Source of the DNA: Kiritimatiella glycovorans | GTDB taxonomy: Bacteria; Verrucomicrobiota; Kiritimatiellia; Kiritimatiellales; Kiritimatiellaceae | NCBI RefSeq assembly: GCF_001017655.1 | Contig: NZ_CP010904.1 | Coordinates: 720,001 to 752,000 of the forward strand | Length of the DNA: 32,000 nt | Reading direction: 5' to 3' | In this document: positions 1 to 32,000 of the stretch, one piece after another | How the letters are laid out: each line of letters begins with the position of its first letter | How positions within the stretch are numbered: position 1 is the first letter of the stretch | Notes under the pieces: model-generated | What the model saw: the letters and a program-made list of their open reading frames with translations, nothing else | What the model was told of the DNA's origin: nothing | The model's database searches: none | Position numbers and translations under genes: made by a program

Positions 1-816
1 CGCGACCGGGAATCGGCCGGCGCTCCGGACCGGCGCGCGCACGGCAGCGATTTCGTCCCGTGGTTCCTGGAGCGGATGCGCGAATACGAGCGCCGGCACG
101 GCACCCGGCTGCTGGACATCCTGACCCTCCACTACTATCCCCAGGCGGAAGGCGTGTTCTCGAAGCGCAACGACCCCGCCACCTCGGCGCGGCGGCTGGA
201 GGCGCCGCGCTCGCTGTGGGATCCCGAGTACCGCGATCCCTCCTGGATCGGCCGGCGCGTGCGCATGATTCCCAGGATGCGCGCCTGGGTGAGGGATCAC
301 TATCCGGGCACGCGGATCGGCGTCACCGAATACAACTGGGGTGGCGAACAGGCCTTCAGCGGGGCGGCGGCGCTGGCCGACGCGCTGGGCATTTTCGGCC
401 GCGAGGGTCTCGACGCCGCCTGCTACTGGACTGTGCCCCCCGCCGATTCCGCCGCGCGCCGGGCCTTCAGTCTCTACCGCAATGCCGACGGGAAGGGCGC
501 GAAGTTCGGCGATACCTCCCTGCGGGTCGAATGGCGCGGAGCCGGGCCGGAGTACGACGAACTCACCCTCTACGCCGCCGCGAGCGGATCGCCCGGCGCG
601 TTCACCGCCGTCGTCGTAGGCAAGTCGCCGCACCCCGCGCCATTGCGGCTCTCGATGCCTGAAATTGACATCGTAAGCATGCGCGGGTACGTTTTCGGAG
701 AAACACGGCCGGAAATCCTTCCCCTTGGGGAGGAACGGATTGAGGTCGTAGACGGGTCCGCCCGATTATGGTTGCCGGGAATGAGCATAATACATCTTCG
801 ATGGGCCGCGCAGTGA
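1..816 (+). CDS. Glycoside hydrolase, GH44-like, C-terminal part (5' end lies outside the window)
   Basis: The frame is open from nt 1 (RDRESAG...FVPWFLERMREYE...). Motifs LDILTLHYYPQ, GVTEYNWGG and ADALGIFGREG resemble GH44 endoglucanase/xyloglucanase signatures. The stop at 814-816 overlaps the next gene's start. Confidence 0.55.
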   Translation, partial: RDRESAGAPDRRAHGSDFVPWFLERMREYERRHGTRLLDILTLHYYPQAEGVFSKRNDPATSARRLEAPRSLWDPEYRDPSWIGRRVRMIPRMRAWVRDHYPGTRIGVTEYNWGGEQAFSGAAALADALGIFGREGLDAACYWTVPPADSAARRAFSLYRNADGKGAKFGDTSLRVEWRGAGPEYDELTLYAAASGSPGAFTAVVVGKSPHPAPLRLSMPEIDIVSMRGYVFGETRPEILPLGEERIEVVDGSARLWLPGMSIIHLRWAAQ

Positions 817-1823
817 AGCTCTCGCTGATGCTGCTCTCCGTTGCGCTGCTGACGGCGGGCGCCGGATGCCGGCACGCCGGGACTCCGTCCGTGGAGGAGA
901 TGGTCGCCAGTTTCGAGTCGCAGGCGGCCGCGGAAGAGGCGCGCGACGGCCACTCATTCGATCCCTCGCTGCTCGAGGTGTCCCGCGAGCGCTACAAGCT
1001 CGGTCCGGGTGACGTCATCGAGATCTTCGCCACCGACATCCCCGAGCTGAACCGCAAGTACACCCTCGGCCCCGACGGCCGCCTCACGCTCCCCGCCGTG
1101 GGGGTGGTCGACATCGACGGCCTCACGCGCGAGGAGGCGTCCAGGCGTATCGAAAAGGATCTGCAGCCCTTTTACCGCAACCCGCGCGTCGACATCCTCG
1201 TCGCCGAATATCTCAATAACCGCATCTACGTGCTGGGCGAGGTGCGCAAGCCCGGCGAATTCAATTTCAAGGGGCGGCCGATGCTCCTTTCCGCGCTGGC
1301 GCTCGCCCAGGGCCTGACCGATCAGGCCGACATGCGGGCGTGCACCATCGTGCGGGGCAAGGACGTGATGATCCAGGTGGACCTCTACGAACTCCTCCGC
1401 AGGGGCAACCGCTCGCTCAATCTTCCGCTGATGCCGGAGGACACCGTGTACGTGGGGAGCAATCAGGAGGACATGTACTACGTACTCGGACAGGTCCAGA
1501 GTCCGGGCGCCTTTCCGCGCACGCGGCGCGTGGATGTGGTGCGGGCGGTCGCCAAGGCCGGGGGGCTCACCGAAAATGCGATCAAGAAGGAAGTGCGCCT
1601 GATCCGCCGCCGGCAGGGCCGCGACCCCGAGATCAAGGTGGTCAACCTCGCCGCCATTCAGCGCGCGCGGACCGGCGGGGAGGAAATCGCGGTGATGAAC
1701 GGCGATATCATCTACGTGCCCCGCCGCGCGCTGGCCACCTTCAACTACGTACTGCGCCAGGTTACGCCTTCGCTCAACCTCTTTTTGCTGGGGGACGCCA
1801 TCCTGGGCGACGATGAAGACTAG
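801..1823 (+). CDS. Polysaccharide export outer-membrane lipoprotein (Wza-like; Poly_export + SLBB domains)
   Basis: The internal ATG at 801 gives MGRAVKLSLMLLSVALLTAGAGC, a signal peptide plus lipobox. PGDVIEIF...LGPDGRLTLPAVGVVDIDGLTREEASRRIEKDL...RNPRVDILVAEY..IYVLGEVRKPGEF is the classic Poly_export motif, followed by SLBB-like repeats. Confidence 0.85.
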   Translation: MGRAVKLSLMLLSVALLTAGAGCRHAGTPSVEEMVASFESQAAAEEARDGHSFDPSLLEVSRERYKLGPGDVIEIFATDIPELNRKYTLGPDGRLTLPAVGVVDIDGLTREEASRRIEKDLQPFYRNPRVDILVAEYLNNRIYVLGEVRKPGEFNFKGRPMLLSALALAQGLTDQADMRACTIVRGKDVMIQVDLYELLRRGNRSLNLPLMPEDTVYVGSNQEDMYYVLGQVQSPGAFPRTRRVDVVRAVAKAGGLTENAIKKEVRLIRRRQGRDPEIKVVNLAAIQRARTGGEEIAVMNGDIIYVPRRALATFNYVLRQVTPSLNLFLLGDAILGDDED

Positions 1824-1845
1824 GCTGAAGGATTCATAAAATACG

Positions 1846-4116
1846 ATGATCGAACGGCAGCCAGCAAATGTGGAGCGGAAGGATGACGAGAGCGGCTTCC
1901 GGCTGGGGGATTTCAGTGTGAAGTTTTTCCTGGAGATCTTTTTCCGGCGCAAACGGTACTTCCTGATCCCCCTCGTCGCCGTGCCGCTGCTCAGTATCCT
2001 CGTCAGCTTTCTGGTCCCGTCCTCGTATATGTCGACGACCACGATCATGCTGACCAAGTCGTCGATTCTGAATCCGCTCGTCCGCTTCGAAACCGCCGTC
2101 TCGCTCCAGGAGTACAATCGGCTCGGAACCCTGAAAAAGATCATCTACAGCCGGCCCGTCATCGAGAAGGTCATCGAGGAACTGGATCTGGACCGGGACG
2201 TGGGGTCCCCCCAGGAGCACGAGTGGCTCATCGACGACGTGCGCAAGAATATCCACATCATCTCGCTGGAAGAGGACTCGTTCGAACTCGGCTGCACGGC
2301 CGACACCCCGGAACTCGCCAAGCGGATGGTCGAGACGGTGAGTAACCGTTTTATCGAGCGCAGCCTCGAGGGCAGCCGCGAAGAGGCGTCGACGGCCGTG
2401 ACGTTCATCGAGAAACAGCTCGTCCATTACGAGAACGAACTCAACGAGGCCAAGGCGCAGCTCAAGCAGTTCGAGCAGGAGCACATCGATACGATCCGCC
2501 GGGCGAGGGCGATCGAGGGCGATCTGGAGAAATTCCGCGAGCGGGTCATGGAGACGGAGATCGAGCTTCAGCGCGCGAAGCTCCAGGCGGACCTGCTCTC
2601 CGACCGGTTGACGAACCAGGCCGCCGCGGTCGCGTCCGACGCCTTCGCGGTTCAGGACTCGCCGTACCAGAACCGGTACCGGGAGCTGAGGCTGAAGCGG
2701 GCCGAGCTGCTCTCCACCCGCGAGTCCACCCATCCCGAAGTCGAAAAGGTGGACCGGCAGATGGAGGTCGTCCGGGACCTCATCCAGGAGGAGAAAAAGA
2801 AGATGCAGTCCTCCTCCCCGGAGGATATCCAGTCGCCGATACGCCAGCGCACGCTCGCCTCGCTGCAGGAGGCGCGGGTGGAGCAGCAGGCGCTGCAGCG
2901 CAGTCTGGAGGAATACCGCGCGAGGGCTGAAGAACTTCGCCGGCGCGTGGCCCGCCTGCCCGAGCTGGAGAACCGGCACGACCGCCTCAAGACCGAGGTG
3001 GCCAATGTGCGGGAAGTGTACGACTCGATGCGGATGAAACTCGAACAGGCGCGCATCTCGCGGGCGGTGGAGGTCCAGCAGCAGGAGAACCGGTTCAGCA
3101 TCATCAATCCGCCGCTGGCCCCCCTCAGTCGCTACCAGCCGATCCGCAAGCTCTACGCCGCCGCCGGCGTGCTCGGCGGACTGGTCATCGGATTCGCCCT
3201 CGTGGTCGCCCTGGAGTTCTTCGACCCGAGACTCCTGCGCGCGTCCGCGTTCGCCGCTTCGTCGGGGGTCCCGCTGGTGGGCTCCCTGCCGCGTCTCCAC
3301 CGGCGCACTCCGGAGGGCGCGGACGACGACACCTCGCTGCGCGTGATGATCGCCCGGCTTTTCGGATCCGTGACCTGCTGGTTTTACGGGAAGAGGGTGG
3401 AGCTTCCGGAGTCGTTTCCGGAGGACCTGCTGCTGCGGCCGGAATGGCTGGCCGACGGTTCGAAGGCCCTGCCGCCACAGGAACAGCGCGCCCTGCAGAT
3501 CATGCGCGAGAAGATCCGGGCCCTGAACCTGCGGATACGCGAACGCTGCGCGGACGATTCGGGATCGATCTGGACGCTCGCGAGTCCGGCGTCCGGCGAG
3601 GGCAAGACGCTGCTCGCGGCGAACCTGGCCTCCGTGTACGCGGTCGACACCGGGAAGCAGGCGGTGGTCCTCGATGCGCATCTCGAGCAGCCGGACCTGT
3701 CGCGCCTGTTTGGCGCCGCAGGCAAGCCGGGCCTGACCGACCTGGTTCGCGGAAACGTCTCCCTGGATCAGGCGCTGCACGAGACCGGCATCCCGGGTCT
3801 TTCCGTCCTTCCGGCCGGGGGCGCGATCGACAACCCCGGCGCGGTGTTCGAGTCGGCCGAGTTCGAGGATGTCCTCAGGGAACTGCGCGACCGGTTCACG
3901 CTCACGGTGGCCGAAGTTCCCGGCCTGCACCGTCAGGCCCACGGCCGCCTGCTGGCCGAGAAGGCGGACGGGGTGCTGCTGGTGGGGCGTTATTACTCCA
4001 CCCGGCGCGACCGGTTCCGCGCGGCGGCGTCCGAGCTTTCGGCCGCACCGCTCATCGGCTGCGTGGCCGACGGTGAGGAGTACTGGATACCCGACTGGAT
4101 CTACCGCTGGACGTAA
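1846..4116 (+). CDS. Polysaccharide co-polymerase (Wzz/GumC chain-length determinant) fused to a degenerate BY-kinase-like P-loop domain
   Basis: There is an N-terminal TM segment plus a Wzz-like region, then a long coiled-coil (EQ/RL-rich) and a second TM segment (LYAAAGVLGGLVIGFALVVALEF). The C-terminal domain has Walker A SPASGEGKT (3595-3609), but Walker A' reads VLDAHLEQP and Walker B reads TVAEVPG. Confidence 0.8.
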   Translation: MIERQPANVERKDDESGFRLGDFSVKFFLEIFFRRKRYFLIPLVAVPLLSILVSFLVPSSYMSTTTIMLTKSSILNPLVRFETAVSLQEYNRLGTLKKIIYSRPVIEKVIEELDLDRDVGSPQEHEWLIDDVRKNIHIISLEEDSFELGCTADTPELAKRMVETVSNRFIERSLEGSREEASTAVTFIEKQLVHYENELNEAKAQLKQFEQEHIDTIRRARAIEGDLEKFRERVMETEIELQRAKLQADLLSDRLTNQAAAVASDAFAVQDSPYQNRYRELRLKRAELLSTRESTHPEVEKVDRQMEVVRDLIQEEKKKMQSSSPEDIQSPIRQRTLASLQEARVEQQALQRSLEEYRARAEELRRRVARLPELENRHDRLKTEVANVREVYDSMRMKLEQARISRAVEVQQQENRFSIINPPLAPLSRYQPIRKLYAAAGVLGGLVIGFALVVALEFFDPRLLRASAFAASSGVPLVGSLPRLHRRTPEGADDDTSLRVMIARLFGSVTCWFYGKRVELPESFPEDLLLRPEWLADGSKALPPQEQRALQIMREKIRALNLRIRERCADDSGSIWTLASPASGEGKTLLAANLASVYAVDTGKQAVVLDAHLEQPDLSRLFGAAGKPGLTDLVRGNVSLDQALHETGIPGLSVLPAGGAIDNPGAVFESAEFEDVLRELRDRFTLTVAEVPGLHRQAHGRLLAEKADGVLLVGRYYSTRRDRFRAAASELSAAPLIGCVADGEEYWIPDWIYRWT

Positions 4117-4117
4117 C

Positions 4118-4252
4118 ATGGACCTCGTGCTGGCCATGATCGCCCTCTATATCGCCGCCGGCATGACGGTCGACCGGATCCGCTTTTCGACGGTCCTGGT
4201 GCTCGCCGCCGTGAGCACGCTGTTCATCCTGATTAAATATGCCGCCTTCTGA
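4118..4252 (+). CDS. Hypothetical small hydrophobic protein (44 aa)
   Basis: The ATG lies 1 nt after the stop of the upstream gene, and the ORF overlaps the next gene's start by 14 nt. The product MDLVLAMIALYIAAGMTVDRIRFSTVLVLAAVSTLFILIKYAAF has two predicted TM stretches. Support is packing and hydrophobicity only. Confidence 0.3.
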   Translation: MDLVLAMIALYIAAGMTVDRIRFSTVLVLAAVSTLFILIKYAAF

Positions 4253-5975
4253 CTACAGCGCCACCGCACCGCCCTCCGGCTCCGCACGGGACGGGGAGCC
4301 GATACGCCGGCATGCGCTCAACGCCTGGGCGATCGTGCTGAGCCTGTTCGCGGTCTGGCTGATCTGGAAGACGGAGGCGAACCTGTTCGCCGTGCCGCTG
4401 GCGGTGGGTGCGGCCGCGCTGCTGGTGGCGATCGTGTACCGGCTCGAATTCGGCATCTACGCGCTGCTCGCGTCCGTGATGATTTTCGAGCAGTTCCAGA
4501 TTTTCGGCATCCCCGACCCGATCACCGGCAATGTGCCGCTCTATGAGAATTTCAGCAATCTTACCGCCATGAAGATCCCGCTGTTGCACCCGGTTTGGTT
4601 CGCGCTGCTCGCGGCCGCGATCGGCGCGGGCTGTTTCGCGCGCCCGGCCTTCCGGTGGCTCGAGCCGCGCGTGCCCCGCGCCCGCTGGATCGCCGCGGCC
4701 GCCGGGGTCGCGGCCGCCGCGGTCATCGCCGGCGTGCTGATCGTGCCGTCGCTGCGCTATCGGCTGATGGGGTGGGCGGGCCTCATAAACGCGAAGCCGA
4801 CGCTCAATCCGGTGGAGCTGCTGATCTTCCTGATGCTGGTGAGCTGGTTCGTTCGCGCGGCGATCTCGCCGGACTGGTCGCTGCGGCGGAGCCCCAACCT
4901 GTGGATTGCCGTGCTCTTCGCGGGGGTGCTCGCCCTCTTTACGCTGCTCGGACTCGCCCGCGGCGGCGACCTGAAGGCCGCGCTGTGGGAGGTGCGCGCC
5001 CTCTTCTACCTGATCGCGATGTACGTGTTGGCCGTGCAGTTCATCCGGCGGCCGTCGCAGGTGCGGATCTGTATCTGGATCGCCATTCTGGGGGTCACGT
5101 TCAAGGGGCTGCAGGGCTGTTACCGCTACTTCGTGACCCTCGGCGGGTCGCTGGGCGACGCCCCCGCCATCACGTCGCACGAGGACGCGGTGTTCATGTC
5201 GACCATGTTCGTGCTGCTGGCGGCCCTGTTCCTGACGGGGGCGTGGAAACGGAAGGAATTCGCCGTGCTCGCCGCGGGCTTTGCCCCCACGTTTCTCACC
5301 TTTGTCCTGACCCAGCGGCGCATCGCCTATGCGGTGTTCGCACTCAGCCTGATCATCGTCTTTTTCCTGCTGCCGCGTGCGAAGAAGTGGTTCGCGATGA
5401 AACTCGCCCTCCCGCTCCTGCCCCTGATGCTCGTCTACACGGTCGTCTTCTGGAACAGCTCGAGCACCCTCGCCCTGCCCGTCCGGCAGATCAAGTCGGT
5501 GTTCATCACGGGCGAGGAGGAAGATACGTCCAACACCTATCGCAGGATCGAGAACTACAACATGATTCAGACGATCCGGCAGAATAAGGCGGGGCTCGGC
5601 TTCGGGCGCCGGTACCTGGTGCTCGTCCCGCTTCCCGCCGTGGATTTTCCTCTCTGGGACTATATCCCGCATAACTGTATCTACTGGATGTGGGCCAAGA
5701 CGGGATTCGTCGGGTTCCTGGCCTTCTGGTTGTTCTTCGGGCTGATGATGACCCGATCCACCATCCTCTACCGCCGTCAGCGCGACCCGTACCGCCAGGC
5801 CGTGTGCCTGATGGTCATCACTTTCATCGCCAGCCAGATCGCCGTGGCCTATTACGACCTTCAAATCACGTTCTACCGGAATATGATCTACCTCGGCGTC
5901 GCCATGGCCCTGCCGGAGGCGCTGAGAAAAGAGGAAGTGGGAGGGGAGAGAGAGAGTGAGAAACCTGAAACCTGA
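4239..5975 (+). CDS. O-antigen ligase/polymerase (Wzy_C) family polytopic membrane protein
   Basis: About 10-12 hydrophobic segments and a large loop region, in a position typical for Wzy in a Wzx/Wzy-type or PEP-CTERM-associated EPS locus. The last ~12 codons (EEVGGERESEKPET) are read out of the downstream repeat. Confidence 0.7.
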   Translation: MPPSDYSATAPPSGSARDGEPIRRHALNAWAIVLSLFAVWLIWKTEANLFAVPLAVGAAALLVAIVYRLEFGIYALLASVMIFEQFQIFGIPDPITGNVPLYENFSNLTAMKIPLLHPVWFALLAAAIGAGCFARPAFRWLEPRVPRARWIAAAAGVAAAAVIAGVLIVPSLRYRLMGWAGLINAKPTLNPVELLIFLMLVSWFVRAAISPDWSLRRSPNLWIAVLFAGVLALFTLLGLARGGDLKAALWEVRALFYLIAMYVLAVQFIRRPSQVRICIWIAILGVTFKGLQGCYRYFVTLGGSLGDAPAITSHEDAVFMSTMFVLLAALFLTGAWKRKEFAVLAAGFAPTFLTFVLTQRRIAYAVFALSLIIVFFLLPRAKKWFAMKLALPLLPLMLVYTVVFWNSSSTLALPVRQIKSVFITGEEEDTSNTYRRIENYNMIQTIRQNKAGLGFGRRYLVLVPLPAVDFPLWDYIPHNCIYWMWAKTGFVGFLAFWLFFGLMMTRSTILYRRQRDPYRQAVCLMVITFIASQIAVAYYDLQITFYRNMIYLGVAMALPEALRKEEVGGERESEKPET

Positions 5976-6092
5976 GACCTGAGTAAGAAGAATCAGAATC
6001 AGAGTCAGAGTAAGAGGGAGTGGGAAAGCTGAAACCTGAGTAAGAAGAGTCAGAGTCAGAGTCAGAATCAGAGTAAGAGGGAGTGGAAACCC
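5941..6092. repeat. Purine-rich tandem repeat, about 2.3 units of 63-73 bp (family copy 1)
   Basis: Units span 5941-6013, 6014-6076 and a partial 6077-6092. The core is GAGGGAGTGGGAAAGCTGAAACCTGAGTAAGAAGAGTCAGAGTCAGAGTCAGAATCAGAGTAA with internal (A/G)(A/G)TCAG hexamers. The same core recurs at 12467-12580. Confidence 0.85.
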
Positions 6093-6108
6093 ACCCCCGG
6101 AGTTATAT

Positions 6109-6654
6109 ATGCTGAGTAAACTGCTGCTTTACCTCACCAATCACGTGATCGCGCATGTCCCGTTCCACGCCGTGCGGCGCGGCTGGTACCGGCATGTGCT
6201 GGGTTTCGAGATGGATGCGCACGCGACGATTTTTCTGGGCGCCTACTGCTATTTCTACCGCCCCTGCCGCCGCGGCGGCGCGGCGGTGCGGATCGGGGAG
6301 GGCGCGGTGATCAACCGCGACTGTTCGCTGGACTGCCGCGGGGGGCTGACGTTCGGGAAGCATGCCAGCGTCTCGCCCGAAGTCATGTTCATCACCTCGG
6401 AACACCTCAAGGACGATCCCGGTTTCGGGGTCCGCGACGAGCCGATCCTCGTCGGCGACCGCGCCTGGATCGGTTCGCGCGCCGTGATCCTGCCCGGGGT
6501 CACCCTCGGCGAGGGCGCGATCGTCGCCGCCGGCGCGGTCGTGACCCGGGACGTGCCGGCGTACGGGGTGGTCGGCGGCGTGCCCGCCAAACCCATCGCG
6601 GAACGCTCCCGCGACCTGCACTACGAACTCAACTTCCGCCCGTGGTTTGAATAG
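6109..6654 (+). CDS. Hexapeptide-repeat (LbH) O-acetyltransferase, WcaF/LacA-like
   Basis: VGDRAWIGSRAVILPGVTLGEGAIVAAGAVVTRDVPAYGVVGGVPAKPI is the canonical LbH C-terminus. GGAG lies 8 nt upstream of the ATG. Confidence 0.8.
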   Translation: MLSKLLLYLTNHVIAHVPFHAVRRGWYRHVLGFEMDAHATIFLGAYCYFYRPCRRGGAAVRIGEGAVINRDCSLDCRGGLTFGKHASVSPEVMFITSEHLKDDPGFGVRDEPILVGDRAWIGSRAVILPGVTLGEGAIVAAGAVVTRDVPAYGVVGGVPAKPIAERSRDLHYELNFRPWFE

Positions 6655-6813
6655 CGGGGAAGGCGGGACGTGAAAGGGGGGTCGTGCAGACGATCCTGCC
6701 TGCTCTTCATGTCCTTCCTTATGTATTTGCGGAATAACCTCTACCCTCAACTTTCGGTTTCCAACGTCCTCTTCTCCCGCTAAGGTGGGGGGCACTGGAG
6801 AGGGGGCAGGGTT

Positions 6814-8007
6814 TTGGCGCAGGAACAACGACCCGGCATTCTGCTGATCGACACCAATGACGCCATGGGCGGTGTGGTGCGCGTGCACTTCAACCTGCTC
6901 CGCGCCATCGACCGCGCGCGGTTCCGCGTATACGCGGTCTGCCAGAAGGACTCGCCCATAGAGGCCGGTTTCCGGTCGATCGCCGGCGCGTCGGTGTTCC
7001 CGATCCATACGGGGACCAAGCCCGTGGATGCCTGCGGCGGCTGGCGGGGGAGGCTGGGCGATGTTCTGAGTTTGCTCCGGCTCGTGCCGGCCGTGCTCCG
7101 CATCCGGCGCATCTGCCGTCGTGAGGAGATCGGTCTGATCTACGTCTCCGATAAGAAACGCGCGGTTTACCTGGCGTCCGCGCTCAGGAAACTGACCGGG
7201 CTGCCCGTCGTCTATCACGGCCATACCCACCACGCCGATTACGCGATCAACCGCCGCCTGGTGCGCGAAGCCGACGCGGTGGTGGTCAATTCGGCCGCCG
7301 TGCGCGAGGACTACCGGGAGTGGCTCGGACCGCGCACCCCGCCGATCGAGGTCGTGCATAACGGGCTCGACGCCGGGGAATACAGCCCGGGCGGGTCCTC
7401 GCTGCGCGACGAGCTCGGGCTGCCGGATGACCGGCTGCTGGTCGGAATCGCCAGCCGGCTGGCTCCCGACAAGGGTCAGGAGACCTTTATTCGCGCCGCG
7501 GCGGAGGTGCACCGCCGCCACGAACACGTCCACTTCGTCCTCGTGGGCGACGACTCCATCTTCAGCGATAATCGCGATTACGTGCCCCACCTGAAGAAGC
7601 TGTGCCGGGAGTCGGAACTGGACGACTGCACCACGTTCCTCGGCTACCGCAACGATATGGTGAACGTCTACCGCGGGCTCGACATCGTGGTCAACGCGGC
7701 GTGGAACGAGGCGTTCGGCATGGTGATGATCGAACCCATGGCCTGCGGAAAAGTCCCGGTCGGCACCTCCGCGGGCGGTATCCCGGAAATTATCCGAGAC
7801 GGGGAGAACGGTTTTCTCTACCCGCCGCGCGATCACGCGCGGCTGGCTGAGATCATCGAGGAGCTGGTGCGTCCCGAGTCCGCCGCGCGGCTCAGGGAGA
7901 TCGGGGAGACGGCGCGAAGCACGGTGCTCGATCGTTTTTCCATCGAGACCCAGGTCCGGAACATGGAAGCGGTGTTCGATCGTGCACTCGAAAGGAGAAC
8001 CCCATGA
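6814..8007 (+). CDS. Glycosyltransferase family 4 (GT-B, retaining)
   Basis: EAFGMVMIEPMACGKVPVGTSAGGIPEIIRDGENGFL is the E-x7-E GT4 motif. The start is uncertain: TTG at 6814 or a downstream ATG. Confidence 0.85.
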   Translation: MAQEQRPGILLIDTNDAMGGVVRVHFNLLRAIDRARFRVYAVCQKDSPIEAGFRSIAGASVFPIHTGTKPVDACGGWRGRLGDVLSLLRLVPAVLRIRRICRREEIGLIYVSDKKRAVYLASALRKLTGLPVVYHGHTHHADYAINRRLVREADAVVVNSAAVREDYREWLGPRTPPIEVVHNGLDAGEYSPGGSSLRDELGLPDDRLLVGIASRLAPDKGQETFIRAAAEVHRRHEHVHFVLVGDDSIFSDNRDYVPHLKKLCRESELDDCTTFLGYRNDMVNVYRGLDIVVNAAWNEAFGMVMIEPMACGKVPVGTSAGGIPEIIRDGENGFLYPPRDHARLAEIIEELVRPESAARLREIGETARSTVLDRFSIETQVRNMEAVFDRALERRTP

Positions 8008-9185
8008 CCGTGCTCGTGCTCAGCCCCTTCTTCCCGTATCCGCCCAAGTTCGGCGGCGGGGTGCGCGTCTACCACCTGATGCGGCAGCTCGCCCGGGAGC
8101 ACCGGCTCCTGCTGCTGTGCTACCACGACGGTGAGGCCGTGCGGGACCGCGGCGATATGGACACCCTCTGCGAACGCGTCGAAGGTATACCGCATAAGCC
8201 GTCGTCGAAGAGGCTCCTCCAGGCACGCTCGCTCTTCTCGACCAGGTCGTTCCAGGAACTCAATCACTTCTCCGTGCCGATGCAGACCGCGATCGACCGC
8301 GTCTGCGCCGAGGAGAATCCCGACCTCATCCTGGTCGAGTTCGCCCAGATGGGCTGCTTCCGCTTTCCCGAAGGTATCCCGCTGGTTATCGACGAACACA
8401 ACGTCGAATACGATCTCATCCGCCGCATGGCGGGCGACGGCGGCGGCGCGATGCGACGCATCTTCAATGTCGTCGAGGCCGCGAAATTCAAGCGCCGCGA
8501 GCTGGAATGGGTCGGAGAGGCGGCGCTGACGCTGGTGACTTCGGATCGCGACGGCGACCTGCTGAAATCGGAGGTGCCCGGACTCGAGACGGCCTTGATC
8601 ACCAACGGGGTGGACTGCGACGACTTCGCGCCGCCGGAAGAGCGTGAGATCGAGCCCGATTCGCTCGTCTTTGTGGGCGCGACCCACTACTACCCGAACG
8701 AGGACGGCATCCACTTTTTCATGCGCGAGGTCTACCCGCGGCTGGCCGCGCAGAGGCCGGGCCTCAAGGTCTACCTCGTCGGCGGCCGTCCGCCCCCCGC
8801 GGTGGCCCAGTACGCCTCCGCGAACGTGGAGGTCACGGGGTTTGTCGACGATGTGCGGCCGTACATGTGGTCGTCGTCGGTCTTTATCGTCCCGCTCCGC
8901 ATGGGCGGCGGGACGCGGTTCAAGGTGGTGGAGGCGATGGCCTCGGGCGTACCGGTGGTCTCGACCCGCCTGGGCGCGGAGGGCATTCCGCTGGAGCAGG
9001 GGCGTCATGCGCTGCTCGCGGACCGGCCGGAGGAATTCGCTTCGGCGGTCACGGAACTGCTGGACGACCGCGGAAAGGCGGAGCGTCTGAAGGAGGAGGG
9101 ACTCCGGTTCGTGCGCGAACATTTCGACTGGTCGGTGATCGGCGACCGGCTGAACCGGGCGGTGAAGCGGGTGGTGGAGCGATGA
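8004..9185 (+). CDS. Glycosyltransferase family 4
   Basis: LSPFFPYPPKFGGGVRVYHLMRQLA at the N-terminus and GGGTRFKVVEAMASGVPVVSTRLGAEGI at the C-terminus. ATGA overlap with the upstream stop. Confidence 0.85.
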   Translation: MTVLVLSPFFPYPPKFGGGVRVYHLMRQLAREHRLLLLCYHDGEAVRDRGDMDTLCERVEGIPHKPSSKRLLQARSLFSTRSFQELNHFSVPMQTAIDRVCAEENPDLILVEFAQMGCFRFPEGIPLVIDEHNVEYDLIRRMAGDGGGAMRRIFNVVEAAKFKRRELEWVGEAALTLVTSDRDGDLLKSEVPGLETALITNGVDCDDFAPPEEREIEPDSLVFVGATHYYPNEDGIHFFMREVYPRLAAQRPGLKVYLVGGRPPPAVAQYASANVEVTGFVDDVRPYMWSSSVFIVPLRMGGGTRFKVVEAMASGVPVVSTRLGAEGIPLEQGRHALLADRPEEFASAVTELLDDRGKAERLKEEGLRFVREHFDWSVIGDRLNRAVKRVVER

Positions 9186-9745
9186 CCGCGGCGGCGGAAA
9201 GGATCCGGGCTCTGATGCGGCTGGCACGGGACGGCGGGAAAGTCTATGCGTGGGTGTCCTACGGGGCGGGTCTTACGCTTCCGCGCACCATGGAAGGACC
9301 GGGGCCCGTAGCCTGCGTGCGGGGGCTGCCCCGGGCGCGGATCGAAGCCGGGCGGGGCCGCGTCCGGCTCGGCCACGTGGCACTCTATCCGGGCGTGCGA
9401 CTGACGTGTCTCGGCGAAGGCACCCTTACGATGGGCGACGGGGGATACATCAACCGCTTCACACGGCTTGAGACGGGGACGTCGATCCGCATCGGCGGCG
9501 AATGTATGATCTCATGGCACGTCATAATCAGCGATTGCGTAAACGTTCCGGCGGCGGGCGACGGCGATACGCGGCGGGAACCGGTGCGGATCGGCGACCG
9601 TTGCTGGATCGGCGCCCGGGCGGTCATCCGCGGCGGGACCGATCTCGGTGATGACTGTATCGTGGGGGCGGGCACGATCGTGCAGGGCACCTATCCGCCG
9701 GGCGCGGTGATCGTCGGCCGCGCGGCGGAAGCGAGGGCGGCATGA
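9182..9745 (+). CDS. Hexapeptide-repeat acyltransferase
   Basis: The internal ATG at 9182 forms an ATGA overlap with the preceding stop. VRIGDRCWIGARAVIRGGTDLGDDCIVGAGTIVQG are LbH repeats. The ORF-track N-terminal extension from 8867 overlaps the GT4 gene in another frame. Confidence 0.7.
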   Translation: MTAAAERIRALMRLARDGGKVYAWVSYGAGLTLPRTMEGPGPVACVRGLPRARIEAGRGRVRLGHVALYPGVRLTCLGEGTLTMGDGGYINRFTRLETGTSIRIGGECMISWHVIISDCVNVPAAGDGDTRREPVRIGDRCWIGARAVIRGGTDLGDDCIVGAGTIVQGTYPPGAVIVGRAAEARAA

Positions 9746-10257
9746 ATCCTCTGTCGACAGGGTGGCGCAGAGCCGCGGCCGCGCGGGCGGTCGAGGACGC
9801 CCGCGGGCTGACCTTTCTTCCCGGACGGCCGGGGCCGCGCTGGAAGAACGAGGGCGGGCGGATCGCGATGGGTTCCGTGACGATCGGCCCCGGCGTGCGC
9901 GTGTGGGCGGGCGCAGAGGGAGACATCGACGTGGGCGACGGTACAATTCTGGAAGAGGGCGTCGAACTGGTGTCCTGGAGATCGCTGCGCATAGGCGCCC
10001 GCTGCCGTCTCGGTGTGGATGTGCTGGTCATGGATACCGACCTGCACGGCCCCGGCGGGACTGAAGCGGATCGGCGGCCGGTGCGGGTCGGCGACGGCGC
10101 CCGCCTCGGTTCGAGGACGATCGTGCTCAAGGGCGTCACCATCGGCGAGGGCGCGGTGGTCGAGCCGGGATCGATCGTGGTCCGTGACATACCGGCCGGC
10201 GCCGTGTTCGGTCCGCCGCCGGCGAGAGTGATCGAGCGAGGGGGAGACAAATCATGA
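9742..10257 (+). CDS. Hexapeptide-repeat acyltransferase
   Basis: [43 protein letters not shown] are LbH repeats. ATGA overlaps at both ends. Confidence 0.7.
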   Translation: MNPLSTGWRRAAAARAVEDARGLTFLPGRPGPRWKNEGGRIAMGSVTIGPGVRVWAGAEGDIDVGDGTILEEGVELVSWRSLRIGARCRLGVDVLVMDTDLHGPGGTEADRRPVRVGDGARLGSRTIVLKGVTIGEGAVVEPGSIVVRDIPAGAVFGPPPARVIERGGDKS

Positions 10258-11414
10258 AAGTGGGACTGATACGCGGCGCCTATCTCTCGCAGTTCGAGAT
10301 GCAGATCTACGAACAGATGAAGCCGGAGGTCGAACTCGAGGCCTACAAGATCATGATCAACCGCTTCGATACCGGGCTGGTGAGTGTGCCGATCCGGAAG
10401 CTGCACTGCATCGACGATCCGGCGACGGTGATCAGCCCGAAGCTGGGATTCTACTTCGATCTCTTCCTGCAGGCCACGTGCGGGCTGGACTATTATCACC
10501 TCGGACTGGTGAAGGCGCTGGCGGACAGGGATATCGCGCACACGATGGAGACGTTCAACGCCTTTTCCTGGCAGGCGCTGCAGGCGAAACGCCGTTACGG
10601 GACGAAGCTCGTGGTCACGGTGTGGGAGAACCGTCCGTTCGCGGCCGAGCGTTTCGGCGCGAAGCGGCGCATGAAGTACGAGGTGCTGGAGGGCGCGGAC
10701 CTGTTTCTGGCGATGACCCCGCGGGTGAAGGACTGCCTGGAGCTGGAGGGCGCCGATCCCGCGAAAATCAGGGTGCTGCCGCCGGGCGTGAACGTCGAAC
10801 GGTTCAAACCGCGACCCCGGCCGGAAGACCTCGCTTCGGAATACGGCATCCGTGAGGATGACTTCGTGATCCTGAGCGTGGCGACGCTGCGCTGGGAAAA
10901 GGGCGTGTTCCAGATTCTGTACGCCTTCAAAAAGCTGGTCAAAGACACCGGCAGCGAGCGTCTCAAGCTGGTTTTCGCGGGCAGCGGTCCCGCAGAAAAG
11001 GAACTGCAGAAGCGCATTGACCGGCTGGGGTTGCGGGGCCGGGCCGTGATCACGCGCTTCCCCTACGACCGGATGCACGAGGCGTATAACCTCGCCGACG
11101 TATTCGTGCTCGGCAGCATCCCGCGTCCGGGCTGGCTGGAACAGTTCGGGTACGTCCTCGCCGAAGCGCTCGCCTCCGGACTTCCCGTCATCACCACCGA
11201 ATCGGGCTCCATCCCGGAGGTGGTCGGTGAATGCGCCGACCTGGTGCCGCCCGCCGATTATCTGCGCATGGCTCACGCCCTGCGGCGGCTTCTGGAAGAC
11301 GAAGATCGCCGGAGGGATCTGGGCCGTGCGGGCCGCGAACGCGCGGAAGGGCGTTACGACTGCCGCCGGGTGGCCGCGGAGATCAGGAACGCCTACGAGG
11401 AGCTGCTGGCATGA
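10254..11414 (+). CDS. Glycosyltransferase family 4
   Basis: EQFGYVLAEALASGLPVITTESGSIPEVVGE is the GT4 E-x7-E region. Coupled by ATGA on both sides. Confidence 0.85.
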   Translation: MKVGLIRGAYLSQFEMQIYEQMKPEVELEAYKIMINRFDTGLVSVPIRKLHCIDDPATVISPKLGFYFDLFLQATCGLDYYHLGLVKALADRDIAHTMETFNAFSWQALQAKRRYGTKLVVTVWENRPFAAERFGAKRRMKYEVLEGADLFLAMTPRVKDCLELEGADPAKIRVLPPGVNVERFKPRPRPEDLASEYGIREDDFVILSVATLRWEKGVFQILYAFKKLVKDTGSERLKLVFAGSGPAEKELQKRIDRLGLRGRAVITRFPYDRMHEAYNLADVFVLGSIPRPGWLEQFGYVLAEALASGLPVITTESGSIPEVVGECADLVPPADYLRMAHALRRLLEDEDRRRDLGRAGRERAEGRYDCRRVAAEIRNAYEELLA

Positions 11415-12484
11415 ACGCTTCAACCGCGGAACAGAAGACGCTGATCCTGGTGAGCGCCGACGTGGCGTCGATCCGCCGCCGCCTGGCGGAGGAAGAGGAC
11501 CATCCGCGCCAGGATTTCGACGTGCTGGCCGAGCGGCTGGACGCGGAGATCCTGTCCTACGCCGACCTCGGCGCGACCGCGCCGGCGTGCGCCCGGCTGC
11601 TGCGCAGGATCGCCGGGCCGAATGTCGCGCTCGCCTGGCTCGGTTTCCGCCGTAATGCGGACGCTTATTTCACAACCGCGGAGAAGGTCGGCTATCCACT
11701 GGCCCTGCTGCTCAAATTCCGTCGGGACGCGCGGCATGTCATGATCGGACACCTGCTCAGCCCGCCGCACAAGAAATGGTTCGCCCGCCTCTTCCGCATC
11801 TTCAGCCGCATCGATGCGATGATCTGTTATACGAGCCGGCAGGCGAAGTTCGCTGCGCAGGTGCTCCGGGTGCCCGAAAAGAAAATTCATCGCATCGGCT
11901 TTCAGGTCGACCAGGATTTCTACTCCCCGGACGGCGCCGACGAGGGGGTCGGCGTCCTCAGCGTGGGCCGAGAACTCCGCGATTACGAAACGCTGATCGA
12001 GGCGCTCCGGGATACGGATATCCCGCTGACCATCGTGGGCTCAAGCCCCTGGTCGAAACGGCGCGACCGCCTTCGCAACCGCCGGATGCCCGATAACGTC
12101 AGCCTGAAGCGCGGCATTTCATTCGGTGAACTCCGCGAACTGTACCGCAACTGCGCGCTGGCGGCCATCCCGCTCCAGCCGGTCGAATCGCCGGCCGGGG
12201 TGACCACGCTGCTTGAGGCCCAGGCGGTCGGCAAGCCGGTGGTGGTATCCGCATCCCCGGGCATTCTGGACAGTCTGCGCGCCGGGAGAAGCGCGGTGAT
12301 CGTACCCTGCGGGGACGCCGAAGCGATGCGCCGTGAAATCCTCGCCATTCTCGAGAACCGGGAGCGTGCGCTGCGCATCGGCGCGGAAGGCCGCTCCGAC
12401 GTGCTCGCCCGCTGTACCCTCGATCACTTCGTCGACCGGATCGGGAAGATCTTTGATGAGGCGGGGGAGGGGGAGGGAGAGTGA
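11411..12484 (+). CDS. Glycosyltransferase (GT-B, GT4-like C-terminal domain)
   Basis: The internal ATG at 11411 forms an ATGA overlap. ...PLQPVESPAGVTTLLEAQAVGKPVVVSASPGILD... looks like a GT-B nucleotide-sugar binding half. The last codons (GEGEGE) run into the repeat. Confidence 0.65.
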   Translation: MNASTAEQKTLILVSADVASIRRRLAEEEDHPRQDFDVLAERLDAEILSYADLGATAPACARLLRRIAGPNVALAWLGFRRNADAYFTTAEKVGYPLALLLKFRRDARHVMIGHLLSPPHKKWFARLFRIFSRIDAMICYTSRQAKFAAQVLRVPEKKIHRIGFQVDQDFYSPDGADEGVGVLSVGRELRDYETLIEALRDTDIPLTIVGSSPWSKRRDRLRNRRMPDNVSLKRGISFGELRELYRNCALAAIPLQPVESPAGVTTLLEAQAVGKPVVVSASPGILDSLRAGRSAVIVPCGDAEAMRREILAILENRERALRIGAEGRSDVLARCTLDHFVDRIGKIFDEAGEGEGE

Positions 12485-12580
12485 GTGGGAAGGCTGAGAC
12501 CTGAAACCTGAGTAAGAGAATCAGAATCAGAGTCAGAATAAGAGGGAGTGGGAAGGCTGAGACCTGAAACCTGAGTAATG
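12467..12580. repeat. Purine-rich tandem repeat, about 1.6 units (family copy 2)
   Basis: GAGGGAGTGGGAAGGCTGAGACCTGAAACCTGAGTAAGAGAATCAGAATCAGAGTCAGAATAA followed by a partial unit. It is near-identical in core to 5941-6092. Confidence 0.85.
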
Positions 12581-12606
12581 GAATTAAGAACCCATATCGA
12601 TCCATC

Positions 12607-13164
12607 ATGAAACCGACGGTCCTGGCATCCGGTATCTGGCACATGCTTCTCGGATATGTCCACCTGCGGCGCTGTACGCGCGTGGGGCGGCGGCCGCGCG
12701 TGTACGGCCGGCCGGCGATCATCAACCGCGGGAGCATCGAGATCGGCGAACGCTTCCTTTTCTTCAGCACCACGGTGCGGTCGGAACTCATCACCCATCC
12801 CGGCGGACGCATCGCGATCGGCGACCGGGTGTTCCTGAATTACGGTGCGAGCCTCTCGGCGCACGAGGAAATCCGCATCGGCAACGGATGCCAGATCGGT
12901 TCCTACGCGTGCCTGATGGACAACGACTACCACCGGGTCGAGGACCGGAATGCGCTCGGTGAGTCGAAACCGATCGTGCTCGAGGACAACGTCTGGCTCG
13001 GCGTGCGCGTCATCGTGCTGAAAGGGGTCACGATCGGAAAGAATGCGGTGATCGGTGCCGGGAGCGTGGTGACGAAGGACGTGCCGCCGAACTCGCTTGC
13101 CGCGGGGGCTCCGGCGCGGGTGGTGCGCACGTTCGGCGCACCGGAAGAAGCGCGGGAGTCATGA
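12607..13164 (+). CDS. Hexapeptide-repeat O-acetyltransferase (maltose/galactoside acetyltransferase-like)
   Basis: [50 protein letters not shown]. Confidence 0.8.
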
Positions 13165-14426
13165 GCGTCCTCCTCGACAGCGCGATTTTGCTGGCGGCGG
13201 CGGCGTGCGCGGTCCCCGCCGCCTACCTCCTCCTGCTGACCGTGCAGGCCTGGCGCAACCGCGACCGTCGGCTGATCCGCGGACGCTATGAGGGTCCGCG
13301 CGAACGGCCGTCGAAATGGATCGTGCTCATCCCCGCACACGACGAAGAGCAGGTCATCGGGCAGACTCTCGCGAGTCTGCGGGCGATGTCCTATCCGGCG
13401 GACGCCTTTCGGGTGGCGGTGATTGCGGACAACTGCTCGGACCGGACTGCTGCGCTCGCGCGCGACGGGGGCGCGGAGGTCTTCGAGCGCGCGGACACGG
13501 AGAACCGCGGGAAGGGCCAGGCGCTCGACTGGGCGATGCGCGAACGGCTGGTGCCCATGGACTGGCGCTGGGACGCGGTGGCGGTGGTGGACGCGGATTC
13601 GCAGGTGAACGCCGACTTCCTGTGGTTCATGGACCGCGAGCTGAAGCGCGGGGCACAGGCGATACAGGGATATTACGGCGTCCTCAATCCGCTCGAAGGC
13701 TGGCGCACTTCGCTGCTCGCGGTGGCCCTGGCCTGTTTTCACTTTCTGCGCCCTCTGGGCAGGGAGCGCATGGGGCTGTCCTGCGGATTGAAAGGCAACG
13801 GCATGGGCTTTGCCCGCGCGCTTGTGGAAGCCCACGGCTACCCCGCCGGATCGATCGTCGAGGACCTCGAACTCGCCTGCTATCTGGCCGACCGCGGCAT
13901 TCGGGTGCATTTCGCGCCGGGGGCGCATGTATACGGCCAGATGGTTACCGGGAGCGCCGAGGCCGCTCCGCAGCGCCTGCGCTGGGAAGGCGGCCGGATG
14001 CCCGTCATCCGGACCTGGCTGGGCCGGCTGCTCCGCGGAGCGGTATGCGAGCGGAGCGCGGTCAAGGCGGACGCCGCGATGGAATTGCTCATCCCGCCGC
14101 TGGCGCTGCTCGCGGGCGCGACGTTCGCGGTGTGGCTGCTCGCTCTGCTCGCGGCCTCCGCCGCGTACTATGGGTTCGCCGCGTTCAATCTCGCTCTGGC
14201 GACCCTGGCGCTGACGGCGGAACTGATCCACGTCCTGAGCGGCCCGCCGGTGATCCGCGCCCCCGCCAGAATCTACCTGCGCCTGTGCTTCGTGCCCGTC
14301 TTCGTAGCCTGGAAGGTTGTTCTGCTCGGCTCCCGTGTCGTGCGTCGCGGGAATTCTTCCGAGAATTCCGAATGGGTCCGCACCGCCCGACACGAGGTTG
14401 AAACCGATCACACGGACCCATGCTGA
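13161..14426 (+). CDS. Glycosyltransferase family 2, membrane-anchored (COG1215-type processive-like)
   Basis: N-terminal TM segment, then VLIPAHDEE...IADNCSDRT...VVDADS (DxD region) ...GNGMGF...EDLEL...RLRWEGG (QxxRW-like), and C-terminal TM helices. ATGA overlap with the upstream gene. Confidence 0.85.
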
Positions 14427-14450
14427 TTCTTCCGCCCCCCCTCAACCAAC

Positions 14451-14522
14451 CTTCATGCCCTTCATGTTCTTCATGGTTTATCCCCATCCTGAACCCGAAT
14501 CGGAGCCGGGACGAGGACGAGG
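14451..14522. repeat. Short-period repeats: 3 tandem CTTCATGNN 9-mers (14451-14477) plus a GC-rich hexamer tract (14489-14522)
   Basis: The sequence reads cttcatgcc cttcatgtt cttcatggt, then ctgaacccgaatcggagccgggacgaggacgagg. That second tract follows the GANNCN hexamer pattern of the 5.9/12.5 kb repeats. Confidence 0.6.
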
Positions 14523-14623
14523 TGTTGCGGTGGCAGGGGCTCGACATCCCGGCTTCCGGCGGCTATAAGACCTTCAGCGAAAGGCCGTCCGCAGTAACGC
14601 AAACATCAAAAGGAGCGTGCTTA

Positions 14624-14842
14624 ATGAACACGAATCAGTACCGCCTGTTGAGTCGCCTGTGTCTCCTGCTCGGATTCCTCTCCATCGTCGGGGCCGTGCT
14701 CGTCTGGTTTCTGGCCGGCGGGACGACGCCCGAGAAGCAGGCGTACGCCGAACGCTTCGGTATCTTTATCGGCCTCTGGGTACCCTCCTTCTTCGCGCTC
14801 TCCACCCGGCTGGACCGGTGTGCGGAGGCCCGGGGGGAATAA
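14624..14842 (+). CDS. Hypothetical small membrane protein (72 aa)
   Basis: AAAGGAG lies 8-9 nt upstream of the ATG at 14624. Two clear TM helices (LCLLLGFLSIVGAVLVWFLAG; FGIFIGLWVPSFFAL). Confidence 0.45.
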   Translation: MNTNQYRLLSRLCLLLGFLSIVGAVLVWFLAGGTTPEKQAYAERFGIFIGLWVPSFFALSTRLDRCAEARGE

Positions 14843-15024
14843 CGACCACAAGGAGGGTGCGCGCCGGGGGAGGGCCTCATCTTGACCGCGATGGGGTGGT
14901 CGGAGTCCCCCGGCTAATGGTCATCCGCGATGCTGCTTATTTCCCCGCCAGGGTGCTCCCCCGCACCTGGAGCCGGGTGTCGACTCCGGAATTAGGAGTC
15001 CGCCTAAATCATGATTTTAGTCAG

Positions 15025-15044
15025 AAAAGGGTCAGAACCCTTTT
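15025..15044. terminator. Bidirectional hairpin terminator candidate
   Basis: AAAAGGGT-caga-ACCCTTTT with flanking A and T runs. It lies downstream of both the plus-strand small gene and the minus-strand four-helix-bundle gene tail. Confidence 0.5.
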
Positions 15045-15125
15045 TTAATTATTCCATTGGATGTGCCGACCGCGAATGTGTTCAGGTTCCGGACCCTGGA
15101 AAAGCAAGCGGGACGCGTGCTCTAC

Positions 15126-15236
15126 TTTATGGAAAGGATGCGGGGGATGTTCCTGCCCGAAGCTTTTGGGCTACCGATTTTTATTGCGGTAGTCGATGCG
15201 GGCGCGGGTCATGCGTTCGCGGAGGCCGCCCTGCTT
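15126..15236 (-). pseudogene. Four-helix-bundle (suffix-domain type) gene, detached 3' fragment
   Basis: The minus strand reads (K)QGGLRERMTRARIDYRNKKSVAQKLRAGTSPASFP* with the stop at 15126-15128. GGLRERMTRAR is the conserved suffix segment. It abuts the IS end at 15239 and is in frame with 20383-20922 once the insert is removed. Confidence 0.75.
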
Positions 15237-15238
15237 AA

Positions 15239-15374
15239 CCCGTCTTTCCCCGTTCGGCGGCCCAAACGTCTTTTTTCGGGGGTGTGACCTCCGTTTCGTC
15301 CTTTGTTTTCAAGGGGTCACGTTCCAAAAGGGGCTGTGGGGCAGACCTTGCCGGTTGACGACTTGATTTTCTGT
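15239..15374 (+). mobile_element. Truncated left end of an IS1634-family copy
   Basis: Base-for-base identical to the left end of the intact copy (18401-18536). Identity stops exactly where the IS4-family inverted repeat begins. Confidence 0.85.
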
Positions 15375-16855
15375 CAGTAGCATCCCATAAGGCCCCATAT
15401 CGGGGCACAGGACTTACGTAACCCCTTGCCCTGCAAGGGTCGCACTTTTTCTCCGAGCTATGTTTCATTTGATAATTTTCGCGATCAAGGATGCCCCTGT
15501 TTTTAAATGCGCCCGATGCTGTCCCACATCTCAGAGAGGGGACAACCCTAATCCGGGCAAATAGGCTTGTTGTGGGGCCCATTGCATCCGGAAGCTGCCC
15601 TGTGCTGTCCCATAGGATTTCAAATAAGCGAGCAGATGAAGCCGTTGCCACAGAACCGCGCGCAGGCAGGTAAACAACCGCGTAAAGCTGTGCGCCCAAT
15701 CGCTGCAGGTATGCAGAAAGCGGAGCAACACGTACATCAGCAGCGCCGTCCAGAGCTGCCACTCAATCGCCTTGCGGTTGTGCCCGAGGAAGTCGCCCAG
15801 GTGCAGCGTCTGCTTGATCTGTTTGAAGAAGGTTTCGATGTTCCATCGCGCCTTGTACAGATCACAGATGCTCGAGGCCGCCCACTCGAAGTTGTTCGTA
15901 AAGAAGGTCATTATCCGATCCTCGCCGTTGATCTCGATGCGGGCCACGATCCGGCGCATGCGCTTCGGATAGTCCTTTCGCTTACCGGGATTCTGAACGA
16001 GCACGAGATCGTCACGCAGGATGCGCCCCGCGGGCTTCTTCACCAGCCGCTTCACGCAGCGCAAGTTCATGCTTTCTTTCACGCGGCTCACCCAGAAGAT
16101 ACCCCGCTCGGCCAGTCTGAACAGATGCGTATAGTCGATGTAGGCCATGTCAAACACGGCGATTTCACCCGCCTTGAGGCCTGCGCACAACTCGTGCGCC
16201 TTGGTGCTGTCGTGCCCCCTGGCCGAGTCGACAATCGCGAAGGCCGGCAGGAAGCTCTCCAGGTTCAGCCGCAGGTGCAGCTTCGCGGCCGCCTTGCGCC
16301 GCCGATGCTTCGCCCAGTCCATGCAGTTGGCGAACAGCTTGATCGTCGTGGAGTCCAGGGCATACACCGTTCGTTTGAAGCGCCTCGGCAGTCGGCGGAA
16401 CTTCACGCCACCGAACCCCGGTCGCAACGTCTCGAAGTACTCGAGCACCGACCAGAAAAGCTCCTCGGCCATTTTCGGATCGCGGGTCTTGTTCGCGTGC
16501 GAGAGCCCGTTGCGGCTCGGTGGCTTGGCGCCACGGATGCTGGCCATCGGCGCCCGATGGGCGCGCAGCGCGTCCACCACGTCGTTCAGCCCGATCGCAT
16601 GGGTGAACTGCGCATAGAGCATGCTCACCAGATGGCTCCAGGGCGTGATGCCCCTCGACTTGATCCCGTGCTTGCGCGCAAGTTTCGGCACAAGGTGCGG
16701 CGGAATGAGTTCACAGACCTGACGAAAAATGGCACGCTTACTCCCGGCTCGACTGGCTGGCATCACGCAATCTCCTTTGGGTTAGACACTGAAGAAGATT
16801 GTAGCCAGTCAGTCAGCCATTACAATTTCCGTCCCTCGTGAGTGGGATGCTAGTG
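15375..16855 (-). mobile_element. IS4-family insertion sequence (about 1.48 kb)
   Basis: Terminal inverted repeats CAGTAGCATCCCA (15375-) and TGGGATGCTAGTG (-16855) bracket a single DDE transposase gene. I could not find a clean target duplication. Confidence 0.8.
15531..16766 (-). CDS. IS4-family DDE transposase (DUF4372-type N-terminus)
   Basis: N-terminus FRQVCELIPPHLVPKLARKHG...TPWSHLVSMLYAQ. DDE context VYALDSTTIKL / IAVFDMAYIDY / YKARWNIETFFKQIKQ (Y-R-E-K motif). Confidence 0.9.
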   Translation of the reverse strand: MMPASRAGSKRAIFRQVCELIPPHLVPKLARKHGIKSRGITPWSHLVSMLYAQFTHAIGLNDVVDALRAHRAPMASIRGAKPPSRNGLSHANKTRDPKMAEELFWSVLEYFETLRPGFGGVKFRRLPRRFKRTVYALDSTTIKLFANCMDWAKHRRRKAAAKLHLRLNLESFLPAFAIVDSARGHDSTKAHELCAGLKAGEIAVFDMAYIDYTHLFRLAERGIFWVSRVKESMNLRCVKRLVKKPAGRILRDDLVLVQNPGKRKDYPKRMRRIVARIEINGEDRIMTFFTNNFEWAASSICDLYKARWNIETFFKQIKQTLHLGDFLGHNRKAIEWQLWTALLMYVLLRFLHTCSDWAHSFTRLFTCLRAVLWQRLHLLAYLKSYGTAQGSFRMQWAPQQAYLPGLGLSPL

Positions 16856-16865
16856 ATTTTTGTTC

Positions 16866-16893
16866 TTGAACGGATTGAGTTTTCTGATAGTTT
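16866..16893 (+). promoter_or_regulatory. Candidate sigma70-like promoter for the PEP-CTERM gene
   Basis: TTGAAC, then 16 nt, then TAGTTT, starting 11 bp beyond the IS4 end and about 55 bp upstream of the ATG at 16949. GGAGGA is the RBS. Confidence 0.25.
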
Positions 16894-16948
16894 CGTGCGA
16901 GTGGATGAGAGGGAGACGGAATAGCGATTCATTACGGAGGAGAATCGG

Positions 16949-17851
16949 ATGAGAAAATTATGTATGGCCTTGGCGGCAGTTCTCGTGGGTACGCTGGTTG
17001 CCGATGCGCAGACGGAATGGTGGTTTGAGAATGATTTTGCGGCCGGTTACGGTCGGCTCGAAAACGGCTGGAACTGGACCAACAACGCGAACCCGTACCT
17101 GAGCAGCAACCGGGTGGGGATTCTGACCGGCAACGAACCCAACATGGCCGGTACGAACTACTGGACCCCGAAGGCGCTCGATGATTTCTGGATCGAGCAG
17201 CGTGGAGGTACGCTGATGGATTACGGCGAGGATCTCTCCATCCGTAAAGACACCGTCTACACGCTGAACGACACCGGCAATGACGGGTCGTATACGAACA
17301 TCATCGTCCGCGACTATAAGCTCAATCTCTGGACGTGGGGTGGTACAAACCTGTTGAATCTTTACGCGGGAAACGTGTACGCCGACAAGACCTTCGGCAA
17401 CGCTTCGGACACACAGCTCACGCTCAGTAATGCTGTGGTCAACATTATGAGCAACAATATCAACGCCAACTGCGGGCTCACCCTGCTCTCCGGGGGGACC
17501 GGGGTGTGGCATCAGGTTCGCGCAAAATCCATCCCGACCATGGCGTTCGAAGATCCGGACGGGGATCCGACGATCGGCGACAATCACTTCATGGGTTCGA
17601 TCGTGTGGGAGACGAACGGTGCGAGTGCGATGACTCCGGCGGTCTGGAAATACTATCTCGGAAACGGGATCACGTACGACGGCAAGGCGATGCAGACCAC
17701 CAATGCTTCGCAGGACGATTATTATGCGAATTACTTTGTAATTTCGGACGACAATACGACGTTGACGGTGATTCCGGAGCCGACCACGTTCGGTCTGCTC
17801 GGATTTATCGGCCTTACACTTGCGGCCCTCCGCCGTAAACTGCACAGGTAG
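16949..17851 (+). CDS. PEP-CTERM sorting-domain secreted protein
   Basis: Signal peptide MRKLCMALAAVLVGTLVADA. The C-terminus VIPEPTTFGLLGFIGLTLAALRRKLHR gives PEP, a TM helix and a basic tail. GC content is visibly lower than in the flanking loci. Confidence 0.85.
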   Translation: MRKLCMALAAVLVGTLVADAQTEWWFENDFAAGYGRLENGWNWTNNANPYLSSNRVGILTGNEPNMAGTNYWTPKALDDFWIEQRGGTLMDYGEDLSIRKDTVYTLNDTGNDGSYTNIIVRDYKLNLWTWGGTNLLNLYAGNVYADKTFGNASDTQLTLSNAVVNIMSNNINANCGLTLLSGGTGVWHQVRAKSIPTMAFEDPDGDPTIGDNHFMGSIVWETNGASAMTPAVWKYYLGNGITYDGKAMQTTNASQDDYYANYFVISDDNTTLTVIPEPTTFGLLGFIGLTLAALRRKLHR

Positions 17852-17879
17852 TTTCGTCTGGTCTTACGATTCAGCATGA

Positions 17880-17913
17880 CCCCGCCGGTTTTTTTTCCCG
17901 GCGGGGTTTTTTT
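17880..17913 (+). terminator. Rho-independent terminator
   Basis: CCCCGCCGG, a 9-nt T-rich loop, CCGGCGGGG, then TTTTTTT, 29 nt after the PEP-CTERM stop. Confidence 0.75.
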
Positions 17914-17977
17914 GGGTCCGTGCATTGTGGAGGGACGGGGTGGAGGGTCGGCTTCCACGCCGACCGCAAAAAAGGAC

Positions 17978-18152
17978 GGGGTGGAACCCGTCCCTCCAAT
18001 GGATCTGGCCGCAGCTATACGTCCCCGCCGGGAAGACCACCTCCCCGCCACCCTGTTGCGCGCAGATGTCGATCTGCCTTCTGAATCGACGCCGTATCCA
18101 TCGTCTTTCCGTCACCCGTTGCCCCGAAATCGCGTACATTGAACAGGCCCAT
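17978..18152 (-). pseudogene. GH28 / pectate-lyase-fold glycosidase, N-terminal remnant with a frameshift
   Basis: The minus strand reads MGLFNVRDFGATGDGKTMDTASIQKA, then shifts frame by one nucleotide near 18074 to IDICAQQGGGEVVFPAGTYSCGQI. This is the typical GH28/Pectate_lyase_3 N-terminus. The rest of the gene is absent. Confidence 0.65.
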
Positions 18153-18187
18153 GTCATCCTCCTTATGAGCAGAACCTATCAGAGCCT

Positions 18188-18235
18188 TTGGGTAGGGCGC
18201 GATCTCCGAGCGCGCCGCTCTTCCGGACGGTTCTG
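18188..18235 (+). repeat. REP-like palindromic element, copy 1
   Basis: TTGGGTAGGGCGCGATCTCCGAGCGCGCCGCTCTTCCGGACGGTTCTG with stem GGCGCG/CGCGCC. Positions 18191-18235 match the reverse complement of 24171-24215 at 40/45. Confidence 0.7.
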
Positions 18236-18286
18236 CTGGACAGCAGAACCCCTGCCTTCCTTCATACGTGAATTCGTCCTGTGCTC

Positions 18287-18322
18287 TTGGGTAGGGCGCG
18301 ATCTCCGAGCGCGCCGCTCTTC
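18287..18322 (+). repeat. REP-like palindromic element, copy 2
   Basis: A 36-bp exact repeat of 18188-18223, 99 bp downstream in direct orientation. Confidence 0.7.
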
Positions 18323-18400
18323 TGCTTACCATGCGGGAACAATATTCGCCTCAAACAGGAATGCGCGTGGCACTTGGATTTCGTATGGTATCGGTTCTAA

Positions 18401-20380
18401 CCCGTCTTTCCCCGTTCGGCGGCCCAAACGTCTTTTTTCGGGGGTGTGACCTCCGTTTCGTCCTTTGTTTTCAAGGGGTCACGTTCCAAAAGGGGCTGTG
18501 GGGCAGACCTTGCCGGTTGACGACTTGATTTTCTGTGAAAAAATCGGGTTGTGTATTTGAAGTGCCACAGGCGACGCAAAGACGGCAAAGAGCACCGCTA
18601 CTGGAGCATCGTTGAAAGTGTGCGGACCCGGCGCGGCGTCATGAAGCGTCCGCTGCTCTATCTGGGCGAACTCAACGACAGCCAGAAGGCTCAATGGTGC
18701 TCGGCACTCGACGTGCTGGATGAATCGACCGATTCGGTTCGACAGATAAGCCTGTTCCCGGAAGACCGCACGCCGCCGCCGGAGGTGTCCCATCCCGTTC
18801 GGATCCGGCTTTCCCGGCTGAGCTTGCATCATCCGCGTCAGTGGGGCGGATGCTGGCTGGCCATGGAGTTGTGGAACGAGCTGGATCTGGACCGTTTCTG
18901 GAGCCCCCGTCTTCCCGCGAGCCGCAAGGGCACCGGCTGGCTCCACGTGCTCAAAACGCTGGTGACCTATCGTCTGCTCGATCCGGGCAGCGAGTGGCGG
19001 CTGCACCGCGACTGGTTTAAGGCCAGTGCCATGGCGGACCTGCTCGGCGAAGATGAGTCCATCGCGGCCAAAAACACGCTCTACCGCTGTCTCGATAAAC
19101 TCGGTGAACACAAAGCCGATCTGTTTTCGTTTCTAAAGACACAGTGGCGCCTGTTGTTCGACGCTTCCTACGAGGTGCTGCTTTATGACCTGACCAGCAC
19201 CTATTTTGAATGCGACGTGCCCGAACGCGAAGGGCTGCGCAAGTTCGGCTACAGTCGGGACAAGCGATCCGACTGCGTGCAGGTGGTCATTGCGCTGATC
19301 GTCACGCCCGAGGGCTTTCCGGTCGCCTACGAGGTGATGCCCGGGAACACCTCGGATAAAACGACCCTGCCGGACTTCCTGCGCAGGATCGAGGCGCAGT
19401 ACGGGAAGATGAACCGGCTCTGGATCATGGACCGGGGCATCCCGACCGAGGACGCGCTCGAACAGATGCGAGCAGAAGGCGCGAGCTATCTGGTGGGCAC
19501 GCCGCGCGGGCGGCTCAGCAAGCTCGAGGACCAGCTCTTCGGTCAACCGTGGAGGCAGGTGCAGGAGCAGATCGAGGTCAAGCTGGCCCGCGACGGGGAG
19601 GATCTTTACGTCCTCACCCGCAGCGGAAGTCGCTGCGATAAAGAGCGCTCCATGCGACAGCGCAAACTCAAGAAGCTCTGGAAGCGCCTGCATCAACTGG
19701 GGGGCATGAAAAACCTCAAGCGCGACGAACTTTTGCTGAAACTGGGTGCCGCCAAACAGGAAGCGGGCAAAGCCTGGGGTCTGGTGGACCTCCGCCTTCC
19801 CCAACCCCGCGAGGCCGTTACGCCGGAGAGCTTTCACTTCCGGCTGAACCGCAAAAAACTGCGTAAAGCCCGTCGAGGTGAAGGCACCTACCTGTTGCGC
19901 ACCAATCTGGCGGCCGAACAGCCCGAAGAGCTGTGGAAGCAATACATGGTCCTGAACGAGGTCGAGCAGGCCTTCAAGGAGCTGAAGAATGATCTGGATA
20001 TCCGCCCGGTGTATCACCAGAAGGATGAGCGGATCGAAGCGCACATCTTCGTGTCATTTTTGAGCTACGCTCTGCAAGTCACGCTGAAACAGCGGGCCAA
20101 AGCCAGGGCCCCGGGCTTGACCCCCCGCGCCATCCTGGAAAAGTTCAAAGCCGTGCAGATGATCGATGTGCACCTGCCCACGACCGACGGGCGCACCCTG
20201 ATCCTGCCGCGCTACACGCAACCGGAGAAAGACCTTCAGCTTCTGCTGCACCAGCTCAACCTGACGCTTCCGGAACAACCACCCCCTCGGCTTGAAGAGC
20301 TGAAGAAAAAATGTGGGGCAGACCTTTGAACTGAAATCGAAGAAAAAAGGCGTTTTCGCCGCCGAACAGGGAAAGACGGG
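18401..20380 (+). mobile_element. Intact IS1634-family insertion sequence (1980 bp)
   Basis: IRL is CCCGTCTTTCCCCGTTCGGCGGCCCAAACGTCTTTTTTCG. IRR, reverse-complemented, is CCCGTCTTTCCCTGTTCGGCGGCGAAAACGCCTTTTTTCT. It carries a single long transposase ORF. Confidence 0.85.
18551..20329 (+). CDS. IS1634-family (IS4 superfamily) DDE transposase
   Basis: GTG start. MYLKCHRRRKDGKEHRYWSIVESVRTRRG...LYLGEL is the hallmark N-terminus. DDE context LLYDLTSTYFE / WIMDRGIPTE / EVEQAFKELKNDL. Confidence 0.9.
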   Translation: MYLKCHRRRKDGKEHRYWSIVESVRTRRGVMKRPLLYLGELNDSQKAQWCSALDVLDESTDSVRQISLFPEDRTPPPEVSHPVRIRLSRLSLHHPRQWGGCWLAMELWNELDLDRFWSPRLPASRKGTGWLHVLKTLVTYRLLDPGSEWRLHRDWFKASAMADLLGEDESIAAKNTLYRCLDKLGEHKADLFSFLKTQWRLLFDASYEVLLYDLTSTYFECDVPEREGLRKFGYSRDKRSDCVQVVIALIVTPEGFPVAYEVMPGNTSDKTTLPDFLRRIEAQYGKMNRLWIMDRGIPTEDALEQMRAEGASYLVGTPRGRLSKLEDQLFGQPWRQVQEQIEVKLARDGEDLYVLTRSGSRCDKERSMRQRKLKKLWKRLHQLGGMKNLKRDELLLKLGAAKQEAGKAWGLVDLRLPQPREAVTPESFHFRLNRKKLRKARRGEGTYLLRTNLAAEQPEELWKQYMVLNEVEQAFKELKNDLDIRPVYHQKDERIEAHIFVSFLSYALQVTLKQRAKARAPGLTPRAILEKFKAVQMIDVHLPTTDGRTLILPRYTQPEKDLQLLLHQLNLTLPEQPPPRLEELKKKCGADL

Positions 20381-20382
20381 TT

Positions 20383-20922
20383 AACGAAGTCTTGCTCAAG
20401 GCGGCGGAGCTGCTGGTCAACCAGATAGTTGGTTTGATGAATAAGGCAGATGGCAATGTTGGCGACGGTTTCCGGCGGGCGGGTTTCGACAAATTCCCGG
20501 TAGAGTTCAAAGGTCTGCGGCTCTTGTCGTCCTAAATTGCGGACGAAGAGCGCCTCTTTACTGTTCGGCTCCCAGATGGTCAGGTCGCGGACGCGGAGAA
20601 AGTCGAGGTAGTCGTCGAGCAGTTCTTCGAGGCTGGCGCGCGCGACGTTGGTGAGTTTGATTTCCGTTTCCTTGGAGGTGAGGGCGGCTTTGCTGCCTTC
20701 GAGAATGTTTTTCTTTCCGGATCGGGCCGACTGAATCATCTGGTCAACGGTCCGGTCGCCGCGCGACAGGTATTTATGCGCGAAGCGAAAGGTAATGTCG
20801 TAGACGACTTCCGCTTTCTGGAATGAGAGCAGGGTTTGGTAGTCGCCACTTGGCGGGAGCACGGGATGAGAGTCATGGGAGCCATGAGATTCATGCGACT
20901 CATTCTTCTCATTCGTTCTCAT
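20383..20922 (-). pseudogene. Four-helix-bundle (23S rRNA IVS / Avd-like, suffix-domain type) gene, 5' part disrupted by IS insertion
   Basis: YQTLLSFQKAEVVYDITFRFAHKYL...QMIQSARSGKKNILEGS...LEELLDDYLDFLR...CLIHQTNYLVDQQLRRLEQDFV. After V180 the ORF-track reading continues into the IS end (NPSFPVRRRKRLFS). Confidence 0.8.
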
Positions 20923-21119
20923 CTTATTCCCCCCGTTTAATTAGGCGAACGGACCTTTAATTCGGCAGTTCACATAACACTTCTCACGCAAACCGAAAAA
21001 AGAGGGATAGGCTCGACGTGAAGTCAGAACCGCTTTATTCGTGGATTTTTGTGGGAAAGGGCAGAAGGGGAAGCACGAGGACCGCTTCGTTGAGTACGAG
21101 CACGATTCGGCGTACGGGT

Positions 21120-21143
21120 ATCCGGGCCGCGGACGGCCCGGAT
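21120..21143 (-). terminator. GC-rich hairpin downstream of the LacI gene (terminator candidate without a U-tract)
   Basis: ATCCGGGCCG-cgga-CGGCCCGGAT, a 10-bp perfect stem, 29 nt past the LacI stop. Confidence 0.35.
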
Positions 21144-21171
21144 CTCACCACAAAAATCTGCGAAGAGCCCC

Positions 21172-22137
21172 TCATCCCGAATCACGGATGACCAGTTTGC
21201 CGGGGAAAAGGATCTCCTCCGGATCGGCGGGCGTCATGAGCGATTCGAAAACGCGCCCGGCCATGGCGTCCACGTCCTGGCGGACGGTGGTCAGCGCAGG
21301 AATAAACTTTGCCGCGAAGGGGATGTCGTCGAACCCCGTGACCGCGACTTCACCCGGCACGTCGATCCCGCGCTCGTGCAGGGCCTTGAGCGCGCCCATG
21401 GCCATGCGATCCGTCGCGCAGACCAGCGCATCGGCCCTCGCTCCCGAGCCCGGCCACCGGCGCGCGGATTCGTATCCGGCCTCGAAGCCGCCGGACGATT
21501 GAGGCGCCGCGGCTGTGAATCCGAGTCCCGCGTCACGGGCGGCGTCGCGCAGCTTGCGTTCGCGCAGCCGGTGCGCGGGCAGTTTCTGAGAGAGAAATCG
21601 CAGTCGCCGCCGGTCGTGTGCGGCGAGATGATCGATCAGCTTTTCCGCCGCGTCCTCTTCGTCCGTAGTCAGCCGCACGCTGCGCTCCTCTGAAGGACCG
21701 TGCCCCACACGCACCACCGGCAGCTGCGTGAACGACTCCAGCCACGGTGCCCCGGCGTCGGATCCCACGATGATCAGCGCGTCGATCGCGTGCTTGTGCA
21801 GCGGCCGCAGATCCCGTTCGTCCGGAACCCGGTTGACAAATCCGGCCAGCACCAGCGAGTACTCATGCCTGTGGGCCTGCTCCTGGATCCGATGAATCAT
21901 CATCCCGAAAAAGGGGTCGTTGAAGTCGTAGACCGCCACGCCGACCGTCCGGGTCGCCTTGCCCTTCAGCGATAACGCCGCCGCGTTCGGCACATACCCC
22001 AGCCGCTCCGCCGTCTCCAGCACACGCTGCTGCGTCGCCGCCGCAATGCCGATCTCGTCCGCCGTGCCCGAAAGCACGCGCGAGACCAGCGCCACCGAGA
22101 CGCCCAGCCGCTCCGCAATGTTCCGCTGACTCACCAT
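21172..22137 (-). CDS. LacI-family transcriptional regulator
   Basis: Starting at the ATG at 22137 gives MVSQRNIAERLGVSVALVSRVLSG (HTH) followed by a periplasmic-binding-fold sugar-binding domain. It is divergent from the uronate operon. Confidence 0.85.
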   Translation of the reverse strand: MVSQRNIAERLGVSVALVSRVLSGTADEIGIAAATQQRVLETAERLGYVPNAAALSLKGKATRTVGVAVYDFNDPFFGMMIHRIQEQAHRHEYSLVLAGFVNRVPDERDLRPLHKHAIDALIIVGSDAGAPWLESFTQLPVVRVGHGPSEERSVRLTTDEEDAAEKLIDHLAAHDRRRLRFLSQKLPAHRLRERKLRDAARDAGLGFTAAAPQSSGGFEAGYESARRWPGSGARADALVCATDRMAMGALKALHERGIDVPGEVAVTGFDDIPFAAKFIPALTTVRQDVDAMAGRVFESLMTPADPEEILFPGKLVIRDSG

Positions 22138-22301
22138 AATAAGAGGGCAGTATGACGGGGAATCGGCCACGAAAACAAGCAGGACATGAAGCTGACCCCT
22201 CTTCATGCCCTTGCCGTATTTGTGATGAATCAGATCTTGCCGGTCCCGAAGAAACACTCTATATTCTCAAACCATTGAGTAAAGCTGAGGGAGCCTGATG
22301 T

Positions 22302-23117
22302 ATGAACGATTATTTTGATCTCGGCGGCCGGGTGGTCGCGGTCACGGGGGCGGCGGGCGTGCTGGCGGGCGGTACGGCGCGCTATCTCCAGCAGCGGGGG
22401 GCGACGGCGGTCTACCTCGATCTGGAGGGGGAGCGCCTGGACGCGGCGCTGGAACAGGCGAAGGGCATTTCCGATAAGTGCGCGGCGTTTCCGTGTGATG
22501 TGCTCGACCGCGACCGGCTGGCGCAGGTGCGCGACGAGGTAAAGCGCACATTCGGCCGCGTGGATGCCCTGATCAACGGCGCGGGCGGCAATATGGCCGG
22601 GGCGACGATCGGTCCGGAGCAGGAGGTGTTCGATCTGGAGGTCGAGGCCTACGACAGGGTGCTCGATCTGAACCTGAAGGGCACGGTTCTGCCGACGCTG
22701 GCGTTCGCGGAGGCGTTCCGGGAACAGCGCGCGGGGTGCGTGGTCAATTTTTCGTCCATGGCCGCCGGGCGGGCGCTGACCCGCGTGCTGGGGTACTCCA
22801 ACGCCAAGGCGGCGGTGGAGAACTTCACGCGCTGGATGGCGACCGAGCTGGCGCAAAAGTACGGCGACGGTCTGCGCGTCAATGCCGTCGCGCCGGGATT
22901 CTTTATCGGCGAACAGAACCGGAGGCTCCTTACGAACGAGGACGGATCCTACACGGAGCGCGGCCGGCAGGTGATCGATCAGACGCCGTTCGGCCGTTTC
23001 GGTGAGGCGCACGAGGTCTACGGTACGGTCCATTACCTGCTTTCCGACGCGGCGTCGTTCGTAACCGGCGCGGTGATCCCCATCGACGGCGGGTTTTCAG
23101 CCTACAGCGGAGTGTGA
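22302..23117 (+). CDS. SDR-family oxidoreductase, D-mannonate/fructuronate oxidoreductase-like (short-chain UxuB type)
   Basis: VTGAAGVLAG, NGAGGNMAGATIGPEQ, SSMAA...YSNAKAA, APGFFIGEQNRRLLTNEDGS.TERG, and a C-terminal IDGGFSAYSGV tail typical of the Bacteroidota/PVC UxuB-type SDRs. Confidence 0.75.
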   Translation: MNDYFDLGGRVVAVTGAAGVLAGGTARYLQQRGATAVYLDLEGERLDAALEQAKGISDKCAAFPCDVLDRDRLAQVRDEVKRTFGRVDALINGAGGNMAGATIGPEQEVFDLEVEAYDRVLDLNLKGTVLPTLAFAEAFREQRAGCVVNFSSMAAGRALTRVLGYSNAKAAVENFTRWMATELAQKYGDGLRVNAVAPGFFIGEQNRRLLTNEDGSYTERGRQVIDQTPFGRFGEAHEVYGTVHYLLSDAASFVTGAVIPIDGGFSAYSGV

Positions 23118-23120
23118 ATC

Positions 23121-24155
23121 ATGACGGATCATCAATGGGAACTTTTATGCCGGATCGTTGCGGGGGAGGCGGTCGAGACGCCTCCGGTCGGATTCATCAT
23201 CGACAGCCCGTGGCTGCCGGGCTGGCACGGGGTGAGCACCCTCTCGTACTACGCCTCCGACCGCGCCTGGCTGGAGGCCAACCTGAATGCGGTCGAGTCC
23301 TTCCCGGAGGTGATGTTCATCCCGGGGTTCTGGTCGGAGTTCGGGATGTGTACCGAACCCTCGGCGTTCGGTGCAAAATGCAGCTGGGAGACCGATGCGC
23401 TGCCGCACGCCCACCGCGTGATTACCGAGGCGGCCCGGGCGGGCGAGATCGCCAAGCCCGATGTGCGCCGGGACGGGCTGCTGCCTTTCGTGATCGAACG
23501 GCTCGCCGGCGCACAGCCGGCCATGCGCGAGGCCGGCCATGAAATCCGCTTCGCCGTATCCCGTGGCCCGCTCAATATCGCCTCGTTCCTGATGGGGACC
23601 ACCGAGTTTCTGCTCGCGCTCTACACCGAGCGCGAGGCGTGCGAGGCGCTGCTGAAGACCATTACCGATTTTGTCGTCGACTGGATCGGATATCAGAAGG
23701 AGCGGTTCGATACGATCGATGCCGTGCTCGTGCTCGACGACATCGTGGGGTTTGTGGGCGAGGAGGATTACCTTCAGTTCGCCCATCCTTACCTGGAGCG
23801 GATCTTCCAGTCGTTCCCGTTCAGTGTGAAGGCCTTTCACAATGATGCCAAAGGGCTGGTGTGCGCCCCGCATCTCTCCGGGGCCGGCATCAACCTGTTC
23901 AATTTCGCCTTTGAACACGGGTTGGATGAAATGCGCGCGTTGTGCGGGGAAGAGGTGACGTTGTGGGGTAACCTGCCGCCGCGCGATACCCTGGCCGCGC
24001 AGTCCCCGGACGAAGTGCGCGCCGCAGCGGCCGACATGGTGCGCGGCTGTACCGATCCCCGCCGCGTGCTGTTTTCGTGCGGCGGCGGCATGCCGCCCGA
24101 CGTCCGCAGCGAACAGCTGCGCGCGTTCGTGGAAGGGTGCAGACAGGAAGGGTAG
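23121..24155 (+). CDS. Uroporphyrinogen decarboxylase (URO-D/MtaA-like) family protein, function unknown
   Basis: The length, and motifs such as IDSPWLPGW, FWSEFGMCTEPSAFG, LDDIVGFV and FSCGGGMPP, fit the URO-D TIM-barrel family. It sits 3 nt after the SDR gene. Confidence 0.7.
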   Translation: MTDHQWELLCRIVAGEAVETPPVGFIIDSPWLPGWHGVSTLSYYASDRAWLEANLNAVESFPEVMFIPGFWSEFGMCTEPSAFGAKCSWETDALPHAHRVITEAARAGEIAKPDVRRDGLLPFVIERLAGAQPAMREAGHEIRFAVSRGPLNIASFLMGTTEFLLALYTEREACEALLKTITDFVVDWIGYQKERFDTIDAVLVLDDIVGFVGEEDYLQFAHPYLERIFQSFPFSVKAFHNDAKGLVCAPHLSGAGINLFNFAFEHGLDEMRALCGEEVTLWGNLPPRDTLAAQSPDEVRAAAADMVRGCTDPRRVLFSCGGGMPPDVRSEQLRAFVEGCRQEG

Positions 24156-24170
24156 GGATTCCAACGTACG

Positions 24171-24215
24171 TCAGGACCGTCCGGAACAGCGGCGCACTCG
24201 GGGATCGCGCCCTGC
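24171..24215 (-). repeat. REP-like palindromic element, copy 3 (inverted orientation, intra-operon)
   Basis: The reverse complement GGCAGGGCGCGATCCCCGAGTGCGCCGCTGTTCCGGACGGTCCTG matches 18191-18235 at 40/45. Confidence 0.65.
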
Positions 24216-24261
24216 CGGAACCCAAAGAAGGAATGCAGACGCGAAAGGGAGAGGCCGAACC

Positions 24262-25335
24262 ATGACCGAGAAGGCACAGAAGACATACGCGCTGGTCGTG
24301 CCGACCAGCATGGGGCTGCGACTGACCCCGGACGACGCGCAGCCGTTCCACAGCAGCGATCGGTTCCACATGCACGCGACCAGCGCGGAGAGCAATGTGG
24401 CCAGCGTGGTTTCCTATCTCGGGCTCCCGGTCAAGGTGCTGACCGCGTTCGTCAGCGGGAGCCCCGTCTCGCACTTTATACAAACCAACCTGCGCAGCCG
24501 GGGGATGGCGATCGAAGGCCCCGGGTTCGAGCAGGGCGGACCGTGGGGGCTGCGCCACCAGATCAACATGGCCGACCGCGGGTGGGGCTCGCGGGGACCG
24601 CGGGTGCACAACGACCGCGCCGGCGAGGTCGCGCGCGGATTGCGGCCGGAGGACTTCGACCTGAACCGGATTTTCGGTCAGGAGGGCGCGCGGATCGTCC
24701 ATCTCTCGGGCCTGATCGCGGCGCTCTCTCCGGAGACCGGCCGGCTGTGTCTGGAGATCGCCCGGGTGGCGCGGGAACACGGATCGCTGATCTCGTTTGA
24801 TCTGAATCACCGCGCGAGCTTCTGGAAGGGACGCGAGCGCGAACTCGCGGAGGTGTTTGCCGGAATCGCCGCGAACAGCGATATCCTGGTCGGCAACGAA
24901 GAGGACTTCCAGCTCTGTCTCGGGATCGAGGGTCCGGAGTCCGGCGGAAAGGGGCTGGAGGCGAAGATCGACGACTTCAAGGAGATGATCGGCCGCGTGC
25001 AGTCCGCGTATCCCGGCGCCTCGCGGTTCGCGACCACGCTGCGGGAAGTACACTCCGCCAACCGCCACCTGTGGGGCGCCCTGGCCGTACAGGACGGCGA
25101 GTGGGAGGTCATCCGCCCGCGTGAGATCGGAGTGCTGGACCGGATCGGCGGCGGCGACGGCTTTGTCGGCGGGCTGCTGTACGGTACACTCAAAGAGTGG
25201 GATATCCACCGCTGCGCGCAGTTCGGATGGGCCTGCGGCGCGCTGGCGGCGACGCTGCGAACCGACTACGCCCAGCCGGTCAGCGAGGAGCAGGTCTGGG
25301 GCATCTGGGAAGGCAATGCGCGGGTCAGGCGCTAG
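24262..25335 (+). CDS. kdgK: PfkB-family sugar kinase, 2-dehydro-3-deoxygluconokinase-like
   Basis: DRIGGGDGFVGGLLYG is the PfkB signature 2. The overall layout is like the long KdgK type. Substrate is inferred from context only. Confidence 0.7.
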   Translation: MTEKAQKTYALVVPTSMGLRLTPDDAQPFHSSDRFHMHATSAESNVASVVSYLGLPVKVLTAFVSGSPVSHFIQTNLRSRGMAIEGPGFEQGGPWGLRHQINMADRGWGSRGPRVHNDRAGEVARGLRPEDFDLNRIFGQEGARIVHLSGLIAALSPETGRLCLEIARVAREHGSLISFDLNHRASFWKGRERELAEVFAGIAANSDILVGNEEDFQLCLGIEGPESGGKGLEAKIDDFKEMIGRVQSAYPGASRFATTLREVHSANRHLWGALAVQDGEWEVIRPREIGVLDRIGGGDGFVGGLLYGTLKEWDIHRCAQFGWACGALAATLRTDYAQPVSEEQVWGIWEGNARVRR

Positions 25336-25362
25336 GTTTTTATCATAAACGGAGGAACGACG

Positions 25363-26811
25363 ATGAACGCGGATATCGGACTGATCGGTCTGGCGGTGAT
25401 GGGAGAGAACCTGGTGCTCAACATGGAGAGCAAAGGGTTCAGCGTGGCGGTCTACAATCGTACGACCGAGAAGGTCGACCGCTTTGTCGGCGGACGCGGC
25501 GCGGGCAAAAACATCACCGGCTGCCATTCGATCGAGGAACTGTGCGCCGCGCTGGAGCGCCCGCGCAAAGTGATGATGCTCGTCAAGGCGGGCGGGGCCG
25601 TCGACGCTCTCATCGAAAAGCTGATGCCGCACCTTGAAGAGGGCGACATCATCATCGACGGCGGCAACTCGCACTTTCCCGACACCATCCGCCGCACGGA
25701 AACCGTCGAGAGCCGCGGTCTGCTCTACATCGGTACCGGCGTCTCCGGCGGCGAGGAGGGCGCCCTGAAAGGGCCGTCCATCATGCCCGGCGGATCGCCG
25801 GCGGCGTGGGAACACGTCAGGCCGATCTTTCAGAAGATCGCCGCGCAGACCGCCGACGGCGAGCCGTGCTGCGACTGGGTCGGCGAAGGCGGCGCGGGGC
25901 ATTTCGTCAAGATGGTCCACAACGGGATCGAGTACGGCGACATGCAGATGATCTGCGAGACGTACCAGATGATGAAGGCGGGCCTCGGGATGTCGAACGA
26001 AGAGATGCACGAGGTCTTCGGCCAGTGGAACCAGGGCGAACTCGACAGCTATCTCATCGAGATCACCCGCGACATCCTCGGCTATAAGACCGAAGACGGC
26101 GAGGCCGTCATCGACTCGATCCTCGACACGGCCGGGCAGAAGGGGACCGGCAAGTGGACGGCGCAGGCGGCCCTCGACCTCGGCCAGCCGCTCACGCTGA
26201 TCGGCGAGGCCGTGTTCGCCCGCTGCCTGTCGGCGCTCAAGGACGAACGCGTGGCCGCGTCGAAGGAGCTGTCCGGACCGGACGGGAACTTCGAGGGCGA
26301 TCGCGAGGCGATGATCGAGGATCTGCGCCAGGCGCTGTACGCGTCGAAGATCGCCTCCTACGCCCAGGGCTACCAGCTGATGCGCGCTGCGGCGGCGGAG
26401 TACGGCTGGAATCTGAACTACGGCGGCATCGCGCTGATGTGGCGCGGGGGGTGCATCATCCGCTCCGTCTTCCTCGGAAAGATCAAGGAGGCCTTCGACC
26501 ACGACCCCGAGCTGGTGAACCTGCTGCTCGACCCGTTCTTCCAGTCGGCCGTGGACCAGGCCCAGGCGGGCTGGCGGCGGGTGGTGAGCCGGGCGGTCGA
26601 GCTGGGGATCCCGATGCCGGCCATCAGTTCCGCGCTCGCGTTCTACGACGGATACCGCAGTGCGCGGCTTCCGGCGAACCTGCTGCAGGCTCAGCGCGAT
26701 TACTTCGGGGCGCACACCTACGAACGGGTCGACCGGCCGCGCGGCGAGTTTTTCCACACCAACTGGACCGGCCGCGGCGGCGATACGGCGGCCTCCACCT
26801 ACAGCGTATAA
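25363..26811 (+). CDS. gnd: 6-phosphogluconate dehydrogenase, decarboxylating
   Basis: MNADIGLIGLAVMGENLVLNMESKGF...VSGGEEGAL.GPSIMPGG...HFVKMVHNGIEYGDMQ...LLQAQRDYFGAHTYER are textbook Gnd motifs. Confidence 0.9.
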   Translation: MNADIGLIGLAVMGENLVLNMESKGFSVAVYNRTTEKVDRFVGGRGAGKNITGCHSIEELCAALERPRKVMMLVKAGGAVDALIEKLMPHLEEGDIIIDGGNSHFPDTIRRTETVESRGLLYIGTGVSGGEEGALKGPSIMPGGSPAAWEHVRPIFQKIAAQTADGEPCCDWVGEGGAGHFVKMVHNGIEYGDMQMICETYQMMKAGLGMSNEEMHEVFGQWNQGELDSYLIEITRDILGYKTEDGEAVIDSILDTAGQKGTGKWTAQAALDLGQPLTLIGEAVFARCLSALKDERVAASKELSGPDGNFEGDREAMIEDLRQALYASKIASYAQGYQLMRAAAAEYGWNLNYGGIALMWRGGCIIRSVFLGKIKEAFDHDPELVNLLLDPFFQSAVDQAQAGWRRVVSRAVELGIPMPAISSALAFYDGYRSARLPANLLQAQRDYFGAHTYERVDRPRGEFFHTNWTGRGGDTAASTYSV

Positions 26812-26822
26812 GGACATCGGGT

Positions 26823-28115
26823 ATGCCGTGGTTTATTCGTAAAGATGAGTCGATCGCCCGCACGGAGATCGAGCAGTTGTGTCAGCGCACGCTCGACGAG
26901 GCGCGCGACCGTCTGGGGTGTTCGTTCAGACGGGTGCTGCTGCTGCCGCCGGATATCACCCGCGCCCACTGCGGCGCGGGCTGGATCGCTGAAACCTTCG
27001 ACCGGCTGCTGCCGGATAGCTGTGAGGTTCACATGATTCCCACCCTGGGACAGCATGTGCCGCATACGAAGGCCGACAACCGGTGGATGTTCGGGGATTT
27101 CCCGGAGGAGCGGATTCATGCCCACGACTGGCGCAACGGGGTCACCCGGATGGGGACCATCCCCGCCGCGCGCGTGGCGGAGAGCACCGACGGAAAGGCC
27201 GACTGGGAGATCCCGGTCGATCTCAACACCATGACGGTCGAGGGCGGGTGGGACCTGATCATCAACATCGGCCACGTCGTCCCGCATGAAGTGCTCGGGT
27301 TTGCGAACCACAACAAAAACTATTTCATCGGGCTCGGCGGCAAGGAAACCATTTGTGCGTCTCACCTCGCCGCGGGCGTGTACGGAATCGAGAACAACCT
27401 CGGCCGGCTCATCACGCCGCTGCGGGCCTGCTACAACTGGGCGGAAGAACAGTTTCTGGGGCATTGGCCGCACGTCTACATGATGGTGACCATGAAGCGT
27501 GACGAACAGAATCGGCTGGTGCACAGCGGCGTCTATGTCGGGGACGACGTCGACACCTACCTGGCGGCGGCCGAAACCAGCCTCGAGCAGAACATCACCG
27601 TTTTTGAACGACCGGTGAAAAAGATCGTGGCGGTCATGCAGGCCGATGAATTCCGCGCCACCTGGGTGGCGAATAAAGCCGTATACCGTACCCGCATGGC
27701 GATGGCCGACGGAGGGGAGCTGCTGATTATCGCGCCCGGGGTCGAGCGCTTCGGCGAGCAGAAGGAGGTCGACGCCCTCATTCGCACCTACGGCTACTGC
27801 GGGTCGCCTCAGGTGCTGGATCTCTACAAAAAGAAACGGGACCTCCAGGACCTGGCTCACGGCGCGGCGCACCTGATGCACGGGTCGTCCGAAGGACGGT
27901 TTACCATCCGCTACGCCCCGGGCGGCCTGAGTCGCGAAGAGGTCGAAGGCGTTCATTACGAATACGCCGACCCCCGGGAGGCCCTGGCGCGCTACAATCC
28001 GGAGACCATGCAGGAGGGCTGGAACACGATGCCGGACGGCGAAGAGGTCTTTTTCATCAGCACGCCCTCCGCGGGGTTGTGGTCCGTGAAGGAGAAAGTT
28101 GGAGGCGGCCGATGA
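26823..28115 (+). CDS. LarA-like (DUF2088) nickel-pincer-cofactor-type 2-hydroxyacid racemase/epimerase homolog
   Basis: The ATG at 26823 lies 9 nt after the gnd stop. PTLGQHVPHT and NIGHVVPHEVLGFANHNKNYFIGLGGKETICASH align by eye with the LarA His/His/Lys/His catalytic and cofactor residues. The ORF-track start at 26154 is an out-of-frame overlap with gnd. Confidence 0.7.
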   Translation: MPWFIRKDESIARTEIEQLCQRTLDEARDRLGCSFRRVLLLPPDITRAHCGAGWIAETFDRLLPDSCEVHMIPTLGQHVPHTKADNRWMFGDFPEERIHAHDWRNGVTRMGTIPAARVAESTDGKADWEIPVDLNTMTVEGGWDLIINIGHVVPHEVLGFANHNKNYFIGLGGKETICASHLAAGVYGIENNLGRLITPLRACYNWAEEQFLGHWPHVYMMVTMKRDEQNRLVHSGVYVGDDVDTYLAAAETSLEQNITVFERPVKKIVAVMQADEFRATWVANKAVYRTRMAMADGGELLIIAPGVERFGEQKEVDALIRTYGYCGSPQVLDLYKKKRDLQDLAHGAAHLMHGSSEGRFTIRYAPGGLSREEVEGVHYEYADPREALARYNPETMQEGWNTMPDGEEVFFISTPSAGLWSVKEKVGGGR

Positions 28116-29563
28116 AGGCGTTTATGGACGAAGATTTTCTCCTGCAGACCCCGAGCGCCCGGAGGCTCTACCACGACCACGCCGCGCGGATGCCGATCAT
28201 CGATTACCACTGTCATCTGCCGCCGGAGGACATCGCCGCGGACCGCGCGTACGACAACCTCGGCGAGGCCTGGCTGGCGGGCGATCACTACAAGTGGCGC
28301 GCGATGCGCTCCAACGGCATACCCGAAGACCGAATTACAGGCGGGGCGGACTGGAGGGAGAAATTCGACGCCTGGGCGGCGACGGTGCCGCATACGCTTC
28401 GGAATCCCCTCTACCACTGGACGCACCTGGAGCTGCAGCGCTATTTCGGGATCTCCGATCTGCTCAACCCCGACACGGCGGGGTCCATCTATGAACGCGC
28501 CTCGGAGATGCTGCGGACCCCCGAGTTCTCCGCGCGCAACCTGATGCGGCGGATGAACGTGAAGGCGGTCTGCACCACCGACGATCCCGTCGATTCGCTG
28601 CAGCATCACGCGCGGCTCTGCCGCGAGGGGTTCGAGATCGAAGTCCGCCCCGCCTTCCGGCCCGACCGGGCCATGAAGCTCGAAGATCCCGCCGCCTGGC
28701 GTGAATATCTCGAGACCCTGGGCTCCGCCGCGAAGGTGGAGATCCGTGATTTCGCCTCGCTGCTCGAGGCCGTGGATGAGCGCCATGCCTTTTTTCATTC
28801 CATGGGCTGCCGACTTTCGGATCACGGCGTGGAATACGTCCCGGACGCCGAGGCGTGCTCCGCGGAACTGGAGGCGATTTTCGCCAAGGCCCTGCAGGGG
28901 GAGGTGGTCTCGCGCGCCGAACGCGACGCCTTTCAGGCGGCCTTTCTGTACGCCGTCGCCCGCATGAACCATGTCCGTGGATGGGCGCAGCAGTTTCATG
29001 TCGGAGTCGCGCGGAGCAACAACTCCCGGCGGCTCCGCGAACTGGGACCCGATACCGGCTTCGATTCGATCGGCGATTTCCGTCAGGGCCCCGGCCTCGT
29101 ACGACTGCTCGACCGGCTCGACGCCTCGCACCATCTCGCGCGCACGGTGCTCTACAACATCAACCCGGCGGACCACGCCCTGATGGCGACGGTCATCGGC
29201 AGCTTCCAGGACGCCTCCCGCCCCGGCAAGATGCAGTGGGGTTCGGCCTGGTGGTTCCTCGACCACAAACAGGGTATGGAAGAGCATCTCAACACCCTCT
29301 CCGCCGACGGCCTGTTGAGCCGCTTTGTGGGCATGCTCACCGACTCGCGCAGTTTTCTGTCCTACCCGCGCCACGAGTACTTCCGGCGCATCCTCTGCAA
29401 CCTCGTGGGGAACGAGGTGGAACACGGCGAGATTCCCGCCGATTTCGATTTGCTGGGCGGGATGATCGAGGATGTCTGTTTCCATAACGCGCGGGATTAC
29501 TTCTTCGGGGGAGAAAGAGGGAAGGAAGTTGAGGGAGAGGATGGGGGAAAGATAAAGATATGA
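28112..29563 (+). CDS. uxaC: Glucuronate isomerase
   Basis: MKAFMDEDFLLQTPSARRLYHDHAARMPIIDYHCHLPPEDIA...GDHYKWRAMRSNG is near-canonical UxaC. ATGA overlap with the upstream stop. The last ~18 codons (GGERGKEVEGEDGGKIKI) look repeat-derived. Confidence 0.9.
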   Translation: MKAFMDEDFLLQTPSARRLYHDHAARMPIIDYHCHLPPEDIAADRAYDNLGEAWLAGDHYKWRAMRSNGIPEDRITGGADWREKFDAWAATVPHTLRNPLYHWTHLELQRYFGISDLLNPDTAGSIYERASEMLRTPEFSARNLMRRMNVKAVCTTDDPVDSLQHHARLCREGFEIEVRPAFRPDRAMKLEDPAAWREYLETLGSAAKVEIRDFASLLEAVDERHAFFHSMGCRLSDHGVEYVPDAEACSAELEAIFAKALQGEVVSRAERDAFQAAFLYAVARMNHVRGWAQQFHVGVARSNNSRRLRELGPDTGFDSIGDFRQGPGLVRLLDRLDASHHLARTVLYNINPADHALMATVIGSFQDASRPGKMQWGSAWWFLDHKQGMEEHLNTLSADGLLSRFVGMLTDSRSFLSYPRHEYFRRILCNLVGNEVEHGEIPADFDLLGGMIEDVCFHNARDYFFGGERGKEVEGEDGGKIKI

Positions 29564-29600
29564 ACCATGAAGAGCGGAAGGGCATGAAGAATAATCTTGA
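29540..29600 (+). repeat. GGATGGGG...CATGAAG degenerate 9-mer element (inverted relative to 14440-14485)
   Basis: GGATGGGGGAAAGATAAAGATATGAACCATGAAGAGCGGAAGGGCATGAAGAATAAT compares with the reverse complement of 14440-14485, GGATGGGGATAAACCATGAAGAACATGAAGGGCATGAAGG. Confidence 0.45.
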
Positions 29601-29632
29601 CATCATGATGCATAGCAATGATGCTCTGATGC

Positions 29633-29872
29633 ATGAGAACGACCCTTCAGATTCAGGATTCGCTGCTTGAGCGGGTGAGGCGGGAGGCCGCGAACCGGCA
29701 CTGTTCGCTTGGCACGGTGGTTAATGAAGCCCTTGCCCGGGCATACTCGGACCGCAGTCGAACTCCCGATCGTGGTAAAACGAAGCTTCCGGTGTACAAA
29801 GGACGCGGACTCCAGCCGGGTGTTGATCTGGATTCTTCGACCGCCCTTGAGGATCTGATGGAGGGGCGATGA
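29633..29872 (+). CDS. Type II antitoxin, VapB-like
   Basis: 79 aa. MRTTLQIQDSLLERVRREAANRHCSLGTVVNEAL has an RHH/DUF2191-like N-terminus. ATGA overlap with the PIN toxin gene. Confidence 0.7.
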   Translation: MRTTLQIQDSLLERVRREAANRHCSLGTVVNEALARAYSDRSRTPDRGKTKLPVYKGRGLQPGVDLDSSTALEDLMEGR

Positions 29873-30300
29873 TTCTTTTTGACGTTAACGTGCTGGTCTA
29901 TGCCTATCGGGAGGATGCGGACCGGCACAAAGAGTACCGTCGCTGGCTGAAGTCGACGCTGGATGGCCAGGAGGCGTGTGCGGTTTCGGAACTGGTGCTG
30001 AGCGGGTTCCTGAGGGTGTGCACGCATCCGAAGGTCTTTGATCCTCCCGCGCCGCTTGACGGAGCGCTGGATTTTACAGGCGAGCTGCGCAGCCACGCCA
30101 ATGTGATGGTGTTGAGCCCCGGTCACAGACACTGGGAAATCTTCCAGCGGCTATGTCGGGACAGTGGCGCAAAGGGCAATCTGATCAGCGATGCATACCA
30201 CGCGGCCCTTGCCGTCGAGTACGGATGCGAATGGATCACAACCGACCGCGATTTCGCCCGGTTCCAGGGGCTGAAATGGCGTCATCCGCTTGACGGATGA
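29869..30300 (+). CDS. vapC: Type II toxin, PIN-domain ribonuclease VapC
   Basis: MILFDVNVLVYA (first acidic residue), SELVLSGFLR, LISDAYHAALAVEYGCEWITTDRDFARF (PIN acidic residues). Confidence 0.85.
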   Translation: MILFDVNVLVYAYREDADRHKEYRRWLKSTLDGQEACAVSELVLSGFLRVCTHPKVFDPPAPLDGALDFTGELRSHANVMVLSPGHRHWEIFQRLCRDSGAKGNLISDAYHAALAVEYGCEWITTDRDFARFQGLKWRHPLDG

Positions 30301-30364
30301 CGGGTCCGGATGTAAGCCGTCCCTTTTTTGCAGCCGGCGAAGTGCGCTTTTTACCATGGCCTTA

Positions 30365-32000
30365 ATGACGCTCAAAGATGTTCACATGGCCTTCGGCGGT
30401 CCGCCGATCCTGGACGGCGTGGATATGACGATCGAGCCGGGTGAGCGGGTCTGCCTGATGGGCCGCAACGGCGCGGGTAAATCGACGCTCCTGAAGATCA
30501 TCGCGGGCGAGTTGATTCCCCACGACGGCGAGATCGTCCGCCGGCAGGATCTCGTCGTCGCCCAGCTCGAACAGGAAGTGCCGATGGACCGTACGGGTTC
30601 GGTCTTCGATATCGTCTCCGAGGAGTGGGACCACGAGCACGAGCTGAGCCATCCCGTCGAGCGCGCGATCTCGCTGCTGAAACTCGATCCGCGGGCGGAG
30701 TTCTCGACGCTCTCGGGCGGCACGCGCCGCCGCGTACTGCTGGCGCGGGCGCTGGTGAACGAGCCCGACATTCTGATCCTCGACGAGCCGACGAACCATC
30801 TCGATATCGAGGCGATCGAGTGGCTGGAGACCTTCCTTAAACGGCGCGACGGCGCACTGCTGTTCGTGACGCACGACCGCGCGTTCGTGCGCAATCTGTC
30901 GACGAGGATCATAGAGCTGGACCGCGGCGCGCTCTACAGCTGGGATCTGGATTACGACACCTACATCGAACGGCGCGCCGAGCGCCTGAGGGTGGAGCGG
31001 TCGCACTGGAAGGAGTTCGATAAGAGGCTGGCGGAGGAAGAGCAGTGGATCCGCGAGGGGATTTCCGCGCGGCGTACGCGCAACATCGGCCGCGTGCGCA
31101 ACCTCTACGCGATGCGCAGCGAGCGCGGAAAGCGCCGCAGGCAGGGCCGCGGCGCGCGCTTTTCGATCCAGGAGGCCGAGTCGACCGGCCGCAAGGTCAT
31201 CACCGCGAAGAACGCCACCTACGCGTGGGACGGCGAACCGGCCGTAAACGGCTTGAATCTCAAGATCCAGCGCGGCGACCGGATCGGGATCATCGGGCCC
31301 AACGGCTGCGGGAAGTCGACCCTCCTGCGCCTGCTGCTCGGCGACCTCGAACCGCAGTCGGGGACCGTGAAACACGGCACCAATCTCGAACCGGCCTACT
31401 TCGACCAGCACCGGCAGGAACTCGACGAGAACCGCAGCGTGAAACAGAACCTGTGCGACGACAATCAGTACGTCTTCATCGGCGGGCGCAAGATGCACGT
31501 GCTCGGATACCTGCGCAATTTCCTCTTCACGCGCGAGGATGCCGCGCGGCCGGTCTGCGGCCTGTCCGGCGGTGAACGCAACCGGCTGTTGCTCGCCAAG
31601 CTCTTTGCGCGCACCGCCAACGTACTGGTGCTCGACGAGCCGACCAACGATCTCGACAGCGACACCATGGAGGTGCTCGAAGAGCAGCTCATGGACTTCG
31701 AGGGAACGATTCTGCTCGTCAGCCACGATCGCGCGTTCCTGAATAACGTGGTCGACCGCATCCTCGCCTTCGAGGGGAACGGTCGTGTCGGCGAGTACGT
31801 CGGTGGATACGACGACTGGGTGCGCCAGAGCGGCGGGCTGAAGAAGGAAAGGCCCCCGCCGAAGACGCACAAACCCGCGCAGAGCACGCAGAAGGCGCGT
31901 CCGCGCAAACTGAATAACAAACAGCGCGAAGAGCTGGAGAAACTGCCCGCGCGGATCGAGGCGCTTGAGCGCGAACTTGACGCGCTGCAGTCCACGCTCA
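30365..32000 (+). CDS. uup: ABC-F family ATPase, Uup-like (3' end outside the window)
   Basis: It is not in the ORF track because no stop lies inside the window. I translated it manually and found no stop from 30365 to 32000. Domain 1 has GRNGAGKST / LSGGTRRRVLLARAL / ILILDEPTNHLD. The linker is WIREGISARRTRNIGRVRNL. Domain 2 has GPNGCGKST / LSGGERNRLLLAKL / VLVLDEPTNDLD. A basic coiled-coil tail follows. Confidence 0.9.
   Translation, partial: MTLKDVHMAFGGPPILDGVDMTIEPGERVCLMGRNGAGKSTLLKIIAGELIPHDGEIVRRQDLVVAQLEQEVPMDRTGSVFDIVSEEWDHEHELSHPVERAISLLKLDPRAEFSTLSGGTRRRVLLARALVNEPDILILDEPTNHLDIEAIEWLETFLKRRDGALLFVTHDRAFVRNLSTRIIELDRGALYSWDLDYDTYIERRAERLRVERSHWKEFDKRLAEEEQWIREGISARRTRNIGRVRNLYAMRSERGKRRRQGRGARFSIQEAESTGRKVITAKNATYAWDGEPAVNGLNLKIQRGDRIGIIGPNGCGKSTLLRLLLGDLEPQSGTVKHGTNLEPAYFDQHRQELDENRSVKQNLCDDNQYVFIGGRKMHVLGYLRNFLFTREDAARPVCGLSGGERNRLLLAKLFARTANVLVLDEPTNDLDSDTMEVLEEQLMDFEGTILLVSHDRAFLNNVVDRILAFEGNGRVGEYVGGYDDWVRQSGGLKKERPPPKTHKPAQSTQKARPRKLNNKQREELEKLPARIEALERELDALQSTL

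What the first reader, a model, noticed from the sequence alone, without database searches (positions are those of the whole stretch)
15126..20922. A TTAA-flanked, IS1634-bounded 5.1 kb composite element splits a four-helix-bundle gene and carries a PEP-CTERM protein gene
Seen in sequence: the minus-strand four-helix-bundle ORF stops making sense after ...LEQDFV (20383), where it enters an IS inverted repeat. Its missing tail, (K)QGGLRERMTRARIDYRNKK...*, lies 5.1 kb away at 15236-15126. Deleting 15239-20384 (the insert plus one TTAA) rejoins the two halves in frame, gac ttc gtt aag cag ggc ggc, giving a 216-aa protein. The insert starts with an IRL and ends with the matching IRR of an IS1634-family element. 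Only the right copy (18401-20380) is intact. The left copy is reduced to 136 bp that are identical to the intact copy's left end. Between them lie an IS4-family element, a PEP-CTERM gene with its own RBS and terminator, a GH28 remnant and REP hairpins. Inference: this was a composite transposon made of two direct IS1634 copies around cargo. The outer IRL/IRR pair and one transposase gene are still present, so it may still move as a unit. PEP-CTERM substrates as transposon cargo are not something I know to be described. The inner copy's left flank is CTAA rather than TTAA, so the inner copy alone does not show the same duplication.
Basis: partly seen in the sequence, partly recalled or inferred. 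Interest (0 to 1): 0.72.

Follow-up and report, generated by a model that had tools for sequence, protein, structure and literature searches.

The report
IS-bounded insert splitting a small gene
A 5.1-kb block of DNA bounded by the two ends of an IS1634-family insertion sequence has landed in, and inactivated, a small conserved gene of Kiritimatiella glycovorans, bringing along a second insertion sequence and one surface-protein gene; this is an ordinary kind of event in a genome full of transposases.

Summary
The window is the Kiritimatiella glycovorans L21-Fru-AB chromosome.

- **Element:** a 5,142-bp segment (15239-20380) starts with an IS1634-family left end and ends with the matching right end. 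It is flanked by TTAA on both sides.
- **Gene repair:** removing the segment plus one TTAA restores a four-helix-bundle-suffix gene. The restored gene is colinear with intact homologues. Its suffix-domain match rises from profile positions 1-31 (45.8 bits) to 1-49 of 49 (84.6 bits).
- **Corrections:** the restored protein is 201 aa, not 216, and its stop is at 15171-15173, not 15126. The 'GH28' remnant is only a generic pectin-lyase-fold N-terminus. The 'REP' label is unproven.
- **TTAA versus CTAA:** relatives of this IS duplicate a 4-bp YTAR target, so TTAA and the inner CTAA are both normal.
- **Left copy:** it is cut after 136 bp, exactly at the tip of an IS4-family element that has no target duplication.
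- **Mechanism:** compound transposition on the outer ends is the simplest reading. A simple IS insertion followed by homologous recombination would give the same structure, and I could not tell them apart because the rest of the genome was unreachable.
- **Novelty:** an IS1634-family compound transposon (Tn6097) is already proven experimentally. The cargo is a lineage-restricted orphan gene.

This is a new member of a known kind, of low interest.

The parts
15171..15238 (-). 3' fragment of the four-helix-bundle-suffix gene (last 22 codons, KQGGLRERMTRARIDYRNKNR plus stop at 15171-15173); ends in the left TTAA
   Evidence: completes the TIGR04258 match to 49/49 positions
15235..15238 (.). left copy of the 4-bp target-site duplication TTAA
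   Evidence: only one TTAA is needed to restore the reading frame and the conserved Lys codon
15239..15374 (+). 136-bp left-end stub of the IS1634-family element (terminal inverted repeat plus the -35 box of the presumed transposase promoter), 100% identical to 18401-18536
15375..16855 (-). IS4-family element, 1,481 bp, CA...TG termini, 13-14-nt inverted repeats, transposase 15531-16766; no flanking target duplication (ATTTTCTGT versus ATTTTTGTT)
   Evidence: (pair I21)
16949..17851 (+). cargo gene: 300-aa secreted protein with a C-terminal PEP-CTERM sorting signal (VIPEPTTFGLLGFIGLTLAALRRKLHR); lineage-restricted orphan with one 62% paralogue in the same genome
17878..17915 (+). intrinsic terminator of the cargo gene (11-bp G+C stem followed by a T run)
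   Evidence: -30.5 kcal/mol, z = -4.2
17928..17998 (.). long, near-perfect hairpin that cuts off the glycosidase-like remnant
   Evidence: -45.1 kcal/mol, z = -4.6
17987..18152 (-). about 55 codons of the N-terminus of a pectin-lyase-fold protein (GH28-like or epimerase-like), with one frameshift near 18075; a pseudogene fragment
18188..18322 (.). two identical 36-nt repeats (18188-18223 and 18287-18322) upstream of the remnant; REP status not shown
18397..18400 (.). CTAA next to the inner left end; probably the surviving half of the right copy's own original target duplication
   Evidence: CTAA is a common target in the clade
18401..20380 (+). full IS1634-family element, 1,980 bp; transposase 18551-20329 (592 aa); promoter-like TTGACG-16-AAAAAT at 18517-18544; right inverted repeat 20358-20380
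20381..20384 (.). right copy of the TTAA target-site duplication
20385..20922 (-). 5' part (179 codons) of the four-helix-bundle-suffix gene; the open frame runs on into the IS to 20236, which gives the annotated 228-aa product P0001

Best explanation
This is a compound-transposon-like unit of an IS1634-family insertion sequence. The proposed history has four steps.
1. At a donor site in the K. glycovorans lineage, two direct copies of the IS bracketed a short stretch of chromosome. That stretch held a PEP-CTERM gene with its terminator, and the start and upstream region of a decayed pectin-lyase-fold gene.
2. The right copy had inserted at a CTAA.
3. The transposase then acted on the left end of the left copy and the right end of the right copy. 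It pasted the whole block into a TTAA inside the four-helix-bundle-suffix gene and duplicated that TTAA.
4. Either before or after that move, an IS4-family element sat at position 136/137 of the left copy, and a deletion next to it removed the rest of that copy.

The result is a gene cut 22 codons before its end, which now reads 49 codons into the IS. The 5,142-bp unit keeps one working-looking transposase gene and a usable pair of outer ends.

Shown: the anatomy, the exact single-site insertion, the 4-bp duplication and the family assignments. Inferred: the order of events, that the transposase rather than recombination placed the cargo, and that the unit can still move.
For: - The gene is restored exactly on removing 15239-20384, with no indel against 10 intact homologues, and the domain score nearly doubles.
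- The outer left end is identical to the inner one over 136 bp and pairs with the right end.
- In relatives, 48 of about 64 complete elements carry matching 4-bp flanks of the form YTAR. The two closest relatives (86% and 82% transposase identity) both carry TTAA/TTAA.
- The inner CTAA fits a leftover half of an earlier duplication.
- The transposase is full length against relatives of 582-596 aa, and D213, D294 and E496 are invariant.
- The left-copy stub ends exactly at the IS4 terminus, and the IS4 element has no target duplication. That indicates a rearrangement at this joint.
- IS1634-family elements have been shown to move compound transposons: Tn6097, whose DRs are the same length as those of a single ISPfe2 (PMC3281130).
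- The genome carries 75 transposase genes and was closed from 265x PacBio reads of a >10-kb library, with an Illumina check (PMC5148204).
Against: - No second copy of the unit, no donor scar and no empty site was found. The organism's own genome could not be searched, and two metagenome scans found nothing.
- The same final structure arises without compound transposition if a lone IS inserted first and the cargo came in by homologous recombination.
- The left copy may never have been full length at this site.
- Clusters of direct copies in relatives (L028, L076) mostly carry their own matched duplications, so they give no example of compound movement in this clade.
Confidence: 0.5

Rival explanations
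1. A simple insertion came first and the cargo arrived by homologous recombination. One IS copy inserted at the TTAA of the gene and made the duplication. Then one of two things happened. (a) A circle holding one IS plus cargo, excised by recombination between two direct copies elsewhere, integrated into the resident IS by RecA. (b) An IS4 element hopped into the resident IS at nt 136/137, and a double crossover or gene conversion with a donor locus IS4'-cargo-CTAA-IS1634 copied the cargo in.
For: - It gives exactly the observed order, the outer TTAA pair and the inner CTAA.
- Variant (b) explains the missing IS4 target duplication without a separate deletion.
- The genome is IS-rich, so homology partners are plentiful.
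- About a quarter of related elements have unmatched flanks. That is what recombination between copies, or decay, would produce.
Against: - It needs a donor locus with the same two IS types in the same order and orientation, or two successive recombination steps.
- It takes no fewer events than compound transposition.
- No donor locus could be inspected.
Confidence: 0.35
2. A larger chromosomal rearrangement produced the structure. Unequal crossover between two direct IS1634 copies duplicated a long segment. A large deletion beside the IS4 element then removed everything between nt 136 of the first copy and the IS4.
For: - It accounts for a hybrid inner copy (CTAA on the left, TTAA on the right) and for the IS4 joint without a duplication.
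- A glycosidase-like remnant next to a uronate-catabolism cluster (LacI, SDR, PfkB, UxaC at 21-30 kb) hints that the cargo could be of nearby origin.
Against: - It needs a duplication plus a precisely placed large deletion.
- The window shows no other trace of a duplicated segment.
Confidence: 0.1
3. The structure is an assembly artefact. The 139-bp and 2-kb repeats led the assembler to thread two separate loci into one.
For: Repeat graphs can in principle yield this path, and I could not inspect reads.
Against: - The chromosome was closed as one contig by HGAP from 265x PacBio RSII reads of a >10-kb library, with Illumina mapping as a check.
- Reads of that length span the whole 5.1-kb unit.
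Confidence: 0.03

Closest known systems
Tn6097, the compound transposon bordered by two copies of ISPfe2 (IS1634 family) in Paracoccus ferrooxidans (PMC3281130)
   Same: IS1634-family elements bracket unrelated chromosomal genes. The whole unit is flanked by a target duplication of the same length as a single IS makes.
   Different: - Tn6097 has two intact, convergent copies, a 14-kb core and 6-bp duplications, and its movement was captured on trap plasmids.
- Here the copies are direct, one is a 136-bp stub, the core is about 3 kb (half of it another IS), the duplication is 4 bp, and movement is only inferred.
IS1634 family as defined by De Palmenaer et al. 2008 (PMC2266710)
   Same: - Single large DDE transposase.
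- Length of 1,980 bp lies within the 1,500-2,000 bp range.
- Ends fit the family consensus C-----YT (CCCGTCTT).
- The target is AT-rich.
   Different: - The family is listed with 5-6-bp duplications, and IS1634 and IS1549 themselves with 8-514 bp.
- This element and about 50 relatives make 4-bp YTAR duplications.
- The nearest named plasmid-borne family members are at most 35% identical.
Classical compound transposons (Tn5/IS50, Tn10/IS10), IS26 pseudo-compound transposons, and 'transporter IS' elements (named from my own knowledge)
   Same: Passenger genes travel between IS ends. Only the outer ends and one transposase source are needed. Direct-repeat copies can also gain or lose the cargo by recombination, as in IS26 units.
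   Different: - The cargo has no selectable marker.
- One flank is reduced to a bare end.
- The transposase chemistry of this family has not been studied.

Membership tests
IS1634 family insertion sequence | transposase matches the family model above its curated cut-off | tested here: met
   NF033559 scores 310.2 bits against a cut-off of 100, covering residues 82-566
IS1634 family insertion sequence | length 1,500-2,000 bp with terminal inverted repeats starting C-----YT | tested here: met
   1,980 bp; ends CCCGTCTT...; 22 of 23 terminal bases complementary (consensus from PMC2266710)
IS1634 family insertion sequence | target duplication of 5-6 bp, AT-rich | tested here: not met
   The duplication is 4 bp (TTAA), proved by the gene repair. 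Relatives make 4-bp YTAR duplications. It is AT-rich but shorter than listed.
Compound (composite) transposon | two copies of the same IS flank the cargo | tested here: inconclusive
   One full copy and one 136-bp left-end stub are present. Whether the stub was ever full length here is unknown.
Compound (composite) transposon | a correct pair of outer ends, and one target duplication around the whole unit | tested here: met
   Left end at 15239, right end at 20380, TTAA on both sides, and the gene restored on removal
Compound (composite) transposon | the unit moves as a whole (second copy elsewhere, or capture in an assay) | not testable with these tools
   The organism's own genome was not retrievable, and there was no match in metagenome contigs.
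Four-helix-bundle suffix-domain protein (TIGR04258 with TIGR02436) | full-length match to the 49-residue suffix domain after a four-helix-bundle core | tested here: met
   The rejoined protein matches 1-49/49 at 84.6 bits. The ORF as it stands matches only 1-31/49 at 45.8 bits.
PEP-CTERM protein (exosortase substrate) | N-terminal signal peptide and a C-terminal Pro-Glu-Pro motif, membrane helix and basic cluster | tested here: met
   TIGR02595 scores 16.7 bits against a cut-off of 16, which is marginal. The motif VIPEP...RRKLHR is conserved in the paralogue.
PEP-CTERM protein (exosortase substrate) | an exosortase encoded in the same genome | not testable with these tools
   None is in the window. 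The upstream EPS locus has Wza, Wzz and Wzy_C types but no exosortase hit.
IS4 family insertion sequence (inner element) | transposase model match, terminal inverted repeats, and a target duplication of 8-13 bp | tested here: not met
   The transposase (NF033592, 231.7 bits) and the 13-14-nt repeats are present. No duplication flanks it (6 of 9 bases, T-rich), so at least one flank has been rearranged.
GH28 glycoside hydrolase (remnant) | specific match to GH28 rather than to the general pectin-lyase fold | tested here: inconclusive
   PF12708 N-terminal motif only (24.9 bits, below its cut-off of 27). The best solved relatives are mannuronan epimerase, a GH28 exo-polygalacturonase and a pectate lyase, at similar E-values.

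The most novel reading that the evidence does not exclude
The 5,142-bp unit is a still-active, transposase-driven vehicle. Only a bare 136-bp IS end plus one full IS would be needed to shuttle a lineage-specific exosortase substrate gene around Kiritimatiellota genomes. The IS would belong to a previously unrecognised TTAA/YTAR-specific, 4-bp-duplicating branch of the IS1634 family.
Probability: 0.15. Interest if true: 0.35.

Novelty: new member of a known kind. Interest (0 to 1): 0.2.

Why it matters
- **Annotation:** the 228-aa 'four helix bundle suffix domain-containing protein' of K. glycovorans is a disrupted gene fused to IS sequence.
- **Genome plasticity:** it gives a clean, fully resolved example of IS-driven change in a genome already noted for 75 transposase genes.
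- **IS biology:** it documents a widespread IS1634-family clade that duplicates 4-bp YTAR sites.
- **Limits:** it opens no new mechanism. The cargo's function is unknown, and there is no sign that carrying a PEP-CTERM gene is anything more than chance capture.

Tried and rejected
- **Fetching other copies from the same genome.** Exact-protein look-ups for the transposase, P0001 and P0122 found nothing. The genome-collection scan returned only other species. The organism's own genome appears to be withheld.
- **Empty site and IS end in metagenomes.** The empty site GACTTCGTTAAGCAGGGCGGC and the IS end CCCGTCTTTCCCCGTTCGGCGG had no match in metagenome contigs.
- **Reading the 139-bp repeat as a long IS1634-type target duplication around an inserted 3-kb piece.** Rejected. 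The repeat starts exactly at the IS terminus, and the piece does not end in an IS4 end.
- **Reading TTAA as part of the IS ends.** Rejected. The frame and the conserved Lys codon need exactly one TTAA, and non-palindromic flanks such as CTAA/CTAA and GTAG/GTAG in relatives show a true 4-bp duplication.
- **A parent gene for the glycosidase-like remnant.** Only three weak fragments were found.
- **Function of the cargo.** The AlphaFold model is unusable (pLDDT 28.9). A profile search of 1.84 billion representatives found only a fragment and a few weak hits. The paralogue's similarity to flocculation protein PepA is far below cut-off (33 bits against 80) and absent for the cargo itself.
- **Relatives of the IS4 element, and copies of the cargo DNA, among fetched loci.** The only IS4 matches were one distant relative at 31% identity in L067 and a 52-residue fragment in L030. 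The cargo DNA matched nothing.
- **Rfam scan of the window.** No match.
- **Solo IS ends near relatives, as precedents for compound movement.** No clear case.
Full report
**Source of the window.** The interrupted ORF and the cargo protein are 100% identical to proteins of Kiritimatiella glycovorans on a 2,949,723-bp contig (P0001, P0121). The window is therefore part of the closed chromosome CP010904 of strain L21-Fru-AB. That genome was assembled into one contig by HGAP from 265x PacBio RSII reads of a >10-kb library and checked with Illumina reads. Its authors noted 75 transposase genes (PMC5148204).

- The 23-nt IS end CCCGTCTTTCCCCGTTCGGCGGC occurs at 15239 (+), at 18401 (+) and, with one mismatch, at 20358-20380 (-). 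Chance expectation is 0.01.
- The first 136 bp of the element are identical at 15239-15374 and 18401-18536.
- The copy at 18401-20380 is 1,980 bp. It encodes a 592-aa protein that scores 310 bits on the NCBIfam IS1634 transposase model, cut-off 100.
- That protein is colinear over its whole length with relatives of 582-596 aa and has D213, D294 and E496 invariant.
- TTAA lies immediately outside 15239 and 20380.

**The gene repair is exact, with two corrections.**
- Removing 15239-20384 gives an open frame of 201 aa, not 216. It ends ...LEQDFVKQGGLRERMTRARIDYRNKNR* with its stop at 15171-15173, not 15126.
- This protein matches the 49-residue four-helix-bundle suffix domain TIGR04258 end to end at 84.6 bits.
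- The ORF as it stands, annotated as a 228-aa protein, matches only positions 1-31 at 45.8 bits. An intact homologue scores 87.2 bits.
- Against 10 intact homologues of 79-89% identity there is no gap or extra residue at the junction.
- The frame and the conserved Lys codon require exactly one TTAA. TTAA is therefore a true 4-bp target duplication and the two gene pieces are one gene.

**The CTAA 'discrepancy' is normal for this clade.**
- A scan of one genome per species returned 79 loci with relatives of the transposase at 59-86% identity.
- Locating their ends showed the same termini, CCCG[A/T]CTT...AAG[A/T]CGGG. In 48 of about 64 complete elements the 4-bp flanks match.
- The flanks are CTAG > TTAG ~ CTAA > TTAA, including non-palindromic pairs such as CTAA/CTAA and GTAG/GTAG.
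- The two closest relatives (86% and 82%) both have TTAA/TTAA. Cross-species conservation begins and ends exactly at the inferred termini.
- The clade therefore duplicates a 4-bp YTAR site. The inner CTAA at 18397-18400 is most simply the surviving half of the right copy's own earlier duplication.
- The published family description lists 5-6-bp AT-rich duplications and the end consensus C-----YT (PMC2266710). The end consensus is met and the duplication length is not.

**Contents of the unit.**
- The left stub stops at 15374, exactly where an IS4-family element begins. That element spans 15375-16855 (1,481 bp), has CA...TG ends and 13-14-nt inverted repeats, and carries a 411-aa transposase scoring 231.7 bits on NF033592.
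- The IS4 element has no target duplication: its flanks are ATTTTCTGT and ATTTTTGTT. The sequence to its right is not the continuation of the IS1634 element. One flank has therefore been replaced by deletion or recombination.
- The IS4 joint falls between the -35 and -10 boxes of the promoter-like site upstream of the IS1634 transposase gene.
- The cargo proper is 16856-18400. It holds a 300-aa PEP-CTERM protein gene with a GGAGGAG ribosome-binding site and a strong terminator.
- It also holds a 71-nt hairpin, and about 55 codons of a frameshifted pectin-lyase-fold N-terminus that cannot be assigned specifically to GH28.
- Two identical 36-nt repeats complete the cargo. Their REP status is unproven.
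- The PEP-CTERM protein is an orphan. It has one 62% paralogue in the same genome and, among 1.84 billion representatives, only a fragment and a few weak hits. Its structure could not be predicted.

**Surroundings.** Upstream lies an exopolysaccharide locus with Wza-like, Wzz and Wzy_C proteins, glycosyltransferases and acetyltransferases. Downstream lie a LacI regulator and uronate or sugar-acid genes: SDR, PfkB kinase, 6PGD and UxaC. Homologues of the interrupted gene sit in unrelated contexts elsewhere, so synteny gives no independent empty site.

**Mechanism.**
- The simplest history is compound transposition. Two direct IS copies bracketed the cargo at a donor site, and the transposase used the outer left end and the right end to paste the block into the TTAA of the gene. 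An IS4-linked deletion trimmed the left copy before or after the move.
- The identical structure also arises if a lone IS inserted first and the cargo entered by homologous recombination. This could be integration of an IS-plus-cargo circle. It could also be a double crossover with a donor locus IS4'-cargo-CTAA-IS1634, after an IS4 had hopped into the resident IS. The second variant explains the missing IS4 duplication without a deletion.
- The two routes need a similar number of events. Only the rest of the genome can separate them, and I could not reach it.
- My estimates are about 0.5 for compound transposition, 0.35 for recombination, 0.1 for a larger duplication-plus-deletion history and 0.03 for misassembly.
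- Whether the unit can still move is untested. All the needed parts are present.

**Verdict.** Its interpretation is the leading hypothesis but not the only one. The novelty claim is weak. This is a new member of a known kind, an IS-bounded compound unit disrupting a gene in an IS-rich genome. Interest is low (0.2).

Noticed in passing
window 20385-20922 and 15171-15238; loci L080-L083: The four-helix-bundle-suffix family is unusually conserved. More than 100 proteins from Kiritimatiellia, Lentisphaerae and Deltaproteobacteria MAGs are 76-90% identical. Third codon positions are only about 50% identical, which points to strong purifying selection rather than recent transfer. Genomic context is not conserved: the gene lies between hsdM and hsdS in L080, and between saccharopine dehydrogenase and an Orn/DAP decarboxylase in L081-L083. 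Its function is unknown, and K. glycovorans carries this copy in disrupted form.
   Followed up: partly
window 5949-6080 and 12478-12584: Purine-rich repeat units of about 63 nt fill two intergenic gaps of the upstream exopolysaccharide locus. They have the form GAGTGGGAARGCTGARACCTGARACCTGAGTAAGA...CAGAATCAGAGTCAGA. There is no Rfam match.
   Followed up: no
loci L001-L079: A widespread clade of IS1634-family elements of about 2.0 kb occurs in Kiritimatiellales, Verrucomicrobiota, Proteobacteria, Acidobacteriota and others, with up to 7 or more copies in closed MAG chromosomes. It makes 4-bp YTAR target duplications rather than the 5-6 bp listed for the family. The nearest named plasmid-borne relatives are at most 35% identical.
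   Followed up: partly
L028 2897-18886; L076 9851-14616: Related IS copies cluster in direct orientation: three within 16 kb in OY761822.1 and two 740 bp apart in L076. Most of these copies (two of three in L028, one of two in L076) carry their own matched duplication, so these arrays have the potential to act as compound units but give no evidence of doing so.
   Followed up: no
window 20236-20922 (-): The public annotation names the 228-aa product a 'four helix bundle suffix domain-containing protein'. Its last 49 residues are read-through into the IS right end, so it should be flagged as a disrupted gene.
   Followed up: yes
window 17987-18152 versus 21172-29563: A pectin-lyase-fold (possibly polygalacturonase) remnant inside the cargo lies about 3 kb from a LacI-regulated uronate-catabolism cluster (SDR, PfkB, UxaC). 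This may be coincidence in a saccharolytic genome, or a hint that the cargo came from nearby.
   Followed up: no
window 15355-15383: The -35 box kept in the 136-bp IS stub forms a promoter-like hybrid, TTGACG-17-TAGCAT, with the IS4 terminus. It points into the IS4 element, antisense to its transposase gene. This is a consensus match only.
   Followed up: no
P0122 (paralogue elsewhere in the K. glycovorans genome): The 62% paralogue of the cargo protein shows a full-length but far sub-threshold similarity to the flocculation-associated PEP-CTERM protein PepA (33 bits, cut-off 80). The cargo protein itself shows none.
   Followed up: partly

Follow-up and report, generated by a model that had tools for sequence, protein, structure and literature searches.

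A Kiritimatiella glycovorans hexuronate operon under LacI control and its probable GntE-type shunt from glucuronate to pentose phosphate

In the 32-kb stretch of Kiritimatiella glycovorans DNA analysed (hereafter, the window), a hexuronate operon under the control of a LacI-family regulator probably channels glucuronate into the pentose-phosphate pool through a shunt of the GntE type, which is the best explanation we found for this locus. In the proposed scheme, glucuronate isomerase (UxaC) would convert D-glucuronate to D-fructuronate, and an SDR would reduce fructuronate to D-mannonate. A LarA homologue of group 18, carrying the nickel-pincer nucleotide (NPN) as cofactor, would then invert C2 of D-mannonate to give D-gluconate, a PfkB paralogue would phosphorylate gluconate at C6, and Gnd would turn 6-phosphogluconate into ribulose-5-phosphate, CO2 and NADPH. 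The UxaC, SDR and Gnd steps follow from family assignments, confident in the case of UxaC, and we infer the epimerase and kinase steps from the evidence described below. Overall, glucuronate and ATP would yield ribulose-5-phosphate and CO2 in a redox-neutral manner, which fits a fermenting anaerobe. No record of growth of K. glycovorans on glucuronate was found in the literature examined.

The chemistry leading from glucuronate to ribulose-5-phosphate has been proposed before, and the route is not new. The preliminary description of this DNA knew of no such characterised pathway, but one was proposed in 2012 for Thermotoga maritima (TM0438–TM0443: gnd, uxaE, uxaD, gntE, gntK; Rodionova 2012). 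Its epimerase step was demonstrated through the activity of GntE2 (Desguin 2020), a phospho-first variant was reported in Lactobacillus suebicus as a hybrid isomerase/phosphoketolase pathway (Valk 2020), and the neighbours of group-18 genes had already been tabulated as SDR, Gnd, a ribokinase-family kinase and UxaC (Desguin 2020, Table S1). What is new here is that three relatives have uxuA next to the orthologous cluster, together with the recurrence of a URO-D-fold protein in hexuronate loci and, as judged from sequence, the distinctness of the kinase from KdgK.

Six close-set plus-strand genes, divergent from the LacI gene, were identified by profile searches in the order SDR, URO-D-fold protein, PfkB, Gnd, LarA homologue and UxaC. 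All seven genes of the preliminary description were recovered at its coordinates with strong profile-search support. The gaps from the SDR gene to the LarA homologue gene measure 3, 106, 27 and 11 nt, in agreement with the 3–106 nt given earlier, and the single ATGA overlap joins the stop of the LarA homologue to the start of uxaC and does not lie at gnd. Genes for uxuA, eda, gntK, larB, larC and larE are encoded nowhere within the 32-kb window, which extends to its full length the earlier remark that UxuA and Eda were not in view. According to our reading of its translations, the window also contains an exopolysaccharide cluster upstream of the operon. Searches confirmed insertion sequences and, on the downstream side, an ABC-F gene and a PIN toxin–antitoxin pair.

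The LacI-family transcriptional regulator (21172–22137, minus strand; Pfam LacI HTH, Peripla_BP_3 and Peripla_BP_1) stayed under every NCBIfam equivalog cut-off. Its longest ORF extends to 22257, and we placed the start at 22137 because the HTH begins at M41 of that ORF. The divergent intergenic region (22138–22301) holds a plus-strand sigma-70-like site at 22237–22265 that is not significant by itself, since 9.5 kb of sequence yielded two such sites where 1.5 would be expected. An inverted-repeat operator was searched for in this region between the LacI and SDR genes, and none was found.

Three of the shunt enzymes were assigned by well-supported family models. UxaC (28112–29563, plus strand; PF02614, 663 bits; NF002794, 612 bits, cut-off 387) is confidently predicted to make D-fructuronate from D-glucuronate. 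The SDR (22302–23117, plus strand) scored 336.8 bits against the D-mannonate oxidoreductase model NF006132 (cut-off 281) and only 120 bits against the kduD model, and was annotated as a fructuronate reductase/D-mannonate oxidoreductase with the function of UxuB. Gnd (25363–26811, plus strand) matched TIGR00873, the decarboxylating NADP-dependent 6-phosphogluconate dehydrogenase, with 778 bits (cut-off 427).

The LarA-superfamily homologue (26823–28115, plus strand) matched the Lar_N domain (PF09861, 34.5 bits, cut-off 23.3) and the group-18 model NF052594, 'nickel-dependent putative hexonate epimerase' (579 bits, cut-off 500). Its best PDB match by sequence, and its sole significant structural relative found in this way, was T. 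maritima GntE2 (4NAR, E 6e-29). Placement by NF052594 puts the protein outside the biochemically characterised GntE groups (19, 20 and the LarAH15 branch), and only 'a hexonate' has been hypothesised as the group-18 substrate, with non-mannonate substrates suggested for group 19 (Desguin 2020). Conserved positions comprise D44, R47, H78, H155, E156, V157, K165, H181, W281, K285, A349 and H350. Among these, D44, R47, H78, H155, K165, H181 and K285 represent the catalytic and cofactor residues of the superfamily (D72, R75, H108, H174, K184, H200 and K298 in LarA, including the two catalytic His and the cofactor-binding Lys and His); they showed no variation across alignment A1 or among 14 homologues, and the GntE2 counterparts R41, H154, K164 and H180 align within the same set. 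The specificity signature of GntE consists of E and V in the loop after the catalytic His and of A and H in helix 14 (Gatreddi/Desguin 2024; PMC11770544). It corresponds to E156, V157, A349 and H350 here and was unchanged in 13 of 13 further homologues from two subclades. Because of the conserved catalytic residues, this signature and the gene neighbourhoods, we infer that the protein is a GntE-like, nickel-pincer-dependent D-mannonate/D-gluconate 2-epimerase. The retention of both residue sets also makes the reaction order proposed in the preliminary description the best-supported reading.

Extracts of L. suebicus nevertheless epimerise 6-phosphomannonate and not mannonate, so that phosphorylation may precede epimerisation. 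If the same held here, PfkB would be a D-mannonate 6-kinase and the group-18 protein a 6-phosphomannonate 2-epimerase feeding Gnd directly, an arrangement that we regard as unlikely. Its precedent is L. suebicus itself, whose proteome includes a homologue of TM0442; the pathway genes were not identified there, and we found no literature later than Valk 2020 that names them. The group-18 protein is only about 28% identical to GntE2 (an estimate from the alignment to 4NAR), and proteins of this group carry additional conserved His and Arg residues close to segments of the active site (H49, H163, R289, R291, H353 and R359), both of which would be compatible with a phosphorylated substrate. The same can be said of Corynebacterium glutamicum LarAH19/GntE1 (group 19), which resembles the K. 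glycovorans protein as an NPN-dependent mannonate/gluconate 2-epimerase with a uronate-linked context (LarB, LarE, UxaC, LacI) but belongs to another phylogenetic group, and whose very high Km for mannonate (120 mM) hints at another native substrate. However, the four specificity positions are the same as in enzymes acting on free mannonate, and the candidate kinases of L. suebicus are gluconokinase homologues and not PfkB proteins. The two systems are otherwise alike in linking isomerase-route mannonate to 6-phosphogluconate and Gnd, and in a redox-neutral conversion of uronate to ribulose-5-phosphate in a fermenting anaerobe, both features being predicted for K. glycovorans.

The kinase (24262–25335, plus strand; PF00294) has only the PfkB/ribokinase fold, and membership of the known gluconokinase families (P-loop GntK, FGGY GntK) was rejected. 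Its sequence indicates a conserved paralogue distinct from KdgK. It failed all curated KdgK cut-offs (103 bits vs. 440, 42 vs. 400 and 21 vs. 400), its orthologues are 73–78% identical, and a near-invariant ATSAESNVA occupies the position of the canonical substrate-lid GG motif in the family. When six orthologue contexts (L165–L170) were picked via PfkB alone, the group-18 LarA homologue (LarAH), Gnd and UxaC lay within 5 kb in six of six, which supports the kinase part of the earlier reaction order. This set recurs in L165–L170 with all five shunt functions that share one operon in K. glycovorans, the kinase function being putative. In view of these neighbourhoods and its distinctness from KdgK, PfkB may work like a gluconokinase, as a D-gluconate (or D-mannonate) 6-kinase. 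An FGGY kinase takes its place in loci of Actinobacteria and some Verrucomicrobia (Methylacidiphilales).

The Ashwell isomerase pathway consists of UxaC, UxuB, UxuA, KdgK and KdgA/Eda. It has UxaC and the reduction of fructuronate to mannonate in common with the operon, as well as a homologous kinase, and PfkB could still act on KDG, since uxuA is adjacent in three relatives. Pontiella desulfatans, Verrucomicrobia bacterium S94 and one close MAG carry this gene directly next to the orthologous cluster, and it is divergent from and adjacent to the orthologous PfkB gene in L165, L166 and L002. PfkB might thus be the Ashwell KDG kinase, if uxuA and eda lie in other parts of the genome; LarAH and Gnd would then either form a side branch that depends on another gluconokinase or be neighbours without shared flux. 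We hold this to be decidedly unlikely. Beyond the position of uxuA, it would be consistent with the closest solved relative of PfkB (T. maritima KdgK, 2afb, E 4e-34), with the best NCBIfam match (the kinase portion of a fusion protein with KDPG aldolase) and with the public annotation of the orthologues as 2-dehydro-3-deoxygluconokinase. Yet the scores far under every KdgK equivalog cut-off and the family-wide replacement of the GG motif argue otherwise, as does the genomic context. Neither in the window nor in any of the six contexts centred on PfkB does Eda adjoin the window-type kinase, whereas all of them have Gnd and LarAH within 5 kb of it. In two Planctomycetes-like genomes (L169, L170), Eda is paired with a second PfkB, which shares 33% identity with the window type and outscores it on the KdgK-type model, while the window type sits between LarAH and Gnd.

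The GntE-type shunt is probably a branch off mannonate that exists beside, and not necessarily instead of, the UxuA/KdgK/Eda branch, because uxuA is a direct neighbour of the orthologous cluster in three related genomes. The 'bypass' of dehydratase and aldolase in the preliminary description was therefore too strong a term, also given the KdgK–Eda pair within the same cluster of two Planctomycetes-like genomes, where the window-type kinase occurs as a separate paralogue. The operon differs from the Ashwell pathway in the absence of UxuA and Eda from the window and in its predicted product, which would be pentose phosphate and CO2 instead of pyruvate and GAP. The logic of the shunt matches that proposed for T. 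maritima: hexuronate would pass through fructuronate, D-mannonate and, via an NPN-dependent 2-epimerase, D-gluconate to 6-phosphogluconate and Gnd, gnd lies inside the hexuronate locus in both organisms, and both epimerases are LarA-superfamily members with the same catalytic and specificity residues. Differences from T. maritima include the epimerase group (18 here, 20 there, with the low estimated identity given above), a KdgK-derived PfkB paralogue as kinase with no homologue of GntK, an SDR as reductase, the lack of UxaE in the window and the embedded URO-D-fold gene.

A neighbour census of 78 related loci around LarAH, from five or more phyla, agreed with the tabulated group-18 neighbours (Desguin 2020, Table S1). 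A mannonate-oxidoreductase-type SDR was found in about 16 loci, UxaC in at least 13, a hexuronate-type MFS transporter in 11, Gnd in about 10, UxaE in eight and an FGGY gluconokinase-like kinase in seven. LarB (22/78) and LarE (15/78) also occurred near group-18 genes, including in the sister MAGs L004, L005 and L006, and in L006 larB and larE flank the same module. Many group-18 genes are lone (e.g., L001). It is very improbable that the LarA homologue acts on another acid (L-gulonate/L-idonate, D-altronate/D-allonate or an aldarate) with Gnd fed by a different path. Such a role would accord with the cautious 'a hexonate' of Desguin 2020 and with MAG L002, in which two tandem group-18 paralogues (46% identical to each other and 43% to the window protein) suggest two specificities. 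The commonest neighbours (SDR, UxaC, UxaE, kinase and Gnd), however, imply mannonate as input and 6-phosphogluconate as output, and the GntE specificity residues are identical in both paralogue clades.

The URO-D-fold TIM-barrel protein (23121–24155, plus strand; PF01208, E 6e-33), whose gene starts 3 nt after that of the SDR, was given no role in the preliminary scheme; in ours it would be an accessory of the hexuronate operon. Its AF2 model (pLDDT 89) matched HemE and an MtaA-like methyltransferase in Foldseek with TM 0.75–0.81 at 17–21% identity. Identification as HemE was rejected (53.8 bits vs. the hemE cut-off of 303); the 'GHG' histidine motif of HemE aligns to 'SCGGG' in this family, and the N-terminal 77 residues are unaligned. 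Identification as a corrinoid methyltransferase of the MtaA/CmuA type was likewise rejected (49 bits vs. a cut-off of 235), and a corrinoid-protein gene was absent from the window and from all contexts examined. D28, R148, D206, D207, H240, N241 and D242 are invariant in the family and C320 is nearly so (≥90%). The gene occurs in hexuronate loci of three phyla, by our own assignment of phyla, together with UxaC (L150), SDR and UxuA (L159), KdgK, Eda and a TRAP transporter (L170), UxaC, a fucosidase and an MFS transporter (L166), or LarAH, a sulfatase and UxaC (L002), and a transporter usually adjoins it in the unbiased loci. We tentatively suggest an unrecognised enzyme of uronate catabolism, which might work on the substrate after its import, before or alongside UxaC and UxuB, and might, for example, bring modified or alternative uronates into the glucuronate/fructuronate pool.

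A shunt of this kind would deliver uronic acids to pentose phosphate at zero net redox cost and widen the product range of fermenting anaerobes, and it has been highlighted as a promising route for strains engineered to use pectin or uronate feedstocks (Valk 2020). The operon also raises enzymological questions concerning the acid on which group-18 LarA proteins act, a hexonate kinase derived from KdgK and the reaction of the URO-D-fold accessory. Conservation of the module across Kiritimatiellales and Phycisphaerae-like and Planctomycetes-like genomes suggests that anaerobic polysaccharide degraders of marine and sediment habitats regularly employ nickel-dependent epimerisation when they use uronate-rich sulfated glycans. 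If so, the use of glycan uronates by these organisms would carry a nickel requirement.

The gene set at 21172–29563 was confirmed as given in the preliminary description. A LacI-family gene (21172–22137, minus strand, with its real start at 22137) is divergent from six plus-strand genes and separated from the first of them by an intergenic region of 164 nt. These encode, in order, an SDR matching D-mannonate oxidoreductase (336.8 bits against a curated cut-off of 281), a URO-D-family protein with a full-length Pfam URO-D match, a PfkB kinase, Gnd (778 bits), the LarA homologue LarAH (26823–28115) and UxaC (612–663 bits), whose gene ends the operon at 29563. The spacing is 3, 106, 27 and 11 nt, followed by an ATGA overlap of the LarAH stop with the uxaC start. 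The reported layout (gaps of 3–106 nt and one ATGA overlap) held overall, with corrections to gene starts and to the position of the overlap: placement of the latter at gnd/LarAH was rejected, as the true LarAH start is 26823. The G+C content of the window is approximately 64%, and LarAH, the URO-D protein and the kinase are each 100% identical to proteins of Kiritimatiella glycovorans. Within the divergent intergenic region, no inverted repeat suggestive of a LacI operator was found, and a promoter-like match was not above chance. UxuA and Eda, as previously stated, are not encoded in the 32 kb, and neither are a gluconokinase, LarB, LarC or LarE.

LarAH scored 579 bits against NCBIfam NF052594, "nickel-dependent putative hexonate epimerase" (NPN_18; cut-off 500). 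Its sole real match among solved structures was 4NAR (E 6e-29), a Thermotoga maritima protein for which D-gluconate 2-epimerase activity was afterwards demonstrated (GntE2; Desguin et al. 2020). Residues D44, R47, H78, H155, K165, H181 and K285 align with the catalytic and cofactor-binding residues of that study. The signature of GntE, the D-gluconate/D-mannonate 2-epimerase, consists of four positions, E, V, A and H (2024 JBC study, PMC11770544); in LarAH, these are E156, V157, A349 and H350. All of these residues were unchanged in 15 homologues with 70–85% identity to the window protein, and were kept in a second subclade that is just 42–46% identical. Based on the catalytic and cofactor residues and the signature, LarAH can be placed confidently in the LarA superfamily, and it looks like a GntE within the putative hexonate epimerases of group 18. 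The two subclades of NCBIfam group 18, 42–46% identical, have a common active-site signature. Clade A occupies this position in K. glycovorans and clade B in Pontiella, strain S94 and Phycisphaerae-like genomes (loci L165–L170); a close Kiritimatiellia-like MAG (L002, 8700–11275) carries both in tandem inside a PfkB-Gnd-LarAH-UROD-UxaC cluster.

The five-reaction sequence previously put forward for the operon is likely. UxaC would convert glucuronate to fructuronate and the SDR would convert fructuronate to mannonate; LarAH, with a nickel-pincer cofactor, would turn mannonate into gluconate, from which PfkB would make 6-phosphogluconate and Gnd ribulose-5-P and CO2. From glucuronate to ribulose-5-P, the sequence would be redox-neutral overall. 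This chemistry fits the enzyme families and the LarAH residues: the UxaC, SDR and Gnd steps are confidently predicted from family assignments, and we infer the epimerase and kinase steps.

We surveyed the neighbourhoods of LarAH using one genome per species. The scan yielded 80 loci with 64–82% identity from Kiritimatiellia, Verrucomicrobia, Planctomycetes, Acidobacteria, Actinobacteria and other groups. We clustered the ORFs called up to 8 kb from LarAH, named the top clusters using NCBIfam and Pfam, and counted neighbours per 78 loci. LarB was a neighbour in 22 loci, an SDR of the mannonate-oxidoreductase type in about 16, LarE in 15, UxaC in at least 13, a galactonate/hexuronate-type MFS transporter in 11, Gnd in about 10, UxaE in eight, an FGGY gluconokinase-like kinase in seven and a PfkB of the window type in five; the LarAH gene was solitary in many loci. 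This census agrees with and extends Table S1 of Desguin et al. 2020, in which the neighbours of group 18 were SDR (36%), 6-phosphogluconate dehydrogenase (32%), ribokinase-family kinase (16%), MFS (12%), glucuronate isomerase (12%) and KduI (12%). In a sister MAG (L006), the PfkB-Gnd-LarAH module is flanked by larE and larB. Directly past this module, after larB, two sister Kiritimatiellae MAGs carry an Ldh_2-family dehydrogenase gene (PF02615, 392 bits; L005 3834–5054 and L006 5571–6704). The Ldh_2 family includes 2,3-diketo-L-gulonate reductase.

The PfkB kinase is KdgK-like by sequence, and among solved structures T. maritima KdgK (2afb) is its closest relative. It scores far under all curated KdgK cut-offs; within NCBIfam, the kinase portion of an aldolase-kinase fusion gives its top match. 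Orthologues with 73–78% identity occur widely among Kiritimatiellales and Phycisphaerae/Planctomycetes. Gene order in relatives was among the checks proposed with the original reading; all six orthologue contexts, chosen without reference to LarAH, hold LarAH, Gnd and UxaC. In Pontiella desulfatans (L165), uxuA on the minus strand is divergent from PfkB-Gnd-LarAH-Gnd-UxaC, and in Verrucomicrobia bacterium S94 (L166) it is divergent from PfkB-Gnd-LarAH-UxaC-fucosidase-UROD-MFS. A Planctomycetes MAG has UxaE-SDR-LarAH-PfkB-x-Gnd-UxaC and a Phycisphaerae MAG has LarAH-PfkB-Gnd-UxaC. The most informative contexts are those with two PfkB genes: PfkB1-Eda-UxaC-SDR-LarAH-PfkB2-Gnd (L169) and PfkB1-Eda-UROD-TRAP ... 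UxaE-SDR-LarAH-PfkB2-Gnd-UxaC (L170). PfkB1 is 33% identical to the window type, pairs with KDPG aldolase and scores 260 bits on the KDPG-aldolase/kinase model, versus 161 for the window type. In the window-type family, the canonical GG motif of the lid (EGGGEYNVA) gives way to a near-invariant ATSAESNVA, and the GGGD catalytic motif is retained. From these contexts and sequence features we infer that the window-type PfkB is dedicated to the LarAH/Gnd branch, with gluconate or mannonate rather than KDG as its substrate. As a separate observation, LarAH in P. desulfatans (L165 11094–15328) lies between two full-length gnd genes, both above the TIGR00873 cut-off.

An open alternative is that mannonate is phosphorylated before epimerisation, as in L. 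suebicus. Extracts of that organism phosphorylate mannonate, then epimerise 6-phosphomannonate, and do not convert mannonate directly to gluconate; the genes were never identified (Valk 2020). L. suebicus has a LarA-superfamily homologue, A0A0R1W1H9. For K. glycovorans, the best reading is that epimerisation precedes phosphorylation.

The claim that the route bypasses the dehydratase and aldolase proved too strong and is unproven. In three relatives, uxuA lies divergently beside the orthologous cluster, and in two others the cluster includes KdgK-Eda, which makes mannonate look like a branch point of two routes. Nor is the pathway new; the preliminary description knew of no characterised example. 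As reported by Valk 2020 and Desguin et al. 2020, Rodionova et al. 2012 proposed that gntE, gntK and gnd connect hexuronates with the pentose-phosphate or the phosphoketolase route in T. maritima, and gave homologues in Lactobacillus, Acidobacterium and Terriglobus. Mannonate/gluconate epimerase activity was measured for GntE1 and GntE2 by Desguin et al. 2020. Given these precedents, the K. glycovorans operon is a variant of a known route. The paper describing K. glycovorans mentions none of uronate, gluconate, pentose phosphate and nickel, and the shunt-pathway genes are absent from the lists in the supplements of the Pontiella paper. Cultivable Pontiella strains do use glucuronate for growth.

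The five-step scheme does not need the URO-D protein. Its AlphaFold model (pLDDT 89) matched HemE and MtaA-like methyltransferase equally (TM 0.75–0.81, 17–21% identity). HemE was rejected, with a score far below the hemE cut-off and the HemE GHG histidine not conserved, and so was MtaA on residues and on a score far below the MtaA/CmuA cut-off. A role in place of the tagaturonate/fructuronate epimerase UxaE is weakened by the presence of both in L170. In the family (at least 7700 matches), D28, R148, D206, D207, H240, N241 and D242 are invariant and C320 is nearly so.

URO-D neighbours were counted in 72 metagenomic loci selected via URO-D alone: an Nramp-like transporter (24), a CsgG-like lipoprotein (18), a xylose-isomerase-like barrel (16), Gfo/Idh/MocA oxidoreductases (16 and 13) and a URO-D paralogue (11). 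Hexuronate genes were near URO-D in just about three loci of this unbiased census. The family reaches beyond uronate metabolism. The protein does recur in hexuronate loci, by our reading in three phyla: 3 nt past the SDR gene in K. glycovorans, and in LarAH-UROD-sulfatase-UxaC (L002), UxaC-fucosidase-UROD-MFS (L166), KdgK-Eda-UROD-TRAP (L170), UxaC-UROD (L150) and UROD-SDR-UxuA (L159). It is frequently found beside transporters, suggesting an early action on a compound that has been imported. The neighbour seen most often with this subfamily is a transporter of 585 aa that matches Nramp weakly, at times between two URO-D paralogues (examples among L085–L164 and L084 are L120 5809–7566 and L084 7074–11044). 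Genes for DUF6807, Gfo/Idh/MocA and xylose-isomerase-like barrel proteins are also common there, and the neighbourhood looks like a sugar-conversion module of PVC/Bacteroidota bacteria.

Elsewhere in the window, the translations at 768–14426 read like an exopolysaccharide biosynthesis/export cluster, with a Wza-like exporter, a Wzc-like chain-length/tyrosine-kinase protein, an O-antigen-ligase-like membrane protein, several glycosyltransferases and hexapeptide acetyltransferases. Insertion sequences occupy 15.2–20.4 kb. A complete element (18398–20384) has 42-nt terminal inverted repeats (18398–18439 and 20342–20383, 90% complementary) and encodes a 592-aa transposase (18551–20329). An exact 139-nt copy of its left end (15236–15374) lies beside a second transposase gene (15531–16766, minus strand). 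Between the two transposase genes, 16949–17851 encodes a 300-aa secreted protein with a PEP-CTERM-like sorting signal at its end (…VIPEPTTFGLLGFIGLTLAALRRKLHR). Identical 36-nt direct repeats (TTGGGTAGGGCGCGATCTCCGAGCGCGCCGCTCTTC) are found just upstream of the complete element at 18188–18223 and 18287–18322, 99 nt apart. A gene at 20236–20922, encoding a 23S-rRNA-IVP-like four-helix-bundle protein, is overlapped at its 3′ end by the right end of the element and may therefore be disrupted. Downstream of the operon, a VapB-like antitoxin ORF (29633–29872) has an ATGA overlap with a PIN-domain toxin gene (29869–30300), followed by an ABC-F ATPase gene (30353–32000) that continues past the window end. 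An ABC-F gene is also downstream of the orthologous clusters in P. desulfatans and strain S94, a residual synteny.

Taken together, the presence of the gene cluster is confirmed and its initial interpretation is partly supported. The URO-D-fold accessory protein stands out as the most puzzling feature here, and it is of interest alongside LarA group 18 and the putative KdgK-derived hexonate kinase.

Follow-up and report, generated by a model that had tools for sequence, protein, structure and literature searches.

Which reaction is catalysed by a LarA-like protein whose gene lies among genes of glucuronate utilization in Kiritimatiella glycovorans, and on which acid does it act? The gene, larAH18, belongs to group 18 of the LarA superfamily and encodes a putative NPN-dependent hexonate 2-epimerase of 430 residues. 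It occupies positions 26823–28115 (+ strand) of the window, the whole stretch of 32,000 nucleotides that was analysed, with an ATG start codon at 26823 and a TGA stop codon at 28113–28115. A longer reading frame of 653 residues, starting from a GTG at 26154, was rejected because part of it would lie over gnd in a different frame, and also because homologues begin with MPWF, in which P2, W3 and F4 are invariant.

The gene is part of an operon on the + strand, next to a divergent gene for a LacI-family regulator (21172–22257, − strand; several LacI-family NCBIfam matches, all under their cut-offs). The operon encodes an SDR-type D-mannonate oxidoreductase, or fructuronate reductase (22302–23117; NF006132, 337 bits for a cut-off of 281), a URO-D-family protein (23121–24155; Pfam URO-D, 115 bits), a PfkB-family kinase (24262–25335; Pfam PfkB), the 6-phosphogluconate dehydrogenase Gnd (25363–26811; TIGR00873, 778 bits), the larAH18 product and the glucuronate isomerase UxaC (28112–29563; NF002794, 612 bits for a cut-off of 387, with the alignment beginning at residue 1). 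The initial annotation gave a gap of 9 nt between gnd and larAH18; the gnd stop codon TAA is at 26809–26811 and the spacer is in fact 11 nt long (26812–26822). The sequence AAGGA (26810–26814, + strand), 8 nt before the ATG and overlapping the gnd stop codon, is the likely ribosome-binding site of larAH18. The overlap described between the larAH18 stop and the uxaC start was verified as ATGA at 28112–28115. Together with a GGAGG motif at 28101–28105, 6 nt upstream of the uxaC ATG, it suggests that translation of the two genes is coupled (28101–28115, + strand).

As judged by its sequence, the larAH18 product is an intact member of the catalogued LarA-homologue group 18. It scores 579 bits (cut-off 500, E 4e-174) with model NF052594 (NPN_18_hexonate, 'nickel-dependent putative hexonate epimerase'), the match spanning positions 4–410 of the 411 in the model, and 34.5 bits (cut-off 23.3) with Pfam PF09861 (Lar_N). 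Group 18 ('G2E3') was called 'putative hexonate epimerase' by Desguin 2020 (Sci Rep 10:18123, PMC7583248). The assignment of a sugar acid to the group is therefore already published and encoded in the curated NCBIfam model, and the literature search found a published assay for no group-18 enzyme. More than 7,700 relatives at E ≤ 1e-5 were found among 8,000 candidates scored. The subclade of larAH18 is tight and slowly evolving, with 65–86% identity across PVC bacteria, Acidobacteriota and Actinomycetota, and shares only 43–45% identity with the other lineages of group 18, which occupy the corresponding place in the operons of sister genomes.

The initial annotation had picked by eye a catalytic His/His/Lys/His set in PTLGQHVPHT (residues 73–82) and GHVVPHEVLGFANHNKNYFIGLGGKETICASH (residues 150–181). 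These equivalences were upheld by profile and structure-based alignments. His78 (codon 27054–27056, + strand) corresponds to the catalytic His108 of L. plantarum LarA in the diverse-profile and MAFFT alignments. His155 (27285–27287, + strand), Lys165 (27315–27317, + strand) and His181 (27363–27365, + strand) correspond to the catalytic His174, the NPN-tethering Lys184 and the nickel ligand His200, respectively, in the HMMER, profile and MAFFT alignments; the HMMER alignment was made to the LarA apoprotein 2YJG. A profile of close homologues (A1) did not reach LarA in the PDB, and a diverse profile (A2) was required. The 44-sequence profile matched 2YJG (E 3e-13), Mar2 6D6Z (2e-10) and L. plantarum LarA 5HUQ/6C1W (9e-8); it kept the register of the 2YJG alignment and added His78 on His108. 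An identical residue mapping was obtained with MAFFT L-INS-i and L. plantarum LarA. The spacing between Lys165 and His181 is +16, as between Lys184 and His200 of LarA. The four residues do not vary among 24 close homologues, and their conservation across 44 diverse ones is at least 90%. Asp44, Arg47 and Lys285, which align with the cofactor- and carboxylate-binding D72, R75 and K298 of LarA, are each conserved to at least 90% in this diverse set too.

The AF2 model of the protein has a pLDDT of 87; Lys165 sits in a low-pLDDT loop (residues 161–165) of this cofactor-free model. The top Foldseek match is 4NAR, the GntE2 protein of Thermotoga (TM 0.80, E 3e-27). Nineteen LarA-family chains, 4NAR included, were matched with E ≤ 2e-12, and the next match had an E of 0.04. 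The PDB title of 4NAR, 'Uronate isomerase', was set aside as an obsolete structural-genomics label, since the protein is GntE2 and the true UxaC is encoded next door. L. plantarum LarA (5HUQ) shares with the larAH18 product the two-domain fold as well as the tethering, nickel-binding and catalytic residues, at 12–13% identity in the structural alignment. By analogy with LarA, Lys165 would tether NPN and His181 would ligate its nickel. His78 and His155 would take turns as general base and general acid, and Arg47 and Lys285 would hold the carboxylate; a hydride would pass from C2 of the substrate to the cofactor and back, inverting C2.

The cofactor itself would be made, as for LarA, by LarB, LarC and LarE from genes elsewhere in the genome. 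A genome search found all three above cut-off: larB with 274 bits (cut-off 175), larC with 207 bits (cut-off 90) and larE with 260 bits (cut-off 150). The loci are scattered around the genome, at 51.7, 392.7 and 2162.8 kb, and the remark that the window (720–752 kb) holds no cofactor genes is correct. The larAH18 product is the sole Lar_N match and the sole LarA homologue in the genome. It is highly improbable that the protein is inactive as an NPN enzyme, whether cofactor-free, a pseudoenzyme or dependent on another cofactor. The presence of LarB across the phylum lends this idea some support, as LarB was found in 78 of 121 sampled genomes and in 13 of the 22 that have a group-18 gene, which is no enrichment, and nine of these 22 show neither LarB nor LarC. 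Being common with or without LarAH18, LarB may serve other NPN enzymes, for example those of the AKR-type family (PMC13524815). Against this, all nine genomes are MAGs carrying the other, 18b-like subclade, and the complete K. glycovorans genome combines larB, larC and larE with a single LarA homologue. In addition, larE or larB adjoins the gene in 25 of 80 same-subclade loci (larB in 25, larE in 20–25), and the cofactor-binding and catalytic residues are all invariant.

The substrate pocket departs from that of lactate racemase. Phe175, Phe176 and Gln295 of L. plantarum LarA are replaced by Glu156, Val157 and Val282. The group-18 signature is present, with D, R, H, H, E, V, K, H, W, N and K at LarA positions 72, 75, 108, 174, 175, 176, 184, 200, 294, 297 and 298; E175, V176, W294 and N297 of the signature are E156, V157, W281 and N284 in larAH18. 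Position 295 is Val in larAH18 and Leu in published acidobacterial group-18 members. The protein scores 20.8 bits with the lactate racemase model NF033504 (cut-off 460), and 39.5 and 27 bits with the malate-racemase models (cut-offs 500 and 462). An assignment as lactate or malate racemase was dismissed on these model scores and pocket residues. More broadly, a racemase of lactate, malate or another short 2-hydroxy acid that is merely placed in a sugar-acid operon would possess the same LarA fold and catalytic residues, yet it is extremely improbable in view of the scores far under cut-off, the altered pocket and a sugar-acid context that is conserved across phyla. Three findings favour the proposal that the enzyme works on a sugar acid and not on lactate: the failure with NF033504 and success with NF052594, the replacement of the three lactate-pocket residues and the recurrence of the operon context in other genomes. 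The larAH18 product is very probably an NPN-dependent sugar-acid 2-epimerase.

The neighbours of larAH18 are those published for group 18: SDR in 36%, Gnd in 32%, a ribokinase-family kinase in 16% and UxaC in 12% (Desguin 2020, PMC7583248). Among the 80 same-subclade loci, an SDR is found in 17, uxaC in 11, a PfkB kinase in 9–10, gnd in 8, uxaE in 7 and an FGGY kinase in 5, with an uninformative neighbourhood in 44. Where gnd is present, it is accompanied by a kinase in seven of the eight loci. Of 20 loci in the phylum sample, 15 have gnd near the group-18 gene, mostly as the immediate neighbour, and some of these loci form a PfkB-Gnd-LarAH-UxaC operon with the gene order of K. glycovorans. 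The equivalent operons of two relatives, L018 and G011, also contain URO-D homologues; a URO-D-family protein accompanies the larAH18-type subclade (18a) in all three Kiritimatiellales-type operons seen. A sulfatase is present in the operon of L018, and uxuA in that of G011.

A characterised parallel is GntE2 (LarAH20, TM0442) from Thermotoga maritima, a proven NPN-dependent D-gluconate/D-mannonate 2-epimerase (PMC7583248). It is the best match by sequence among solved structures (4NAR, E 6e-29; E 9e-69 with a profile) and has catalytic and cofactor residues in common with larAH18. The logic proposed for its pathway is also the same, in that gnd and a kinase are combined with uxaC, a reductase and the epimerase (PMC7583248, citing Rodionova 2012). 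The name GntE covers D-gluconate 2-epimerases of LarAH groups 19 and 20 and LarAH15, the Phytophthora enzyme, and a wider 'GntE branch' has been spoken of (PMC11770544). The characterised GntE enzymes, including GntE2, are about 23% identical to larAH18 and branch outside the group-18 radiation. The pockets differ, GntE2 having S176, A220, T295 and G297, among others, and the kinase partner is an FGGY gluconokinase for GntE2, whereas it is of the PfkB type for larAH18.

Taken together, larAH18 probably encodes a functional NPN-dependent group-18 epimerase that interconverts D-mannonate and D-gluconate on a route from glucuronate to ribulose-5-phosphate by way of 6-phosphogluconate. UxaC would convert glucuronate to fructuronate and the SDR fructuronate to mannonate; the larAH18 product would convert mannonate to gluconate, which the PfkB kinase would phosphorylate to 6-phosphogluconate for oxidation by Gnd to ribulose-5-phosphate. 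Such a Thermotoga-like shunt would operate in parallel with the canonical UxuA-KdgK-Eda route. For the substrate taken by itself, the evidence leans slightly towards mannonate and gluconate specifically.

The same chemistry and cofactor might serve another form of the manno/gluco C6 acid, which is possible but doubtful. The candidates are D-fructuronate and 5-keto-D-gluconate, with epimerisation ahead of the SDR step; 6-phospho-D-mannonate and 6-phosphogluconate, with the kinase acting first and the product going straight to Gnd; or another hexonate pair, such as L-gulonate and L-idonate. The proximity of gnd to the epimerase gene in 15 of 20 loci of relatives is in keeping with this, as is the high Km for free mannonate of GntE1 (120 mM) and GntE2 (17 mM); a different native substrate was suspected for GntE1 by its authors (PMC7583248). 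Several pocket positions of group 18 also differ from those of groups 19 and 20, and the tandem arrangement of the paralogues 18a and 18b in one MAG (L018) suggests two specificities. However, no LarA homologue is known to have a phosphorylated acid as its substrate (PMC7583248, PMC11770544), and the curated model that accepts the SDR is that of D-mannonate oxidoreductase, whereas the gluconate 5-dehydrogenase models do not accept it. Moreover, the same operon slot is filled by 18a or 18b in sister genomes, which fits a common role.

A different reading of the tandem is that 18a is no plain mannonate/gluconate epimerase and differs in function from its gnd-linked paralogue 18b. It draws on the tandem with 18b, the constant URO-D partner and the sulfatase in one operon, and is unlikely. 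If true, 18a could catalyse a new NPN-dependent reaction, perhaps with a phosphorylated, 5-keto or uronate-derived sugar acid as substrate, and the diverged PfkB protein would represent a hexonate kinase of a new type.

In a uronate, C5 is the carbon alpha to the carboxylate. The protein might then epimerise free hexuronates at C5, for example L-iduronate and D-glucuronate, and so supply UxaC with uronates released from sulfated glycans. The translational coupling to uxaC and the sulfatase of the L018 operon would suit this activity, which is nevertheless very improbable: the pyranose ring engages the hydroxyl at C5, gnd together with a kinase is a more strongly conserved partner than uxaC, and such an activity is unreported in the LarA family (PMC11770544).

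The preferred route to 6-phosphogluconate requires a hexonate kinase, for which the PfkB-family protein, a diverged KdgK paralogue, is a candidate as a gluconate kinase. A search of the genome for a canonical gluconokinase found none. The modules kdgK-eda and SDR-uxuA are located elsewhere in the K. glycovorans genome, which makes the operon kinase a spare paralogue. The operon kinase and the eda-adjacent one share 29% identity; with the KdgK structure 2AFB the former scores 122 bits and the latter 253 bits, by far the better match. Other genomes carry orthologues of the operon kinase, at 60–77% identity, next to larAH18 and gnd. As uxuA lies inside the operon of G011, a role of the PfkB protein as KDG kinase is still conceivable. 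Absence of zwf would have meant that gnd must serve this pathway, but zwf is present and the test did not discriminate. With zwf present and gnd in single copy (one match in the whole genome), the position of gnd in the operon alone is no proof of a dedicated shunt.

The finding opens no new kind of biology, and provides an accurate functional name for a gene whose usual annotation is only DUF2088 or 'lactate racemase domain protein'. For the very widespread group 18, K. glycovorans offers a convenient test case: it is cultured and fully sequenced, the operon is clean, and its genome encodes one LarA homologue only. In this anaerobic glycan degrader, the proposed shunt would explain how the carbon of glucuronate may reach the pentose phosphates, besides pyruvate and glyceraldehyde-3-phosphate.

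larAH18 (26823–28115, +) belongs to a known, curated family without assayed members, which confirms the observation of the initial annotation and supports its interpretation. It scores 579 bits against the NCBIfam model NF052594 ('nickel-dependent putative hexonate epimerase', cut-off 500) over nearly the whole model; Pfam detects only a Lar_N domain (34.5 bits). The true lactate-racemase model of NCBIfam yields 20.8 bits for a cut-off of 460, and the two malate-racemase models 39.5 and 27 bits. Scores above the first cut-off and far below the second favor an enzyme acting on a sugar acid rather than on lactate, as had been suggested. Among solved structures, 4NAR is nearest in sequence (E 6e-29). 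Deposited as a 'putative uronate isomerase', it is Thermotoga maritima GntE2 (LarAH20), a demonstrated D-mannonate/D-gluconate 2-epimerase dependent on the nickel-pincer nucleotide (NPN) (PMC7583248). Group 18 was defined by Desguin et al. in 2020 and labelled 'G2E3 / putative hexonate epimerase', with SDR (36%), 6-phosphogluconate dehydrogenase (32%), ribokinase-family kinase (16%) and glucuronate isomerase (12%) as neighbors (PMC7583248). The hexonate-epimerase reading of the group is an already-published hypothesis. More GntEs were characterized in a 2024 follow-up study, group 18 not among them, and a literature search found no published assay of any group-18 enzyme.

The open reading frame, read from the sequence, extends from the ATG at 26823 to the TGA at 28113–28115 and encodes 430 residues. 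A longer frame starting at GTG 26154 was discarded, as it overlaps gnd out of frame and homologues start with MPWF, of which P2, W3 and F4 are invariant. The stop and the uxaC start do share an ATGA (28112–28115), with a GGAGG 6 nt upstream of the latter. The spacer after gnd had been given as 9 nt; since the gnd stop is the TAA at 26809–26811, it measures 11 nt. AAGGA at 26810–26814 is a plausible ribosome-binding site for larAH18.

Catalytic residues had been proposed by eye in two peptide stretches, which correspond to residues 73–82 and 150–181, and the His/His/Lys/His equivalences to LarA were confirmed by three alignments. Aligned to apo-LarA (2YJG) over a fragment, H155, K165 and H181 fall exactly on H174, K184 and H200. 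As 24 close homologues gave too narrow a profile to reach LarA, a 44-sequence profile was built from diverse relatives in a 50%-identity library. It matches 4NAR (E 9e-69), 2YJG (3e-13), Mar2 (2e-10) and Lactiplantibacillus plantarum LarA 5HUQ/6C1W (9e-8), sets H78 on H108, and leaves the register of the other three residues unchanged. The residue map was drawn from a MAFFT L-INS-i alignment including the L. plantarum LarA sequence of the Desguin 2020 supplement. LarA residues D72, R75, H108, H174, K184, H200 and K298 are retained as D44, R47, H78, H155, K165, H181 and K285, and F175, F176, Y294, Q295 and V297 are replaced by E156, V157, W281, V282 and N284. These residues agree with the signature published for group 18 (D R H H E V K H. 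W L N K), except for V instead of L at position 295. H78, H155, K165 and H181 are invariant among close homologues.

The AlphaFold2 model of larAH18 has a pLDDT of 87 and a pTM of 0.86. Its only poorly defined segments are residues 46–48 and 161–165, the loops with Arg47 and Lys165. The top Foldseek match is 4NAR (TM 0.80, E 3e-27), followed by 18 more LarA-family chains (E ≤ 2e-12); none beyond these is better than E 0.04. By homology with LarA, NPN would be tethered to Lys165, with its nickel ligated by His181. Either His78 or His155 would remove the hydroxyl proton as the C2 hydride of the bound 2-hydroxy acid passes to the cofactor. Return of the hydride to the other face of the resulting 2-keto intermediate would follow, with a proton supplied by the second histidine. 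We infer this mechanism for larAH18 from LarA, for which it is established (PMC7583248 and references therein).

The window lies on a single 2.95-Mb contig. A search of the genome retrieved LarB (392.7 kb), LarC (2162.8 kb) and LarE (51.7 kb), all full-length and above curated cut-offs, so that no objection arises from missing NPN genes. All three lie outside 720,001–752,000, in line with the initial annotation. LarE (C1:51702–52622) contains a CxxC motif (GRCYYCKR) and a third cysteine in PCL, features reminiscent of the T. maritima type of LarE (PMC9283937), which is non-sacrificial and [4Fe-4S]-dependent. larAH18 is the sole Lar_N match in the genome.

NF052594 exceeds its cut-off in 22 of the 121 genomes of a phylum sample. 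LarB and LarC are both below cut-off in nine of the 22 (G019, G037, G043, G061, G091, G073, G079, G109 and G065; loci L123–L130 and L116). All nine are metagenome-assembled genomes (MAGs), 94–98% complete, carrying 18b-like genes, and eight have a gnd-linked operon (G037 has no gnd on its short contig; the flanks in G065 are not covered). Assembly gaps, cofactor scavenging or NPN-independent use could account for this absence, which has no bearing on the K. glycovorans genome. LarB occurs in 78 of the 121 genomes, with or without LarAH18, which fits the existence of further NPN-using enzymes, for example the AKR-type family (PMC13524815).

larAH18 is the fifth gene of a six-gene operon divergent from a LacI regulator. 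The order is an SDR D-mannonate oxidoreductase (337 bits, cut-off 281), a URO-D-family protein (23121–24155), a PfkB kinase (24262–25335), gnd (25363–26811), larAH18 and uxaC (28112–29563). Successive intergenic gaps measure 3, 106, 27 and 11 nt, and the last two genes overlap by 4 nt. Directly 3' of uxaC lies a VapC PIN-domain toxin gene (29633–30300; TIGR00028, 135 bits), preceded by a short ORF that is presumably vapB. The genome has one gnd copy and also encodes zwf. gnd thus takes part in the ordinary oxidative branch too, and its operon position alone is no proof.

A second PfkB kinase, 29% identical to that of the operon, adjoins eda (C1:1963911–1964768, −). It scores 253 bits against T. 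maritima KdgK 2AFB versus 122 for the operon kinase, and 441 versus 161 against NF041633. By these scores it is a clear KdgK, a far better match than the operon kinase. No canonical gluconokinase of either type exceeds cut-off in the genome, and the operon kinase may represent a new type of gluconate/hexonate kinase. uxuA has at its 5' side an SDR paralogue, 57% identical to the operon SDR. Both genes (C1:2330355–2332524) encode Lys/Asn/Ile-rich proteins unlike the remainder of this high-GC genome, a composition that suggests recent acquisition of the canonical mannonate dehydratase module.

Gene context was examined at 80 loci with proteins 65–86% identical to larAH18, from Kiritimatiellia, Lentisphaerota, Verrucomicrobiota, Planctomycetota, Acidobacteriota, Actinomycetota and others, by clustering flanking ORFs and annotating cluster representatives. 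Neighbors were larB (25 loci), larE (20–25), SDR (17), uxaC (11), MFS transporter (10), PfkB orthologues of the operon kinase (9–10), gnd (8), uxaE (7), mannitol-dehydrogenase-type reductase (6) and FGGY kinase (5); 44 loci had no recurrent neighbor. A kinase accompanies gnd in seven of the eight gnd-bearing loci. The PfkB orthologues, 60–77% identical, adjoin larAH18 and gnd in both Kiritimatiellia and Actinomycetota. With PfkB or FGGY as kinase partner, non-orthologous displacement of a hexonate kinase would fit better than a KDG kinase.

NF052594 'group 18' divides into two or more subclades that share about 44% identity (L018:6700–9287; also L119, L120, L121 and L138). Among the 22 genomes, the subclade of larAH18 (18a) was found only in K. 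glycovorans and G011; the other 20 have 18b-like lineages, 43–45% identical to larAH18. In the maximum-likelihood tree, 18a forms a compact clade (support 98/98) inside the group-18 radiation, and GntE2 branches outside. Sister genomes of this order have 18b between gnd and uxaC/uxaE, arranged as PfkB (75–77%), Gnd (83–84%), 18b, (UxaE), UxaC (65–66%). Of 20 sampled loci, 15 have gnd near the epimerase gene, in most of them directly adjacent. The URO-D-family protein, which scores 115 bits in Pfam and matches no curated NCBIfam model, occurs in all three Kiritimatiellales-type operons with 18a (23121–24155 here, L018:9291–10328, L138 around 1730), in no 18b-only operon, and elsewhere in one of 80 loci.

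Occupation of the same operon slot points to one pathway role common to 18a and 18b. The L018 MAG has both in tandem (6700–9287), within the order PfkB, Gnd, 18b, 18a, URO-D-like, sulfatase, UxaC, so their specificities may differ. Mainly because these observations point in different ways, mannonate/gluconate is favored only slightly as the larAH18 substrate pair. Epimerization at the 5-keto acid stage, of the 6-phosphate or of another hexonate seems less likely. With mannonate and gluconate as substrates, the most economical reading of the operon is a Thermotoga-type shunt, in which glucuronate would be converted via fructuronate, mannonate, gluconate and 6-phosphogluconate to ribulose-5-phosphate, parallel to the UxuA-KdgK-Eda route that the genome also encodes.
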